A stretch of DNA of 64,000 bases from Histomonas meleagridis 2922-C6/04-290x. Lineage: Eukaryota; Protista; Parabasalia. The notes under the pieces are model-generated. The model was not told the DNA's origin, did not search any database, and was given only the letters and a program-made list of their open reading frames with translations. Positions 1-64,000 of the stretch are shown here, one piece after another (position 1 is the first letter of the stretch; every line of letters begins with the position of its first letter). The position numbers were made by a program, and so were the translations under genes. The stretch spans positions 222,093 to 286,092 of the forward strand of contig JAANOX010000232.1 in the NCBI GenBank assembly GCA_020184695.1, read 5' to 3'.

Positions 1-1296
1 ATATGTAAATGAATTATGTAAAACTGAATACAAAAGAATTTTATCTTTAGTTAATGCAATTAATGAATCATTTTTAATGTATTTATAATTTATAATTTCT
101 GTCTCATCAAAAAGAATCGTTTTGTCTTCGGAATTATTAATTTCGATTTTATATAACGACTCATTCGAATATATAATTAAAATGTTTTTGCTTAAGAAAA
201 ACATTTCATTAATTGGCAAATCAAATGAAAACATTGAAATAAATTCGTGATTTTCATTAATAACACATATTTCACCTGTGGAACTTTCATATGCTATTTG
301 TTCGAAGTCAGTTGTATATTTGTTTTGTTTGGATAATGACGGAATTCTTAAATCTTTGGAAATAATTAATTCTCCATTTTGTACTTCTAAATCTAAAAGT
401 TTGTAATCTTCTGTAAGAATATAAATCCCATCTTTATGAGGATAATATGATTTAGGATGACTTTCGTTGAGTAAAATAGAATTTGATGCATTAAAACTGT
501 CGTCTGCCAATTGAAAAAGTGAAAATGAATTGTCACTTTTTTGGGAGATGATAAATGGAGTAACATCAGAATTAGTAAAAACTCTTGTGAAATATGATGA
601 ACTTTTCTCGGTGTTATTAACTACTTGGATGACAGAATCTATGTGCGTATTTAAAAAATGTATTTGACTTGGTGATGTAGCTATGAACATGTCAAGAGAA
701 TTTGTATAGAATATATCAACTATTGGATCAAACTCAAGGAGTTGAAGAAAACTTTCTACAATTTGCATTGGCTTGTTTTTGTCTTCTCTTATTAATTGAC
801 ATACATCACCCGTTTTGGATAACACAAGTGCAATGTTATTATTTGTTGGGCATAGTACAAACTTTTCAACATGAAAAGAAGCCGGGAAATTGATCTTCCA
901 GTCAATTGTATAACGTGGTGAATTGTGATTTAAAGAAAGTTTGTAATGAATTAATTGATCATTATTAGAAATAACAAAAATTGAGCATGGGAAACAATTG
1001 TCAAAATAAACAAGTTTTGCAGAAAATGAAAAAACAAAAATGTCATGAGTTTGAGCATCATAAAAATATAATTTTTGATCAGCAATTGCTAAAGCATGTA
1101 TTTTTTGGGAATAAGGACTTTCATTTATGGTAAGAAAATCACATGGAGTTTCTATGAAAAATGATGAATCAAATTCTAGTGAAGGTAATTTATATTTGTA
1201 TAAATAAATCTGGTTATTTACCGAAAACGTAATATAGCTGCTCCCAATTGCAGCTTTATCAATTAATCCAAAAGATACAGAAGGGATGAAATTCAA
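1..1296 (-). CDS. Hypothetical protein, 3'-partial (runs off window start); not in the ORF track
   Basis: My manual translation of the minus strand is stop-free from 1296 (TTG; first in-frame ATG at 768) down to base 1: ...FIPSVSFGLIDKAAIGSSYITFSVNNQIYLYKYKLPSLEF...MFIATSPSQIHFLN...LLYSVLHNSFTY. Composition is beta-strand-rich and the start is uncertain. Confidence 0.6.
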   Translation of the reverse strand, partial: MNFIPSVSFGLIDKAAIGSSYITFSVNNQIYLYKYKLPSLEFDSSFFIETPCDFLTINESPYSQKIHALAIADQKLYFYDAQTHDIFVFSFSAKLVYFDNCFPCSIFVISNNDQLIHYKLSLNHNSPRYTIDWKINFPASFHVEKFVLCPTNNNIALVLSKTGDVCQLIREDKNKPMQIVESFLQLLEFDPIVDIFYTNSLDMFIATSPSQIHFLNTHIDSVIQVVNNTEKSSSYFTRVFTNSDVTPFIISQKSDNSFSLFQLADDSFNASNSILLNESHPKSYYPHKDGIYILTEDYKLLDLEVQNGELIISKDLRIPSLSKQNKYTTDFEQIAYESSTGEICVINENHEFISMFSFDLPINEMFFLSKNILIIYSNESLYKIEINNSEDKTILFDETEIINYKYIKNDSLIALTKDKILLYSVLHNSFTY

Positions 1297-1351
1297 GGTT
1301 TTTGGTTTGTGAGATAATAAAAATGTAAATATTTAAACATTCAAATTAAAA

Positions 1352-2995
1352 ATGTCAATATTGGTAAACGGCCCCTATATCAGAAAGGCGGGGAAAATTG
1401 TAATGGGAGCTTTGTTCTCCATACCATTCAACTTTTTTTATGATACAAAACAATTACAGCCATTAGATGAGAACTGTGATCTCAGCAAGGAAAAAATTGA
1501 TTCAATAGTTTCAAGTTTTGATGACAACGATTACGAAGGACATATTGACAATCCAACATGGGGAGATCCTTGTGGACTTTACCTTGAGGGCTTAAAGCGT
1601 AGTTGGGACTCGAAAAGCTTTGAACAATTTTTACAAAAAAATCAAATTCCTTATCTCAAAGTTTCAAAGAAGAAAGGTGATAACTACGGGCTAATTTATT
1701 TTGATAACAACAAAGACAGAAAAAAGGCATATAAAATGCTTACGGTAGAAAGATTCCAAGAAAAATTATTCTATGTAAATCCACTTCATAAAAACCTATC
1801 AAAGACAATTGAAGAATGTCATAAAAAGTACAAATTAAATAAGGTTTCCAAAAGTATTGTTGATCGTGTTACTCCATGGCTTAAAATTGATTATCAAGAA
1901 CAAATTCGACAAAAAATTCTTAAATGTACAAAGTTGCTCAGTCCAATAACGCAACATATAACAATTAATGTAGTTCCTGCACCTAAGCTTCAATATTATT
2001 CAAATGATGTTGAACTTACAATTGGCTATGACCAAAACCATAATGTTTGTATTGGATTTAATAATGGTCCTAAACTTAGTAATTACATTTCTCCAATAAA
2101 TGAATGTGTTAATGTCCCTGAAAATGCATTTCCACTTAGTGAAAGAATTCTCGATTTCATAAAGAATTCAGGAATTCCTCCATTTGATAAAGTTAATGTA
2201 ACAGGGACATGGAAATTTGTTCGAATCAGAGTTAACTCATTTGGGGAAGTTATGTTATCAATTGTAACTTATGGAATTATTAACACATCAATTATTTCCA
2301 GATTTAAAAGTTTATTTCATGACATAAATTCATTGTATTGGATTGAGACTAAATCAATCGAATCTTATGGAAAAGATTGTGTTTTTCATCATATAAATGG
2401 GTTTCAATCCATAAAAGAAAATATTTTTAATTTAGAATTCCAAATTTTCCCAAACACAATATTCCCAACATTTTTGGAAGGTAATGAACTTCTTTTAAGA
2501 CAAATTATTGATAATATTGATAATCAATCAATTGTAATAGATATTGATTCAGGAATTGGAACTTATACATTTCCAATTTCTTTACATGTTCAAAGAGTTA
2601 TTGCATTTGAACCTAATCAAGAACTTTTTGAGCAAGCCAAAAGAATTCAAAGAATTAATAATATAAAAAACGTTCAATTGTTTAATGGTTATTTCGAAGA
2701 TCAAATTAAAAGTGTTTTATTAAATAATGATACCCAAAATATTGTAGTATTAGTTCATCCTCCTCAATCGGGCCTTAGAAAGAGAACTCTTTCTTCAATA
2801 AGATCAACAAAGAAAATTAATAACATCGTATACGTGACGAGTAACCCTGATATGTTAGTGTCTGAATGGAATTCTTCATTTGGAAAAGAAAGTAATAATT
2901 ATAATTGCGAGCCATTCGAATTTAATAAATGCGTAGGAGTCGATCTTTTCCCGAATACAGAAAGAGTTGAAGTCGTTGTATCATTCCAGCGATAA
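1352..2995 (+). CDS. TRM2: tRNA (uracil-5-)-methyltransferase TRM2/TRMT2A-like protein, probably catalytically inactive
   Basis: N-terminal RRM-like segment (FLQKNQIPYLKVSKK...YGLIYF), IDIDSGIG motif I, HPPQSG, YVTSNP and DLFPNTERVE are collinear with TRMT2A motifs DVCCGTG, DPPRAG, YVSCNP and DLFPQTPHCE. Confidence 0.85.
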   Translation: MSILVNGPYIRKAGKIVMGALFSIPFNFFYDTKQLQPLDENCDLSKEKIDSIVSSFDDNDYEGHIDNPTWGDPCGLYLEGLKRSWDSKSFEQFLQKNQIPYLKVSKKKGDNYGLIYFDNNKDRKKAYKMLTVERFQEKLFYVNPLHKNLSKTIEECHKKYKLNKVSKSIVDRVTPWLKIDYQEQIRQKILKCTKLLSPITQHITINVVPAPKLQYYSNDVELTIGYDQNHNVCIGFNNGPKLSNYISPINECVNVPENAFPLSERILDFIKNSGIPPFDKVNVTGTWKFVRIRVNSFGEVMLSIVTYGIINTSIISRFKSLFHDINSLYWIETKSIESYGKDCVFHHINGFQSIKENIFNLEFQIFPNTIFPTFLEGNELLLRQIIDNIDNQSIVIDIDSGIGTYTFPISLHVQRVIAFEPNQELFEQAKRIQRINNIKNVQLFNGYFEDQIKSVLLNNDTQNIVVLVHPPQSGLRKRTLSSIRSTKKINNIVYVTSNPDMLVSEWNSSFGKESNNYNCEPFEFNKCVGVDLFPNTERVEVVVSFQR

Positions 2996-3223
2996 ATAAA
3001 TTTTTATAGTTTTGTCGAAACAAAAGCAACTTTTGAATGTTTTCTTTATGAGCATAACAAAAACCATAAAATTTAAGAATTTTTTTTTATCAATTATGAT
3101 TGTTTTTAAGTCTTAGAACGACCAAAGAAACTTCTTTTTTTGTCTGTTCAAAAACAAAAATTTTGCATTGAATTATTATAGTAAACAATTGAAAAAATTC
3201 AATTGCGAAGAGATCACAATTTA

Positions 3224-3234
3224 TCATTTCATTT
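3224..3234 (+). promoter_or_regulatory. Trichomonad initiator (Inr)-like element
   Basis: TCATTTCATTT 16-26 nt upstream of the RPS30 ATG, matching the TCA(T/C)(T/A) Inr consensus. Confidence 0.5.
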
Positions 3235-3249
3235 TCTTAATATAGAGAA

Positions 3250-3438
3250 ATGGGTAAAGTACATGGTTCACTCGCTCAAGCAGGAAAGGTTCGCTCTAAC
3301 ACTCCAAAGGTTCCAAAGATGGAAAAGGAAAAGCCAGTACGTGGTCGAGCAGCAATGAGGAAGCATTATAACAAATATTATCTTTCAATGAACCCTGATG
3401 CTAAGCACAAAGTTGGTCCAAACTCACAAAATAAATAA
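3250..3438 (+). CDS. RPS30: 40S ribosomal protein S30 (eS30)
   Basis: MGKVHGSLAQAGKVRSNTPKVPK...RGRAAMRKHYN is the eS30 signature. Confidence 0.97.
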   Translation: MGKVHGSLAQAGKVRSNTPKVPKMEKEKPVRGRAAMRKHYNKYYLSMNPDAKHKVGPNSQNK

Positions 3439-3909
3439 ACAATAAATAATTTTATAAAATAAGTTATGACATGTATTCACTTCAATTATTCAATCTCTAT
3501 GTATCTATGAAATATATTAACATGTGAGAAGCTTTTGATGGCTTAATATAGATCAAATAAGTCATGAGTATAAAATTCTTTGTGATATTTTGTTTCATCC
3601 TTCTATAAATTGTTGTGAAGTTTACTTAAACGTTCAAAAAAATAACGTTCATTAGCTTCTGCAAAATTCCCATCGCAATCTATTGCTCAAGAAAACATTT
3701 CTTTCGTGCAAAACGAACCGTTAATTCGGCAGAATTCAAAACCAAATGCAATCCCAGGTGTTTAAACTTCGTACAATATTTTTTTATCTTCACACGCCAG
3801 AAAAACTGATTTTGCACAATTTTCCTTAAATGTAATCATACCTGTCATCTGCCATTCATTATGTTCTTCTTTTGACTGATTTATTTAAACCTTATTTTTT
3901 GAAACTCAA

Positions 3910-5676
3910 ATGTGGACCATTTTCCCTATTTGTCTCATGTTTCTCATGTCCTCATGCCACTTTTGCAACAAATGTATTACTCCTCAAATTTCGTCCAATA
4001 ATTATTCATTTTTAAATGTTCAAAAAAACAAAACACATGTTTTTTTAATACATGATGAATACAACTGTCTTTATACAATAAGCCTTCATTGTCTAAATAA
4101 TGATTTTAGTGAAATTTCTTCCATTTTTTTAAATTTATCAAATAATTTTTATTATATAAAGACAAAAGTTCTTCACTTTTTACCATTAATTTGGCATCCG
4201 AACCCTTCGTTTTTACGCTGGTTGTTTCCTTCAAAATCTTGTATTTTTTCAGATCATACATATATATTTCATCGCAATAAAAATTTAGAAAATGGACCTC
4301 TCATCGGATGTTTAGTGGTCTTGTTCTTAACATTTATTCGAATATTTTCATTTTTCATAAAAAATGTTTCCAAATCCAAAACAAAAAATTTCCATGTTTT
4401 TATTTTTATTTTGTTTTCCTTAAATACATCGAGATGCTATGAAAATGGAACACTTTTAATCTATAATGAAAATGATTTCACAAATGAGTGTTCATCTTCA
4501 ACAATTTTTGTAATTGTTGGAGGTAACTTAAGTATTCCGAGTGGAGAATTTAGTGAATATCCACTTCTGGAAAATGTTTACATTGGCGATTCAATTACAT
4601 CTATTGGAGGTTATGCTTTTTGCAATTGCCCCAAATTGGGAAATGTTATCATTGGAAACAATGTTAAGGAAATAGGATCTTCAACATTCTCATTTTGCCC
4701 AAAGTTATTAAGCATCACAATTCCAGATTCAGTTACATCTATTGGAGGTTCTGCTTTTTGTAATTGTTCTGATTTGGAAACACTTATCATTGGAAAGAAT
4801 ATAAAGGAAATAGGAGACAGCGCATTTTCATTGTGCTCAAGTTTAAAATGTTTTTATTTTTATGGGACAAAAGAACCAATTATTGGGGATGGTGCTTTTT
4901 ATAATTTTTCAACAACAGTTATGGTATCACTGGAATATGTGGATGAAAATTTTGGACATTTATATATAACATCAGAAACAATTGAAGGGTGTTCACCAAT
5001 CGTTACAAACACATTTTCGAATTCAAATACGCTTACCAAATCAAACACATTTACTAATTCACATACGCTTACCAAATCAAACACATTTACTAATTCACAT
5101 ACGCTTACCAAATCAAACACATTTTCGAATTCGAACACGTTCACTAAGTCAAATACACATCATTCATCAAATGCTGTTACTGCTTCATTTCCAATTTTAA
5201 CAACTTTTTCGAATTCATTTACTTTAACGCATTCAATTTTGCGCACACAAACAATTACTATTTATTATATAACGCTCACAGATTCAACTTCAGTCTCTTT
5301 TATTAATTCGGCGTTTACATATTTTCACACGTCATTTGTTTATTATGAATACGTAGTAATTTCATATTCCACAGTTTATGTTTTTTATTCGAATTTTTAT
5401 ACATATTTTTATTTAAGTGATTTGCAACCAAATAATTCTAACACAACAATTATTATAATCGTAGTGTGTGTGATAATTGTAGTAATTGTTATTATATTTT
5501 TGTTAATTATATTGTTAATTAAATATAAGAAAACAATGAAAACAAAACAAGAATCAAGTAGTCAAAGTAACGCACCTGAAATTGATACAGTTGCGAACTG
5601 TTCAACAATATCTGATGTTAAAGAGGATCCATTCGCAGATGACTTTAAAGAAGAAAAGTTTATAAATCAATTATAA
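3910..5676 (+). CDS. BspA-like leucine-rich-repeat surface protein (LRR, S/T stalk, TM, cytoplasmic tail)
   Basis: TpLRR repeats (IGDSITSIGGYAFCNC, IPDSVTSIGGSAFCNC), T/S-rich stalk, I/V-rich TM helix, tail EDPFADDFKEEKF. The true start is probably the out-of-frame ATG at 4394 (see findings). Confidence 0.9.
   Translation: MWTIFPICLMFLMSSCHFCNKCITPQISSNNYSFLNVQKNKTHVFLIHDEYNCLYTISLHCLNNDFSEISSIFLNLSNNFYYIKTKVLHFLPLIWHPNPSFLRWLFPSKSCIFSDHTYIFHRNKNLENGPLIGCLVVLFLTFIRIFSFFIKNVSKSKTKNFHVFIFILFSLNTSRCYENGTLLIYNENDFTNECSSSTIFVIVGGNLSIPSGEFSEYPLLENVYIGDSITSIGGYAFCNCPKLGNVIIGNNVKEIGSSTFSFCPKLLSITIPDSVTSIGGSAFCNCSDLETLIIGKNIKEIGDSAFSLCSSLKCFYFYGTKEPIIGDGAFYNFSTTVMVSLEYVDENFGHLYITSETIEGCSPIVTNTFSNSNTLTKSNTFTNSHTLTKSNTFTNSHTLTKSNTFSNSNTFTKSNTHHSSNAVTASFPILTTFSNSFTLTHSILRTQTITIYYITLTDSTSVSFINSAFTYFHTSFVYYEYVVISYSTVYVFYSNFYTYFYLSDLQPNNSNTTIIIIVVCVIIVVIVIIFLLIILLIKYKKTMKTKQESSSQSNAPEIDTVANCSTISDVKEDPFADDFKEEKFINQL
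5029..5123 (+). repeat. Coding 36-bp tandem repeat (12-aa TLTKSNTFTNSH units) in the BspA stalk
   Basis: ACGCTTACCAAATCAAACACATT starts at 5029, 5065 and 5101. Confidence 0.9.
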
Positions 5677-6025
5677 TAAAAATAGTAATTTAGTAAATAT
5701 ATAAAATCGTAAATTTCCTTTTTTGATTTTTCATTTTACGCAAAATTGAAATAGAAAATTTTCTGATATTAAAATGTGAATTTATATAAAAGAATAATTT
5801 AGTCCAACTTAACGTAAAATTTAATACAAAGTTTAAAAAAATCTATTAAAAACATTCAACAGATCGTAAATTTCCTTTGAATGAGTGCTGTGTCTTTGAT
5901 GTGCCTATATGTCAATATGGTTTGGGAATCGTTTTGGTACAGAATTTATTCCTTTGATAAATACCGATTCAATGCAAAAAAATTGGCAATGAAATTTCAA
6001 TTGAACCAAATGACATTTTACCAGA

Positions 6026-9000
6026 ATGCAAGAATTGGTTGTAGATCGTACATACGATCTAAATGACCCACGTGCATTTATGCACCCTGACACCATGCGT
6101 GAGCGTGGCTTTGAAAATGGAAATATCTTGCGTTTGACTTCAAAATCAAATCACAATGCTCTTGTTTCAGTATATGGTCGAGATAATATAAGTGATCCCA
6201 GTAAAATTCAAATACCAAAGTATTTACGTCTCCAGCTTCATACATTTTTAGGTGATTCAATTCAGGTTTCTCAATACAATAATTGTGGTGAAGCCGAATC
6301 TGTAACATTATCTTTAATTGAAGACACAGCATTTGGAGTTACTGGTGATTTTACAGATGTTTTAACGGATGCGATTTCTAAATTCCCAATAATTTATACT
6401 GGACTTGTTATTCCAGTTTATGCCTACCAACGTGTTTTAGAGTTCAAAGTCACAGAATTTTCACCAAGTGATGCAGGTGCTGTTTATGTTCGAAATTCCA
6501 GAATTTTACATGTAACAGATTACTTTATAGATAGAGATGATTCTCCAAAAATGGACACTTTAACATTTGAAGATTTTGGAGGTTACAAAGATCAAATTAC
6601 ACAACTTCGAAAATCTATTGAACTTCCATTTTCTCAACCAAACTTCCAAACAAAGACAATTCTTATAAAAGCTTCGAATGGAATGGGTAAAACCATGTTA
6701 TCTAAAATCATACCCAATGAAACGCCGTCCAAATTTTTCTATATTCCTGGTCTTAATGTTATTTCACTTTCTCAAACAGAAATATCGTCCTACATTACCA
6801 ACATCATTCGGCAAAGTCAGAATAGTTTACCATCCATTATTTATTTTGATGATATTGATTGTTTTGTTTCAGATTATTTACTACGGCCAATTATTGATTC
6901 AATTTTTAAACGTCTCACATCAACGAATCAAATGTTATTTATTGCCACAGCAAAATCTGAAGACAATCTTCCAACCTTTAATGAAGTTATATCCTTTGAT
7001 AACCCTACAGAAATGGATCGATTATTAATATTACAATCTATTACACGTAAAATGTATATTCCACATCCAAGTACAATCTATGAAATTTCCGATCAATGTC
7101 AAAACATGAAACCATCGCAAATGTCATCGTTATGTTTAGACACGTTTTTAAACAAAATAGATCAAGTAATTAATGAATTTAATATTCTTGATCCAGTTAT
7201 AACAATTCGAACATTACAAAAACTTAAAGTTGGTAAAGATAAACCAAAGCCAGAAGAATTATTTAATAATAAATTTAATCGTAGTCCATTAGCACTTGAA
7301 AAGAATATTCCATTTGATGATGATTATGATTTACAATTTGGACGAATGGATGAAAACAATAAAAAGAAACATCGAAAGAAGATTAACACTACAAATAATT
7401 CATTAGATTTATTTAATGAATTTTCTAACTCACAAAATGAATTTGTTGATGATATATTTGGTGATAAACTTCATTCTAATGAAACTAGTAATGATCCATT
7501 TAGTGATTTACAAATTAATCAAGATCAAAATCATAATGACATTGATCCATTTGAACAATTTACACGTTCAAGTAACAAAGAAAATAATAACAACGAGAAT
7601 AATGCTGATGAAAATGATCCATTTAAAGAACTCAGCAAAACTAATGATGATAATGATATTGATCCATTTAAACAATTTGATCTTAAACAAACGAATGATG
7701 AAGATAATTCACAAGATATTGATGATCCATTTTTGAATTTATCTCCAACAAATAATAATAAAAGTAAAGAAGAAACTTCAAATAATAACAATGAAGTTAA
7801 TGATGATATCTTTAATGCATTTACTAAAAAAGATGAAACACAAAATATTGATCCATTTGCTAATGTAAAATTCGAAAATGTTAATACAACAAATCAAAGT
7901 AATATTGATCCATTTGATAACTTACAACTTATAAATAATTCACCACAACAAAATAATGTAAAATTCGATAACATTAATACTACAAATCAAAACAATGATC
8001 AATTTACTAATTTACAATTAGTAAATGATAAAGATAATGACCCGTTCCACTCAATCAATATGAAAAAAGATGCAAGTGATCATTCATTAAAATTCGATAA
8101 AGATTCAAATCCATTCGCAACTGTTTCTCCAAATATTAGTAATAAGAAAAAGGAAAATCCATTCGATAAAATTTCAAATAGTAATAAGCAAACAGCAGCA
8201 AATCCATTCACTACATTCAGTAAACAAGTTCCAGAAAACCAAAGTAAATTAAAAGACGCAAATCCATTCGCTTCAATACAAATTAAAGGTTTGGATAAGA
8301 AACAATCAAATGATCCATTCGCAAATGCAACTAAACAAACTAAAGATGATCCATTTGCAACTACGCCTAAAAAGAATGCACAAGATCCATTCGCAACTAC
8401 ACCTAAGCAAACTAAAGATCCTTTCGCTAATGTATCAAAGAAGAATACAAGTGATCCATTCGCAAGTGCACCTAAACCAACAAAAGATGATCCGTTCGCT
8501 AATGTTTCAAAGAAAAGTACAAATGATCCATTCGCTAATGCTACTAAGCAAACTAAAGATGACCCGTTCGCAAGCGCATCGAAAAAGAGTACACAAGATC
8601 CGTTTTCAAGCGCACCTAAGCCTTCGAATGATGATCCTTTTGCAAGCGTTTCTAAAAAGAATAATGATCCATTCGAATCAGCAAGTAAAAAGTCAAACGA
8701 CCCATTTGCAGCATTCAATCAAAAGAAGAGCACAAACGATGACCCGTTCGCAAGCGCATCCAAGCCTCCGAATGATGATCCATTTGCACCCACAGATGAT
8801 CCATTCGCAAGTGCGTCTAAGCCAACGAAAGATGATCCATTCGCATCAGCAAGCAAAAAGTCAAATGATCCATTCGCAAGTGCATCTAAAAAGAGCGAAC
8901 AAGATCCATTCGCAACCACGCCTAAGCCTTCTAATGATGATCCATTCGCATCAGCAAGCAAAAAGTCAAATGATCCATTCGCAAGTGCGTCTAAAAAGAG

Positions 9001-11269
9001 CGAACAAGATCCATTCGCAAGTGCGTCTAAGCCAACAAAAGATGATCCATTCGCAACTACGCCTAAGCCTTCTAATGATGATCCATTTGCATCAGCAAGC
9101 AAAAAGTCAAATGATCCATTTGCATCTCCTCCCAAAGATGATGGATATACATTTAAAGATCCATTCTCGTCACCGGATGCTCAAGATGATCCATTTGCAC
9201 CTCAGCAAAAGAGCAAAGGTCTGTTTGATGATTCTGATGAATCAAGTGATGACTCTTCAGAACATAATGAATCAAAAGATGATCCATTCGCAAATGTACC
9301 TAAAAGCTCCAACAATGATCCGTTCGCTGCACCAAAAGATGATCCATTTGCTTCTCCAAAAGATGATCCATTTGCAGTTAAAGATGCAGGCAATGATCCG
9401 TTCGCTGCGCCAACAGATGTCAAAGACGATCCATTTGCGCCTAAAGATTCTAAAAACGACCCATTCGCTGCAGGTAATGATCCGTTCTCAAGTGCACCTA
9501 AGAGCTCCACTAATGATCCGTTCGCTGCGCCAGCAGAAGTTAAAGACGATCCATTTGCACCTAAAGATGCAAACAATGATCCGTTCGCTGCACCTAAAGA
9601 AGATCCATTTATGCCTAAGCAAAAGAGCAAAAGTATGTTCGATGACTCTGACGAGTCAAGTGACGACAACAAGGCAAAAGAAGATTCTTCTGCATTGCCA
9701 AAACAAAAGAGCAAAGGCCTCTTCGATGACTCTGATGAATCAAGTGATAATGAGCCAAACAAAGACTTATTCGCATCACCGAAGCAAGAAGATCCGTTCA
9801 CAACGAAAGATCCATTCTCCGCTCAAGGAAAAGAAGATCCATTCGCATCGCCAAAAGATGCAAATAATGATCCATTTGCTGCTAATAACTCTAAAGAAGA
9901 TCCATTTGCATCACCTAAGCAAGAAGATCCATTTGCAATGAAAGATCCCTTTGCTGCTAATAACACTAAAGAAGATCCATTCGCATCGCCTAAAGATGCA
10001 AATAATGATCCATTCGCTGCTAACAACACTAAAGAAGATCCGTTTGCATCACCTAAACAAGAAGATCCGTTCGCAGCGAAAGATCCATTTGCAAATACTG
10101 ATCCGTTTTCAGCGCCTAAAGATGCGAAAGAGGATCCATTTTTGCCGAAGCAGAAGAGCAAAAGTCTCTTCGATGATTCCGATGAGTCAAGTGACGGCGC
10201 AGCACAAAATAAGTCCAAAGGCGGACTTTTCGGCGACGACCCATTTGCTGCGCCTAAGAAAAAGAGCAAAGGCTTGTTTGATGACTCTGATGAATCAAGC
10301 GATGAGCCAGCGCCGCATAACGAAGCAAACAATGATCCGTTCGCATTGCCTAAGCAAGAAGATCCATTTGCCGCAAAGCCACAAAATGATCCATTCGCCC
10401 AGTCCAATGATCCGTTTGCAGCTCCTAAACAAGAAGATCCATTCGCAAAGCCACAAAATGATCCATTCGCTGCACCTAAACAAACTGATCCGTTCGCATC
10501 AAAGCAAGAAGATCCATTTGCAGCTCCTAAACAAGAAGATCCGTTCGCTGCGCCTAAGCAAGATGAGAGCTTGCAGATCTCTAAGGAGGCATCTTCAGAT
10601 CGTTTCTCGTCTGCATCAGGTAAAAAGGCCAAGCGCGTTCGTAAGAAATCGCGGAAGAAGGATGATAAAGGAAAAGCGCCTCGTAAAGCAAGCGAAGAAA
10701 CAGGCGCGCAGCACACAAAGCGCCATGCCAAGAAGGAAGAAAAGAGCGCAGACTCAAAGACAAAACATCGAAAGAAAGAAAAGTCAAAGAAATTGGAAAC
10801 TAAATCAAAGCAAAGTGACAAAGCATCAAAATTACAGCCAGCAACTGAAGATCCATTTTCTTCTAAAACACAACCGGTAAACGAGGATCCATTCTCAGCT
10901 ACAATACAAAACACAAATGAAGACCCATTCGCTTCTAAGCCACAAACTACAAACGATGATCCATTTGCAAACAAAGATCCGTTTTCAACCGCCCAAAACG
11001 AGGATCCGTTTAGTTTCAGGGACCCGTTTTCGGCACCCGAAGTCAAAAATAACGGTTATGGGTTCAGTGACCCGTTTGGGGCACCCAATGAGGGGGACCA
11101 TTCTGCGTATGGAAGTACATTTGATGTTGTAAATCCATTTGATGTTATTGAAGAAGAAGAAAAACAACCACAAGTGGAGCAGCAACAAAATGAACCGGAA
11201 ACACAAGTTGTAAATGAAAAGGAAAAGAAAAAGAAAAAATCTCGAATTTCGAAATCAAAAAAGAAATGA
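6026..11269 (+). CDS. CDC48/p97-like protein: N domain plus degenerate D1 AAA domain fused to an about 1300-aa DPF/NPF-repeat tail
   Basis: Residues 1-403 align by eye with p97 N and D1 (KIQIPKYLRLQLHTFLGD, VLEFKV, TFEDFGGYKDQITQLRKSIELP, ASNGMGKT, IIYFDDID, lid SSLC). There is no D2. The tail has about 78 DPF and 5 NPF motifs by manual count. Confidence 0.85.
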   Translation: MQELVVDRTYDLNDPRAFMHPDTMRERGFENGNILRLTSKSNHNALVSVYGRDNISDPSKIQIPKYLRLQLHTFLGDSIQVSQYNNCGEAESVTLSLIEDTAFGVTGDFTDVLTDAISKFPIIYTGLVIPVYAYQRVLEFKVTEFSPSDAGAVYVRNSRILHVTDYFIDRDDSPKMDTLTFEDFGGYKDQITQLRKSIELPFSQPNFQTKTILIKASNGMGKTMLSKIIPNETPSKFFYIPGLNVISLSQTEISSYITNIIRQSQNSLPSIIYFDDIDCFVSDYLLRPIIDSIFKRLTSTNQMLFIATAKSEDNLPTFNEVISFDNPTEMDRLLILQSITRKMYIPHPSTIYEISDQCQNMKPSQMSSLCLDTFLNKIDQVINEFNILDPVITIRTLQKLKVGKDKPKPEELFNNKFNRSPLALEKNIPFDDDYDLQFGRMDENNKKKHRKKINTTNNSLDLFNEFSNSQNEFVDDIFGDKLHSNETSNDPFSDLQINQDQNHNDIDPFEQFTRSSNKENNNNENNADENDPFKELSKTNDDNDIDPFKQFDLKQTNDEDNSQDIDDPFLNLSPTNNNKSKEETSNNNNEVNDDIFNAFTKKDETQNIDPFANVKFENVNTTNQSNIDPFDNLQLINNSPQQNNVKFDNINTTNQNNDQFTNLQLVNDKDNDPFHSINMKKDASDHSLKFDKDSNPFATVSPNISNKKKENPFDKISNSNKQTAANPFTTFSKQVPENQSKLKDANPFASIQIKGLDKKQSNDPFANATKQTKDDPFATTPKKNAQDPFATTPKQTKDPFANVSKKNTSDPFASAPKPTKDDPFANVSKKSTNDPFANATKQTKDDPFASASKKSTQDPFSSAPKPSNDDPFASVSKKNNDPFESASKKSNDPFAAFNQKKSTNDDPFASASKPPNDDPFAPTDDPFASASKPTKDDPFASASKKSNDPFASASKKSEQDPFATTPKPSNDDPFASASKKSNDPFASASKKSEQDPFASASKPTKDDPFATTPKPSNDDPFASASKKSNDPFASPPKDDGYTFKDPFSSPDAQDDPFAPQQKSKGLFDDSDESSDDSSEHNESKDDPFANVPKSSNNDPFAAPKDDPFASPKDDPFAVKDAGNDPFAAPTDVKDDPFAPKDSKNDPFAAGNDPFSSAPKSSTNDPFAAPAEVKDDPFAPKDANNDPFAAPKEDPFMPKQKSKSMFDDSDESSDDNKAKEDSSALPKQKSKGLFDDSDESSDNEPNKDLFASPKQEDPFTTKDPFSAQGKEDPFASPKDANNDPFAANNSKEDPFASPKQEDPFAMKDPFAANNTKEDPFASPKDANNDPFAANNTKEDPFASPKQEDPFAAKDPFANTDPFSAPKDAKEDPFLPKQKSKSLFDDSDESSDGAAQNKSKGGLFGDDPFAAPKKKSKGLFDDSDESSDEPAPHNEANNDPFALPKQEDPFAAKPQNDPFAQSNDPFAAPKQEDPFAKPQNDPFAAPKQTDPFASKQEDPFAAPKQEDPFAAPKQDESLQISKEASSDRFSSASGKKAKRVRKKSRKKDDKGKAPRKASEETGAQHTKRHAKKEEKSADSKTKHRKKEKSKKLETKSKQSDKASKLQPATEDPFSSKTQPVNEDPFSATIQNTNEDPFASKPQTTNDDPFANKDPFSTAQNEDPFSFRDPFSAPEVKNNGYGFSDPFGAPNEGDHSAYGSTFDVVNPFDVIEEEEKQPQVEQQQNEPETQVVNEKEKKKKKSRISKSKKK
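7490..11140 (+). repeat. Coding low-complexity array of GATCCATT(C/T) (DPF) units with spacers of variable length
   Basis: Repeated GATCCATTCGC/GATCCGTTCGC, plus five FDDSDESSD blocks. Confidence 0.95.
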
Positions 11270-11443
11270 ATAATTTCTAAACATTTGGTATATTAAAAAT
11301 TATTTTGTGAAAGTTATAAAAGTTTTAGAAATAATATTTTGTATACTTTGATTGATTAAAAATATTAAAATTTAATAATAATATTTTTATTTATGTAGTT
11401 TATATACTTATTCAAATATTTATTGCATGTGCAAAAATAAATT

Positions 11444-12557
11444 TTAAATCTTAACGAAGGATTCGTTTTCTTTGAAGTCTTCTGCAAATGGATCTTCTTT
11501 AAGATGTGATATATTCATAGTAAAGTTATTTGAAATGTTATCACAATTATTATGAGTATATTCTTTTTCATTCATACTGTCATCTCTTCGTTTTTTATTT
11601 CGAATACGAAGAAGTATTATAATAACTATTGTAAGAATCACAATAATTATAAAGCCAACACAAATTCCAATAATAATATTAGAAATTTTAGTTTGTCCTT
11701 TATTTGTTTCATTATTATCTTGAATATTTATATAAAATCCTGAATGATATGAAATATATAATGAATATGTAATTATAGTATTTTCATAATAAAGAAAGTT
11801 CGTTTCAAAATATGAATATGTTGAACCAAAATATGAAAGAATGATTGTATTTGTGAAAACAGTATTCGGGATATTTGTTTTGGTGATTAAATGTGTGAAA
11901 AATATTGAATATGAATATGTATATGTTTCATCAAATTTTTTAGAAGATGTAAATGTATTTGAATGTGTGAATGTGTTTGAATTTGTAAATATATTTGAAT
12001 CTGAAAAAGTATTCGAATGTGTAGATGTGTGTGTTTGCCATGGATATTGTTCACATTCATCAATGGCTGTTCCAATTGATATATTAAGTACAAACCAAAT
12101 GTTGTACTTTGATATAAATCTGACGTCATAACATGATTTGTTGGAACATTCTCAAATGAATTCGAATTTATTGATGGTGATATATAACCTAAATAATATA
12201 TACATGTTAGATTTGTGCAATCTCTGAATGCATAAGTTCCAATTGATGTTATATTTGGCCCAATAATAATCATTTTTAATGATGAACATAAGCGAAAAGC
12301 ATTACCACTAATTGATGTAACTGAATCCGTAATAGTGATATTTATTAAAGATGAACATTGATAAAATGTATAACTTTCAATTGATGGACTAAACCTGAAA
12401 TTGTTACATTTCTTAATGATGAACAATATCTAAATGCATAACTTCTAATTGTTGTTACATTATTCCCAAAATTAATTGCTTTTAATTGAGAACATGATTG
12501 GAATGCATAAGTTCCAATTGATTTTCTACATACCATATATGATATTAAAAAATTCAT
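11444..12557 (-). pseudogene. Frameshifted, 5'-truncated BspA-like gene
   Basis: LRR pieces (SIGTYAFQSC, ITDSVTSISGNAFRLC) are split over ORFs 12345-12557 and 11887-12426. The stalk is in another frame, and the TM plus tail HLKEDPFAEDFKENESFVKI is in ORF 11444-11641. Confidence 0.8.
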
Positions 12558-13360
12558 ATTTATAGAATCGTGACATAACGTTTTGCAAAATTATTTATAT
12601 CTTGTGGTTTAGGTTGAACTGATTTCAATATCGAAGAGTTATATTATCAATAATTTGTTAGAAATGGGTACACCATTATTACTTAATGCATAACTTATTT
12701 TATTTGATTTGTTGGGCTGTATCGGAATATAATATTTAAAATTGTTATTTCAACGACGATATGTGTAATATACATAATATTGTGAGTTGTTCAGGATTTA
12801 TTTATGGTTATAACTCAATCAAGATAGTTAAACAAATTTATTTCCAGAATTTCAAATATCTAATATAAGTAAATGTGATAATAATATCATAAATAATTAT
12901 TAGAAGAAAAGATATTTTCATTTTGTCAAAAATGCAATAAGATAAACATATTTATCGCCCGTTCTCTTAAGGCTTAAGAGTGGCTCAGGAAAATAAAAAG
13001 CATTTTTATTAATCTTTTATTTTCGCCTTCCTAGATTTTAACATGTGGTGTGTCAAAAAATAATTCAATATTTTCGTAATTAGTTCGGAATGTATAATCT
13101 TTTGTATAAAATGACAGATTGATAATTTATTATAAATCTATCAAAAAACCATCTAAAGACAATTTTGTTTCGTAAGCTGCATTATAAGCTTTAATTTTAT
13201 CTCAATATTTTATGAATCCCGTGTATGAACATATCGTTATAAAATAAGAAAAATAATTTCAATATTTCAAAAATATATTTAGCTTTTATATTATTAATGT
13301 TTTATTGTTAACAATAAAAAATTATTTATTATATTTTCTCAAGTTTATGATATTGTATAT

Positions 13361-14938
13361 TTAACTGTGCTCACAAAGTGATTTTCTTGATTTTTCTCGA
13401 ATTAAATCCACTATTTCTGTATGACCATTATAAGATGATAACATAAGTGCTGTCCAAAATAATTTAAATAAATTCCAAATATTATTTTGAAATATTAAAT
13501 GTTTAAAATAAATATTAAACAAAACAAATAAATACTTTTAGCATTAATATCAATTCCTTCTTGTTCAAGAAGTAATTTAACTATTTCTGTATAACCATTT
13601 TTTGAAGCATTTGTTAGTGCTAAAAATATTAAAAAAAAAATTTAAAAATTTTTATAAAACAATGAAATATTTTAATAAAAATCTAATGAAATAAGCAAAC
13701 AATCTTGCTAAAATCAATGTATCTATTGTTAATTAAATAGTTATAAAGTTCCATATTTCCAGAAAAACCCGAAAATTTTCAAAAAATCAATAGGAATATG
13801 ATTACTTTCGAGAAAATATTGAGTAATATATAAATTCCCTGTTATGATTGAAGCAATGAGAATATTTTCATTTATTTTCATTCCTTCTTTAAGTAAAAAT
13901 GATAAAAGTTCTTAATTATGATATAAAATGCAAAGTTTTCCTAATTCTTTTAAATTATTAATTTCTTTTAATGTATTATCATAAAAATAATGAAAGATAT
14001 CATTTCGATGAAATTTAATTGCTGCTTCATATACACCTTCAAATGTTAAATGATTTTGTTCACATAAATGAATGATTTCTTCATTTCCACCAGCAATTGC
14101 ATATTTACCTGCGTTTTCTAATTTTGCACCATTCATAAGTAAATATTTAAAACATTTAATAGAAGAAAAAAATGCTGCATAATCAATTAACGTAACATTT
14201 TCTTCATTAATAAATGAACATCTTTCATAAAGTGATGACTCAATCTTTTGATTAAAATCAAAATTTGTTTGTGATGATATTTCTTGAAGTTTTTCGATTT
14301 CATCATTTCGAATTATTTTTGCAATTTTATTCGGATTATGTCCTTCTTTAATTAACTTCTTATGAAGTTCCCAATCATTCTTTGAAAGTTCTTCATAATG
14401 TTCATTAATTTTATCGAAGAACCTATATTTTTCTTGACTTAAAATATCTTTTTTTATTTCATCTTTAAATTTTTGATTATAATTAATCATTTGTTGGATT
14501 TCTTCATTGGTCATATAATGTACAAAATATGAAATCTTATTATGTTTCAACAGAACATTTTTTTGTAGAAAATTATGTTCAATCATTGAGAAGAAAATAT
14601 GTCTCTTGTGTATGTCCATCAAGAAGCAAAAACTTAGTAAACACTTCAAATATTTTGTTTTTAACTTGTTTTGTTTCTTCAAATTGTTCAATTTCTTCTA
14701 GAAATTTAATATATATATCAAAATCTTTTTGTCTTGCTATAAATACAGAAAATATTATTTGACTAATCATTTAATTAAAAGATAATGGATGCTCATCATC
14801 AAATTTTATGATTATTAAACTTGATAATTTTTTAATATTTTCTCGATTCAATTCAAATATTATTTTGTTAATTAGTAGTAGTGTTTCCAATTTATCAGTA
14901 AATTCATCATTTTCATTTGTTGAAATCTCTTTTTCCAT
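13361..14938 (-). pseudogene. DUF3447/ankyrin-repeat protein, disrupted
   Basis: IIRNDEIEKLQ...TLIDYAAFFSSIKCFKYLLMN...AIAGGNEEIIHLC...AIKFHRNDIF is the DUF3447-ankyrin pattern. Downstream ankyrin repeats ASKNGYTEIVKLLLEQEGIDINAK and WTALMLSSYNGHTEIV follow. There are in-frame TAAs (near 14772 and at 13912), a frameshift near 14600 and AT-rich insertions. Confidence 0.75.
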
Positions 14939-15911
14939 CAAAAAAAAATGATTAAAAATTTGAATAAAAATGCACTTTTTGAAAATAGCTATTTTCAGCT
15001 ATTTTTAGTTACGTAACTTTTTGAATGAAATAAATCGTTGGTATGTTTTTGGGCGGTTAGAGACTTCGCTTTCCTGAACGGTTTATATCGTATTTTCGAC
15101 CAAAATCATTTTATTTGTGCAAAAATGAATCAAGAAATTTATTCCCACAAATGGTAATTACAAAATGGAGTTAATTCCATGTATGTATAAATCAATCCAT
15201 AGAATATAAGGAAAAGCAAATAATTTATTATTATGGTCAATCATATCGACAAAATTAAAAATATATAAAATAAAGAAGAAGTAAAAGCAATATATAAAGT
15301 TTCAATAGAATTAACCATGATCAAATCAATTTCATGAAATTAAAAATAGCTAAAGATCTTTAGCTAAGAAAAAAACATTAATCAAATCAACAAATTTTCT
15401 ATCATTAGAAATGGAATGTATGCAAGAAATGGAACACTACGGAAATTTGGAAAATATCTTCTTCTTTTATTGAGATATGTAAGTTAAATATAAAAAATGT
15501 CAATAACGTACTATACACCGATCGAAATGAAAACGCCAGTTCACGAGAAACCAGAACAGGCTACAAATAATTTTGCCCCACAGATCTCTTAGCAAATTAA
15601 ACATATGTATAATGCTCACCACTAAGGCTATAAATTTATGGCCATATCACAATTACATAATATAGCCACCAGGGTACCCCAAAAATTTTTTGACAAGCTG
15701 TATTTTAAACGCAATTATTTATCAAAATCAATATAAATAAAGGATCTTTTCTTAAAAAGGATCATCCCTAATGAGTTAACTTTATGTAAATTAATGTGTA
15801 TATTAAAATGACGTTCGTAAAAGTTATAAATAACAAGATACTCTATGTTTTGCCCATCTGAACATTTTGGTGGCACTTTTATGAATTTTCAATTGTGTCT
15901 GGAGGTTTCTA

Positions 15912-18314
15912 ATGAAGAGCTCCAAAGGAAACAAATCAAAAAAAGGAACTTATCGAAGATTAGAAATAGCATTTAAGACATTACAGGCACTTGCTGGCCA
16001 AACTGTTGTTCATAGAAAGAAAAGTGAATTTGCCATATCACAATTACATATTTTTTTCAAAAAATTCCAAGAAATCCCAGAAACTAGTTTTTCTAAACAT
16101 CAAAAGAGCGACTTTTCTGAGCAGATGCTTTTACACATACAAGATTTAATAGGTATCTTAAATCAAAATGTTCTTCAAACATGGACATTGCCAACAATTG
16201 AAAACAAGTGCAATTATGTTCTTCAGCTTTTTAAAGAGAAGTTTCAACAAATTCAACAAACCATATCAACATATCTTCCAAATCTTGAACTTGAGCAATA
16301 CATTCAACCAGAATCTGATCAATGGATTCAATATAATATTCTTGATCTCAGAGCTATTTCAGCGTCATTTACTCAGTATCTTAAGATTGGCAAACCTGAT
16401 TCACGTCTAGCTGATCAAATACAATCTCGAATACAATCCATCGAGCAAACTCTTTCTACGTTCGACAGTGATGATACGCAACGTGTCTATTCTCCCATAC
16501 CATTACATTATCAATCATGGAAAGTTGATCTTAAAGATTTCAAATATGATAGTCAAATAGGTCGAGGTGTATCAGCCAAAGTATATAAAGCCATTGACAC
16601 TCGGCCCACCACTCCACCAGAGCATCGTTTTGTAGCCATTAAACAACTTAATCTTGAAAATATGAATACGACCCAATTCCAAAGTTTCCAGCGCGAACTT
16701 GCCGTATTAGCCACAGTAAAACATCCATCCATAATACCATTTGTAGGTGCCACTGATTCACCACCATTTTGTCTGATCACCGAATGGATGCCTAACGGTT
16801 CACTTTATCATGATCTTCATATAAATCATCGACTTGATGCCACAGGTCGAACCATTGCAGCCTATGATATTGCCCGAGCTATGCAATATTTGCATTCTCG
16901 ACATATCTCGCATCGCGATCTTAAATCACTTAATGTCCTTTTAGACTCTAATCTTAAAGTCAAAGTTTGTGATTTTGGTTTTTCACGCTTTAGTGATGAA
17001 ACCCATTTAATGACATCTAATTTAGGGACCATTCATTGGATGGCTCCTGAGTTGTTAATACCTGGAAATATGTATACATCGAAAGTTGATGTTTATGCAT
17101 ATGGTATATTATTATGGGAACTTGTCACGTGTCAAAAGCCATATTTAGGACTTGATACGCATGATATAATATATGAAGTATCTCATAATGATTTACGTCC
17201 GATAATACCGAAAGACTTAAATCCATTATATGCCGATTTAATTATTCGTTGTTGGGATCGAGATCCAGACATTCGCCCCACGTTTGATGAGATTGTTAAA
17301 TTGTTTAGAACGAAACTTATCACTTTAAATGATGCTGATAAAGTTAAAGTTCAAAATCATATTAATAATAGCACAACGTCAATAGAACAAATTATTACCA
17401 AGATTGAAAAAATGGTACAAAAACTTAAAGAGTCGAAAATAACAATAAATGAATTATATGAATATCTTAAAGCGAATGGAATTCCATTAACAATTACTGA
17501 TACATTATTTAATGCTATTGTCGAATTAATACCGAATTATAACATCTCCGAAATTTGTAAATTGTTTTTGTTATTTAAAACAACAAAAATTTCCGAAGTA
17601 TCAAAGATATTACGAACTTTTCCACGGAATTCAATTCCGCATAATATAATAACCGAATTCATTTATGAGTTACCAACTGGTTCCAATGAAACTGATTTAA
17701 ACATATTAATTTCCGCTTGTAAAAATAATTCTTCTGATTTATGTTCATTATACGTCACAAAGCCAGAAGAAAAGGCTTTAGCTTTAGAAATAACTCGATT
17801 AAATAGAATCGACGTAAGAATTCGTGAGCCTTTAATCGATATATGTATAGCAGCAACATTCATCGAGAATAACGTGTTGAGATTAGCGGCATTGAGACTT
17901 TTGTTTGTGATGAACGAACTAAAAAGAATTTCGTTAAATGAGTTGAAAAAGTTTTTCGAAAGTAATAACAAAAATTTGATTTTCCTTTCGTATTTCGTGT
18001 TGGTTGAGATCTCGGATTATAAAGAAATTGATGATGATTTGATTAATAAAGTGTTTGAGTTGTGGGAAATAGATAATAATGCTGCAATTGCTATTATAGC
18101 ATTGTGTAAAAATAAACAAATTGCTCAAAGAGCTATTGGAAAAATTGAAAATAACGCTGAAAACAAATTGTCTGTGTTGGAGTTGAAAATTCTTGTCGCG
18201 GCTTCGTTGCATGAGGAATTAAAAGATAAAATTAAAAATATAATGAAAAATTTGGAATTGGATGAAATGGAAAATCGATTTAAATTGCCAATAACTTATT
18301 TAAAGAATTTGTAA
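15912..18314 (+). CDS. TKL-family protein kinase with N-terminal helical domain and C-terminal helical-repeat region
   Basis: GRGVSAKVY, VAIK, HRDLKSLNVLL, DFG, GTIHWMAPE, KVDVYAYGILLWEL, RCWDRDPDIRPTF. Confidence 0.93.
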   Translation: MKSSKGNKSKKGTYRRLEIAFKTLQALAGQTVVHRKKSEFAISQLHIFFKKFQEIPETSFSKHQKSDFSEQMLLHIQDLIGILNQNVLQTWTLPTIENKCNYVLQLFKEKFQQIQQTISTYLPNLELEQYIQPESDQWIQYNILDLRAISASFTQYLKIGKPDSRLADQIQSRIQSIEQTLSTFDSDDTQRVYSPIPLHYQSWKVDLKDFKYDSQIGRGVSAKVYKAIDTRPTTPPEHRFVAIKQLNLENMNTTQFQSFQRELAVLATVKHPSIIPFVGATDSPPFCLITEWMPNGSLYHDLHINHRLDATGRTIAAYDIARAMQYLHSRHISHRDLKSLNVLLDSNLKVKVCDFGFSRFSDETHLMTSNLGTIHWMAPELLIPGNMYTSKVDVYAYGILLWELVTCQKPYLGLDTHDIIYEVSHNDLRPIIPKDLNPLYADLIIRCWDRDPDIRPTFDEIVKLFRTKLITLNDADKVKVQNHINNSTTSIEQIITKIEKMVQKLKESKITINELYEYLKANGIPLTITDTLFNAIVELIPNYNISEICKLFLLFKTTKISEVSKILRTFPRNSIPHNIITEFIYELPTGSNETDLNILISACKNNSSDLCSLYVTKPEEKALALEITRLNRIDVRIREPLIDICIAATFIENNVLRLAALRLLFVMNELKRISLNELKKFFESNNKNLIFLSYFVLVEISDYKEIDDDLINKVFELWEIDNNAAIAIIALCKNKQIAQRAIGKIENNAENKLSVLELKILVAASLHEELKDKIKNIMKNLELDEMENRFKLPITYLKNL

Positions 18315-19051
18315 AAATTGTTTTATTGAATAAATTAAATGTTTTTAGAAAAATATTTTTTTTCCAAAATTTATGATGTTATTCGAGGGTGGACCCAAAT
18401 GTTTAGTCTGAGGAGGATTAAAATTGAGGTTGAAATTTCAACTTAAAAAAATTGGGAAAATCTGATCAATACAAAAATGTAAATCAAAAATTTCAAGAAT
18501 GTGAAATGCTTCCATAAATCAAGCACATAATCTATTGTATTAACAAAGAAAATATTACTCACTTAATAAATTTAATTTTGATGAAGATTATCCAATTTCC
18601 TTTGATATCTATATACATTGGAAAAATTGTATTTATTTCATTTATGCTAAAAATAAATGATTATAAAGCATGCTTTCTTTTATTAAAAGAAATTGAAAAA
18701 TTATCTCGAATGTTTAACATTTGAGAGAATTTGATAATTTTCTTATAGAATCATTCATTATTAAATATTATTATTCCTCGTGATACCATGTAACCACAAA
18801 AACGCTAGCAATTATATAAGCACAAAAAAAATAATGAAATCATGATGATGAACCTTTAACTTTAAACGGTTTCCATTTTTGAAAGTGATCCGGGGGGCCC
18901 GAACCCTGTTGAAGTTCTATCGTTCAACATTGAAAAAGTAAAGAGGACGTTTAGAAAAACCGAAAATTTTTGTAGGGGTTACAAACATTTTCACAATTTT
19001 TCGCATTGTACTATTTCCCGACGCTTCGGTAAAATTTGCGATTCACAGTGT

Positions 19052-19957
19052 TCACACTTCGTATCTATCAAGTTGTACTATTAGTGATTGAATCAAGTTA
19101 ACAAGATTTCTGTCTGGCTCTGCAAGTTGAACTTGATGCTCTGTCTCAATCTGAAACCATGGGTGTGATAGGATGTCGTTAGGGCATGGCCTGTCATTTG
19201 GATTCACTGTTAAGATCATTGATAATAAATCTTTTAATTCTTCACTCATCGTGTCGTCGTAAATAATATTACCACTGCAAATCTGTTCTGTTGTGGCACT
19301 CAATATTAGGTCTGGAGGGGTATTATCATCAATAATCCATGGTAAATGATTTGAAACCATCGAGTATAAACATATCCCAGCGCTCCAAATATCGACGCTA
19401 AAACCATCATACTGTTGTCCTGTGATGATTTCAGGAGCAGTGTAAACAAAAGTTCCGCACATAGTTGTATACAAATTACTGAGTGGTTTTCTCTTGCATA
19501 ACCCAAAATCAGCGAGCTTAGCACTTCCATCAGCAGCGATTAATATGTTTCTCAAGGTTATATCTCGATGTGCATAATTTTGATTATGAATGTATTCGAT
19601 TGCTTCCATGATCTGTCTGAAAAATACCATAGCTTGTTGTTCGCTTATCCCTCCTGTTGATCTTACAAGATTTTCGAGGGTACCTCCAGGGCATAATTCC
19701 AAAATTAAAAAAAGGTTTTGTCCGTCACATTGGATGTCATAAAAGCGCACGATTCCTGGGTGAACCATATGAGAGTTAGCTGTCAGCTCATTTTTAAAAT
19801 TTTCGTAGTTTTTGCTATCTTCTTTCACAGTTCGAATGTTAATAACTTTGCAAGCATAAACCATCCCAGTCATTCTATGACAACACTTCCAAACTTGCCC
19901 GAACGAACCTTGTCCAATGAGCTCGATGAGTTGATATGGCCCTATAAATCCATTCAT
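19052..19957 (-). CDS. CAMK-group Ser/Thr protein kinase with an atypical catalytic loop
   Basis: IGQGSFGQV, YACK, HRDITLRN, DFG, CGTFVYTAPE, DIWSAG. First ATG is at 19957; the track ORF starts at TTG 20029. Confidence 0.9.
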   Translation of the reverse strand: MNGFIGPYQLIELIGQGSFGQVWKCCHRMTGMVYACKVINIRTVKEDSKNYENFKNELTANSHMVHPGIVRFYDIQCDGQNLFLILELCPGGTLENLVRSTGGISEQQAMVFFRQIMEAIEYIHNQNYAHRDITLRNILIAADGSAKLADFGLCKRKPLSNLYTTMCGTFVYTAPEIITGQQYDGFSVDIWSAGICLYSMVSNHLPWIIDDNTPPDLILSATTEQICSGNIIYDDTMSEELKDLLSMILTVNPNDRPCPNDILSHPWFQIETEHQVQLAEPDRNLVNLIQSLIVQLDRYEV

Positions 19958-20351
19958 ATTCGGATTAACTGAATTATCTGACTTTGTTTCAATAAACAAG
20001 TTTCTGAGCGACGGTAATTGAATTGACAATTAACCGCCTGAGCAACTTTTGTGTTTTTTGCGCCACACTTACCGACTTCCTCTCAAAAAATTTTATTGTA
20101 AACGAAATTTTTGCAAGTAACAAACAGGAAAACAAATAAATTCATATGAAAAATACAATTATGAGATAAATTCAATTTGATATGCAAATAGATGGGAATC
20201 AATCATCATTTTTAAATTGGTATGAAATTAATTTATCATAAAAAATTTTAACATCCAAAAAATGAATTAATTTTCTAAACCCATAAAATGAAAACAAAAG
20301 ATAGATAAGGTTTTAGCTAGTCTATGTTTTATTCATTGAAAATAATTATCT

Positions 20352-21320
20352 TTAAAATATAGATCGAAGAAAAGATGTGAACAAACGATCGACCTTCCCG
20401 ATAAACTCAGAAAATACAAACTCTGATTTTGGTTCATTTTCTTCTATTTTACAATTTTCGAAAAGTTTGGAATGAAAGACAGGAACTTCATTCTTCTTTT
20501 GTGATTCATCATCAATGAAGTTTCTTTTAGGGTCATATCTTCCTTTGTAACAAACAACTGCATATCCAGAAATTATTTGAAATACTCGATTATCTAAATC
20601 GATGTTATTTTTCTCCTGATCAATGAAGCTGGAGTACTCAATAGAAATCCAGTTGCTATCTGAACGTGAAACTCTTGACAAATCACCAAATTTTGAAAAG
20701 AATTTGAGAGTTTCCTCGTAATACAAATCTTGGACACCAAATATTGTGTACCATCTGCTTGAGATGACAAGGTTAAATTGTAATACAGAGTAAGGATCTG
20801 ATTTCGAAAATGAAATAAGTGCTGATCTGATATCAGAAACAAAATGTACTGTAGGCTTCTGAATTGTTGAAGCATACTTGCCCTTGTGAAAAAGTAATGT
20901 TGTCCCTCGTTTTTTGATCTCATCGTCAGAATTTAATATCAGCTGATTTTCAGGAGAAAGAGACATAAATTTAACAGATATCCATTTTTCAAATGACGTT
21001 AGACATTTAGATATTTCACCATATTGTAAACAATGATTATATGCTTCTATTATTGAGAATGAAGAACTATCTGAAATCCATGTTAAAGTAAACCATTCAC
21101 CAGACTTTGATTTTGAAATTTCCTTTTGTTTTCCATATAGGCTATGTTCTGGATATGTTCCAATATAATCATATCCGTATTTTCCAAAAACTCGAGGTTC
21201 AGGAAGTGTTCTCAAATTACCACTGTGTGAAGAAGAAACAAGTTGCACTTCAACTGATTCGTAATCTCTAAAAAGTCTAGTCTTAATGAATTCGGTGTTT
21301 TCTGTTTCTTTAGAGACCAT
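20352..21320 (-). CDS. Putative Nup35/Nup53-type RRM (MPPN) protein with two RRM-like domains
   Basis: WYTIFGV...FSKFGDL...SNWISIEYSS resembles the Nup35 RRM (WVTVFGF...FAQYGNI...NWMHIRYQS). A second copy is WFTLTW...LQYGEI...KWISVKF. First in-frame ATG is 21320; the track starts at TTG 21377. Confidence 0.55.
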   Translation of the reverse strand: MVSKETENTEFIKTRLFRDYESVEVQLVSSSHSGNLRTLPEPRVFGKYGYDYIGTYPEHSLYGKQKEISKSKSGEWFTLTWISDSSSFSIIEAYNHCLQYGEISKCLTSFEKWISVKFMSLSPENQLILNSDDEIKKRGTTLLFHKGKYASTIQKPTVHFVSDIRSALISFSKSDPYSVLQFNLVISSRWYTIFGVQDLYYEETLKFFSKFGDLSRVSRSDSNWISIEYSSFIDQEKNNIDLDNRVFQIISGYAVVCYKGRYDPKRNFIDDESQKKNEVPVFHSKLFENCKIEENEPKSEFVFSEFIGKVDRLFTSFLRSIF

Positions 21321-21593
21321 TGGGCAGTTTACCCTTTTGGGCAAAATTAACGTACTTTCTTCTGTTCTTATTTTCAATATATAAATGGCCGATTAATTTG
21401 CTCATGTTTTTCCTTTTTCATTTATTAGAATAAAGCCAAAGTCTATGGTAATGGCTTCATCATCTTTTAATAAAAAGTTTAAACTTCAAATCATTAAATC
21501 AAATATGTAATCAGATTTCATTAGAAAACTTTTTAATGATTTCACACGAAACCAAAAAAACAAAAATTTCTTAATTTGATTCTTTAATGGAGT

Positions 21594-22826
21594 TCACATT
21601 GGTTGACAGCTTCCTTGATGTTGATATCCATCATCTTCGCCGTATGCCTCATGTCTTTGGCTTCTGCTTGACTTAGCATTTTCGAATTGTTTGATGTCTG
21701 AATCTTTCATCTTAACAACGAATACGTTTTCATCCTTCATATTAATTCCAGCTGTCTCATCTGGCACTGGCAAAGCTTTCATGAGTGCGCTTCTAAGCTC
21801 TGGTGTTATTTGATTTGGCTTTGGAAATTCGACTTCGAACTTGATGAAAAGTCGACCTTTCTCAAATTGATTGCCACGGATTGGCATACCTTCGCGGTCT
21901 ATAACCTTGACGGAATCTGGGATAATGATCTGTCCAGGAGTTGTTTCGACAATGACTTTACGACCATCTAAATGATTAATGACAAATTTAGCTCCAAGCA
22001 AAGCTTCACTAAGAGTGATTCTCTTAAGGGCAAGGAGATCGTCGTGGTTTCTAACGAATGTCTGATGTTGCTTTTGCTTAAGCTTAATGATAAGATCACC
22101 AGTATCAGCGCCTGGGGCTTCATCAGAACAACCTTGGAAGACGATGCGTTCACCATTCTCCATTCCTGGTTCGATATGAACGGTAACTTTCTTGGCTTCT
22201 TGTGTGATCTTCTTACCTTTACATGCGGTGCAACGATCTTTAGGATCAATGCTTTCACCTGTTCCATGACATGTTGGACATGGTGCAATTTGTTGTGAGA
22301 CCATAAAGCCCATTCTGGTAACTTGAACTTTTTGTCCTTTACCATCACAATCTGCACACTTCTTGGGTGACTTACCTTCAGCACAACCAGAGCCATTACA
22401 TTTCTTACAAAGAACATCACGATTGATCTTAAGAGTTACTTCACGACCATTATAAAGATCTTCGAGTGAAACACTAATAGTGTGTTCAATATCTTGTGTC
22501 CTAGCTTTACGTTTAGAGCGTCCACCTCCCATACCAAAGTTTCCAAAGCCAAAAAGATGTGAAAGAATGTCATCCATTCCACTACCGCCGGCTCCTTCAC
22601 GAAGACCTTCAGCGCCATATTGATCATATATTTGACGCTTTTGAGGATCTTTTAAGATATCATAAGCTTCGTTAACTTGCTGGAACTTTTCGGTTGCATT
22701 TGGGTCATCTCGATTACGATCGGGGTGAAGTTGCATTGCCTTTTTTTTATATGCCCTTCTGAGGTCAGCTTCGCTTGCATCTGGTGAAACACCAAGTAAA
22801 TCATAAAGCTTCGTGTCGACAACCAT
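21594..22826 (-). CDS. DNAJA: Type I DnaJ/Hsp40 chaperone (DNAJA/Ydj1-like)
   Basis: MVVDTKLYDLLGV, HPD motif, G/F region, four CxxCxGxG-type zinc motifs, C-terminal CaaX-like CQPM. Start set at ATG 22826. Confidence 0.96.
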   Translation of the reverse strand: MVVDTKLYDLLGVSPDASEADLRRAYKKKAMQLHPDRNRDDPNATEKFQQVNEAYDILKDPQKRQIYDQYGAEGLREGAGGSGMDDILSHLFGFGNFGMGGGRSKRKARTQDIEHTISVSLEDLYNGREVTLKINRDVLCKKCNGSGCAEGKSPKKCADCDGKGQKVQVTRMGFMVSQQIAPCPTCHGTGESIDPKDRCTACKGKKITQEAKKVTVHIEPGMENGERIVFQGCSDEAPGADTGDLIIKLKQKQHQTFVRNHDDLLALKRITLSEALLGAKFVINHLDGRKVIVETTPGQIIIPDSVKVIDREGMPIRGNQFEKGRLFIKFEVEFPKPNQITPELRSALMKALPVPDETAGINMKDENVFVVKMKDSDIKQFENAKSSRSQRHEAYGEDDGYQHQGSCQPM

Positions 22827-22964
22827 CCTTAAAAATAAAGGCTTTGGCGGTTGTATACAATTTAAGTGGCCAAACAACCATAATTGGGGTGCCCCAAGAA
22901 AATTTGGCATTTCCATACAAAATCTGGGGTGCCCTAAGAATTCCATGTTTTTCATTTCATTTAA
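22827..22964. promoter_or_regulatory. 138-bp bidirectional promoter between DnaJ and YJU2
   Basis: Divergent ATGs at 22826 and 22965. Inr-like TCATTTCATTT at 22952, CCTTT (minus strand) at 22837-22841, and the direct repeat TGGGGTGCCCYAAGAA at 22885 and 22925. Confidence 0.65.
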
Positions 22965-23651
22965 ATGGGTGAAAGAAAGCCTGCATGCCATTATATTCCA
23001 CCAGACTTCGACCCAAAGCGTCCCGCAAGAAGATGTAAACCTCAAAATGGTCAGCATCAAGTTCGTTTCATGTTACCAATGTCACTTCAATGTAAAAATT
23101 GCGGAGATTACATGTTTTTAGGTACAAAAGTTAATTGTAGAAAAGAACTTTGTTATGATGAGTTTTATTTGGGTATTAACGTTTATAGGATTTATATGCA
23201 CTGTAAATCTTGTTATGCGGAAATTACTTTGAAAACTGATCCTAAAAATTGCGATTATATAGTTGAGCAAGGTGCAACAAGACACTTTGAACCTTGGAGA
23301 GATTTTTATATTCAACAAGCTATGGATGAAAAAACTAAAATGCTTGGAAACAAAATTCAACAAGTAGAAGAAAGTACAGTTGATACTCAAAGAGAAATGG
23401 ATCAGTTAAGAGAATTAGAAAGATTAAGAGCCGTTAGCAATAAGCAAAATAAAACAAATATAGAAAAAATTATCGCAAAAGAAGAGAAACAAGACGTGTT
23501 AACAGATGAAGACAAGAAAAAAATCGAAAACTTCGAAGAAGATCAAAAGAAATTAAGAAAAGAAAGGCCGACCATTGGATTATTTGGAAGAAGTAGATTT
23601 GGTGGTAATAGTGGCGGCTTTTTCAAGTTTGGCACTGATCCTGAAATATGA
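22965..23651 (+). CDS. YJU2: Splicing factor YJU2/CWC16/CCDC94
   Basis: MGERK...HYIPPDFDP, VRFMLPMSLQCKNCG, YLGINVYRIYMHCKSC, TDPKNCDY...GATR. Confidence 0.93.
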   Translation: MGERKPACHYIPPDFDPKRPARRCKPQNGQHQVRFMLPMSLQCKNCGDYMFLGTKVNCRKELCYDEFYLGINVYRIYMHCKSCYAEITLKTDPKNCDYIVEQGATRHFEPWRDFYIQQAMDEKTKMLGNKIQQVEESTVDTQREMDQLRELERLRAVSNKQNKTNIEKIIAKEEKQDVLTDEDKKKIENFEEDQKKLRKERPTIGLFGRSRFGGNSGGFFKFGTDPEI

Positions 23652-23836
23652 ATAAAAGGTAATTTGTAAATATGAATTAATCAATCATTTTTAAAAAATT
23701 TTAATATTCTAAAAAATAAAAAAGCGTATGTCTATCCTTTAGTTTTTTGGGTCCATTTCCTTTTTCAGTAATATTACTGAAGATAATCTGAAAATTAAAA
23801 AAATGCTTTTTTGACTGCGTTTGTTCGAATAGAAAA

Positions 23837-26224
23837 ATGGAAGAAAAACAAACTTTTCCTCACCAACATCTTTTTCCAAATATTACTGAAGAACAAAAAC
23901 AAACATTGATTGATTATATTCCAGATGTGTTTTATGAGAATGATAAAGATTTTGATCCTATTGATTTTTCTTTATCTCTTTTACCTGATGCCGACAATCC
24001 TGACTTTAATAAAGAACTTGACAAGCTTTCCAATGGACAAATGGATTCTCTTGATATTGTTTCTCGAAATCTTAACCAAAATGTACTTGAAAATTATACC
24101 GAAGTTATTCGAGCAATGACACTTATCTCAGATCTTAATAATCATCTTAATGTTAGTGCCCAAAATATTTCACAAGCACGACAAATTCTTAGTAATACTG
24201 ATAGAGAAATATGCGAACATCCTGACAAATTCTTTCGGCAGGTTACCAAACAACAGAACCTTGACAAGGTACTTGGGTTACTTAATGAAATCCAAACCAT
24301 TTCTAAAGGATATGAAGATCTCTCCGAAGCACATAAAAATCATGATTATGTCACAGCATTAGAATTATGTTCCAAACCATCAGACCTCAACAGCAACATT
24401 CGACAACTTAATTGTATATCCGGTTTAGTTTCTAATCTACAAAATATGAAAGAAAAAGTTGTCTCAATTATGGATGACTCATTACGAGAACAAATTGTAC
24501 GCTTCGAACGCGATGTTTACCGAAACTTATTACGTGCGTATGAATCATTAGGCAAACTCCAAGTTGTACCCATTAAATTACAAGAAGCGTTTGTCACAAA
24601 GCTTACGACAGAAAATGATTCATTGGTCAATAATAATGCTGACTTCAAAACGTTGGCACGTTACAAACAGTTATTGCAACGTGTTATAGATAACAATTAT
24701 TCTATTCTTAACACTCATTTACAAATCATTAATTGGCATCGATCAACCAATGAATTTGAAAGTATTCGAAAGCCAATTGAAGATATTGCGAAAATTTTAT
24801 GGGATTCGGCTGAAAATTATGTAACAAATATCATAATTAAAGCACCTGCTGATAAACTTGGGTTTGAAGAATTCGATCGAATGTTAAAACTTACGTCATC
24901 ATTTATCCAATTTGGTTCAACAGTTGTTGATTTACCAGGTCAACAACTAACAAACGCCGTTAACAATCTGACAAATAAATATTTCAAATTATTCCAGAAA
25001 AGTGCTCTCGAAACTGCACACGAAAATATCGAGAACGATACGTGGAATTCAATACCTTCGACAAACGAATTAGAACGATCAATATTAACGTTGTCCATAC
25101 CTATCAAGGAATCAAATGATTCTAATGATGTCGCTAATATTACAATACCTTCAGCATTCCCTATCGACTTACAAAAGATGACAATTTCATGTTCAGCAAT
25201 TATTAAATTATTACATCAATATTTATCAATGATGAAACTTGTTCCGACACTCGCGACGGATTGCTTTAAAGGAATGAAAGAACTAATCGAGTATTATTCA
25301 TTTTCACTTTTATATATTGTCACAAAGAATTTGAATTTGAAACCATTTGATATCAATAATAACCAAATTAACATATTTAACCATAACTTAATCCTAATGA
25401 AAATCGAAGAATCGCAATGTTTAATACGTATAATTCAACATATTCAAGAATCGCAAATTAAATTACCATTAAATCTAACAAATAGTATTAACAACTTTGA
25501 CAACAATATTAAGTTTATCAATGACATAGTATCAATATCTTCCGATATTAAGATCATTGGTTGGTATTTATTATCTATTCGAACAATTTTCGAAGAATCT
25601 TTGCCAGAAAACTCGCTTGGACAGTTGCGTAGGTTCTTCAATGATGTTGTTAATATCTTTTTAATGCATTTTCCTTCATTTTGTTTCCAATATATTACAC
25701 CAAATTTGGTACATTTAGGTGAATTTGAACAACAAGTCAAACTTGTCAAATGGAATATTAATGAGGCTCAAGTTGAACCTCATTATTTCACTAACGTTTG
25801 GAAGGAAGCTGCTAAAAACATTAATGTAATTATTAACAAGTTGGAATCGATTGATCAAGAATATAAAGATGAATTATGGAAAGGGTTTTGGTGTTATAGT
25901 AACTTCATTTTAATCAATGGATACTCAGTCCAAAAATGTACAGCAGAAGGAAGAACTTCAATGCTATCGGACTTCAGAAATATGTCACACGATTTGATTG
26001 AATTCACAAACAAAAGAATTCAATTCGACACAAATTGGGTGGCATCGTTTGTGCAGTCATTTTTCTTGGGGGTACCCGAATTCAAAAAGTGGGCAAGTGA
26101 AAATTACAAGAGATACACATGTAACAATATTATGGCGGTAGTGGAAACAGGTTTGTCTGATGATATAAACAGACAAGCAAAGAAGGAGTTAAGACTGTTC
26201 GTACAGGAGTTGTATAACTCATAA
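23837..26224 (+). CDS. VPS50: Syndetin/VPS50 (EARP complex subunit)
   Basis: Vps54_N-like N-terminus (LDIVSRNLNQNVLENY). C-terminal LINGYSVQKCTAEGRTSMLSDF matches syndetin-C (LVEGY..VKKCSNEGRALMQLDF). Confidence 0.8.
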   Translation: MEEKQTFPHQHLFPNITEEQKQTLIDYIPDVFYENDKDFDPIDFSLSLLPDADNPDFNKELDKLSNGQMDSLDIVSRNLNQNVLENYTEVIRAMTLISDLNNHLNVSAQNISQARQILSNTDREICEHPDKFFRQVTKQQNLDKVLGLLNEIQTISKGYEDLSEAHKNHDYVTALELCSKPSDLNSNIRQLNCISGLVSNLQNMKEKVVSIMDDSLREQIVRFERDVYRNLLRAYESLGKLQVVPIKLQEAFVTKLTTENDSLVNNNADFKTLARYKQLLQRVIDNNYSILNTHLQIINWHRSTNEFESIRKPIEDIAKILWDSAENYVTNIIIKAPADKLGFEEFDRMLKLTSSFIQFGSTVVDLPGQQLTNAVNNLTNKYFKLFQKSALETAHENIENDTWNSIPSTNELERSILTLSIPIKESNDSNDVANITIPSAFPIDLQKMTISCSAIIKLLHQYLSMMKLVPTLATDCFKGMKELIEYYSFSLLYIVTKNLNLKPFDINNNQINIFNHNLILMKIEESQCLIRIIQHIQESQIKLPLNLTNSINNFDNNIKFINDIVSISSDIKIIGWYLLSIRTIFEESLPENSLGQLRRFFNDVVNIFLMHFPSFCFQYITPNLVHLGEFEQQVKLVKWNINEAQVEPHYFTNVWKEAAKNINVIINKLESIDQEYKDELWKGFWCYSNFILINGYSVQKCTAEGRTSMLSDFRNMSHDLIEFTNKRIQFDTNWVASFVQSFFLGVPEFKKWASENYKRYTCNNIMAVVETGLSDDINRQAKKELRLFVQELYNS

Positions 26225-26440
26225 GTAAAATTAATTTGAAATTTTATTGATTTTATTAGTAACCGGCGATGTCTTCTAAGTTTGGAGTTTTTGTCAGTAG
26301 TCTAATTGCAATTATTTTTTTTTCTATGAAATAATCTATTTATTAAATCATACAAAAAAAAAGTATATCGAAGAACAATTGCATAATCCAAAAATATCTC
26401 ATAAAGCACTATAATAAGCTAAATTATTTTAAAATATTTT

Positions 26441-27340
26441 ATGTTATCAGTGAAGAAAAAAATGAAGTTAATATTAAACAAAGCTTGTCAATTCGGGGAT
26501 AAGAACGGAATGAAACAAAATCTTCACTTCGTTCATGTGAACACTACAGCTCGGGAATATGTAAAACAGCGTTACCAAGATCCAGATGTTGATAAGCAAT
26601 TAATTACTTCAAATAATTATGTTCTAAATGATTGGATTTTCAAAGAAGAAACCCGTTGTTCAATAAAATACACAATGAATGTAAAGTGGAGTGAACCAGT
26701 ACAACAAGTTTTGAGTAAAAGCGAAGTAACTGTTAGTGAAAAACGAAACTTTGATTTTGATTCAAATCCCATTAAAATATCATCCACCATATCAACAAAT
26801 TTCAAGTATCTCAAAGCCACTATTATCCGTACTCTGACTGATTCTAACAACAATTGTACTGAAGATATTTCAATTAATATTATTTATTCTGGCGATTGTT
26901 ATAAGAAGGAAATAGAAAGAAGCTTCTTCCTTGCATTGCAGCCATTAATTATCACAGAAGCAAAGGCGCCTTTATTTGCTGACAATGCATCATTAGAACA
27001 TTTTCAAATATATCATAACCTTCATGATGAACTTGAACAGCTTAAAAACCTTTCTTCCTCATTTAATAACATCATAGAACAGACCAAGATTGACCGGAAG
27101 CCTTTGGTTGTTCCGAGCGCTGATCAAATTTCACAAATCATAAACATTGTTAGTTACGAAAAATTTTCGATTCAGGACGAAATAGATCAAATGAGGGCAG
27201 AAACAGATAGAATGAACAGAATTGTTGGGTCAATTAAAAAGGCAAGACAGCAAACAATTGGATCGAGTTCCCTTCCTATTTTTATAATGGCATCATGCGC
27301 TGCATTGATTGCTATTGTGATTTCGAGATCAAAAAAATAA
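26441..27340 (+). CDS. Hypothetical tail-anchored protein (globular domain, coiled coil, C-terminal TM)
   Basis: 299-aa ORF ending LPIFIMASCAALIAIVISRSKK. The start may be ATG 26510. Confidence 0.65.
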   Translation: MLSVKKKMKLILNKACQFGDKNGMKQNLHFVHVNTTAREYVKQRYQDPDVDKQLITSNNYVLNDWIFKEETRCSIKYTMNVKWSEPVQQVLSKSEVTVSEKRNFDFDSNPIKISSTISTNFKYLKATIIRTLTDSNNNCTEDISINIIYSGDCYKKEIERSFFLALQPLIITEAKAPLFADNASLEHFQIYHNLHDELEQLKNLSSSFNNIIEQTKIDRKPLVVPSADQISQIINIVSYEKFSIQDEIDQMRAETDRMNRIVGSIKKARQQTIGSSSLPIFIMASCAALIAIVISRSKK

Positions 27341-27616
27341 ATATTCTGAGTGTTTGGATAAATAATTTTTTATTTATTTTCTTTGTTAATGATGAAATAG
27401 CTGAAAGTTCAATAAAAAGTCGTTCTATCAATAACTAATTCATGATTTTAGAAAAATAATGTTTGAATGAATGTTACACCAGATTGTAAATGTATTTGAT
27501 TTTGTAATTGCAATACTTTGAGAAAATGTATCGGATCCGATAAATGCATTTGATTGAGTGAATGCATTTGAATTATAAAATGCTCACTACTTTTTGCACA
27601 CTGTATAAAGACAGAA

Positions 27617-28475
27617 ATGAGAAAATATAATAGAACTACAATTGTTAATTTTACAGAAGAAGAACATGGAGATATAATTTATCAAAAATTAGAGCAATAT
27701 TATCTTTCTTATCAAACAGGAATAATAACATTTAATTTATCCTTGACTCCACAATATGTTGAAGAATTTGTCAAGATTACTACAGATGCAAGTGATTTTT
27801 GGAGACAATACTTTTCAAAAAAGATCCAAGAAGTGCTAGATTGCCTCAAAGAAAACTATGATATGTTTTGGTCTTATGTTAATATAAATCATCAACATTT
27901 ATCAGCATCAGGAATTTCTATTTCTTGGAGTCCACCTTGGCATTCATATAATCCACAAAGTACTTATCAACTTATTGCCATATATCATGATGCAGGTAAG
28001 GAAAATGCAAAACAAGAAACAGAAGTTCGTGAGTTTGTTGATAAGCTGTTTTCCCCAGAGGGTTCATTATATGAATACCGGAAAGAAAATGATTGTGTTG
28101 GATATTATATTTTAAGTGATGTTGAACTTGATAATGAATAAATTATTCATTTTGATAAAGAATTAAAAAAATCGAATAAAATCAAAGAAATAGAAAACGA
28201 AATTTTTTTGAATGAATCAATATAACGACCAATTAAACCAAGCAAAGACACCGGAAGAAATTGAAGATATTTTGGCTAATGCACAGAATGAAAATAATAA
28301 TAATGCTGAAGATGATAATAAAGGTAATAATGATGACAATAAGGCTATGATAATTGGAGTGTCTGTTGCTGTCGGTGTTGTTGTTGTTGCAGCTGTTGTT
28401 GTGGGCGTAGTTGTGATAATTCGTAGAAGACGTAATTCTCAAAATGTGTGTAATAAGTTAATGGAATCTCAATAA
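27617..28475 (+). CDS. Hypothetical single-pass membrane protein split into two ORFs (27617-28141, 28212-28475)
   Basis: The second ORF has an N/D-rich linker, TM AMIIGVSVAVGVVVVAAVVVGVVVII and RRRR. The two ORFs are 70 nt apart and out of frame, so this is either a disrupted gene or two small genes. Confidence 0.45.
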
Positions 28476-29028
28476 AATTGTTAGAATTTTCTTTTTCGTT
28501 TGTTATGTACTCACTGTTCATCGCGAAGACGAAACAACGATTAACACGTCTCAATAAAATATTTGGTTATTGTAATATGATTCAAACTTATGAATAAGAT
28601 TGGAATACAATTATAATGTAATTTTATATAAAACAGGAGTAAACTGTTTCCAAAAAGTCAGCAGCACTTTTCGATCGGTTTTAATAGAATCACGTTCAAA
28701 AAGTGATGCCGATAATGCCTATTTTTTTTTCGCAGACAAAACTAACAATAGTAACTATCCCCGTTGGAATGACGATAAAACTTTTTGTAATACAATTCAC
28801 TCGAAACCGATCATTTATTTGTCCGACTTGCGCAAACGCAGAAAATAAAGTTCAATAATGTATTGAAACAACATAAAAACCGTAAAATTTCATTTGTATG
28901 AAAAAGTGATTATTTTAAAATAAAAACCGGTTTTTCAAGAGGTGAAAATCATTTTACAAACGACGCAAAAAAGACCAACAGCAATATGAGAAAATTATTT
29001 TAGTTAACCAATGAAAATTAGACCTGTT

Positions 29029-30345
29029 TTAGCTTGATAAAGATGATGTTGTTTCACTCGATGACGATCCACTTGAATCTGATGATTCACCTGAAGATGA
29101 TCCACTACTTTCAGTATCATAATAGTATTCATATATTTCCTCTTCATATATTTCTTCCTCATATTCATAACTTGAAGACAATGAAGATGATGTTGTCAAT
29201 GTTGTTGTTGTAGTAAGTGTAGTTGAAGAGGTCTCTGTTTCTGTTACATCTGTTCCAGACGTTGATTCTTCTTCTGATGAGGTTGACGATGAGGTTGATG
29301 ATATTGGTTTCGGCTTTTCTTTAACTTCGACCTTCACATCCTCCTTCTTCTTTGGCTCCTTCTTCGGCTCTTCCTTCTTCGGTTCTTCTTTCTTCTTTGG
29401 TTCTTCCTTCTTCGGCTCTGGTTTCTTGGCAGGCTGCTTCTTCGATGCTGGTCTGGTTGTTTGCTTGCGGTTCACTTGACAGATCAATCCGACGAGAATC
29501 AAAATTATAATTAATAGAAATGAAAGAATCTCAAGGATGAGGAACAAAACTGTGATGCAATAGAAAACGGAGTAGGATGCGACGCCATATTCCTTCATAC
29601 TTTTTGAAGCGAGAGTTGTGATTCGATCTAATGTACTAAGACCTGCTAATTCAACTTGTTCGGTGTAGAGATCGCACCAATAGTTTTGGAAGTTTTCGAC
29701 ATCCCAGTTACCAATGCACTCGGCTTCGACATTTGACAAATCGTAATCACATGGATTTGAACTTGTAAGGTCGGTTGAGTTGGGTATTGTGAATTTGCAT
29801 GATGGGACAGAGCCAGTAAGGTACATTGAGTTATAATAAAACCTGTATGAAACATAGAAATCGCCTAATGTATAAGAATTGACCTGTATTGATGCATTGT
29901 TGACTGGGAGTTCTATTTCGGCTATTCCTAATTGGTAGTTGTTGTCGACGTAATTACGAAAATCTTCTTCTTCATAATAATTGTATCTGGAAGAAATAAT
30001 AGAGTTTCCATACATTGTGTATGAAAGCCCTATGATCTGTGAAATGATTACACCCAAAGTGAAAAGCAATGAGAAAACTAAGAATACTGTTACAATCCAT
30101 TGTTTTTTAGACTGGCCAATAAAAAGCATGACTGCTGCTATAGTAAATACGAATGACGCTATTGCGAACACTACTATACACATTGTAACATGGTGCATAG
30201 AAATGTTTATTCCGAATTTTAATTGAGAATAATTATTTTCGCTGTTAAAAATCAGACCGTGAATAAATACACAAAGGATTGTAACAAGAAATGTTGCTGC
30301 CGAGCCTCCGACTAAGTAAGGAATGACTTTGGTTCGAGAAGGCAT
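29029..30345 (-). CDS. Four-TM membrane protein with Cys-containing large loop and KEEPKK plus S/T/E-rich tail
   Basis: Three N-terminal hydrophobic helices, a long loop, a fourth helix, then low-complexity tail. First ATG is 30345; the track starts at GTG. Confidence 0.75.
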   Translation of the reverse strand: MPSRTKVIPYLVGGSAATFLVTILCVFIHGLIFNSENNYSQLKFGINISMHHVTMCIVVFAIASFVFTIAAVMLFIGQSKKQWIVTVFLVFSLLFTLGVIISQIIGLSYTMYGNSIISSRYNYYEEEDFRNYVDNNYQLGIAEIELPVNNASIQVNSYTLGDFYVSYRFYYNSMYLTGSVPSCKFTIPNSTDLTSSNPCDYDLSNVEAECIGNWDVENFQNYWCDLYTEQVELAGLSTLDRITTLASKSMKEYGVASYSVFYCITVLFLILEILSFLLIIILILVGLICQVNRKQTTRPASKKQPAKKPEPKKEEPKKKEEPKKEEPKKEPKKKEDVKVEVKEKPKPISSTSSSTSSEEESTSGTDVTETETSSTTLTTTTTLTTSSSLSSSYEYEEEIYEEEIYEYYYDTESSGSSSGESSDSSGSSSSETTSSLSS

Positions 30346-31559
30346 CTTTCTGTTGTGAAAAAACGTCGACCCTTTGAACAGGGACTCTGAATTTTTTGAA
30401 TACACAATGTCAGAAAATTGGCTTTTTGACTAGATTTTTTGCGGCTAATTAACGTCTTGTGTGCTTTTTCTTTTCTTTTGGTGTTTTTGAGTGGCAAATT
30501 TATTACAGTTCATAAAAATCTTTGTGAAAACATTTAGCATTATTAAATCATGAAAAAAATATGAATTACTCTCTCGTTTATTAATTTCTGGTTGGAAATC
30601 TTTCATTTTCCCATAAAAAACATTGTAGAATCATTTTTTGCTAAATCTCCGACAGCTTTTTCTCTTAAACTACCAGTTTGCCAAATAAAGTTATCAATTG
30701 CTAAGCTTTTTGAGGCATCGCCTGTCAGAAGTGAAATGAACCCAACGGCAAAAAAAAACGCTGCTTTGTGGAGAAAGAATCTGCCAGAAATTCAAAAAGT
30801 TAAAATAAGAAACCAAGCTTTTGATAGAAATTGAATGCGTCAGTGAAAAACTTCTTCGAAGAAGCGGTTAATTTAATGGATTTGAATACCTATCGTTGCC
30901 GTTTTTGCCTATGACGAATTTTGCACCAAAAATGATTGCGCCCATGTGTTAATTTTGGGGTTTTTAAATAAAATTCTATCAAAAGATTCCCAATCGAGGT
31001 TTTAGTAAAAAAAATTCAGAACACTGATTATGAAAAGTGTGTTTCTCTTTAATCAGCGAGAGAAGTTCAAATCATTTGAACATATGCCCTTATCACAGTA
31101 AAGGCATTCTTTTAACCATGATTGCTTACAGCACTTTTTAACTTGGAAACAACGAGAAACAATCAAATGTTAAATGAGAATATACTTTTTTTTATTTTAA
31201 ATTCTTTGACTCATCTCCTATATTGAATCCTTGCTATAAATGAAATATAATTACAAATTGAAGATTTTTGCAGCATTCATTTAGTAAATTTTTAAATCTC
31301 TTTAATGGAAAATAAGGTCATCATTTTATATTGTTCTTACATTCTATAACGTGTTAACATATTTCAATTTACGATAATTTGTCGAATTTTTGTAATAGTT
31401 AATTTCATAAGAAATTCAATCCAAACAAATACATCAATTTTAATAGTTGTGTGGTTATATTTTACAATATTTGTTCTGTAGGTATTGCTGAAAAATGTTT
31501 GTTCTTGTTCATTTTTGGGGGTGCCCCATTATAAAACCGTTAAAACTTCAGCCACTTTT

Positions 31560-32537
31560 ATGGATATCGAACATTCTCTTTCGGAAGAAGGAATAAATTA
31601 TGGATATCAAATGACACAAAATGATGAAACAATAACAGTCACTACAAAATATAGTCCAAAGTTCAGTGGGCAAGGAGTTATATTTGAATATCTACCAGAA
31701 GATAATTCACTATATTTAGGTTTCAGAGAACAACCACCAGAGATTTGTGGAAGATTATATAGTGGGGTCAACAGTGCCATTTGTAATTCTACATCAACAG
31801 AAATTATTGTTACTCTAATCAAATCTTCCAAAAATGAATGGCCTTTTCTAATCTCCTCGCCAAGTGCTCATGGCATTGATTCTAAATCACTTTTCCTTCT
31901 TGGTCTTCATGCAGATTCAAGCAAAGATTATCAAACTGCATGGACCAATTTTTTCAACTCATACAAAGCAGGGTATTACCCGGCTGCAATTCTAGTTGCC
32001 GACATCCTCATGTCCTCCGAAAACCCGTACAGTGTCAAACAAGACCTTGACGAAAGCATCAAAATTCTATTAAATATTTTTGATGAAACTCACAAACCAC
32101 AAATTGCCATCAAAGCTGCTTCTGCGCTTAAGAAGAGGCATCGCTTTATGGACGCCAGAGCTCTTCTCGAGAGATGTGCAGATCAAGATGATGACGCAAA
32201 ACTAATGCTTGCCAAGCTCTTAAGCCCAATATTCGGCGAGCTTGATGAGGCACAGCATGCTGTGAGCTTGTTTGCAGCCCTTTCGTCCAAAAAAAATCCC
32301 GAAGCGATGAGATGCTTGGCAAAGCATATGCTCACCGGCTCTGGGATAGAAAAGAACAAAGAGGAGGCAAAGAGGCTCATAGAAGAAGCGAAAAGTATCG
32401 ATGGAGTTGCGGCCGAGATAATACAAATTTCAGATAAATGGTCGCATGTGTTAATAGGTGCAGCTATAGGAGTAGGAGTGGCAGCAGTAGCGTTTGGGAT
32501 TGTTGCGTTATGGCGGAGAAGAAGTGGGAATAAATAA
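31560..32537 (+). CDS. CS/Hsp20-like domain, Sel1/TPR-like repeats and C-terminal tail anchor; candidate Tom36/Tom46-like hydrogenosomal receptor
   Basis: YQMTQNDETITV...CGRLYSGV...VTLIKSSKNEWPFL (CS-type), Sel1-like repeats (EAMRCLAKHMLTGSGIEKNKEEAKRL), TM followed by WRRRSGNK. ATG at 31560. Confidence 0.65.
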   Translation: MDIEHSLSEEGINYGYQMTQNDETITVTTKYSPKFSGQGVIFEYLPEDNSLYLGFREQPPEICGRLYSGVNSAICNSTSTEIIVTLIKSSKNEWPFLISSPSAHGIDSKSLFLLGLHADSSKDYQTAWTNFFNSYKAGYYPAAILVADILMSSENPYSVKQDLDESIKILLNIFDETHKPQIAIKAASALKKRHRFMDARALLERCADQDDDAKLMLAKLLSPIFGELDEAQHAVSLFAALSSKKNPEAMRCLAKHMLTGSGIEKNKEEAKRLIEEAKSIDGVAAEIIQISDKWSHVLIGAAIGVGVAAVAFGIVALWRRRSGNK

Positions 32538-33072
32538 AATGAGGATTTTGGCTTATTTAATTAAATTCGTAATGATATCATTGTGTGCCCACAAAAGTCA
32601 CTTTGAATTTGTTGAAATAATTTTAGAAAACGCTGAATATGTTTTCTTGTAATTTTTATGAATTGGATATATTATTACTCTAAAAATTTCAAAATTTTAA
32701 TGGTTTTTACAATAATGAAAAATGGAATCAATTTGCACATGATGTCTGGTTTACTAATTCTCCTATGCATATCTTTTCTTCATTTGCCACATGTCATTTA
32801 GATGTTCTGTTTCTGAATGGCGATGATATTATCAATGGATAAAACATATAATGAACATAACAAAGAAATATTAAAGATTCCATTGACTACAATAACCCAA
32901 ACGATTTAAACATTTGTTACATCATAATTCAGTTCGCTTAACTTTGTGTTTGAACTGTAATTCATTTCCCGAAATGTAAATACATTTCATCACATTGCAA
33001 AATATTACGCAAATTATTACATTTCAGATTATCCAAAATTATGAAAAACAAACTTCCCAAATTAGCTATTGT

Positions 33073-34395
33073 TTAGTCTTGGCTGAAATCAACTGGTTTG
33101 CCCATGATTTGCTCGTACAAATCAAGGACTTCAGCAATTGTAGTTTCGAAGTGTGTTGTTGGGTCGTATGAAGAGCTGCAGTACATTCCATCTTGGCTAC
33201 CTGGGATTTGTGGGATGTATACGTCTTGAACTTCGACAGCTTGGTATGCGATCTTGCCGAGGAGGTCAAGGCCTGGCTTCAATTCAGCTTCTGGCTTATC
33301 TGTTTCAACAGTTGTAGAAACAAGAGCGACGTACCAGCCTTGTGGGCAAACGCGTTGTTGGTATGAGGTGAAGCATACATAGATATCATGCTTACGGCCA
33401 ACTTCAGTTTGTGGGATGATGATGTTTGCGGAATCAATCTTGTTCTTGTTGCCAAGGCATTTGATTGGTTGGTTAAGAAGACAGATGGCACGAACAATTC
33501 TGCCTTCAGGCTTTGTCTTGCCTGGGATTTTAGCGAAATATGATGGATCACCAATGATGATTGGAGCATAAGCCTTCTTTCCATTGGATTCGATACCGAC
33601 TGCTCTGCCATTCTCAATGATGATGTTGTCGACTGGTGTGTTAAGCATGTATGTACCACCCCAAACTGCGCAAAGACGAGCAAAGGCTTGTGGAAGATCA
33701 CCTAGACCGTACATTGGGTATAAGTATGGTGAGTTTTGGTTCTTGAACTTAGAGATGGAGTTACCATAAAGGGCCATCTTGTCAATAAGTTCGTTAGCTG
33801 AGCGCTTAAGATATTGATCATCTGGTTCAAGACACATAGCGTGACCAATGAATGTCATTGTGGATGGATCAAGGCCGTATGACTTCATGAATTCTTGTGC
33901 TGTCATTGTCTTAACTTTGGCGTGTTTGGGATCACTTGGGTTATCATAGATGTTGGTAACTTGTTCAAGGAATGATGCAAGACGACGCTTTTCTAAGAGG
34001 CCAACAAGAGAAGTAGAGAATGCTTCTGCAGATGTTGATGGAACCTTATCAACTTTCTTGTTCTTGTAAACATATGAACCAGCGATAAGTTGGAAGTTAA
34101 GGGAATCATTAACCTTTGTGTGGATTAAAACCTTAACAAGAAGACCATCAGCCATGATGAATTTTGGAATAAGGTCGATATTCCAGTCACGATTTGGTCC
34201 AAGTTCTGCTGGTGGATCCTTGTGGAAGAACTTTTGGAAGAATTGTGTGATGTTTAATGAGGCACAATCAGCACCGTAGAAATCGTTACGATCGACGTGT
34301 AAAACCTTCTTCCTGGCAACTGAGAGAAGACCACTGAGGAGGCACTCCTTAAAACCTGTTCCGCATGCGATGACATCATAGTTATCACCCTCCAT
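33073..34395 (-). CDS. GDI1: Rab GDP-dissociation inhibitor
   Basis: YDVIACGTGFKECLLSGLLS, VLHVDRNDFYG, RDWNIDLIPKF, YLYPMYGLGDLPQAFARLCAVWGGTYML, YDPTTHFE. Confidence 0.97.
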   Translation of the reverse strand: MEGDNYDVIACGTGFKECLLSGLLSVARKKVLHVDRNDFYGADCASLNITQFFQKFFHKDPPAELGPNRDWNIDLIPKFIMADGLLVKVLIHTKVNDSLNFQLIAGSYVYKNKKVDKVPSTSAEAFSTSLVGLLEKRRLASFLEQVTNIYDNPSDPKHAKVKTMTAQEFMKSYGLDPSTMTFIGHAMCLEPDDQYLKRSANELIDKMALYGNSISKFKNQNSPYLYPMYGLGDLPQAFARLCAVWGGTYMLNTPVDNIIIENGRAVGIESNGKKAYAPIIIGDPSYFAKIPGKTKPEGRIVRAICLLNQPIKCLGNKNKIDSANIIIPQTEVGRKHDIYVCFTSYQQRVCPQGWYVALVSTTVETDKPEAELKPGLDLLGKIAYQAVEVQDVYIPQIPGSQDGMYCSSSYDPTTHFETTIAEVLDLYEQIMGKPVDFSQD

Positions 34396-34400
34396 TTGCT

Positions 34401-34415
34401 AAGTGAAGTGACTGA
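34401..34415 (-). promoter_or_regulatory. Tandem Inr-like elements upstream of Rab GDI
   Basis: Minus strand reads TCAGTCACTTCACTT, ending 6 nt before the ATG. AACCGTT (minus strand) is at about 34445-34451. Confidence 0.55.
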
Positions 34416-35354
34416 ATAATTTATTTCAAATTTCGACAAACAGAAACGGTTTTTGTAAATGGGCAACTTGGGGTCTCCTAAAAAAGTACAAGTGCTTTAT
34501 AACCGTTTTCGTGAGATCGACCGTTTATTGTACTTGTACAAAATCTGACTAAGGTTAGAAGTACAAAAAGTGACACCGTTTCACTTGAAGCTTTAGAATT
34601 CGGTATTCCGTCTTCATCTGCATTGTTATTGGATCTACATTGATCCCTGACTGTCACATGTCATGCTATTTCACTGGAACTGAATGGTGTTAAATAATGT
34701 TAAAACCTTTTTAATCCTTAGTAAACGAAAGGCTAAAATTTTAATAAAAACAAGAAACTAAAAATTTTGTAAATTTATATTCACATGAAATCATAAAATT
34801 CACTTTAAGAATTACAAAATTTAAAGTAACGCCAAAGAACGTATAGATAAAATCTATTATTTGTTTTTAATTATTTTTATGCTATGAAGGAATTTGTTTA
34901 ATTTGATTTTTTTTATCCTTTTTATCGTAAGAGAATTGAATTGTTTACAAATTAATTTAAATATTTCAGATATTTCATATCATATATTTCTCGTATAAAT
35001 ATGTTATTTCAATGTTAATATGTTGCTAACATGTATATCATGCTTATTATGAAAAAAAAGTCTCATTTTAAAACAAAATACAAATGATTCAAGAATTAAA
35101 CGATGGCTTTCGTTGATTGAAAAATGATAATAAATTTATTCAATTTATCTTGTCTAAAAAAGGCAAATTAAATAATTTTATAGACTAAAATTAACCAAAC
35201 TAATTGATAGAAATGATAAATGATTATAAATTGTGTCTTAATTACGAAATATCTTTTAAAAATTAGATTTCATCATAAGAATTACAATGAAACTTTCTTG
35301 TTCGAATTCAGATAGTCAAAATTTCAAATGACAATTAATGACGTTTAGAATTTT

Positions 35355-38300
35355 ATGGAGCTTCAACAAGAGCAATTTTGTCAGTTAGCAAATGATGCTC
35401 TTTCTACATCTAACGCACGTGAATTTAGCGAAAAAGTTTTAATAGATTTCTTGAGAGCTGATCCACTACATTTTGAGCAATTTTCAATGAATATGATTAT
35501 GTCGGATCCAAATCCAATAAATAAACAAATAGGTATTACACTTCTTTGCAGAGGAATTAAACTCGGAAATTTATACCAATTAGTTCAGTTTCAAAATGAA
35601 TTCTGGCCTCTTTTTTCAATTTTTTTTCTACAATTTATTCAAAGGCAAGATATTCCGCACAATTCTAAATTGTTAGTTTCTTCTATTGTTGCTTTGCTTG
35701 CTTCAACAACATATAAACAGACACAAGGAACCATTATTCAAAATTATGTTTGCGAAATTTTCACAAAAGTTCCAGAATTTGAACCGTTCATATACTCAAT
35801 TATATCTGAAATTTTGCTATCGACTGGTGACTTCGCCGGCTTTGATCAAAATTTTTTATTACAATTAATTACCAGAGATTTAGTTTATGACACCTCAATT
35901 CTTCCAAGAGCGCAGTTGTTTTTTACAATTTGGGGCATGGTAAGTGACGAAGTTGCTCTTAATTTTGAATCTGTATTCTATAATCAATTAATAAATACAT
36001 TTCCAACTGAACAGCTTCCAGGCCTCCTCACTGCCATTGATTCATTTGCTGAAAATCATGCTAATATGTTCTGCCAAAAACTTTCATCTCTTGTCGACTT
36101 TCTTTGCAAGATTGCCATCAGCGAAAACTGCCCTTTTCGCAATCTTGCTCTATATATATTTGCTTCACTAGCTAAGGGCGCTCCTATAATGTGTTCCAAT
36201 TCACCTGATTTTTTTAACAATGTGTTTTTCGTCTTATCGAAGTTAATTGAGCAAACCGAAGAAGATTGTTCAGAACATGATTACAACGATATTTCTACAT
36301 CATCTTGTGCTAAATATGTTCTACTGACTATTTTAAAAGTTTCTTCCTCACCAAATTATCTAATCTATTTTCTAAAATATCATGAGCATATTTCTCAAGG
36401 TGAATATACATGGCGACAACTTTATCCTATTTTTATAGCATATTCAGGTGTGGGTATTTATGCGTGGTCGGCTTTTCCTGGGAATCTGTTTGATTTTGTA
36501 TGTCAATTAATTAACATCATTCAAAATCCAGTACTTTCACATTATTTACTTCGGATAGAATTATATAAAATGATAAAAAACTTCTGTAAACAAAGGCCAT
36601 ATACATATCAAGAAAGAGGAAACATATTAATTTTCTTAAAGAATTTTGTAAATGAGCAACATCCAAAAGCTTTGGAAGAATGTGTAAAAGCATTAATGTA
36701 TTTCTTTATAAAGCTTCCACGCGAAGCAATAATACAATATTTTAACACTGAGTTTAACTATTTTTTGGAAATACTTACAAAAATTCCAGAACATATACAA
36801 GTTTATATATATAAAATCATATATAAATTTGAAGCCGTTTTAGGAATGCATTTTCCGTTTTATAATGAAATGCTTACACTTTTAAAAGATCGTTATGTTA
36901 ATGCAACATATCCAGTATTAAAAGTATCAATAATTAATGCTTATTATGGTTCATTATGTACTTTTTTAATGTATAATAAACAACTCACAGCTGAAATACT
37001 TCAAGTTGTGAATTGTTTCTTAGATGATTTGATTATAATGCAAAATAATTACATAGATGAAAAATTCGATGAATCTTGTAACCATGCAATTCAAAGATTA
37101 ATAATATATTGCAATTCACAAATTGTTGACCATGTTTTTCTAAATGCATTCCAAACAATTCAAGAACCACTTCAAATAATAACTTTGGGTGCATTCGAAG
37201 ATTCATCACTTTATCCGCAATCTGTTTATTATCGTTTGATATCAGATAATAAATCAGAAAAAGCTTTTTCTCCAAAATCAAACATAGATAAAATAGTTAA
37301 TGCTATTACACTTATTCGTGCGTTTTTAGATCAAAGGAAAGATGAATTTTTCCAATATGTTCAAAACATAATAACTTTAGCTGGAAATGTTCTTAATCAA
37401 AAATTTTATTCACAAAAATTAGTTTTCTCATTACTTAATTTGTTGCATCAAATAACTTGTGAATTTAAAGAAAACGAAATAATTTTTGCGATTTTTGAAA
37501 TAGAAATACGAATTATTAATGCAATAATATTAAATATAGAATCAATGTCAAGCCTTAATAATTTCATTTTAACATGTGAAGATATATTTGAATTTATTGT
37601 TACTACTAATTATATTAACAATGAACAAATTCATTTACTTTTTAAAAACTTAGTTACACTTCTTAATAATCTTTTGATAATAAAACAAAAAAAAACTAAA
37701 ACTCTTAAACAATATCATTATGATAACATTGAAGATGAAAAAGATATTGTTTTTGTTGATACTTCCATTGTAGAGACATGTTTATTCATTCGTATTTTAG
37801 TATGGAATCCAAATTATTCCAATTTAATTGATGGTCTTTTTGTTAAAATTGTACAAGATTTAGAAGTTTTATTAAATGATCCAATTTCAAAAGAAGCTGC
37901 AATTCTATTAATTGGAACATTTATTGTCTATAAGAAAAATGAAATCCAAATTACGCAGAATTATATTCTTGCAATTATTAATATTGCTGCTTCATTTACA
38001 CAAAATTGTGAATATTCATCAATTGCATTTGGACAACTTGTTGAGATATTTAAGAACCATACACCTATAAATGATATGTTATGTAATAATTTATGCGCAT
38101 TGTTTAAAAATACGCTAACTGATCCGAGTTTACAAGAAGAATATGCTGATATTTCGGATTCATGTTTAGCTGCTTTTGCTTTGTTTATTTGGTATTATTT
38201 GTTACCTAATCCAGAATGTTCTTGCCAATCCATCTGTAACGATGCTTTAAATCTGTTCTTCGATTCGTTGCCAATATGGGAAGGAAATTATCCGCATGTT

Positions 38301-38606
38301 GTTTACGTGTTTTTGTTCATCGCAGATTTGGTGTTGAATCAAGACCCATCATTAGAAATACAAAAAAACTTCACAGCAGCAATGAAGGCAGTAGATAAAT
38401 GGTTCTTATCTTTCGATGATGATTCAAAAATTTATGACGTCCCAGCAGATAAAGTAAGCGAAATGATGCTAAAGTGCTTCGACGAGTTGTATGCAAGCGA
38501 TGAAAACTGTGACTTGATAAAAGGCGCATTCGATGAAATAAGCCTTGATTCAAATTTGATGGAAAGATATAGAATATGGAGAAGCAAGGATACAAATGAA
38601 CAGTAA
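35355..38606 (+). CDS. Large HEAT-repeat protein, importin-beta/karyopherin-like
   Basis: 1083 aa, all-helical L/I/F-rich repeats. The N-terminus resembles IBN_N (AREFSEKVL...NKQIGITLL). Confidence 0.55.
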   Translation: MELQQEQFCQLANDALSTSNAREFSEKVLIDFLRADPLHFEQFSMNMIMSDPNPINKQIGITLLCRGIKLGNLYQLVQFQNEFWPLFSIFFLQFIQRQDIPHNSKLLVSSIVALLASTTYKQTQGTIIQNYVCEIFTKVPEFEPFIYSIISEILLSTGDFAGFDQNFLLQLITRDLVYDTSILPRAQLFFTIWGMVSDEVALNFESVFYNQLINTFPTEQLPGLLTAIDSFAENHANMFCQKLSSLVDFLCKIAISENCPFRNLALYIFASLAKGAPIMCSNSPDFFNNVFFVLSKLIEQTEEDCSEHDYNDISTSSCAKYVLLTILKVSSSPNYLIYFLKYHEHISQGEYTWRQLYPIFIAYSGVGIYAWSAFPGNLFDFVCQLINIIQNPVLSHYLLRIELYKMIKNFCKQRPYTYQERGNILIFLKNFVNEQHPKALEECVKALMYFFIKLPREAIIQYFNTEFNYFLEILTKIPEHIQVYIYKIIYKFEAVLGMHFPFYNEMLTLLKDRYVNATYPVLKVSIINAYYGSLCTFLMYNKQLTAEILQVVNCFLDDLIIMQNNYIDEKFDESCNHAIQRLIIYCNSQIVDHVFLNAFQTIQEPLQIITLGAFEDSSLYPQSVYYRLISDNKSEKAFSPKSNIDKIVNAITLIRAFLDQRKDEFFQYVQNIITLAGNVLNQKFYSQKLVFSLLNLLHQITCEFKENEIIFAIFEIEIRIINAIILNIESMSSLNNFILTCEDIFEFIVTTNYINNEQIHLLFKNLVTLLNNLLIIKQKKTKTLKQYHYDNIEDEKDIVFVDTSIVETCLFIRILVWNPNYSNLIDGLFVKIVQDLEVLLNDPISKEAAILLIGTFIVYKKNEIQITQNYILAIINIAASFTQNCEYSSIAFGQLVEIFKNHTPINDMLCNNLCALFKNTLTDPSLQEEYADISDSCLAAFALFIWYYLLPNPECSCQSICNDALNLFFDSLPIWEGNYPHVVYVFLFIADLVLNQDPSLEIQKNFTAAMKAVDKWFLSFDDDSKIYDVPADKVSEMMLKCFDELYASDENCDLIKGAFDEISLDSNLMERYRIWRSKDTNEQ

Positions 38607-39063
38607 AATAGTGACTGTTTTGTCGATTTTTCTTCTTTTCTCAAAACTTTTTTAGAATTATGAAGAGCATTTAATGGAACTAAATATGAAATTTGTTAAA
38701 TGAAATTACAAAAATATAAATTCAAAATGATGAATTCGGAAAATCTCAAGAAACACAATCATTCATAATTAAATTATTATTTTAAGCAAATAATTGATTC
38801 ATCAATTGATTACTTATATTTCATGTGATATATTGAAATATATTACTATTATATAGAATAAATTCCGGAAATATAGAAATTGTTAAATTCCTTCTTGAAC
38901 AAGATGGAATTAATGTAAAAGGTATTTATTTTAATATTTCAAAATAATTATTTAAATTATCATGTAATGTTAACACATCACATGTTTGCATCTAAAAGAG
39001 TTGTATAGCTATACCAAAATAATTAAATTACTTCTTGAACAAAACGGAATTTCTGCTATGTGA

Positions 39064-39086
39064 AACCGTTTTTAATTGGTCATTCG
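39064..39086 (+). promoter_or_regulatory. Myb-type AACCGTT element plus Inr-like TCATTC upstream of U1-70K
   Basis: aaccgtt at 39064 and tcattc at 39080; ATG at 39104. Confidence 0.45.
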
Positions 39087-39103
39087 GTTTAAACAGTTTT
39101 GGG

Positions 39104-39874
39104 ATGCCACCAAAATATGCAGAAGAGATCACACAACTTTTTAAAGCTAGGCCAAAGCTTAGAGTCATAAAGCCTGAGCCAAAACCAGCGCCACGAAATT
39201 TTACTGGGTTTTCTGCATACTTGGAAGCAATTAAAAACGTAGAACTTCCCCCACCTTCTGAACCGATCTTATCAATTAATGAATCCAGAATTCAGCGGAG
39301 AATGCAAAGGCAACAAGCCAATGAAGAAAAGCTTGCAATTCAAAGAGCAAATTATCATCCAAAAGATAATCCAGACGCTACTTCAAATCCTTATAACACT
39401 CTTTTCCTTGGAGGCATACAAAGCAACCTCACAGAAAAAAGTGTGAGATATGAGTTAGGTGTTTTTGGTCCAATTAAAACAGTCAAATTTGTATATGATA
39501 AAAATACAGGAAAACGACGCCCATACTGTTTTGTTGAATATGAAAAGGAGAGCTCCTTCAAAAACGCAATGGCCCAAGGCTCCAAAATTTATTTTAAAGA
39601 TGAAAATGGTGAAAATCGAAAAGTGATCATCGACTGCGAAAGAGGACGGACAGTCACGGGATGGCTTCCCAGGCGCCTTGGAGGTGGTATTGGTGGACTT
39701 TCTCGAAGGTTTACTAAGAAGACAATTGTAATCGAGAAAAATGTTAAGCGTCCGAAAAGATCTGGATACAAATATGGAATCCGCTACAAAGGCGTTCTCG
39801 CTGAAGTATCAAAGAGAAGAGATGTCAAGCTTGGAATTGAGCGAAAAAGTTATAAGCCAAGAAAAGGATGGTAA
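39104..39874 (+). CDS. SNRNP70: U1 snRNP 70 kDa protein
   Basis: LFKARPKL, YHPKDNP...PYNTLFLG, RNP1 RPYCFVEYE, DCERGRTVTGWLPRRLGGGIGG. First ATG is 39104. Confidence 0.93.
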   Translation: MPPKYAEEITQLFKARPKLRVIKPEPKPAPRNFTGFSAYLEAIKNVELPPPSEPILSINESRIQRRMQRQQANEEKLAIQRANYHPKDNPDATSNPYNTLFLGGIQSNLTEKSVRYELGVFGPIKTVKFVYDKNTGKRRPYCFVEYEKESSFKNAMAQGSKIYFKDENGENRKVIIDCERGRTVTGWLPRRLGGGIGGLSRRFTKKTIVIEKNVKRPKRSGYKYGIRYKGVLAEVSKRRDVKLGIERKSYKPRKGW

Positions 39875-39990
39875 TTCTAAGCAGAAGTTCTCATGTAAAA
39901 AGTTTGTAAAGGTTTTTTGGAAAGAAATTTATTCGACGCGAATAGTGAATGCGATTCTGTAATAATTTGATATTTTTTAATGATAAACAT

Positions 39991-40388
39991 TGATAAAATG
40001 CATGATTTCCAATATAGACCAAGGAAGATTAGTGTATGCTGAAAAAGAAAATATGTTAAAATGCGTGATTTACAATGTTTAGACCAAGGAAGATTAGTGT
40101 TTGCTGAAGAAGAAAATATGTTAAAATGCGTGATTTACAATATATAGACCAAGGAAGATTAATATTTGCTGAAGAAGAAAATATGTTAAAATGCGTGATT
40201 TACAATGTATAGACCAAGGAAGATTAGTGTTTGCTGAAGAAGAAAATATGTTAAAATGCGTGATTTACAATATATAGACCAAGGAAGATTAATATTTGCT
40301 GAAGAAGAAAATATGTTAAAATGCGTGATTTACAATGTATAGACCAAGGAAGATTAATATTTGTTGAAAAAAAATGATAAAATGCATT
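39991..40388. repeat. Non-coding minisatellite, six copies of a 65-bp unit
   Basis: AGACCAAGGAAG at 40016, 40081, 40146, 40211, 40276 and 40341, an exact 65-bp period. Confidence 0.95.
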
Positions 40389-40689
40389 ATTTTCAATTGA
40401 AGTTTCTAAATTCGGAATGTTAATATTTTCTAATGATGAAAATTAATAACTTCCAATTGTTATAACTGAATTTGTTTCAAGAATGATAATTATTTTCATT
40501 AAATACTATAATAATTTAAAATTTTGAACACTATATAAAAGCAGTTGATTCAAATGATGAAACTAATTTTGTTTGTTAATGCATACAATCATTTTTCCTT
40601 ATGCTCCGATATTAATTTCATTTAAATTCCAAATTCAGTAACAATAATTGGTGGTTACTCATCATGTTATTGACAATATCATTAACTGA

Positions 40690-41150
40690 TTATTATTACA
40701 ATTCCAGGATCACTTAATCAATAATAACTAATGTATTAGCTTAATGTTTTTTCTTTGGAAGTAATAAATTGTAAGATTATAACAATTGGAAGTCATACAT
40801 TACATATAACTTCCTACCGAATATCACATTTCCAGATTTTGTTTCTTCAATTGAAACATATACATTTGCTTTTGTTCATCTTTAATTAATTTATTATTGA
40901 AAATCCAAAGGTTCATCTTTTGAAGAATGTAACCAATATCCTTAGCCAACACATACATTCACAAATGCACAATCAAATGCATTATCGCAGACTTTAACAT
41001 GTTCAAATATATTTACTCTTTTACATCATTCACGCAAACATTACCATTATTAGAACCGATTGCACATTCATATTTGTCCGGAGCATTCATACATGAGCAC
41101 AGTTATTCATTTTATTTATTATTCAGATTTACACAATTCTTAATCAAAAT
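40690..41150 (+). pseudogene. Degenerate BspA-like relic
   Basis: Fragments IITIGSH and ITFPDFVSSIETYTFA, plus a T/S-rich stalk-like stretch, with no intact frame. Confidence 0.35.
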
Positions 41151-41196
41151 GAAAACGAGACAAACATATGGATGTTATGTCGTCAGAAGTATTTCT

Positions 41197-42525
41197 TTAT
41201 TCAGAATTTTTCTTTTCGAATTGCTGCGAAATTGCGAAGTCTAACGCGTCTATAAAGTCTAAATACTTCGCCGGGATTTGCATCGCTTTGTACACAAACG
41301 CAAGGAACGGTAACCGCCTTAAAATGCGTCCTGACAAACCTTCACATTTTTCGGCACTTTTCAGGAGCAAATAAGTGTTCTGGAAACTCGTTTGAAGTAC
41401 TTCTTGTTGGAAAATCGACAATTTATCATAATCGAGTAAACCGAAGTTTGACTCAACGATACCTTTGTTGTACAGTTCATCGACGCAACTTTTAAGAATT
41501 ATATATCTTGCGATTTTTGATGGAGGTCCAATATATTGCTTAATATCGGCTCTCGACAAAAAGGCAATGTCAATACATTCGGTTAAATTAGAAGTGGCCA
41601 ACATTATAACATTAGTCTTTTTCCTTAATTGATCTATTTGCGTAAGCAAAGCATTAACTACTCGAATGGCATCGGACGGATCTGAGCCATTCATTGATGA
41701 TTCTCTTGCGGTTGCTAATGATTCTACTTCATCGATTAATACGATAACAAGAACGTTATGATCTGATGCTATGGAATTAATGCGGTCAAATAGCTTCTTT
41801 ACCATTTTACCACTTTCGGCAAACCATTTGGAAAATAATGAATGAGTATTAATTTCTAATATGGTCCCATATTGATATATATGTGAAAAACGTATCGATA
41901 ACTTTTGCGCTAAACCATGACAAATGGTCGTCTTTCCGGTTCCGGGTGGCCCATATAATAATATTATTCGATTTGATGTAACAGTGTCTGGACATACATC
42001 ATGATTAGCAAATTGAACACTCGTCTCCATAAAGTTTAATAACATCGATTTAATGTTACTTTCTTCACCTTCAAATATGACAGAATCAAAATCATTTTGA
42101 AATTTCTCCGAGGGTAGAATTGTCTGTTGTGCAATTGATAGTATTTCTCCATCGTTATCAATAATATCATCATGTGATTCATCATGATTTAATATATAAC
42201 AATGAATCTTAATAGGTGGCGTATCACCATAAATATTGATTTGTTCTATTGATTCTTCATATTCATTAGATGGTAAGTGTACTGATTGTATAATTTTATG
42301 TTTTGTCATTGATCCTACATTTCCAACATTTAAAAAAATATTTGGTTGCTCATTTGCAATCCCTTCAAAAAACGTTCTTATTTCGTCCGTTGATATTGCT
42401 GAATTTGCTTGAATCGCAATTTCAACATCCATATGAATTTTAATTTGCACATCATCAATTTGATGTAGCAAACCGCTAAAACCGTCCGACTGTTTATCCA
42501 TTGAAATGTTGGGCCAAAATGTCAT
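41197..42525 (-). CDS. PCH2: Pachytene checkpoint protein 2 / TRIP13 AAA+ ATPase
   Basis: NRIILLYGPPGTGKT, AQKLSIR, EINTHSLFSKWFAESGK, LIDEVESL, SDAIRVVNALLTQIDQL. ATG at 42525 (alternative 42501), with CCTTT 8 nt upstream. Confidence 0.95.
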   Translation of the reverse strand: MTFWPNISMDKQSDGFSGLLHQIDDVQIKIHMDVEIAIQANSAISTDEIRTFFEGIANEQPNIFLNVGNVGSMTKHKIIQSVHLPSNEYEESIEQINIYGDTPPIKIHCYILNHDESHDDIIDNDGEILSIAQQTILPSEKFQNDFDSVIFEGEESNIKSMLLNFMETSVQFANHDVCPDTVTSNRIILLYGPPGTGKTTICHGLAQKLSIRFSHIYQYGTILEINTHSLFSKWFAESGKMVKKLFDRINSIASDHNVLVIVLIDEVESLATARESSMNGSDPSDAIRVVNALLTQIDQLRKKTNVIMLATSNLTECIDIAFLSRADIKQYIGPPSKIARYIILKSCVDELYNKGIVESNFGLLDYDKLSIFQQEVLQTSFQNTYLLLKSAEKCEGLSGRILRRLPFLAFVYKAMQIPAKYLDFIDALDFAISQQFEKKNSE

Positions 42526-43034
42526 TGGGGTCAAAGGCGAAGGCGTGAAATCGTTTTTGAAAACCCTGATGTATACATCAAGCTGGGTGTGTTGGTGTGT
42601 TGCTGGTACAACATATCCTTCAAAAACCAGCGAAATAATTAAAATTCCAATTTGAATATTAAATATGTTTAACTACTCTGAAAATTTCCCCTGCTATGTA
42701 TTACTTTAAATGCGTTAATGTGAGTATTCCTTGAACATAGTTCGATTTAGGTGCTTTCCAGACTTGAGGATGCAGTAATAATCCACAACCGTTATTTTAA
42801 TAAGTTGTATCGTATAACGGTCACTGTAATTGAATTAAACGATAGCTGTTTTGAATATTTTACATTTGATATAAAATATTGAAAAAGTTTATTAATGTTT
42901 TCCCACTTATTGAATTGAATTTAATCTCCCGAAAAGTGCAGGAACATTTTCAATGTAACAACCGTTATTTTACAATACATTGAATTTTTCAAACACTGTA
43001 AACGTTCCTTTTAACGTCCTTTGTCAACAAGGAA

Positions 43035-45197
43035 ATGAAGGGTGCAGTTCCTCATCCAGAAAGAACAAATAAAAAATGTCCTAACACTCCTCAAAAGAAA
43101 TGCCCTTCAATAAATGTCAAAAATTCCAAACGTTCGATGTCTGCTACAAATTCACCAATTTCCAAAAAATATTCATTGTCACCAGAAAACAAAAAATCTC
43201 TCGACTTGTTTGTCTCGTTGATGATTAATTCATCAAATTCTATTGATAGACTTTATAGTTTTTGCGAACATCATTTTCGTGAAGAATTAGTTCAAATTGT
43301 AACAAAAAAACTCGATGAATACATAACAGATTTCAAAAATCTTTTAGTTCAAATCCAAACACAAAAAATTGTTACATCACAACTTGAAGCAGATCAAAGA
43401 CCAAATTCTGTATCTTTTTCGATTTCAAATTGGCGTAATTACAGTGACGAAAATTGGCCAGATACTACATCTGATGATTGGATTAAAGTTGCTGTTTCAC
43501 ATTTTACAAAAACTGCACCAGAATTGCCTACATCACCAAAAAAGCAGACACAAACATGGGAAGAACGAATTGCTAACGCAGAAATCAAACGGAAACGAAT
43601 CGAAAATATTAAAAATCGTGAAATTAGAATGAAAACAAATAAAATTCGGAGAGTAAATGAGCGAATGAACCTTCAACAAGAAGAAGCTAAATCAACAATT
43701 AATGAAAAGCTTGATACTGCACTTCAGCGAAGAGAAGCAATATTAAATCAAATTGTTGAAAAAGCGCATAATGAAATTGAAAAAATCCAAGAAAATAATT
43801 TCATGCAGCGCCTTGAAAATGAAGGGAAAAAGCTTCAACTTGAAAGAAACATGGATAAAGCAACCAAAAGGCACCAAGAGATGGTACAAGACATTCGAAA
43901 TAAAGCGAAAGAAAGAACAGCATCAAAGAATCAAATTTCACCTGACATGTCTCCTCCTAAGAAAAAGCCAAAGGCCGTTACTCTTACAGAAGCTATTAAT
44001 CAAAAGTTTCTTCCCGAAGAAATATTTCCATTAAAGGGAATTAGTTATGAAGACATTCCTATCATTACAATTCCAACTTTTAATGAAGAAGAACCAAAGA
44101 AATCGCAAATATTAGAAAAGCTTAGTAAAGCAATGATAAATGAAGAACAAAATCAATCACAACATATCATTAATTATTTAAAGGCAATTAATGATCAAAA
44201 GTCATTCATTAAATGGGAATCACCGGAAGCAAAAGTAATATATGAATCACTTCAACTTATTTTAGTTTCTAATCATTCAAATGGAAGTCAAATATTACGT
44301 CATGTCATTAATCTTTTACCAAATTCATATCCATTTGTATTCAATATTGGTTTTAGAATTATATCACTTTTCCATGAATATTGTCATCAAGTTGATTCAC
44401 TTCCAACAACGAAAGAAATAATTTCACTTTGGACATCCATTTTAAATTGTCAATATGATGAAACACAAATATTATTGCTATCACAAATGATTTATTCGAG
44501 TGTTATACGTTATTTATGTTATATTATTGAAATTGTTAAACAAGAAGATCTAAAAAATGAATCAACACAAGAAATTATTAATTTAATTATCCAATTATTA
44601 AAATCAATTTCATTATTTCTTCAAAATAACAAAGCTAAAATTCCATTAGAGTTATTCCAATTAGTTAACAAAACTTCTTCATATATATATTCATCATTAT
44701 TTAATTATTTAATATTAACCAAATCCGAAAATGCTATACATATAATATCTCTTTATATGATTAATTTTCATGATAATTTAGACGAAATATTAAAAGAAGA
44801 TAACATTGAACAAATATTAAATATTGTTAAATCTTTTATTACTTCAAAAGAAGTCTCAAAAGAATTCATTTTGTTCATTGGAATTGTTTGTAGATATTCA
44901 AATGTTTTTAGAGAAAAATGTAATATTGGAAACCCATCAATTTTATCAATATTATGCGGATTACCTTTATCATATTTCATTCAGAAAGAAGAATCAAATG
45001 TTTTAATACCAACATTGGTTGCAATATGTTATCATTCACCTGAAAATATCAAAACATTAAAGCAAAAGATAAATATCTCAATTTTGTCGAATTTTATGAA
45101 AAATATTCAACAAAATGAAAAGGATTTGTTCTCTCCTCATTTTAGGTTTCCTGTTGAAGAAAAATTAATCATTATGAAAACATTGGAAGAAGGTTAA
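43035..45197 (+). CDS. SCAPER: SCAPER-like protein (S-phase cyclin A-associated protein in the ER)
   Basis: SCAPER_N-like SIDRLYSFCE...LDEYITDFKNL, coiled coil EKAHNEIEKIQENNFMQRLE, C-terminal ILCGLPLSYF...PTLVAICYHSPEN...RFP. Confidence 0.8.
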   Translation: MKGAVPHPERTNKKCPNTPQKKCPSINVKNSKRSMSATNSPISKKYSLSPENKKSLDLFVSLMINSSNSIDRLYSFCEHHFREELVQIVTKKLDEYITDFKNLLVQIQTQKIVTSQLEADQRPNSVSFSISNWRNYSDENWPDTTSDDWIKVAVSHFTKTAPELPTSPKKQTQTWEERIANAEIKRKRIENIKNREIRMKTNKIRRVNERMNLQQEEAKSTINEKLDTALQRREAILNQIVEKAHNEIEKIQENNFMQRLENEGKKLQLERNMDKATKRHQEMVQDIRNKAKERTASKNQISPDMSPPKKKPKAVTLTEAINQKFLPEEIFPLKGISYEDIPIITIPTFNEEEPKKSQILEKLSKAMINEEQNQSQHIINYLKAINDQKSFIKWESPEAKVIYESLQLILVSNHSNGSQILRHVINLLPNSYPFVFNIGFRIISLFHEYCHQVDSLPTTKEIISLWTSILNCQYDETQILLLSQMIYSSVIRYLCYIIEIVKQEDLKNESTQEIINLIIQLLKSISLFLQNNKAKIPLELFQLVNKTSSYIYSSLFNYLILTKSENAIHIISLYMINFHDNLDEILKEDNIEQILNIVKSFITSKEVSKEFILFIGIVCRYSNVFREKCNIGNPSILSILCGLPLSYFIQKEESNVLIPTLVAICYHSPENIKTLKQKINISILSNFMKNIQQNEKDLFSPHFRFPVEEKLIIMKTLEEG

Positions 45198-45833
45198 ATG
45201 TCTTTTTGAAAAATTGTTTGCGGAAATAAATAAAATTGTAGAAATATAAAATAATTTTTGTTTCTATATAAAATAAGTTGATTTTTAATGTGTTTGCTAA
45301 ATCATTATGTTGTAAAATTGTTACAATCAGATCAGGTGATTATCATTTTTTGATGTTTCTAAAAAAATACTTAAATATGAAATTCTATATTAAATATATT
45401 AGTAAGTTATGAATCACAAATATATTTATTCCTATTTACGAATAAGACCCCTTTGTTTTGGAGGTGCAATTGATCATGATTAAAAATGATCGTTTTTACG
45501 GTTTATCTAATGTTTCCAAATCCATTGAAATAATTTCGCAACCAATAATGATAATTCCAGCCCAACACCATTTTAAACCAAAAATAGAAGTAATTTCCAA
45601 CCTCTACAAAAACGAATTATAGTGCTTTAATTGGAATTTTATAAAATTTATTTCAACTGTCAACTAGCAAATATTCTTTTTCAAATAAATATACGATATA
45701 TTTTTTGATTAAATAGATTAATTGTTTAATCGCTATGGATATAAACTTGGTTTAAATGTATGTATCTTTTTGTCACTTTTTATGCAACATTTGACAAAAA
45801 CCTCTTTTGTAAATATCTGAAATATAACTGGAG

Positions 45834-48367
45834 ATGAATGTTGTCTTCGAGTCACCATCAGCATTGCATACATTTTCATCATCAATACTAAGCATATTTA
45901 CAACTAAAAAGTATTTTTATGTTGCAACCGTTGATAATTGGCTCACTAGATATGAAATTCGATCACAAGTCAAAGCATCTTTAAATACCATGCAAAAGAC
46001 CCAAATAGCCAAGAGAGGCTTAAAGAAAATAGCCGTTGTTTTTTGCAAAGAGTATTTAATCGTTGCTCTTGTTCAAAATCAATTATATATTTTACCAGAA
46101 TCAAAGTTTCATGAACCATTCTACCCCACTAGCATTACCAATGTTGATGATTTCTGTGCGTGCGGAGATGAGAATTCACTTCGAGTAATATCTGGTAAAA
46201 ACTTCATTCAATATTCTATCCAAAATTTCAAAGATTTTCTTCAAGTTTCTACACGTGAACTTAAGCAAAGTGTTTCCCAAATAGTTTCATCTAATGTTGA
46301 AATTCTTTTTAAAATGAAAGGAAAAAATCAACCACAAATTCTTGATATGAGAGAAGCCAAATTTTATGACACAGGAAAAGAGTCTCCACGTTTCATTGGT
46401 GTTGCCACTGGGCCCACAGGATCCAAGACTAATCGACTTTCACAAAGACAAAAAGTATCACAATTTTATTTAGTATACAAAGATTATGTCGAATTCCTTC
46501 GAAATGGTCCATTTCAACGCCTTCAAGCCAAAAATAATGAAACCATTATTGATTTTAAGATAAATTATCCATATGCGATATTTATCTTTAAACATTTTAT
46601 CGAGGTTAAAGCATTAGTCTGTGACAATTTAACATTAGAAATTCCGTTTGAACCACCTGCATCTAAATCAATTTTATGTCCATTACCAAATCATTCATTT
46701 TTATATTCTAATGACAAGCAATTATTTTCAGTACAATTTGTATCACCTACAGCCCAAATCGATGAATTAACAAATCGAAAGTTATGGGAAAATGCCATTG
46801 CATTATCAGCGGCATTTCCCGACGATAAAACTTCTCAGTCAAAATTGAATGATTTATATTTGAGTTATGGCGAATCTTTATTAGTTCAAGGGAAATTCCA
46901 CGAAGCGTTTGTTAACTTTAAGAACAGCAACAAGCCACCGTCATCGATTGTCAGTAACTTTTCGGTGTTGTTACCATATGAAGTTACTGATGAGAAATCG
47001 AATTTAACCGAATGGAAAAAGAAGAGTAATACTAATTTCTCAAGTTCAATGCAACTTGACGAAAATGCTTTAGTTGAACTTAAGAACTACATTAAGGGCA
47101 TCTTAGAGAAAGGTTGTGATGAAGAAACAACATTAATGATATTACAATCAGTCTTATTCAAGTGTTATGTATATGTCGAACCTAACTATGTCATTGAGTT
47201 CATTCGACAGAAGCCATCAATCTTCTTTGATTCCACCGAAAAGTTTTTACAACAAAAGAATTCCGATGAGATTTTCTTGGAATTATGTCGAACGTATGGC
47301 CGAAATTCGATTGCCATTAAGTTCCTTAAAGACAAAGGCCTTGTTGAAGAACTTGTCAAATATGTTCGCATGTCACATGATTTCGAGAAACATGGGAAAG
47401 AAGTCTTTCGATTTGTCCATGACAAAGATCCTAAGTTATCACCGTTATTATTCTGTTCGAATTATTTAGATGAGTCACAAGTCTATAACATATTACGTTT
47501 TATCGAGACATCTGCCGGCTTAAAGAAATCTGAACAAAATATTATTAACATTAAGTTCTTAGACTTTTGTATCTATGAACGAAAGATCAACAAGAACACA
47601 TTAAATGTTAAATTGATCGAACTTTATATCGAAATATTATCGCCATCGATCTCACAACATTTAAGTGCATTAACAATGAATTATATATCAATCGAACGAG
47701 AACCAGAGCCCATTAAATCATATCGAAAAGGGTTACAAAAGATACTTGAAACATGTGAACGATCAGATGCAGCAGCACAAGTTGATAAAATCAGTGATTG
47801 TTTTCTTGAAGAGAAACTCGTAGCAATGCGACGAAGCGGAATGATTAAGAATTGTCTTCAACTTGTTTCGCAAAGTATTGTCGACTTTAGTATTGCACTT
47901 GATTTTTGTGAGAAAGTTTATGAAGAAGAACAAAATCAAAAAGATGTTTTTTTACACAATTATTTATGGAATTAATATCACAACCGAATGTTAAGGAAAA
48001 TTCGAAAAAGAATATAATTCGACTTGTTAATACGAAGACGGAATTTTTAGATATTGTTTGTGTTATTCAACGAATTCCATCGAATATTAAATTAGTTGAA
48101 ATTAAAGAATTCTTGAAGAATGTCACCGTCGGAATGGTGAATCATAATCGCGAAAAAAAGATCGAAAATGCATTAATCCAATCAACTTTATCATTTAAGA
48201 AACAACAATTAAAATATTTGAAAGGAGGCTCTGTGGAAATTACACACGACACTTTGTGCGCGACATGCAGAAAACCAATTAAATTCTCTGTGTTTTACGT
48301 GCTGAATGATAACACAATAATACATTCTGCTTGTAAACCACCACAAACAGATTTATCAATGGATTAA
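45834..48367 (+). CDS. VPS39: Vam6/VPS39-like tethering subunit, frameshifted in this sequence at a T-run (47947-47953)
   Basis: CNH-like N-terminus, helical repeat region, C-terminal Vps39_2 zinc finger CATCRKPI...IIHSAC. ORFs 45834-47975 and 47966-48367 join if the 7-T run is 5 T, as it is in the inverted copy. Confidence 0.8.
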
Positions 48368-48376
48368 ATAAATTGT

Positions 48377-48811
48377 TGAAAATTATATTTTATTTGAAGT
48401 AATGTGAAAATATAAATCATAGCGATATTTGCATGAGTTAGAAATTTGATGAAAATTATATTTTATTTGAAGAAATGTGAAAATATAAATCATAGCGATA
48501 TTTGCATGAGTTAGAAATTTGATGAAAATTATATTTTATTTGAAGAAATGTGAAAATATAAATCATAGCGACATTTGCATGAGTTTAAATTTGTTGAAAA
48601 TTATATTTTATTTGAAATAATGTGAAAATATAAATCATAGCGACATTTGCATGAGTTTAAATTTGTTGAAAATTATATTTTATTTGAAGTAATGTGAAAA
48701 TATAAATCATAGCGACATTTGCATGAGTTTAAATTTGATGAAAATTATTTTATTTGAAGAAATGTGAAAATATAAATCATAGCGACATTTGCATGAGTTA
48801 GAAATTTGATG
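48377..48811. repeat. Non-coding minisatellite, six copies of a 70-73-bp unit
   Basis: CATAGCGA at 48418, 48491, 48564, 48636, 48708 and 48778. Confidence 0.95.
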
Positions 48812-48984
48812 AGAAGGTGTGGATGAAGAACTGATATCTTTACAAAACTTAAACCAGGTTTTGTAACAAGTTACATTAAATTTTCATGTGCCATTATTCA
48901 CTTTTTGATAGTTTTCATTGTTTGACGTCAAATAATTTTCGAAAAGAGTATTGAAATTTGAATTAGTATACTTAAACGGCAGAA

Positions 48985-51255
48985 ATGATCCCGAATGAAA
49001 GATCAACTATTCATGATATCGTTAATATATATGGAAATAATTATCTACGCGCATTTAATGGTACATTCTCCTTCTCAAAATTTTATATCAAAATCAAATT
49101 TTTATTGATAAATTATTTTTCCAAATTTGTTCATAATAAAAAAATCGATAGTATTAAATTAACTCCAATTTTTTTGATTGTTTTTTTCATATTTTCATAT
49201 GAAACATTTGATTCAAATACAGGAACACTTACTATTTCTCATCCAAATGAATTTCCAACTGAAAAAGATGATAACATAAAAAATATTATTATTAATGGTA
49301 ATGTTACTGTTATTCCAAATAATACATTTGAATTTTGGACGTCAATCACATCTGTTGAAATTGGAGATTCAGTTATTACGATTGAAAGATATGCATTTTA
49401 TTTTTGTACTTCATTGGAAACAATTTCTTTTGGAAACAATTTAAAAACAATAAATGATATTGCATTTTATAGATGTTCTTTAATAAGTGTTACATTTCCA
49501 GATTCTTTGATGTCAATTGGAAGTTCAGCATTTAGTTCAAATATTAAATTAACAACGATTATATTTGGGAATAATATTCAAGAAATAAATAATTTTGCAT
49601 TTCAAAATTGTTATTCATTAGAAAATATTATAATTCCTAAATCAGTTATATATATTGGAAATGGTGTATTTAGTTTATGTTCTAAACTTCAATTTATTAA
49701 TATTTCAGAAGAAAATGAATATTATTCTAATTATCATTATGATGGAATTATTTATAATCAAAATCATACGAATCTTAACTGTTATCCGAATGGTAATTTG
49801 AAAGAAACATTTTGCGTTCCTAAATATGTTAAAATCATTGAAACATATTCATTTTATTCATGTACAAATTTGAAAAACATTATTATTCCGGATACAGTTA
49901 CAACCATTGGAAGTTATTCATTTTCTCAATGTTTATTTCCAAATATTTTGTTTCCAAATTCATTAACAACAATTGGAGATTATTCATTTTATTCATGTTT
50001 ATTTACAAATATTTCATTTCCAGATTCTTTGATGTCAATTGGAAGTTCAGCATTTAGTTCAAATATTAAATTAACAACGATTACATTTGGGAATAATATT
50101 CAAGAAATAAATGATTTTGCATTTCAAAATTGTCATTCATTAGAAAATATTATAATTCCTAAATCAGTTAGATATATTGGAATTGGTGCATTTAGTTTAT
50201 GTTCTAAACTTCAATTTATTAATATTTCAGAAGAAAATGAATATTATTCTAATTATCATTATGATGGAATTATTTATAATCAAAATCATACGAATCTTAA
50301 CTGTTATCCGAATGGTAATTTGAAAGAAACATTTTGCGTTCCTAAATATGTTAAAATCATTGAAACATATTCATTTTATTCATGTACAAATTTGAAAAAC
50401 ATTATTATTCCGGATACAGTTACAACCATTGGAAGTTATTCATTTTCTCAATGTCAACAACTTCAATGTATTTATTATTATGGATCTTCAGAACCATCAA
50501 TTGGAAGCAATGCATTTTATAATATTTCAACTAAAGAAGTTATTGTAACTAATGTTTACAATGATACAAAATTTGGAAATTTAAACATATTACAAGGAAA
50601 TGCGAGTGAATATTGTGAACCAATAATAACATTGACATTTTCACAAAGTAATACATTCACTAAATCAAATACATTTATAAAATCAAATACATTTACTGAT
50701 TCTAATTCTGTTACAATATCGAATACATTTACATCTTCTTTCCAATCTGATATAAAATTTTCTTATTCAATAACAATAACATTAATAAATTCATATTCAA
50801 TCACAAGAACAATTACGAGACAAATTTCATATTTAAATACATATTCAATATCATTTGTTAATTCAGCATATATTTATATTCATACGATTTTTATTTATTA
50901 TAATTATACGATTATTCAATATTCAACAAATTTCATATTTTATTCTAATTTTTTTACGATATTTCAACATAAAGAAGAACAAACGAATTCGAATAATATT
51001 AATATCAATATTATTATTATTGTTGTTTGTGTTGTTATTATTATTATTATCATTATTATTATCATAATATCAATTGTTTTAATTAAACATAAACGAAAAC
51101 AATTAAATATTAATGAAAATAGTAATGATGAAAACGAAAATGGACAAGAAGGGAATGTAATCAATAATTTTTCGACAGGAATTAATATATCACATATTGA
51201 CGAAGATCCATTTGCACAAGATTTCAAAGAAGATGAAAAATTTGTTAATATTTAA
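48985..51255 (+). CDS. BspA-like LRR surface protein
   Basis: Many TpLRRs (FPDSLMSIGSSAF, IPDTVTTIGSYSF), S/T stalk, Ile-rich TM, tail EDPFAQDFKEDEKFVNI. Confidence 0.93.
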   Translation: MIPNERSTIHDIVNIYGNNYLRAFNGTFSFSKFYIKIKFLLINYFSKFVHNKKIDSIKLTPIFLIVFFIFSYETFDSNTGTLTISHPNEFPTEKDDNIKNIIINGNVTVIPNNTFEFWTSITSVEIGDSVITIERYAFYFCTSLETISFGNNLKTINDIAFYRCSLISVTFPDSLMSIGSSAFSSNIKLTTIIFGNNIQEINNFAFQNCYSLENIIIPKSVIYIGNGVFSLCSKLQFINISEENEYYSNYHYDGIIYNQNHTNLNCYPNGNLKETFCVPKYVKIIETYSFYSCTNLKNIIIPDTVTTIGSYSFSQCLFPNILFPNSLTTIGDYSFYSCLFTNISFPDSLMSIGSSAFSSNIKLTTITFGNNIQEINDFAFQNCHSLENIIIPKSVRYIGIGAFSLCSKLQFINISEENEYYSNYHYDGIIYNQNHTNLNCYPNGNLKETFCVPKYVKIIETYSFYSCTNLKNIIIPDTVTTIGSYSFSQCQQLQCIYYYGSSEPSIGSNAFYNISTKEVIVTNVYNDTKFGNLNILQGNASEYCEPIITLTFSQSNTFTKSNTFIKSNTFTDSNSVTISNTFTSSFQSDIKFSYSITITLINSYSITRTITRQISYLNTYSISFVNSAYIYIHTIFIYYNYTIIQYSTNFIFYSNFFTIFQHKEEQTNSNNININIIIIVVCVVIIIIIIIIIIISIVLIKHKRKQLNINENSNDENENGQEGNVINNFSTGINISHIDEDPFAQDFKEDEKFVNI
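49498..50454 (+). repeat. Internal 522-bp (174-aa) tandem duplication in the BspA gene
   Basis: CCAGATTCTTTGATGTCAATTGG at 49498 and 50020, with near-identical downstream sequence. The second unit is partial. Confidence 0.9.
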
Positions 51256-51492
51256 AATTAGTCTATAAAAAAATTTTTATATAAAAATCAAATTCAAAAT
51301 TATAATAATTCATAATTAAAATCAAACTAATAATTTATAAATTATACAAAAGTTTATTAGTTTCAATTATATATATAAAATAACATCAAAGGCAAACTGT
51401 TAACAGTTTCAATTTGAAAAAAATTAATATGGAAAAAAAAATTGACACCGAAAGAGACCGTTTATTGTATAAATTAAACGTATACTATTGAA

Positions 51493-52161
51493 ATGGCTGA
51501 AACAACAGAAGAAGCATACGAAGTAGAATCTATTGTCGGCCATAGAAAACTACCTGGAGAACCTGAACAATACCTTGTGAGGTGGGTTGGGTACGAGAAT
51601 CCAACATGGGAGCCAATTGGACTTCTTGATAATTGCAAAAATTTAATCAAAGAATTCTGGATTAAAAAGAAAGAAAAAGCAAAACAAGCTACTGAACAAG
51701 TGGCAACAATTAAGCCGCCAACACAACCTGATTTCAGAATGATTTTTAATCTTCCTATTGATACTTCAAAAGAGAACATTCAAGAATTAGAATTAAACCC
51801 ACTTGAACCAAAGCCACAACAAAGAGAGTTTGATGCTGATATTGAACCTACAAATTTCCATGATATGCAAGTTGAAAATGTTCTTTTAGTTAGAAGAGAG
51901 CCGAAAAAAAATGTTATGAGAAGTTGGTATAGCGGCGCTTGCGTTACTGAAGTGGACTCTGATGAAAAATTTGAGACACCACCAAACAACTTTCGAATCA
52001 CTTCCTTATGGAAAGATGAAACAGGCGAATGCTTTGGAACAATAACTAACCAAGACGAGGAAGAAGAGATTGTTGAATACGATACTTTAGCCTTCTTCTT
52101 TCCAGATTTATTAGCTGATTTCATTGAGCTTCATTACCTCATTGGCGAATCAATATCATAA
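51493..52161 (+). CDS. HP1-like chromodomain protein (chromo plus putative chromoshadow)
   Basis: YEVESIVGHR...YLVRWVGYENPTWEP...NCKNLIKEFW with an intact Y/W/Y cage. C-terminal ...PDLLADFIELHY resembles the chromoshadow P..vi.FyE helix. Confidence 0.8.
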   Translation: MAETTEEAYEVESIVGHRKLPGEPEQYLVRWVGYENPTWEPIGLLDNCKNLIKEFWIKKKEKAKQATEQVATIKPPTQPDFRMIFNLPIDTSKENIQELELNPLEPKPQQREFDADIEPTNFHDMQVENVLLVRREPKKNVMRSWYSGACVTEVDSDEKFETPPNNFRITSLWKDETGECFGTITNQDEEEEIVEYDTLAFFFPDLLADFIELHYLIGESIS

Positions 52162-52295
52162 GCTTTACATTTTACGATAGCTTCATTATTAACTTTTTCA
52201 TATGTTTTTGATCGTTTAGTACACAATTTTACGCTTATCGTTCTAGCCGATTTTTTTTTTGTTGTGTAAGTAAATATATACAAATTCTATTTTTA

Positions 52296-53372
52296 TTAAA
52301 ACAATTCATTCCCTGTTCCTTCTTCTTCTTCAGAATCAAGAAATTGGTACTGTTCTATTTCCTCTGTTAGTGTTCTTTTTTCGACTGAAAATCCGGACAA
52401 ATTAAATCCCAAGAAAGAGAAGACGACTCCAAGATAAGGAATCGATGAGTAACCAAATGTTAAAACTTCTTCTCTAAACACACTATGTCTCACAAAGAAG
52501 TTTAGCATTGTTGCGAATATAATAATTCTGGACAATTCAACAGCAGACGTATGCAGAATTAGCCAAAACTGCATATAATGCCTTAAAGCGCTTGCTGCAA
52601 CAAAAGCGGTAATCAGAATTATGGAGTTATGAGTTGGCGATATAAATATTTTTTCTTTTTTCGTGAACGATATGTACGAATGATATAGCGATGTGATGAC
52701 AATTCCCCAAACTCCGTTTTCAGCACAAAACGAAAGTGGCGAAAGACTAATTGTAGTTGATAAGGATTGTACAATTGTCATACTAATGCAATTAAGTAGA
52801 ATAGATAAAATCAGAAAGAGATAGCCAGCATGAACTGACTCGATTCCAAAAACAAAATATGGGGTAGAATAGATCGGTTCAAATGGTTCGCCAACAGGAC
52901 TTGAAGAAATTGAAATATAACCAATGGTTTGGAAAATTAACCCGATAAATTCAATAAACGTAAGTTTTTGATTAAAAAAAATTAATGAAAATATGGACTG
53001 AAATATGGGAAATAAAAAAAAGAGAGTTTCCGATTTTTCAGGAGCAAGAGACATTGCAATTTTTAAGGATGCATCACAACTAATATCAAGAAGTGTGAGA
53101 GTAGCTGAATTGATAAGTGATAAATGTTTTTTGTGACTTATCATATTTTTCTTTCTTCCAAACATACGTACAAAAAATGCAGCAAGAAGCATTGATACAT
53201 ATTGGAGAAATTGAGAAATTAATAGACGTGGTGGATTTAACCGAAGAAAAGTAAGGCGTGTTTCTATTATTTCTGTAGCAATGTATGAAAAAACAAATAA
53301 CACGTGGCGTATTGTTATTGCTTTCTCGAAATTTTCGTTGTTTTTTGATGGTGGCCGATGTCTCGCCACCAT
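52296..53372 (-). CDS. Multi-pass drug/metabolite transporter (EamA/SLC35F-like)
   Basis: About 9-10 hydrophobic helices. IFQSIFSLIFFNQKLTFIEFIGL and AENGVWG resemble DMT motifs. Confidence 0.6.
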   Translation of the reverse strand: MVARHRPPSKNNENFEKAITIRHVLFVFSYIATEIIETRLTFLRLNPPRLLISQFLQYVSMLLAAFFVRMFGRKKNMISHKKHLSLINSATLTLLDISCDASLKIAMSLAPEKSETLFFLFPIFQSIFSLIFFNQKLTFIEFIGLIFQTIGYISISSSPVGEPFEPIYSTPYFVFGIESVHAGYLFLILSILLNCISMTIVQSLSTTISLSPLSFCAENGVWGIVITSLYHSYISFTKKEKIFISPTHNSIILITAFVAASALRHYMQFWLILHTSAVELSRIIIFATMLNFFVRHSVFREEVLTFGYSSIPYLGVVFSFLGFNLSGFSVEKRTLTEEIEQYQFLDSEEEEGTGNELF

Positions 53373-54119
53373 ATTAGAATTGACTAAGTCTGTCAGATAT
53401 TTATCTTTTTGTTTTGCAAAAGATTTTGTCCTAACAATATGATTATTGCTTATTTTTATGATTAAACGTAACTATATCTTACCAGAATAATTGTTTAAAG
53501 AATTAAAAAACAAAATTTAAATCCGTAAATGTTCGTTTATTCATCACTTAAAAAACTTGAATAAATTGTTATCAATAACATTTTCGGTTTCAAATATTAT
53601 CAAATTTTCGATCACCTCCGTCGAATGAATAAAAATGCTGAAAAAGTTTTTGTTACATCTTCTTGTTGGACATCGGCATTTTCAAGAATTTTTTGGAAAC
53701 TATTCAGTTGTTTTTGCCTATGTTCCAGCATCTGTATCAAACGTTTCAAATGAATCCCTGAAAAAGACAATAAGAAAAGAAAGATACTAATGTAATTTGA
53801 TTAATATTTTTGTTATGATAGAACATGGACATATTATTGTTGCATAATAATTTTTCTGATTTCACTTCCACTATTTTTCTTTCTTGATCATATTGAAACA
53901 ACTGTTATATTTCTTCTAGTATGCACAGCTATTTCTGGCGCAGGCGTTTTAGTTTTTGGTATCTTGAGCCCAGTATATATTCGTATAGATTCTCTTGTTG
54001 ATAAAGCAATCAGTCACCAAGTGTCATATTCATCATATGAAAGCGATATTAATGGAACAATTAATGAGCTTCCATATCTTGAAATTGGTTTTACAATGAG
54101 TTATAAAATACTTCGAATT

Positions 54120-56466
54120 TTAAATATTAACAAATTTTTCATCTTCTTTGAAATCTTGTGCAAATGGATCTTCATCAATATGTGAAATATTAATTCCTGT
54201 CGAAAAATTATTGATTACATTATTCCCTTCTTGTCCATTTTCGTTTTCATCATTAATATTTTCATTAATATTTAATTGTTTTCGTTTATGTTTAATTAAA
54301 ACAATTGATATTATAATAATAATAATAATGATAATGATAACAACACAAACAACAATAATAATGATATTGATATTAATATTATTCGAATTCGAATTCGTTT
54401 GTTCTTCTTTATGTTGAAATATCGTGAAAAAATTAGAATAAAATATGAAATTTGTTGAATATTGAATAATCGTATAATTATAATAAATAAGAATCGTATT
54501 AATATAAATATATGCTGAATTAACAAATGATATTGAATATGTATTTAAATATGAAATTTGTCTCGTAATTGTTCTTGTGATTGAATATGAATTTATTAAT
54601 GTTATTGTTATTGAATAAGAAAATTTTATATCAGATTGGAAAGAAGATGTAAATGTATTCGATATTGTAACATAATTAGAATCAGTAAATGGATTTGACT
54701 TCGTATATGTATTTGATTTTGTAAATGAATTTGATTTGGTAAATGTATTTGATTTAGTGAATGTATTACTTTGTGAAAATGTCAATGTTATTATTGGTTC
54801 ACAGCCTTCACTCGCATTTCCTTGTAATATGTTTAAATCACCAAATTTTGTATCATTGTAAACATTAGTTACAATAACATCTTTAGTTGAAATATTATAA
54901 AATGCATTGCTTCCAATTGATGGTTCTGAAGATCCATAATAATAAATACATTGAAGTTGTTGACATTGAGAAAAATGAATAACTTCCAATAGTTGTAACT
55001 GTAACCAGAATAATAATGTTTTTTTCAAATTTGTACATGAATAAAAATGAATATGTTTCAATGATTTCAACATATTTAGGAACGCAAAATGTTTCATTCA
55101 AATTACCATTCGGATAACAGTTAAGATTCGTATAATTTTGATTATAAATAATTCCATCTTTATAATAATTAGAATAATATTCATTTTCTTCTGAAATATT
55201 AATAAATTGAAGTTTAGAACATAAACTAAATGCACCAATTCCAATATATCTAACTGATTTAGGAATTGTAATATTTTCTAATGAATAACAATTTTGAAAT
55301 GCAAAATCATTTATTATTGATATATTATTCCCAAATGTAATTGTTGTTAATTTAATATTTGAACTAAATGCTGAACTTCCAATTGACATCAAAGAATCTG
55401 GAAATGAAATATTTGTAAATAAACATGAATAAAATGAATAATCTCCAATTGTTGTTAATGAATTTGGAAACAAAATATTTGTAAATAAACATTGATAAAA
55501 TGAATAACTTCCAATAGTTGTAACTGTATCCGGAATAATAATGTTTTTCAAATTTGTACATGAATAAAATGAATATGTTTCAATGATTTTAACATATTTA
55601 GGAACGCAAAATGTTTCATTCAAATTACCATTCGGATAACAGTTAAGATTCGTATAATTTTGATTATAAATAATTCCATCTTTATAATAATTAGAATAAT
55701 ATTCATTTTCTTCTGAAATATTAATAAATTGAAGTTTAGAACATAAACTAAATGCACCAATTCCAATATATGTAACTGATTTCGGAATTATAATGTTTTC
55801 TAATGAAATACAATTTTGAAATGCAAAATCATTTATTACTGAAATATTATTCCCAAATATAATCGTTGTTAAATTATTATTTGAACTAAATGCAGAACCT
55901 CCAATTGATATTAATGAATCTGGAAATGTAATACTAATTAAAGAACATAGTGGAAATGCAATATTTTAAAAACTTTTTAAATTATTACCAAAAGAAACTG
56001 TTTCCAATGAAGTACAAGAATAAAATGCATATCTTTCAATCGTAATAACTGAATCTCCAATATCAACAGATGTGATTGACGTCCAAAATTCAAATGTATT
56101 ACTTGGAATAACAGTAACATTGCCATTAATAATAATATTTTTTATGTTATCATCTTTTTCAGTTGGAAATTCATTTGAATTAGAAATAGTAAGTGTTCCA
56201 GTATTTGGATCAAATGTTTCATATGAAAATATGAAAAAAATAATAATAAATATTGGAATTATTTTGATATTATTGACTTTTTTATTATGAACAAATTTGG
56301 AAAAATAATTTATCAATAAAAATTTGATTTTGATATAAAATTTTGAGAAGGAAAATGTACTGAACCATGTGCATAATGAATTATATCCATATATATTTAC
56401 GATATCATGAATAGTTGCTCTTTCATTTGGGAGCATTTCTGGTTTCTGCCGTTTGATTATACTCAT
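54120..56466 (-). pseudogene. Inverted paralog of BspA 48985-51255, disrupted in this sequence
   Basis: Pieces 55966-56466, 54895-55623 and 54120-55097. One in-frame TAA at 55966-55968 and homopolymer indels at about 54970-55050. The tail is identical (EDPFAQDFKEDEKFVNI). Confidence 0.8.
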
Positions 56467-56589
56467 TCAAATTTCAATACTATATTCAAAACCAACAAAA
56501 AGTGAATGATGTCAATCACCTCACAGAGTATCCAATATAACCTTTTTACGAAACCTGGTTTAAGATATCGCAAAGATATCAGTTTTTCA

Positions 56590-56750
56590 TCCACACCTTC
56601 TCATCAAATTTAAACTCATGCAAATATCGCTATGATTTATATTTTCACATTACTTCAAATAAAATATAATTTTCATCAAATTTCTAACTCATACAAATAT
56701 CGCTATGATTTATATTTTCACATTATTTCAAATAAAATATAATTTTCAAC
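56590..56750. repeat. Two-copy version of the 72-73-bp minisatellite (reverse complement)
   Basis: TCGCTATG at 56627 and 56700. Confidence 0.9.
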
Positions 56751-56757
56751 AATTTAT

Positions 56758-57393
56758 TTAATCCATTGATAAATCTGTTTGTGGTGGTTTACAAGCAGAA
56801 TGTATTATTGTGTTATCATTCAGCACGTAAAACACAGAGAATTTAATTGGTTTTCTGCATGTCGCGCACAAAGTGTCGTGTGTAATTTCCACAGAGCCTC
56901 CTTTCAAATATTTTAATTGTTGTTTCTTAAATGATAAAGTTGATTGGATTAATGCATTTTCGATCTTTTTTTCGCGATTATGATTCACCATTCCGACGGT
57001 GACATTCTTTAAGAATTCTTTAATTTCAACTAATTTAATATTCGATGGAATTCGTTGAATAACACAAACAATATCTAAAAATTCCGTCTTCGTATTAACA
57101 AGTCGAATTATATTCTTTTTCGAATTTTCATTAACATTCGGGTTGTGATATTAATTCCATAAATAATTGTGTAAAAACATCTTTTTGATTTTGTTCTTCT
57201 TCATAAACTTTCTCACAAAAATCAAGTGCAATACTAAAGTCGACAATACTTTGCGAAACAAGTTGAAGACAATTCTTAATCATTCCGCTTCGTCGCATTG
57301 CTACGAGTTTCTCTTCAAGAAAACAATCACTGATTTTATCAACTTGTGCTGCTGCATCTGATCGTTCACATGTTTCAAGTATCTTTTGTAACC
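56758..57393 (-). other. Duplicated 3' part of the VPS39-like gene (5' part not present in the window)
   Basis: C-terminal 77 aa are identical to ORF 47966-48367. Homology stops at 57393, the fold-back apex. Confidence 0.85.
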
Positions 57394-60300
57394 ATTTTTT
57401 GACCTCTATTTCATGTTATTTTATTCCCCACGGGCGAACATGACGATCAGATCTGGCAACTGGTGATAAAATCGTAGTGTCTTAAACTTCTGCGGCGACA
57501 ACCAGAATTATTCAAGAATTGCTTCAATGTTTCTGTGTCATTTGCTGCGCCCGTTCATAAGCATTATGAGAAAACAAATAAAATGTTTTTACTGTTATTT
57601 ATGGAATGTCACGCCAGTGTTAATGAGAATAGAAAACTGACCCGAGACGAGATGCTGGATCTGGACTGTGTTGACTTCGGCAATTCCGTCAGTGTTAGTT
57701 GAGTAAAATGTAAGAATAATCGCTATCACTTGAAAAGATCGTATACGTAATCCAATCATTTATCATTGAAGCAACGATGAAACTGAGAGGAGGCTGTGAA
57801 GCCGCATTTTTGTGCAGGTATTTCTCTGTGTTTGCCCGTGGTTTGAACTGACTGGCGCAATGGCCATTCGCTGTGAAACCGCCACCATTTGGTATCATGG
57901 ATAGCGAAACCATATTTGCCAATAATGTGAAAATATGGAAATCATATCTACTACAGTGAAAACTGATGAAAATATATTTTATTTGGTAATGTGTATAGGT
58001 CATAGCGTCTATTTGCATGGTTCAAATTTGATGAAAATGTGATGTACGGTATCTAAAACCAAGATTTCTTCAAAAGGTATATTGGTATAACAGTGTTGAC
58101 ATTCTTCTTTCTTGATTTTTGATATATTGAGCAGATGAGTGTCAGGCGGCGAGCTTCAAGCTCCACAGCTGAATATTCTATTCATGATATCATAATATAC
58201 CTGTGGATATGATATTCTGCATGAAGTTGGTATTTCATATGTCAAAATCGAGAATTTTTATTAGATAAATATTTAATTATTTATCAAAAAGTCGTATATC
58301 AGAAATATTCAATATTATTATCTACTGTATTTTCATATGAAGCTTATTTGATCATTCTCTCTTATTAGACTTTACATTTGAAAATGACATGAAATATTAT
58401 TGAAGTAATAATAATCTACGCGATATTCATTGATTTGTTCATACAGTGGTATTGTAAATTATCAAGTAAGTTCATTGATTCAATAATAATTTGGCAACGA
58501 TGTTGGTGTATTTCAGTAATGAATTTTTGCATTCAATGCTGTGGCATTATAGTAGAAATCAGCCATATAAACGAATTATTGCGACTAATTTATGTTCTAA
58601 ACTTCCAGTTTATTAATATTTCGAGAAATAGATATTATTCCTAATTATCTGGATGGTCTTCTATCATGCAGTCTGTGTATCCGAATGTGTGAATGAGCAT
58701 TGCGTTCCTAAATAGCTGTTAAAGATCGTGGTATATTCGTGTATTTTGGAAATTTGAAAACATTATTCCAGTTTGACTATTGAGCCATTCATTTGTCGTG
58801 TTTATTTTACAGTGTTTCCAAGTCATTAGCTGCATATGGAGACCATTCTATGTTTGACCCCACAAAGTATTTCATTTCAGACTAACTGTCAGTGAAGTTC
58901 AGCTGTTATTCAAATATTAAGTTGGCTGGCTGAACCCCCAGATATCAATGACTGCCATTTTGCATTCAAAACTATGCAATAAAACTCTTACAGACAAATC
59001 ATTGACCTCTGTGGAGATTGGTGCATTTAGACATGTTTGGAAACTCAAATTTATTGTATTTCTCGAAAAATGAATATTATTGAGCCATTATGAATGGTGT
59101 TATAATCGGAAACATACCAGTCCAGCTCTCGAATATTGAAACATTTGCGTTCCTAATATGTTCAATCGTAATTTCATGTGTCATTATTCATGTTACAATT
59201 TGAAAAGTGACGTGTATTCGGACCGTCCAACTGTTGGTCATCCTTCAATGTCAGCTGACATAATATGAACCATCAGATGAAGCAATCCTTATCTTTTCGA
59301 CGAAGATCTGACGTGACAATGTTTATCATCTAAAACGCATATTACAAAGGAAATGCCTCGCTAAATCAAGCCATTTACAAATAATTCATTTACAATCAAT
59401 ACATACGAGAAGTCAATCCATTTACTGACTATTAACTGTTACAATATCGACCTACATTTACATCTTCTTTCAGTCTGATATAAAGTACCTTATTCCATTA
59501 ACAATAACATTAATGAATTCGCCAATCTCGCAAGGAACAATACGAACGAATTTCATATTTAAATATATTCGATATCATTTGTTAATTCGGCGCTCTCATA
59601 TTGTACGATGTTATTATAATTCTACGTTATTTCAATATTCGGCAAATTCATATTTTATTGTACAAAATGTTTCATTTATGAAGAACAGGCAATTTAAATT
59701 CAGAGGAATATTATCATTATTATTGTTTACGATATATTATCAAATATCGTCCTACTGTATATCAGTATTTTAATTAAACAAACGAAACAATTAAATATTA
59801 ATGAAATATTAATGATGAAAACGAAAATGGACAAATATGTATTGTCAATTTTTCGACGGAATTAATACCATATTGATGAAGATCTACTTCACGCAGAGAT
59901 TCAGAGATTAGGCGTTTGGTGTGTTTAAAGTCGAAAAGTATTATAATATTCTTCATCATTCAGATATGGAAGCTTCATTTGGTATTCAGTAATATCGCTT
60001 CGTATGACAGATATGACTACCGATAATGTCACTATCAACAGAGAGTCTATACAGTCAGATACGCCGAAAACTCTTGTGCATACTACTTCAAACATTATTT
60101 CAATATGATCAAAAGAAAATGATGAAGTATAAAACCACCAGCAATAATATATTATGATTTATATAAATGTCATCATATTCTTTTCTTTGTGTCTTTTCGA
60201 AGTCTTGAGCGTTTGACGAATGCTGTTTCAAAACAGCGAACGTGTTCAAAGCTAGTGATATATAACGTCTGTGAAAACTTCCTGCTTCCTAATAAAACGA

Positions 60301-63300
60301 AGACGATCAATGTTGAACCGTGTTATTAAATATATTCTTGCATAACATTTGTTACCAGTTTACAATACATTTTTTATCAATCTCTTCTGAACACTGGCAC
60401 ATTTTGTCATAACGCATGCCTGATTGAACAAAACTCTACCAATGAAAAAAAATGCCGACGAACAATCAGTGAAGTGGACATCGTCCTCATAACATAACGA
60501 AAACTCGGCGGCGCCTGCTGCCTACGTGTTGTTATCTAATATATATTACAAGTAATAAGCACTCTTCTTTTCTTCAGTTAATCCACCGCGTCCCAATCTT
60601 CTCAGTGTATCTTAATCATTCTTTCTTGCTGCATTTATTTATCATTTGGAAAGAAAGAAAATATGACAAATGCAAAAAGCTATTATCTTATAAATTATTT
60701 CTCACCGCTTCTTTTCATCATAATCTGATCCATCATATCTTGCTCCTGAAAATAAATACTTATTTCCCTGTTTCGGTCCCACTCTTCCATAATTTTTAAT
60801 CGAAAAACTCCACAGTTATTATCGGTGTTCAAACCACGTGGTTCTATTTCAATTCTTCGAGAGTCTGACCGACGGTTTCGTCTACATGACGTTTTGATCG
60901 TGTCGACATCTGCTGTGCATTTTTATCTGCCACTTGGTGCATTGGTGACATTATTTTGATCTCAGCTGATGATCTCATGCACCTAATTTTGACCAGCTGG
61001 CGCGGAGTTCGAAAGTGGACTTTTTGTTCTGGCTCAAGCCGCCAAGCGTACATATGCAGTTTTGACAATTCTCACGTGCATCTACTGATGTCCAGTGTCC
61101 CTATTGCAATAACTAGCTGTTTGTGAACATAGTGTGTTTGAAGAGAAGATTCTATGATTACTCATCATTCCATATCTTGAGTCGTCTTCTTTTCTTGAGA
61201 TTTATTTGTCAGTTCAGTCAGAAGAAAAGGTACCTTATTGTGAGTGTATTTCTTGTTAGAAAAAAGAAAAGAAGCGAGAATATTGTTTAATAGAAATAAG
61301 AATTATTTATATATTACTGCAACAAAAAATCGTAGAAATGACAAGCATAAGAATGTGACGCTAACGATCAAAAAAACATATGAAAAGTGTAATGAAACCT
61401 ATATGAAACATGATGTGTTCGCGGCGAGCCTGTGGCTTCCGACATTTAATAGGCTAAGTATCGTATTCCGGCAACAACTCTCGTCTGGTCAGTTATTATT
61501 CCAACATGCCCCGGGCTGCACCTCCAGTGATTTAGGTGCTGATGTTGTCTCAAAATTTTTCGAGGGTCCGCCTCGGCGGCTCAACCTGCAACGCCAACTG
61601 CCATGGCGACCGCGTCTCTTCCCAACTAAGGAACATTGCACCGACATGTCGTCACAGCGGGTTCGTATCGGCGTCTTCTAACGACCGTAACTTTAATTCG
61701 AAATGAGGTTTATTGTTCTTGAGTGTTACGCACCATCGATAGGAGATAAATCATTCTGATCTGGTAGTTATTTGGCAATGTTGCCGCTTGTTCGGCAACA
61801 TTTCTTTTTTTTTCTTTCTTTTGTCCAGAGTTACATTAATTTTTGTCTATAAAGTGGTAACCCGTGTTGGTTGTGCGATGACCACCTACGGGAATATAAT
61901 AATTCAGTAGTTTTCTGTGATAATGAATTCTACTTACTATTATGCTTCTTCTGTTTCATGCTATTGTTTTGTTAATTTATACAATATGAGATGCTCTTTC
62001 TAGTCAAATTTTTTTCCATGTTTTCAAGTGAGAACTGGTAACAGTTTGCCTTTATTACCATTTTATAATGAGTAATAACTTTGTATAATTTGCTAAATTA
62101 TTATTTAATTATGAATTATTATAACCAATTTATTTATATAAAAATTTTATAGACTAATTTTAAATATTATGATTTTCTCTCTTCTTTGAAATCTTGTACA
62201 AAATGGATCTTCTATCAATATGATATATTAATTCGCAATCAAAATTATTGATTACACATTCCCCTTCTTGTCATTTCTCTTTCTCTGTTGCCTATTTTCA
62301 TTAATATTTAATTGTTTTCGTTGCCCAATTAAAACAATTGATATTATATTGTAATATAATGATAATGTATAATAATATTTCTACAAACAACAATATATAA
62401 TATTTGATATTAATATTATTCTAAATTCTTATACATACAATAATAAAAAATAAATATACAGAGTTATTTGAATATTGAAGATAATCATTATAATTATAAA
62501 TAAAATCGTATGAATATAAATATATGCTGAAGTATAAATGTGATATTGTGTATACTTTAATATGTGTCTCGTAATTGTTCTTGTGATTGAATATGAATTT
62601 ATTATGTTATTGTTATTAGTCTGCTTTATATCAGTTGGAAGAAGATAATCTGTCGATATTGTAGCAGGTGAGTCAGTAAATGTCTTGATTTTATAAATGT
62701 ATTTGATTTAGTGAATGTATTGCTATATGTGTTTCTGGTTTGCAATATTCCTTTCTTTTTCTATCTATTTAAATTTCCAAAATTTTGTATCATTGTAAAC
62801 ATTAGTTACAATAACTTCTTTAGTTAAATATTAAAGTGTATGCTTCAATTGATGGTTCTGAGTCCACTATATAAATACATGAAGTTTGACATTGAGAAAA
62901 TAGACCAACTTCCCCATGTTGTAACTGTATCTAGTCTTTCTCTTTTCAATTGTTGCATGTCTCATGAATATGTTCAATGATTTTAATATTACCCCCAGGA
63001 ACGCAAATGTTTCTTTGTTCGGATAACCAGTTATGAATTCAATGTGATTTTGATTATAAATAATTCAAATATATATTAATAAAATATTATTCATTTTCTT
63101 CTGTAGTATTAATAGATTGAAGTTTAGGCTGTAAACTAAGTACTTCATTATTATATCTAACTGATTTAAGTTTCTAATGTTTTCTAACATGAGATAATAT
63201 AGTTTTTATGATAAAATCATTTATTTTTCTTGAATGTATTTAAGTACAATCGTTGTTATTATATGACCATTCTATTTAAACTGACATCAAAAGAATAAAC

Positions 63301-64000
63301 TAGGGAATATTTGTAAATAAACATAGTAAAATAGTAATATCAATATTGTTAATAATTTAAACAAAATATTTGGAAATAACATTGAGAAAATGAACAACTT
63401 CCAATGGTTATATTGTATCAAGATAATAATGTTTATTTGTACATGAATAAAATGAATATGTTTCAATATTTACATGTTTAGGAACGCAAAAATATTTACT
63501 GGAAATTGCCTTCTAGGATAACGGTTAAGATTCATTGTTTGATTTATAAATAATTTCCATCCTGTGATATAAATAATATTCATTTTCTTCTGATATTAGC
63601 AAGTGAAGTTTGAACATAAACTATTTTACCATTTCAATACTATATATTATTTAGAATTATAATATTTTCAATAGATAACAATTTTGAAATACAAGAATAT
63701 TTTATTTCTTATGTATTCCAAATATAATCGTTGTTAATTTAATATTTGAAGACTAAATGCTGAACTTCCCGAGCTGACGTAAAGTCTGAAATGTATGATA
63801 AAGAACATCTATAAAATGCAGCATCTCATTTTATTGTTTTTAAATTGTTTCCAAAGAAATTGTTTTTTTTTTTTTTAATGAAGACACAAGTAAATGCATA
63901 TCTTTTCGTCGTAATATTCAAATCTCAATTTCAACCAGATGTGATTAATACTCTATAAGATTCTTCTATTTGGAATAACGGTAACATTACCATTAATAAT
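57394..64000. other. Low-accuracy reverse-complement copy of 57393 to about 49290; probable long-read fold-back artefact
   Basis: Continuous collinear noisy matches: 57435 to VPS39 3' end, 58600-59900 to BspA arm B, 60720-61200 to the DMT gene, 61440-61950 to the HP1-like gene, 62160-64000 to BspA arm A. The copy is about 6.6 kb against 8.1 kb, so it is deletion-rich. Confidence 0.85.

What the first reader, a model, noticed from the sequence alone, without database searches (positions are those of the whole stretch)
6026..11269. CDC48/p97 N-D1 module fused to a giant DPF/NPF array instead of D2: candidate novel endocytic scaffold
Seen: residues 1-403 are collinear with p97 N plus the whole D1, including the lid. 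Walker A is ASNGMGKT, Walker B is DD not DE, sensor-1 N is A (IATAK), and the arginine-finger RFGR is missing. D2 is replaced by about 1300 disordered residues with about 78 DPF and 5 NPF motifs (manual count) and basic K/R patches. Established: p97 D1 drives hexamerisation and the N domain binds UBX/UBXL cofactors; DPF binds AP-2 alpha-ear (Eps15) and NPF binds EH domains. Inference: a probably ATPase-dead ring displaying several hundred adaptor-binding motifs, a multivalent coat-nucleation hub that may link ubiquitin cofactors to clathrin/AP trafficking or co-assemble with true p97. I know no characterised protein with this architecture.
Basis: partly seen in the sequence, partly recalled or inferred. 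Interest (0 to 1): 0.85.

Follow-up and report, generated by a model that had tools for sequence, protein, structure and literature searches.

The report
D2-less CDC48 paralogue with giant DPF tail
This is a real, transcribed gene for a catalytically degenerate copy of the front half of the CDC48/p97 ATPase, fused to a 1,340-residue disordered tail with 78 DPF motifs of the kind that bind clathrin adaptors. It belongs to an uncharacterised protein family found so far only in trichomonad-type protists.

Summary
ORF 6026-11269 (+) encodes 1,747 aa. Residues 1-405 match p97/CDC48 N-D1 (PDB phmmer E 1e-38; AF2 pLDDT 91; Foldseek TM 0.80-0.86 to p97 N-D1). The 1,342-aa tail has exactly 78 DPF and 5 NPF, against 1.6 DPF expected from shuffles.

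RNA contigs from four runs bridge the N-D1/tail junction without mismatch or splice joint.

The gene is not a one-off. An exhaustive HMMER search found about 38 clusters of single-AAA N-D1 proteins with DPF/NPF tails. They sit on one side of a 100%-supported branch against two-ring CDC48/VAT proteins. Every named member is parabasalid: Trichomonas vaginalis, Tritrichomonas foetus (three paralogues) and Histomonas (two). All carry generic names, and I found no paper on them.

Across the family the P-loop is kept. Walker B is DD instead of DE, and sensor-1 Asn and pore loop 1 are lost. This looks like a nucleotide-binding, non-hydrolysing, non-threading module.

The DPF peptide is under selection (11 synonymous codon versions, few near-misses). 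The nearest sequences to the tail in 5.8 billion proteins are fish epsins.

Best reading: an oligomeric hub for adaptor appendages. That function is inferred, not shown. The link to UBX cofactors is doubtful.

The parts
6026..11269 (+). Complete intron-less CDS, 1,747 aa plus stop
   Evidence: ORF list and translation. RNA contigs 6041-8860 and 9091-11299 in four runs show no joints.
6026..6520 (+). CDC48-type N domain (residues 1-165: double-psi barrel plus beta-clam)
   Evidence: Pfam CDC48_N at 3.7e-8. AF2 model with beta-strands 2-163 and pLDDT around 90-97. Foldseek matches to p97 N-D1 structures over the full length.
6521..7240 (+). N-D1 linker, D1 AAA alpha/beta core and helical lid (residues 166-405). 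It ends where the p97 D1-D2 linker would begin.
   Evidence: PDB phmmer alignment 3-405, Pfam AAA at 5e-9, AF2 and Foldseek.
6671..6694 (+). Walker A / P-loop ASNGMGKT (residues 216-223). It fits [AG]xxxxGK[ST].
   Evidence: G219, G221 and K222 are invariant in the 36-sequence alignment. Family table.
6761..6787 (+). Position of pore loop 1. The canonical K-aromatic/M-x-G-[DE]-S-E is replaced by SLSQTEIS.
   Evidence: Family versus canonical alignment.
6836..6859 (+). Walker B IIYFDDID (residues 271-278). The catalytic Glu is replaced by Asp.
   Evidence: DD in 28 of 32 family members, DE in all 6 two-ring controls.
6938..6988 (+). Sensor-1 region (FIATAK, Asn lost) and the second region of homology, with the arginine-finger segment deleted (NLPT-FNEV).
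   Evidence: Most relatives keep one Arg (xRF or RRL). This protein keeps none.
7241..8275 (+). N/D/K-rich low-complexity linker with sparse motifs (8 DPF, 4 NPF; residues 406-750)
8312..10546 (+). Dense DPF array: 62 DPF at 6-15-residue spacing (residues 763-1507), built from 24-141-nt tandem units
   Evidence: Motif positions. TRF periods of 24-141 nt at 61-88% matches. Synonymous codon diversity of DPF.
9209..10303 (+). Five copies of a second repeat, (P)KQKSKG[L/M]FDDSDESSD, at 9209-9250, 9617-9664, 9701-9748, 10148-10195 and 10256-10303. They interrupt the DPF blocks.
   Evidence: Not found in 31 relatives. Function unexplained.
10616..10822 (+). Strongly basic patch (residues 1531-1599, K/R/H-rich)
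   Evidence: Relatives have comparable internal K/R/H patches.
10850..11077 (+). Terminal cluster of 8 DPF (residues 1609-1684), including two FxDPF forms
11126..11266 (+). Last NPF (VVNPFDV), an acidic/Gln-rich stretch and the polybasic C-terminus ...KKKKKSRISKSKKK
   Evidence: At least 11 of 31 relatives end in DPFAxx[KR][KR]-COOH.

Best explanation
The gene encodes a member of a parabasalid-specific family of CDC48/p97 paralogues. These proteins kept the N domain and the D1 ring domain, lost D2, and carry instead a long disordered tail of [D/N]PF[A/G/S] motifs ending in basic residues. Shown: the N-D1 module folds like p97 N-D1 and keeps a P-loop, but it lacks the Walker-B glutamate, the sensor-1 asparagine, the substrate-gripping pore loop and, in this protein, both arginine fingers. 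It therefore probably binds nucleotide but neither hydrolyses it efficiently nor threads substrates. Inferred: like p97 N-D1 or NSF-D2, the module serves as a static oligomerisation (probably hexamerisation) platform. The tails then display tens to hundreds of DPF/NPF motifs per particle (78 + 5 per chain here). These would bind the appendage ('ear') domains of the expanded trichomonad AP adaptor complexes and/or EH-domain proteins with high avidity. The basic patches and polybasic C-terminus would help hold the particle on acidic membranes. The protein would thus act as a coat-nucleating or clustering hub, a functional analogue of Eps15/Ede1 or epsin tails built on an AAA+ ring instead of a coiled coil or an ENTH domain.
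For: Architecture. Fold: AF2 pLDDT 91 and pTM 0.86; Foldseek top 50 are all p97/CDC48, including N-D1 hexamer crystal entries, with TM 0.80-0.86 for 49 of them and 0.54 for one open-state chain. Transcription across the junction: a 2.8-kb RNA contig spans 6041-8860 with 0 mismatches in X1, X2 and X4 (a 2,775-nt contig 6053-8827 in X3), with zero depth at 5700-5896 in all four runs and downstream of the stop in two, and no joints. Family: 38 single-AAA rows on one side of an SH-aLRT 100 branch against two-ring proteins. The query is sister to a 1,772-aa, 55-DPF protein and groups with T. foetus TRFO_35526. Catalytic pattern is family-wide: GK[ST] in 32/32, Walker B DD in 28/32, sensor-1 Asn lost in 31/32, pore loop lost in 32/32. 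Selection on the motif: 78 DPF use 11 codon combinations (TTC 40 / TTT 38; CCA 53 / CCG 22), with only 12 one-residue near-misses, 5 of which are NPF. In subgroups 2 and 3, 22-94% of tail Phe lies in [DN]PF (57% or more in every member of the query's subgroup), and the next residue is A/G/S in 88% of motifs. Repeat units differ between lineages, which points to independent expansions. Convergence with a true endocytic adaptor: most of the best matches to a 500-aa tail segment (26 of 39, including the top 18) are teleost epsin-1-like ENTH proteins with 16-35 DPF in near-identical 'APKDDPF' units. DPF arrays of Eps15 bind AP-2 and FCHo/SGIP1 muHD (PMC4731787, PMC4921775, PMC2132690), and an EH domain can bind DPF (PMC2238750). 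Adaptin families are expanded in trichomonads (PMC6701047). T. vaginalis also has a canonical Cdc48 (PMC5070193), so this family is an addition, not a replacement.
Against: No binding, localisation or oligomerisation data exist for any member. The subunit-interface arginine region is degenerate, and deleted in this protein, so ring assembly is not assured. I did not verify that parabasalid adaptin ears keep a DPF-binding platform or that EH-domain proteins are present. The internal basic patch would also fit a nuclear localisation signal. The T. vaginalis tail scores sub-threshold against Pfam Nucleoporin_FG (26.9 bits against 32.2). Word depth over the 3' half of the gene is 2-12 times that of the 5' half, so an additional tail-only transcript cannot be excluded.
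Confidence: 0.5

Rival explanations
1. CDC48 modulator. The N-D1 module co-assembles into, or caps, hexamers of the canonical CDC48, or it competes for N-domain cofactors. The DPF tail would then only target segregase activity to coated membranes (or inhibit it there), much as auxilin's DPF/clathrin-binding tail brings Hsc70 to coats.
For: CDC48/p97 is the closest homologue over N and D1. The N domain is under family-wide constraint, e.g. the conserved VIPVYALNRVIEFKV block. A canonical Cdc48 coexists in T. vaginalis (PMC5070193).
Against: Identity to canonical CDC48 is only about 22%, and the family is separated from it by a long, fully supported branch. The arginine-finger and interface segment is altered. 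p97 Y110, a key UBX/UBXL contact (PMC5389986), aligns with Glu89 at a position not conserved in the family.
Confidence: 0.15
2. An active, if slow, AAA ATPase that remodels or uncoats vesicle coats, recruited by its own DPF tail.
For: The P-loop is invariant and most relatives keep one SRH arginine. Asp at the Walker-B position can in principle support residual hydrolysis (general knowledge, not tested here).
Against: Walker-B Glu, sensor-1 Asn and pore loop 1 are missing across the family. This protein has no arginine finger at all. It also lacks D2, the main motor domain of p97.
Confidence: 0.1
3. The tail is a cohesive Phe-motif disordered region with a non-endocytic role, such as a nucleoporin-like barrier, a nuclear condensate or a Golgi/ER matrix. 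The basic patch would act as a nuclear localisation signal.
For: Sub-threshold Nucleoporin_FG match in the T. vaginalis tail. One weak tail hit carries a Nucleoporin_FG Pfam domain. The K/R patch is NLS-like.
Against: FG is not the conserved unit. Only 3% of tail Phe is followed by Gly in this protein, while 76% sits in [DN]PF. The spacers are highly charged. The best database matches are epsins.
Confidence: 0.1
4. Assembly or gene-model artefact: two genes, or a collapsed or expanded repeat, read as a single ORF.
For: Short-read RNA contigs break inside the repeat at 8860-9091, so no single record spans the whole ORF.
Against: The N-D1/tail junction (about 7240) is bridged by mismatch-free contigs in four runs. 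Small contigs tile most of the break in run X3. The same architecture recurs in more than 30 independent proteins, including a 1,772-aa one.
Confidence: 0.03

Closest known systems
CDC48 / p97 / VCP (type II AAA+ segregase), specifically its N-D1 fragment
   Same: Same N domain plus D1 alpha/beta core plus lid, collinear over about 400 residues (E 1e-38, TM 0.80-0.86). The p97 N-D1 fragment alone crystallises as a hexamer (PDB titles).
   Different: No D2 and no C-terminal Tyr tail. Walker B is DD, sensor-1 Asn and pore loop are lost, and the arginine fingers are deleted. Identity is about 22%. One of two key UBX-contact tyrosines is replaced (PMC5389986). A 1,342-aa motif tail is added.
Parabasalid orthologues and paralogues: T. 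vaginalis XP_001304745 (A2FTG5), T. foetus TRFO_35526 / TRFO_18081 / TRFO_06469, Histomonas KAH0793759 / KAH0788329
   Same: Same architecture and the same degenerate catalytic pattern, with DPF/NPF tails and basic ends.
   Different: Only 24-33% identity in N-D1. They carry 0-45 DPF against 78 here. Many end in DPFAP[RK]KK-COOH, which this protein lacks. This protein alone has the five KSKGLFDDSDESSD boxes. All are annotated only as hypothetical, AAA or cdc48.
Eps15 / Eps15R / Ede1 (endocytic pioneer scaffolds)
   Same: An oligomerising module plus a disordered array of DPF motifs that binds AP-2 appendages and muHD domains (PMC4731787, PMC4921775, PMC2132690).
   Different: Eps15 has EH domains, a coiled coil, UIMs and 15 DPF. 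This protein has none of those domains and five times as many motifs. There is no homology.
Epsin (ENTH domain plus DPW/DPF plus NPF tail), especially teleost epsin-1-like proteins
   Same: The tail unit is nearly identical (APKDDPF...). These are the best sequence matches to the tail (E 2e-21).
   Different: The membrane-binding ENTH domain is replaced here by an AAA+ N-D1 module. The similarity is convergent low-complexity, not descent.
NSF D2 domain (nucleotide-binding, non-hydrolysing oligomerisation ring)
   Same: Precedent within the Cdc48 family for an AAA ring used structurally for nucleotide-dependent hexamerisation (PMC5070193).
   Different: NSF-D2 works in cis with an active D1. 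Here no active ring is present in the polypeptide.

Membership tests
CDC48/p97 (type II AAA+, Cdc48 family) | N domain with double-psi barrel and beta-clam subdomains | tested here: met
   Pfam CDC48_N at 3.7e-8, slightly below the gathering score. AF2 plus Foldseek give full-length matches to p97 N-D1.
CDC48/p97 (type II AAA+, Cdc48 family) | Two tandem AAA domains (D1 and D2) | tested here: not met
   Only one AAA stretch found by Pfam at E up to 1, by phmmer and by the family HMM. The tail has no domain.
CDC48/p97 (type II AAA+, Cdc48 family) | Catalytic set: Walker A GK[ST], Walker B hhhhDE, sensor-1 Asn, SRH arginine fingers | tested here: not met
   Walker A is present. Walker B is DD, sensor-1 is Ala/Thr, and the Arg-finger segment is deleted.
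CDC48/p97 (type II AAA+, Cdc48 family) | Substrate-engaging pore loop 1 | tested here: not met
   The K-[M/F/W/Y]-x-G-[DE]-S-E motif is absent in all 32 family members.
CDC48/p97 (type II AAA+, Cdc48 family) | Hexameric ring assembly | not testable with these tools
   Only monomer prediction is available. It needs AlphaFold-Multimer, SEC-MALS or EM.
CDC48/p97 (type II AAA+, Cdc48 family) | UBX/UBXL/VIM-binding cleft residues of the N domain | tested here: inconclusive
   p97 Y110 aligns with E89 (a variable position in the family) and Y143 aligns with F120 (conserved Phe). Residue roles are taken from PMC5389986.
Parabasalid single-ring N-D1 / DPF-tail family (unnamed, defined here) | CDC48_N plus one AAA with Walker B DD, no D2, and a disordered [DN]PF[AGS] tail with a basic end; falls in the single-ring clade | tested here: met
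   The query is sister to P0157 (SH-aLRT 94) on the single-AAA side of the SH-aLRT 100 branch.
Eps15/Pan1/Ede1 scaffolds | EH domains and a central coiled coil | tested here: not met
   No EH or other domain by Pfam in this protein or in 8 relatives.
Eps15/Pan1/Ede1 scaffolds | Arrayed DPF motifs in a disordered region that bind AP-2 alpha/beta2 appendages | tested here: inconclusive
   The array is present and under selection. Binding is not testable here.
Epsin | N-terminal ENTH domain | tested here: not met
   Pfam shows no ENTH. The similarity is confined to the repeat tail.
FG nucleoporins | FG dipeptide repeats (FG, GLFG, FxFG) as the conserved unit | tested here: not met
   3 FG among 109 tail Phe. 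FG frequency varies from 0 to 72% across the family, while [DN]PF is the shared unit.

The most novel reading that the evidence does not exclude
Parabasalids have turned a duplicated CDC48 N-D1 ring into a static, nucleotide-locked hexameric hub. It would present hundreds of adaptor-binding DPF/NPF motifs (up to about 500 per particle for this protein) and so nucleate or cluster clathrin/AP coats. This would be an AAA+-based replacement, or supplement, for the coiled-coil Eps15/Ede1 class of endocytic pioneers. Three paralogous subgroups could serve different coats.
Probability: 0.35. Interest if true: 0.8.

Novelty: new variant of a known kind. Interest (0 to 1): 0.62.

Why it matters
If the reading holds, it shows a new way to build a multivalent coat-assembly scaffold: an inactivated AAA+ ring as the oligomerisation core. 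It would add a lineage-specific component to the unusually expanded trafficking machinery of trichomonads, which include human and veterinary parasites. It is also a clean natural example of pseudo-enzyme evolution within the CDC48 family. Motif valency ranges from about 3 to 83 motifs per tail in the two DPF-rich subgroups (fewer in the third), so the system could test how valency tunes adaptor clustering or condensate formation. The family is easily testable in T. vaginalis and T. foetus, where orthologues and transfection methods exist.

Tried and rejected
1. A word-indexed homologue search restricted to long proteins, using the N-D1 region, found nothing. The exhaustive HMMER search was needed.
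2. The ESM Atlas look-alike search returned only generic AAA clusters and gave no taxonomic insight.
3. Synteny: the nearest relative's contig (L001) shares no neighbours with this window.
4. Earlier scan notes hold nothing on this locus or family.
5. Literature searches by accession, by 'DPF' plus Trichomonas, and by Cdc48 plus DPF plus AP-2 found no paper on the family. The T. vaginalis genome paper could not be opened.
6. Clathrin boxes, W-box, WxxF, gamma-ear acidic-Phe, YxxPhi, SHP and VIM motifs were sought in the tail. None was found apart from 3 FxDxF and 4 D[LI]F.
7. The KSKGLFDDSDESSD box was sought in 31 relatives and is absent, so it is lineage-specific and unexplained.
8. The overlapping ORFs in other frames and on the other strand within 8080-11046 are by-products of the repeat and were dismissed.
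9. The second AAA hit in the window (41200-42672, minus strand) is TRIP13-like, not a paralogue.
Full report
**1. Observation**

The window has one uninterrupted ORF at 6026-11269 on the + strand, 1,747 codons. A script count gives exactly 78 DPF and 5 NPF. All lie after residue 489. In 1,000 shuffles of the 1,342-residue tail, DPF occurs 1.6 times on average and 8 times at most.

The tail is D/K/P/S/N/A/F-rich, with only about 6% I/L/V/M/W/Y/C and no Pfam domain. Tandem Repeats Finder shows units of 24-141 nt at 61-88% matches between 8300 and 10990. G+C rises from about 0.25-0.33 to 0.37-0.45 over the array.

The other ORFs listed inside 8080-11046, in other frames and on the other strand, are by-products of the repeat.

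**2. The N-terminal module**

- phmmer against all PDB sequences aligns residues 3-405 collinearly with Arabidopsis CDC48A 4-424 and human p97 26-450 (E 1e-38 to 1e-36).
- Pfam gives AAA (5e-9) and CDC48_N (3.7e-8, just under the gathering score), and only one AAA stretch even at E up to 1.
- An AlphaFold2 model of residues 1-425, built with a 36-sequence alignment, has mean pLDDT 91 and pTM 0.86.
- The 50 best Foldseek matches in the PDB are all p97/CDC48. They include N-D1 fragments that crystallise as hexamers. TM-scores are 0.80-0.86 over about 428-450 aligned columns for 49 of them, with one open-state chain at 0.54.

The folded part ends at ...LQKLKVGK (397-404), where the p97 D1-D2 linker would start.

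**3. Catalytic site**

The site was aligned with 31 relatives and 6 two-ring proteins.

| Feature | This protein | Family | Two-ring controls |
|---|---|---|---|
| Walker A | ASNGMGKT (216-223), fits [AG]xxxxGK[ST] | GK[ST] in all 32; G219, G221, K222 invariant | present |
| Walker B | FDDID | DD in 28 of 32 | DE in all 6 |
| Sensor-1 Asn | absent | absent in 31 of 32 | Asn in 5 of 6 |
| Pore loop 1, K-[aromatic/M]-x-G-[DE]-S-E | absent | absent in all 32 | present |
| SRH arginines | whole segment deleted, no Arg left | most keep one (xRF or RRL) | both present |

My reading is that nucleotide binding is retained under selection. Efficient hydrolysis and substrate threading were given up at the origin of the family. 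This is inference from motif knowledge, not an assay.

**4. Transcription**

Four runs labelled as RNA hold the locus. Laid on 5700-11600, three runs give a contig spanning about 6041/6060-8860 (2,801-2,820 nt, X1, X2 and X4) and X3 one of 2,775 nt spanning 6053-8827, all with 0 mismatches. It crosses the N-D1/tail boundary at about 7240 by 1.6 kb. A second contig covers 9091-11173/11299.

Depth is zero at 5700-5896 in all four runs and in the 11216-11412 bin in two (the X3 and X4 contigs run on to 11299), which argues for RNA rather than contaminating DNA. There are no joints, so there are no introns. The break at 8860-9091 falls in the most repetitive part and is largely tiled by short contigs in run X3.

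Two differences from the genome (8884 A>G, 10966 T>C) are both synonymous. One lies in a DPF Phe codon.

Caveat: word depth over the 3' contig is 2-12 times that of the 5' contig. This could be 3' bias, repeat k-mers or an extra 3' isoform. No single record spans the whole ORF.

**5. It is a family**

Scoring N-D1 against 1.84 billion cluster representatives gave 27 hits below 1e-30. Most of the best 37 have a single AAA stretch at their N-terminus and tails of very different lengths (448-1,454 aa). Most of those tails are rich in DPF and/or NPF, for example 45, 42, 36, 25, 24 and 19 DPF.

A 90% cluster-mate of the second hit is 1,772 aa with 55 DPF and 6 NPF.

Every named member is parabasalid, and all carry only generic names:

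- T. vaginalis XP_001304745 / A2FTG5 ('ATPase, AAA family protein', 1,041 aa)
- T. foetus TRFO_35526, TRFO_18081 and TRFO_06469 (hypothetical proteins)
- Histomonas meleagridis KAH0793759 and KAH0788329 (one named 'cell division cycle protein 48')

A maximum-likelihood tree of 75 N-D1 segments puts all 38 rows of this single-AAA group on one side of an SH-aLRT 100 branch. All 28 two-ring proteins lie on the other side, together with 9 single-AAA rows that have no DPF or NPF motifs.

Inside the family there are three subgroups, and T. foetus has one gene in each. The paralogy is therefore old. The query is sister to the 1,772-aa protein (SH-aLRT 94, 33% identity) and groups with TRFO_35526.

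Eight full-length relatives show no further Pfam domain in their tails. At least 11 of 31 relatives end in ...DPFAxx[KR][KR]-COOH, most often DPFAP[RK]KK. The query instead ends NPF, then an acidic/Gln stretch, then KKKKKSRISKSKKK.

The Cdc48-family survey of Kienle et al. lists Cdc48, NSF, Spaf, Spaf-like and NVL for T. vaginalis and does not mention this group (PMC5070193). No paper was found by accession or by topic.

**6. The motif array is selected, and what it resembles**

The 78 DPF are written with 11 codon combinations (Phe TTC 40 / TTT 38; Pro CCA 53 / CCG 22 / other 3; Asp GAT 69 / GAC 9). Only 12 one-residue near-misses exist in the tail, and 5 of them are NPF. Synonymous change has therefore accumulated while the peptide is held.

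Across subgroups 2 and 3, 22-94% of all tail Phe lies in [DN]PF (57-87% in the query's subgroup). The next residue is A, G or S in 88% of 519 motifs. FG is not conserved (3% of tail Phe here, 72% in T. vaginalis), which argues against an FG-nucleoporin reading. Repeat units differ between lineages (PKDDPFA here, SSDPFGAP in T. vaginalis, PAAADPFA in another), so the arrays expanded independently around the same core.

A 500-residue piece of the tail was searched against 5.8 billion proteins. Most of the best matches (26 of 39, including the top 18; E 2e-21 down to 2e-4) were teleost epsin-1-like ENTH proteins. Those tails carry 16-35 DPF in 'APKDDPF' units almost identical to those here. This is convergence with a bona fide clathrin-adaptor-binding protein, not homology.

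Published work provides the background:

- Eps15's DPF array binds AP-2 and the muHD of FCHo/SGIP1 (PMC2132690, PMC4921775, PMC4731787).
- An EH domain can bind DPF (PMC2238750).
- Adaptin and other trafficking families are expanded in trichomonads (PMC6701047).

**7. Most likely mechanism**

Shown: a transcribed, conserved, D2-less CDC48 paralogue with a P-loop but without the hydrolysis and threading residues, joined to a selected [DN]PF[AGS] array with basic patches.

Inferred: N-D1 acts as a nucleotide-stabilised oligomerisation platform, as p97 N-D1 and NSF-D2 do. The tails then give very high avidity for adaptor appendage or EH domains. The basic segments favour acidic membranes. Together this would make a coat-nucleation or clustering hub. 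I put this at about 0.5.

Rivals:

- A CDC48 modulator or targeting subunit (0.15).
- A slow but active remodelling ATPase (0.1).
- A non-endocytic cohesive disordered region, or a nuclear role (0.1).
- An artefact (0.03).

p97 Y110 and Y143 are described as key for UBX/UBXL binding (PMC5389986). Y110 aligns with Glu89 at a family-variable position, and Y143 aligns with a conserved Phe. The N domain is nonetheless clearly constrained in a family-specific way, for example the VIPVYALNRVIEFKV block, so it probably binds something.

**8. Unexplained**

Five copies of (P)KQKSKG[L/M]FDDSDESSD punctuate the array and are absent from 31 relatives. They look like basic/Phe/acidic-Ser boxes with possible CK2-type phosphorylation sites. 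That is my own knowledge, not a test, and no known motif pattern I scanned for fits them.

**9. Novelty and verdict**

Both modules are known kinds. Their combination, and the use of an inactivated CDC48 N-D1 as the folded core of a DPF scaffold, is not described in the literature I could search. The sequences exist in databases only under generic names.

I rate it a new variant of a known kind. The structural and evolutionary facts are solid. The function is plausible but unproven.

Noticed in passing
window 9209-10303 (five sites): A second repeat, (P)KQKSKG[L/M]FDDSDESSD, occurs five times between DPF blocks. It is specific to this protein (absent in 31 relatives) and fits none of the trafficking motifs I scanned for.
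   Followed up: partly
relatives P0001, P0004, P0012, P0014, P0030 and others (C-termini): At least 11 of 31 relatives end in a near-identical ...DPFAxx[KR][KR]-COOH peptide, most often DPFAP[RK]KK. This suggests a conserved terminal recognition or membrane-binding element. The window's protein ends with a longer polybasic run instead.
   Followed up: partly
proteins P0174-P0195 (teleost epsin-1-like, ENTH): Fish epsin-1-like proteins carry 16-35 DPF in 'APKDDPF' repeats almost identical to the units here. This is a striking convergent expansion in a bona fide endocytic adaptor.
   Followed up: partly
window 6041-8860 versus 9091-11299 (RNA contigs): Assembler word depth is 2-12 times higher over the 3' half of the gene than over the 5' half in all four runs. 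This could be 3' bias, repeat k-mers or an additional 3' transcript.
   Followed up: no
window 41200-42672 (-): A TRIP13/Pch2-like AAA+ ATPase gene (Pfam AAA 6.6e-28, AAA_lid_TRIP13_C 1.3e-19). It is unrelated to the N-D1 family.
   Followed up: partly
window 3910-5676 (+) and 11887-12426 (-): BspA-type leucine-rich-repeat genes flank the locus. The upstream one has a weak match to a TMEM154 profile near its C-terminus (E 8e-5, below the curated cutoff). Together with a DUF3447 gene at 13912-14691 (-), this is typical of trichomonad genomes.
   Followed up: partly
window 23837-26224 (+), 21594-23060 (-), 20352-21377 (-): A Vps54/syndetin-like GARP/EARP subunit, a type I DnaJ and a Nup35-RRM protein lie downstream. 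The first is another trafficking gene, but nothing links it to the finding.
   Followed up: no
window 6009-6026: An out-of-frame ATG lies 17 nt upstream of the start codon, within ...ATGACATTTTACCAGAATG. The CATTTT resembles a trichomonad initiator element, so transcription may start between the two ATGs. RNA contigs begin at 6041-6060.
   Followed up: no
same genome, other pieces (earlier notes s1-309504 etc.): Earlier first-stage notes on this genome report ankyrin genes apparently interrupted by 17-nt inserts. This is unrelated to the present locus and was not examined.
   Followed up: no
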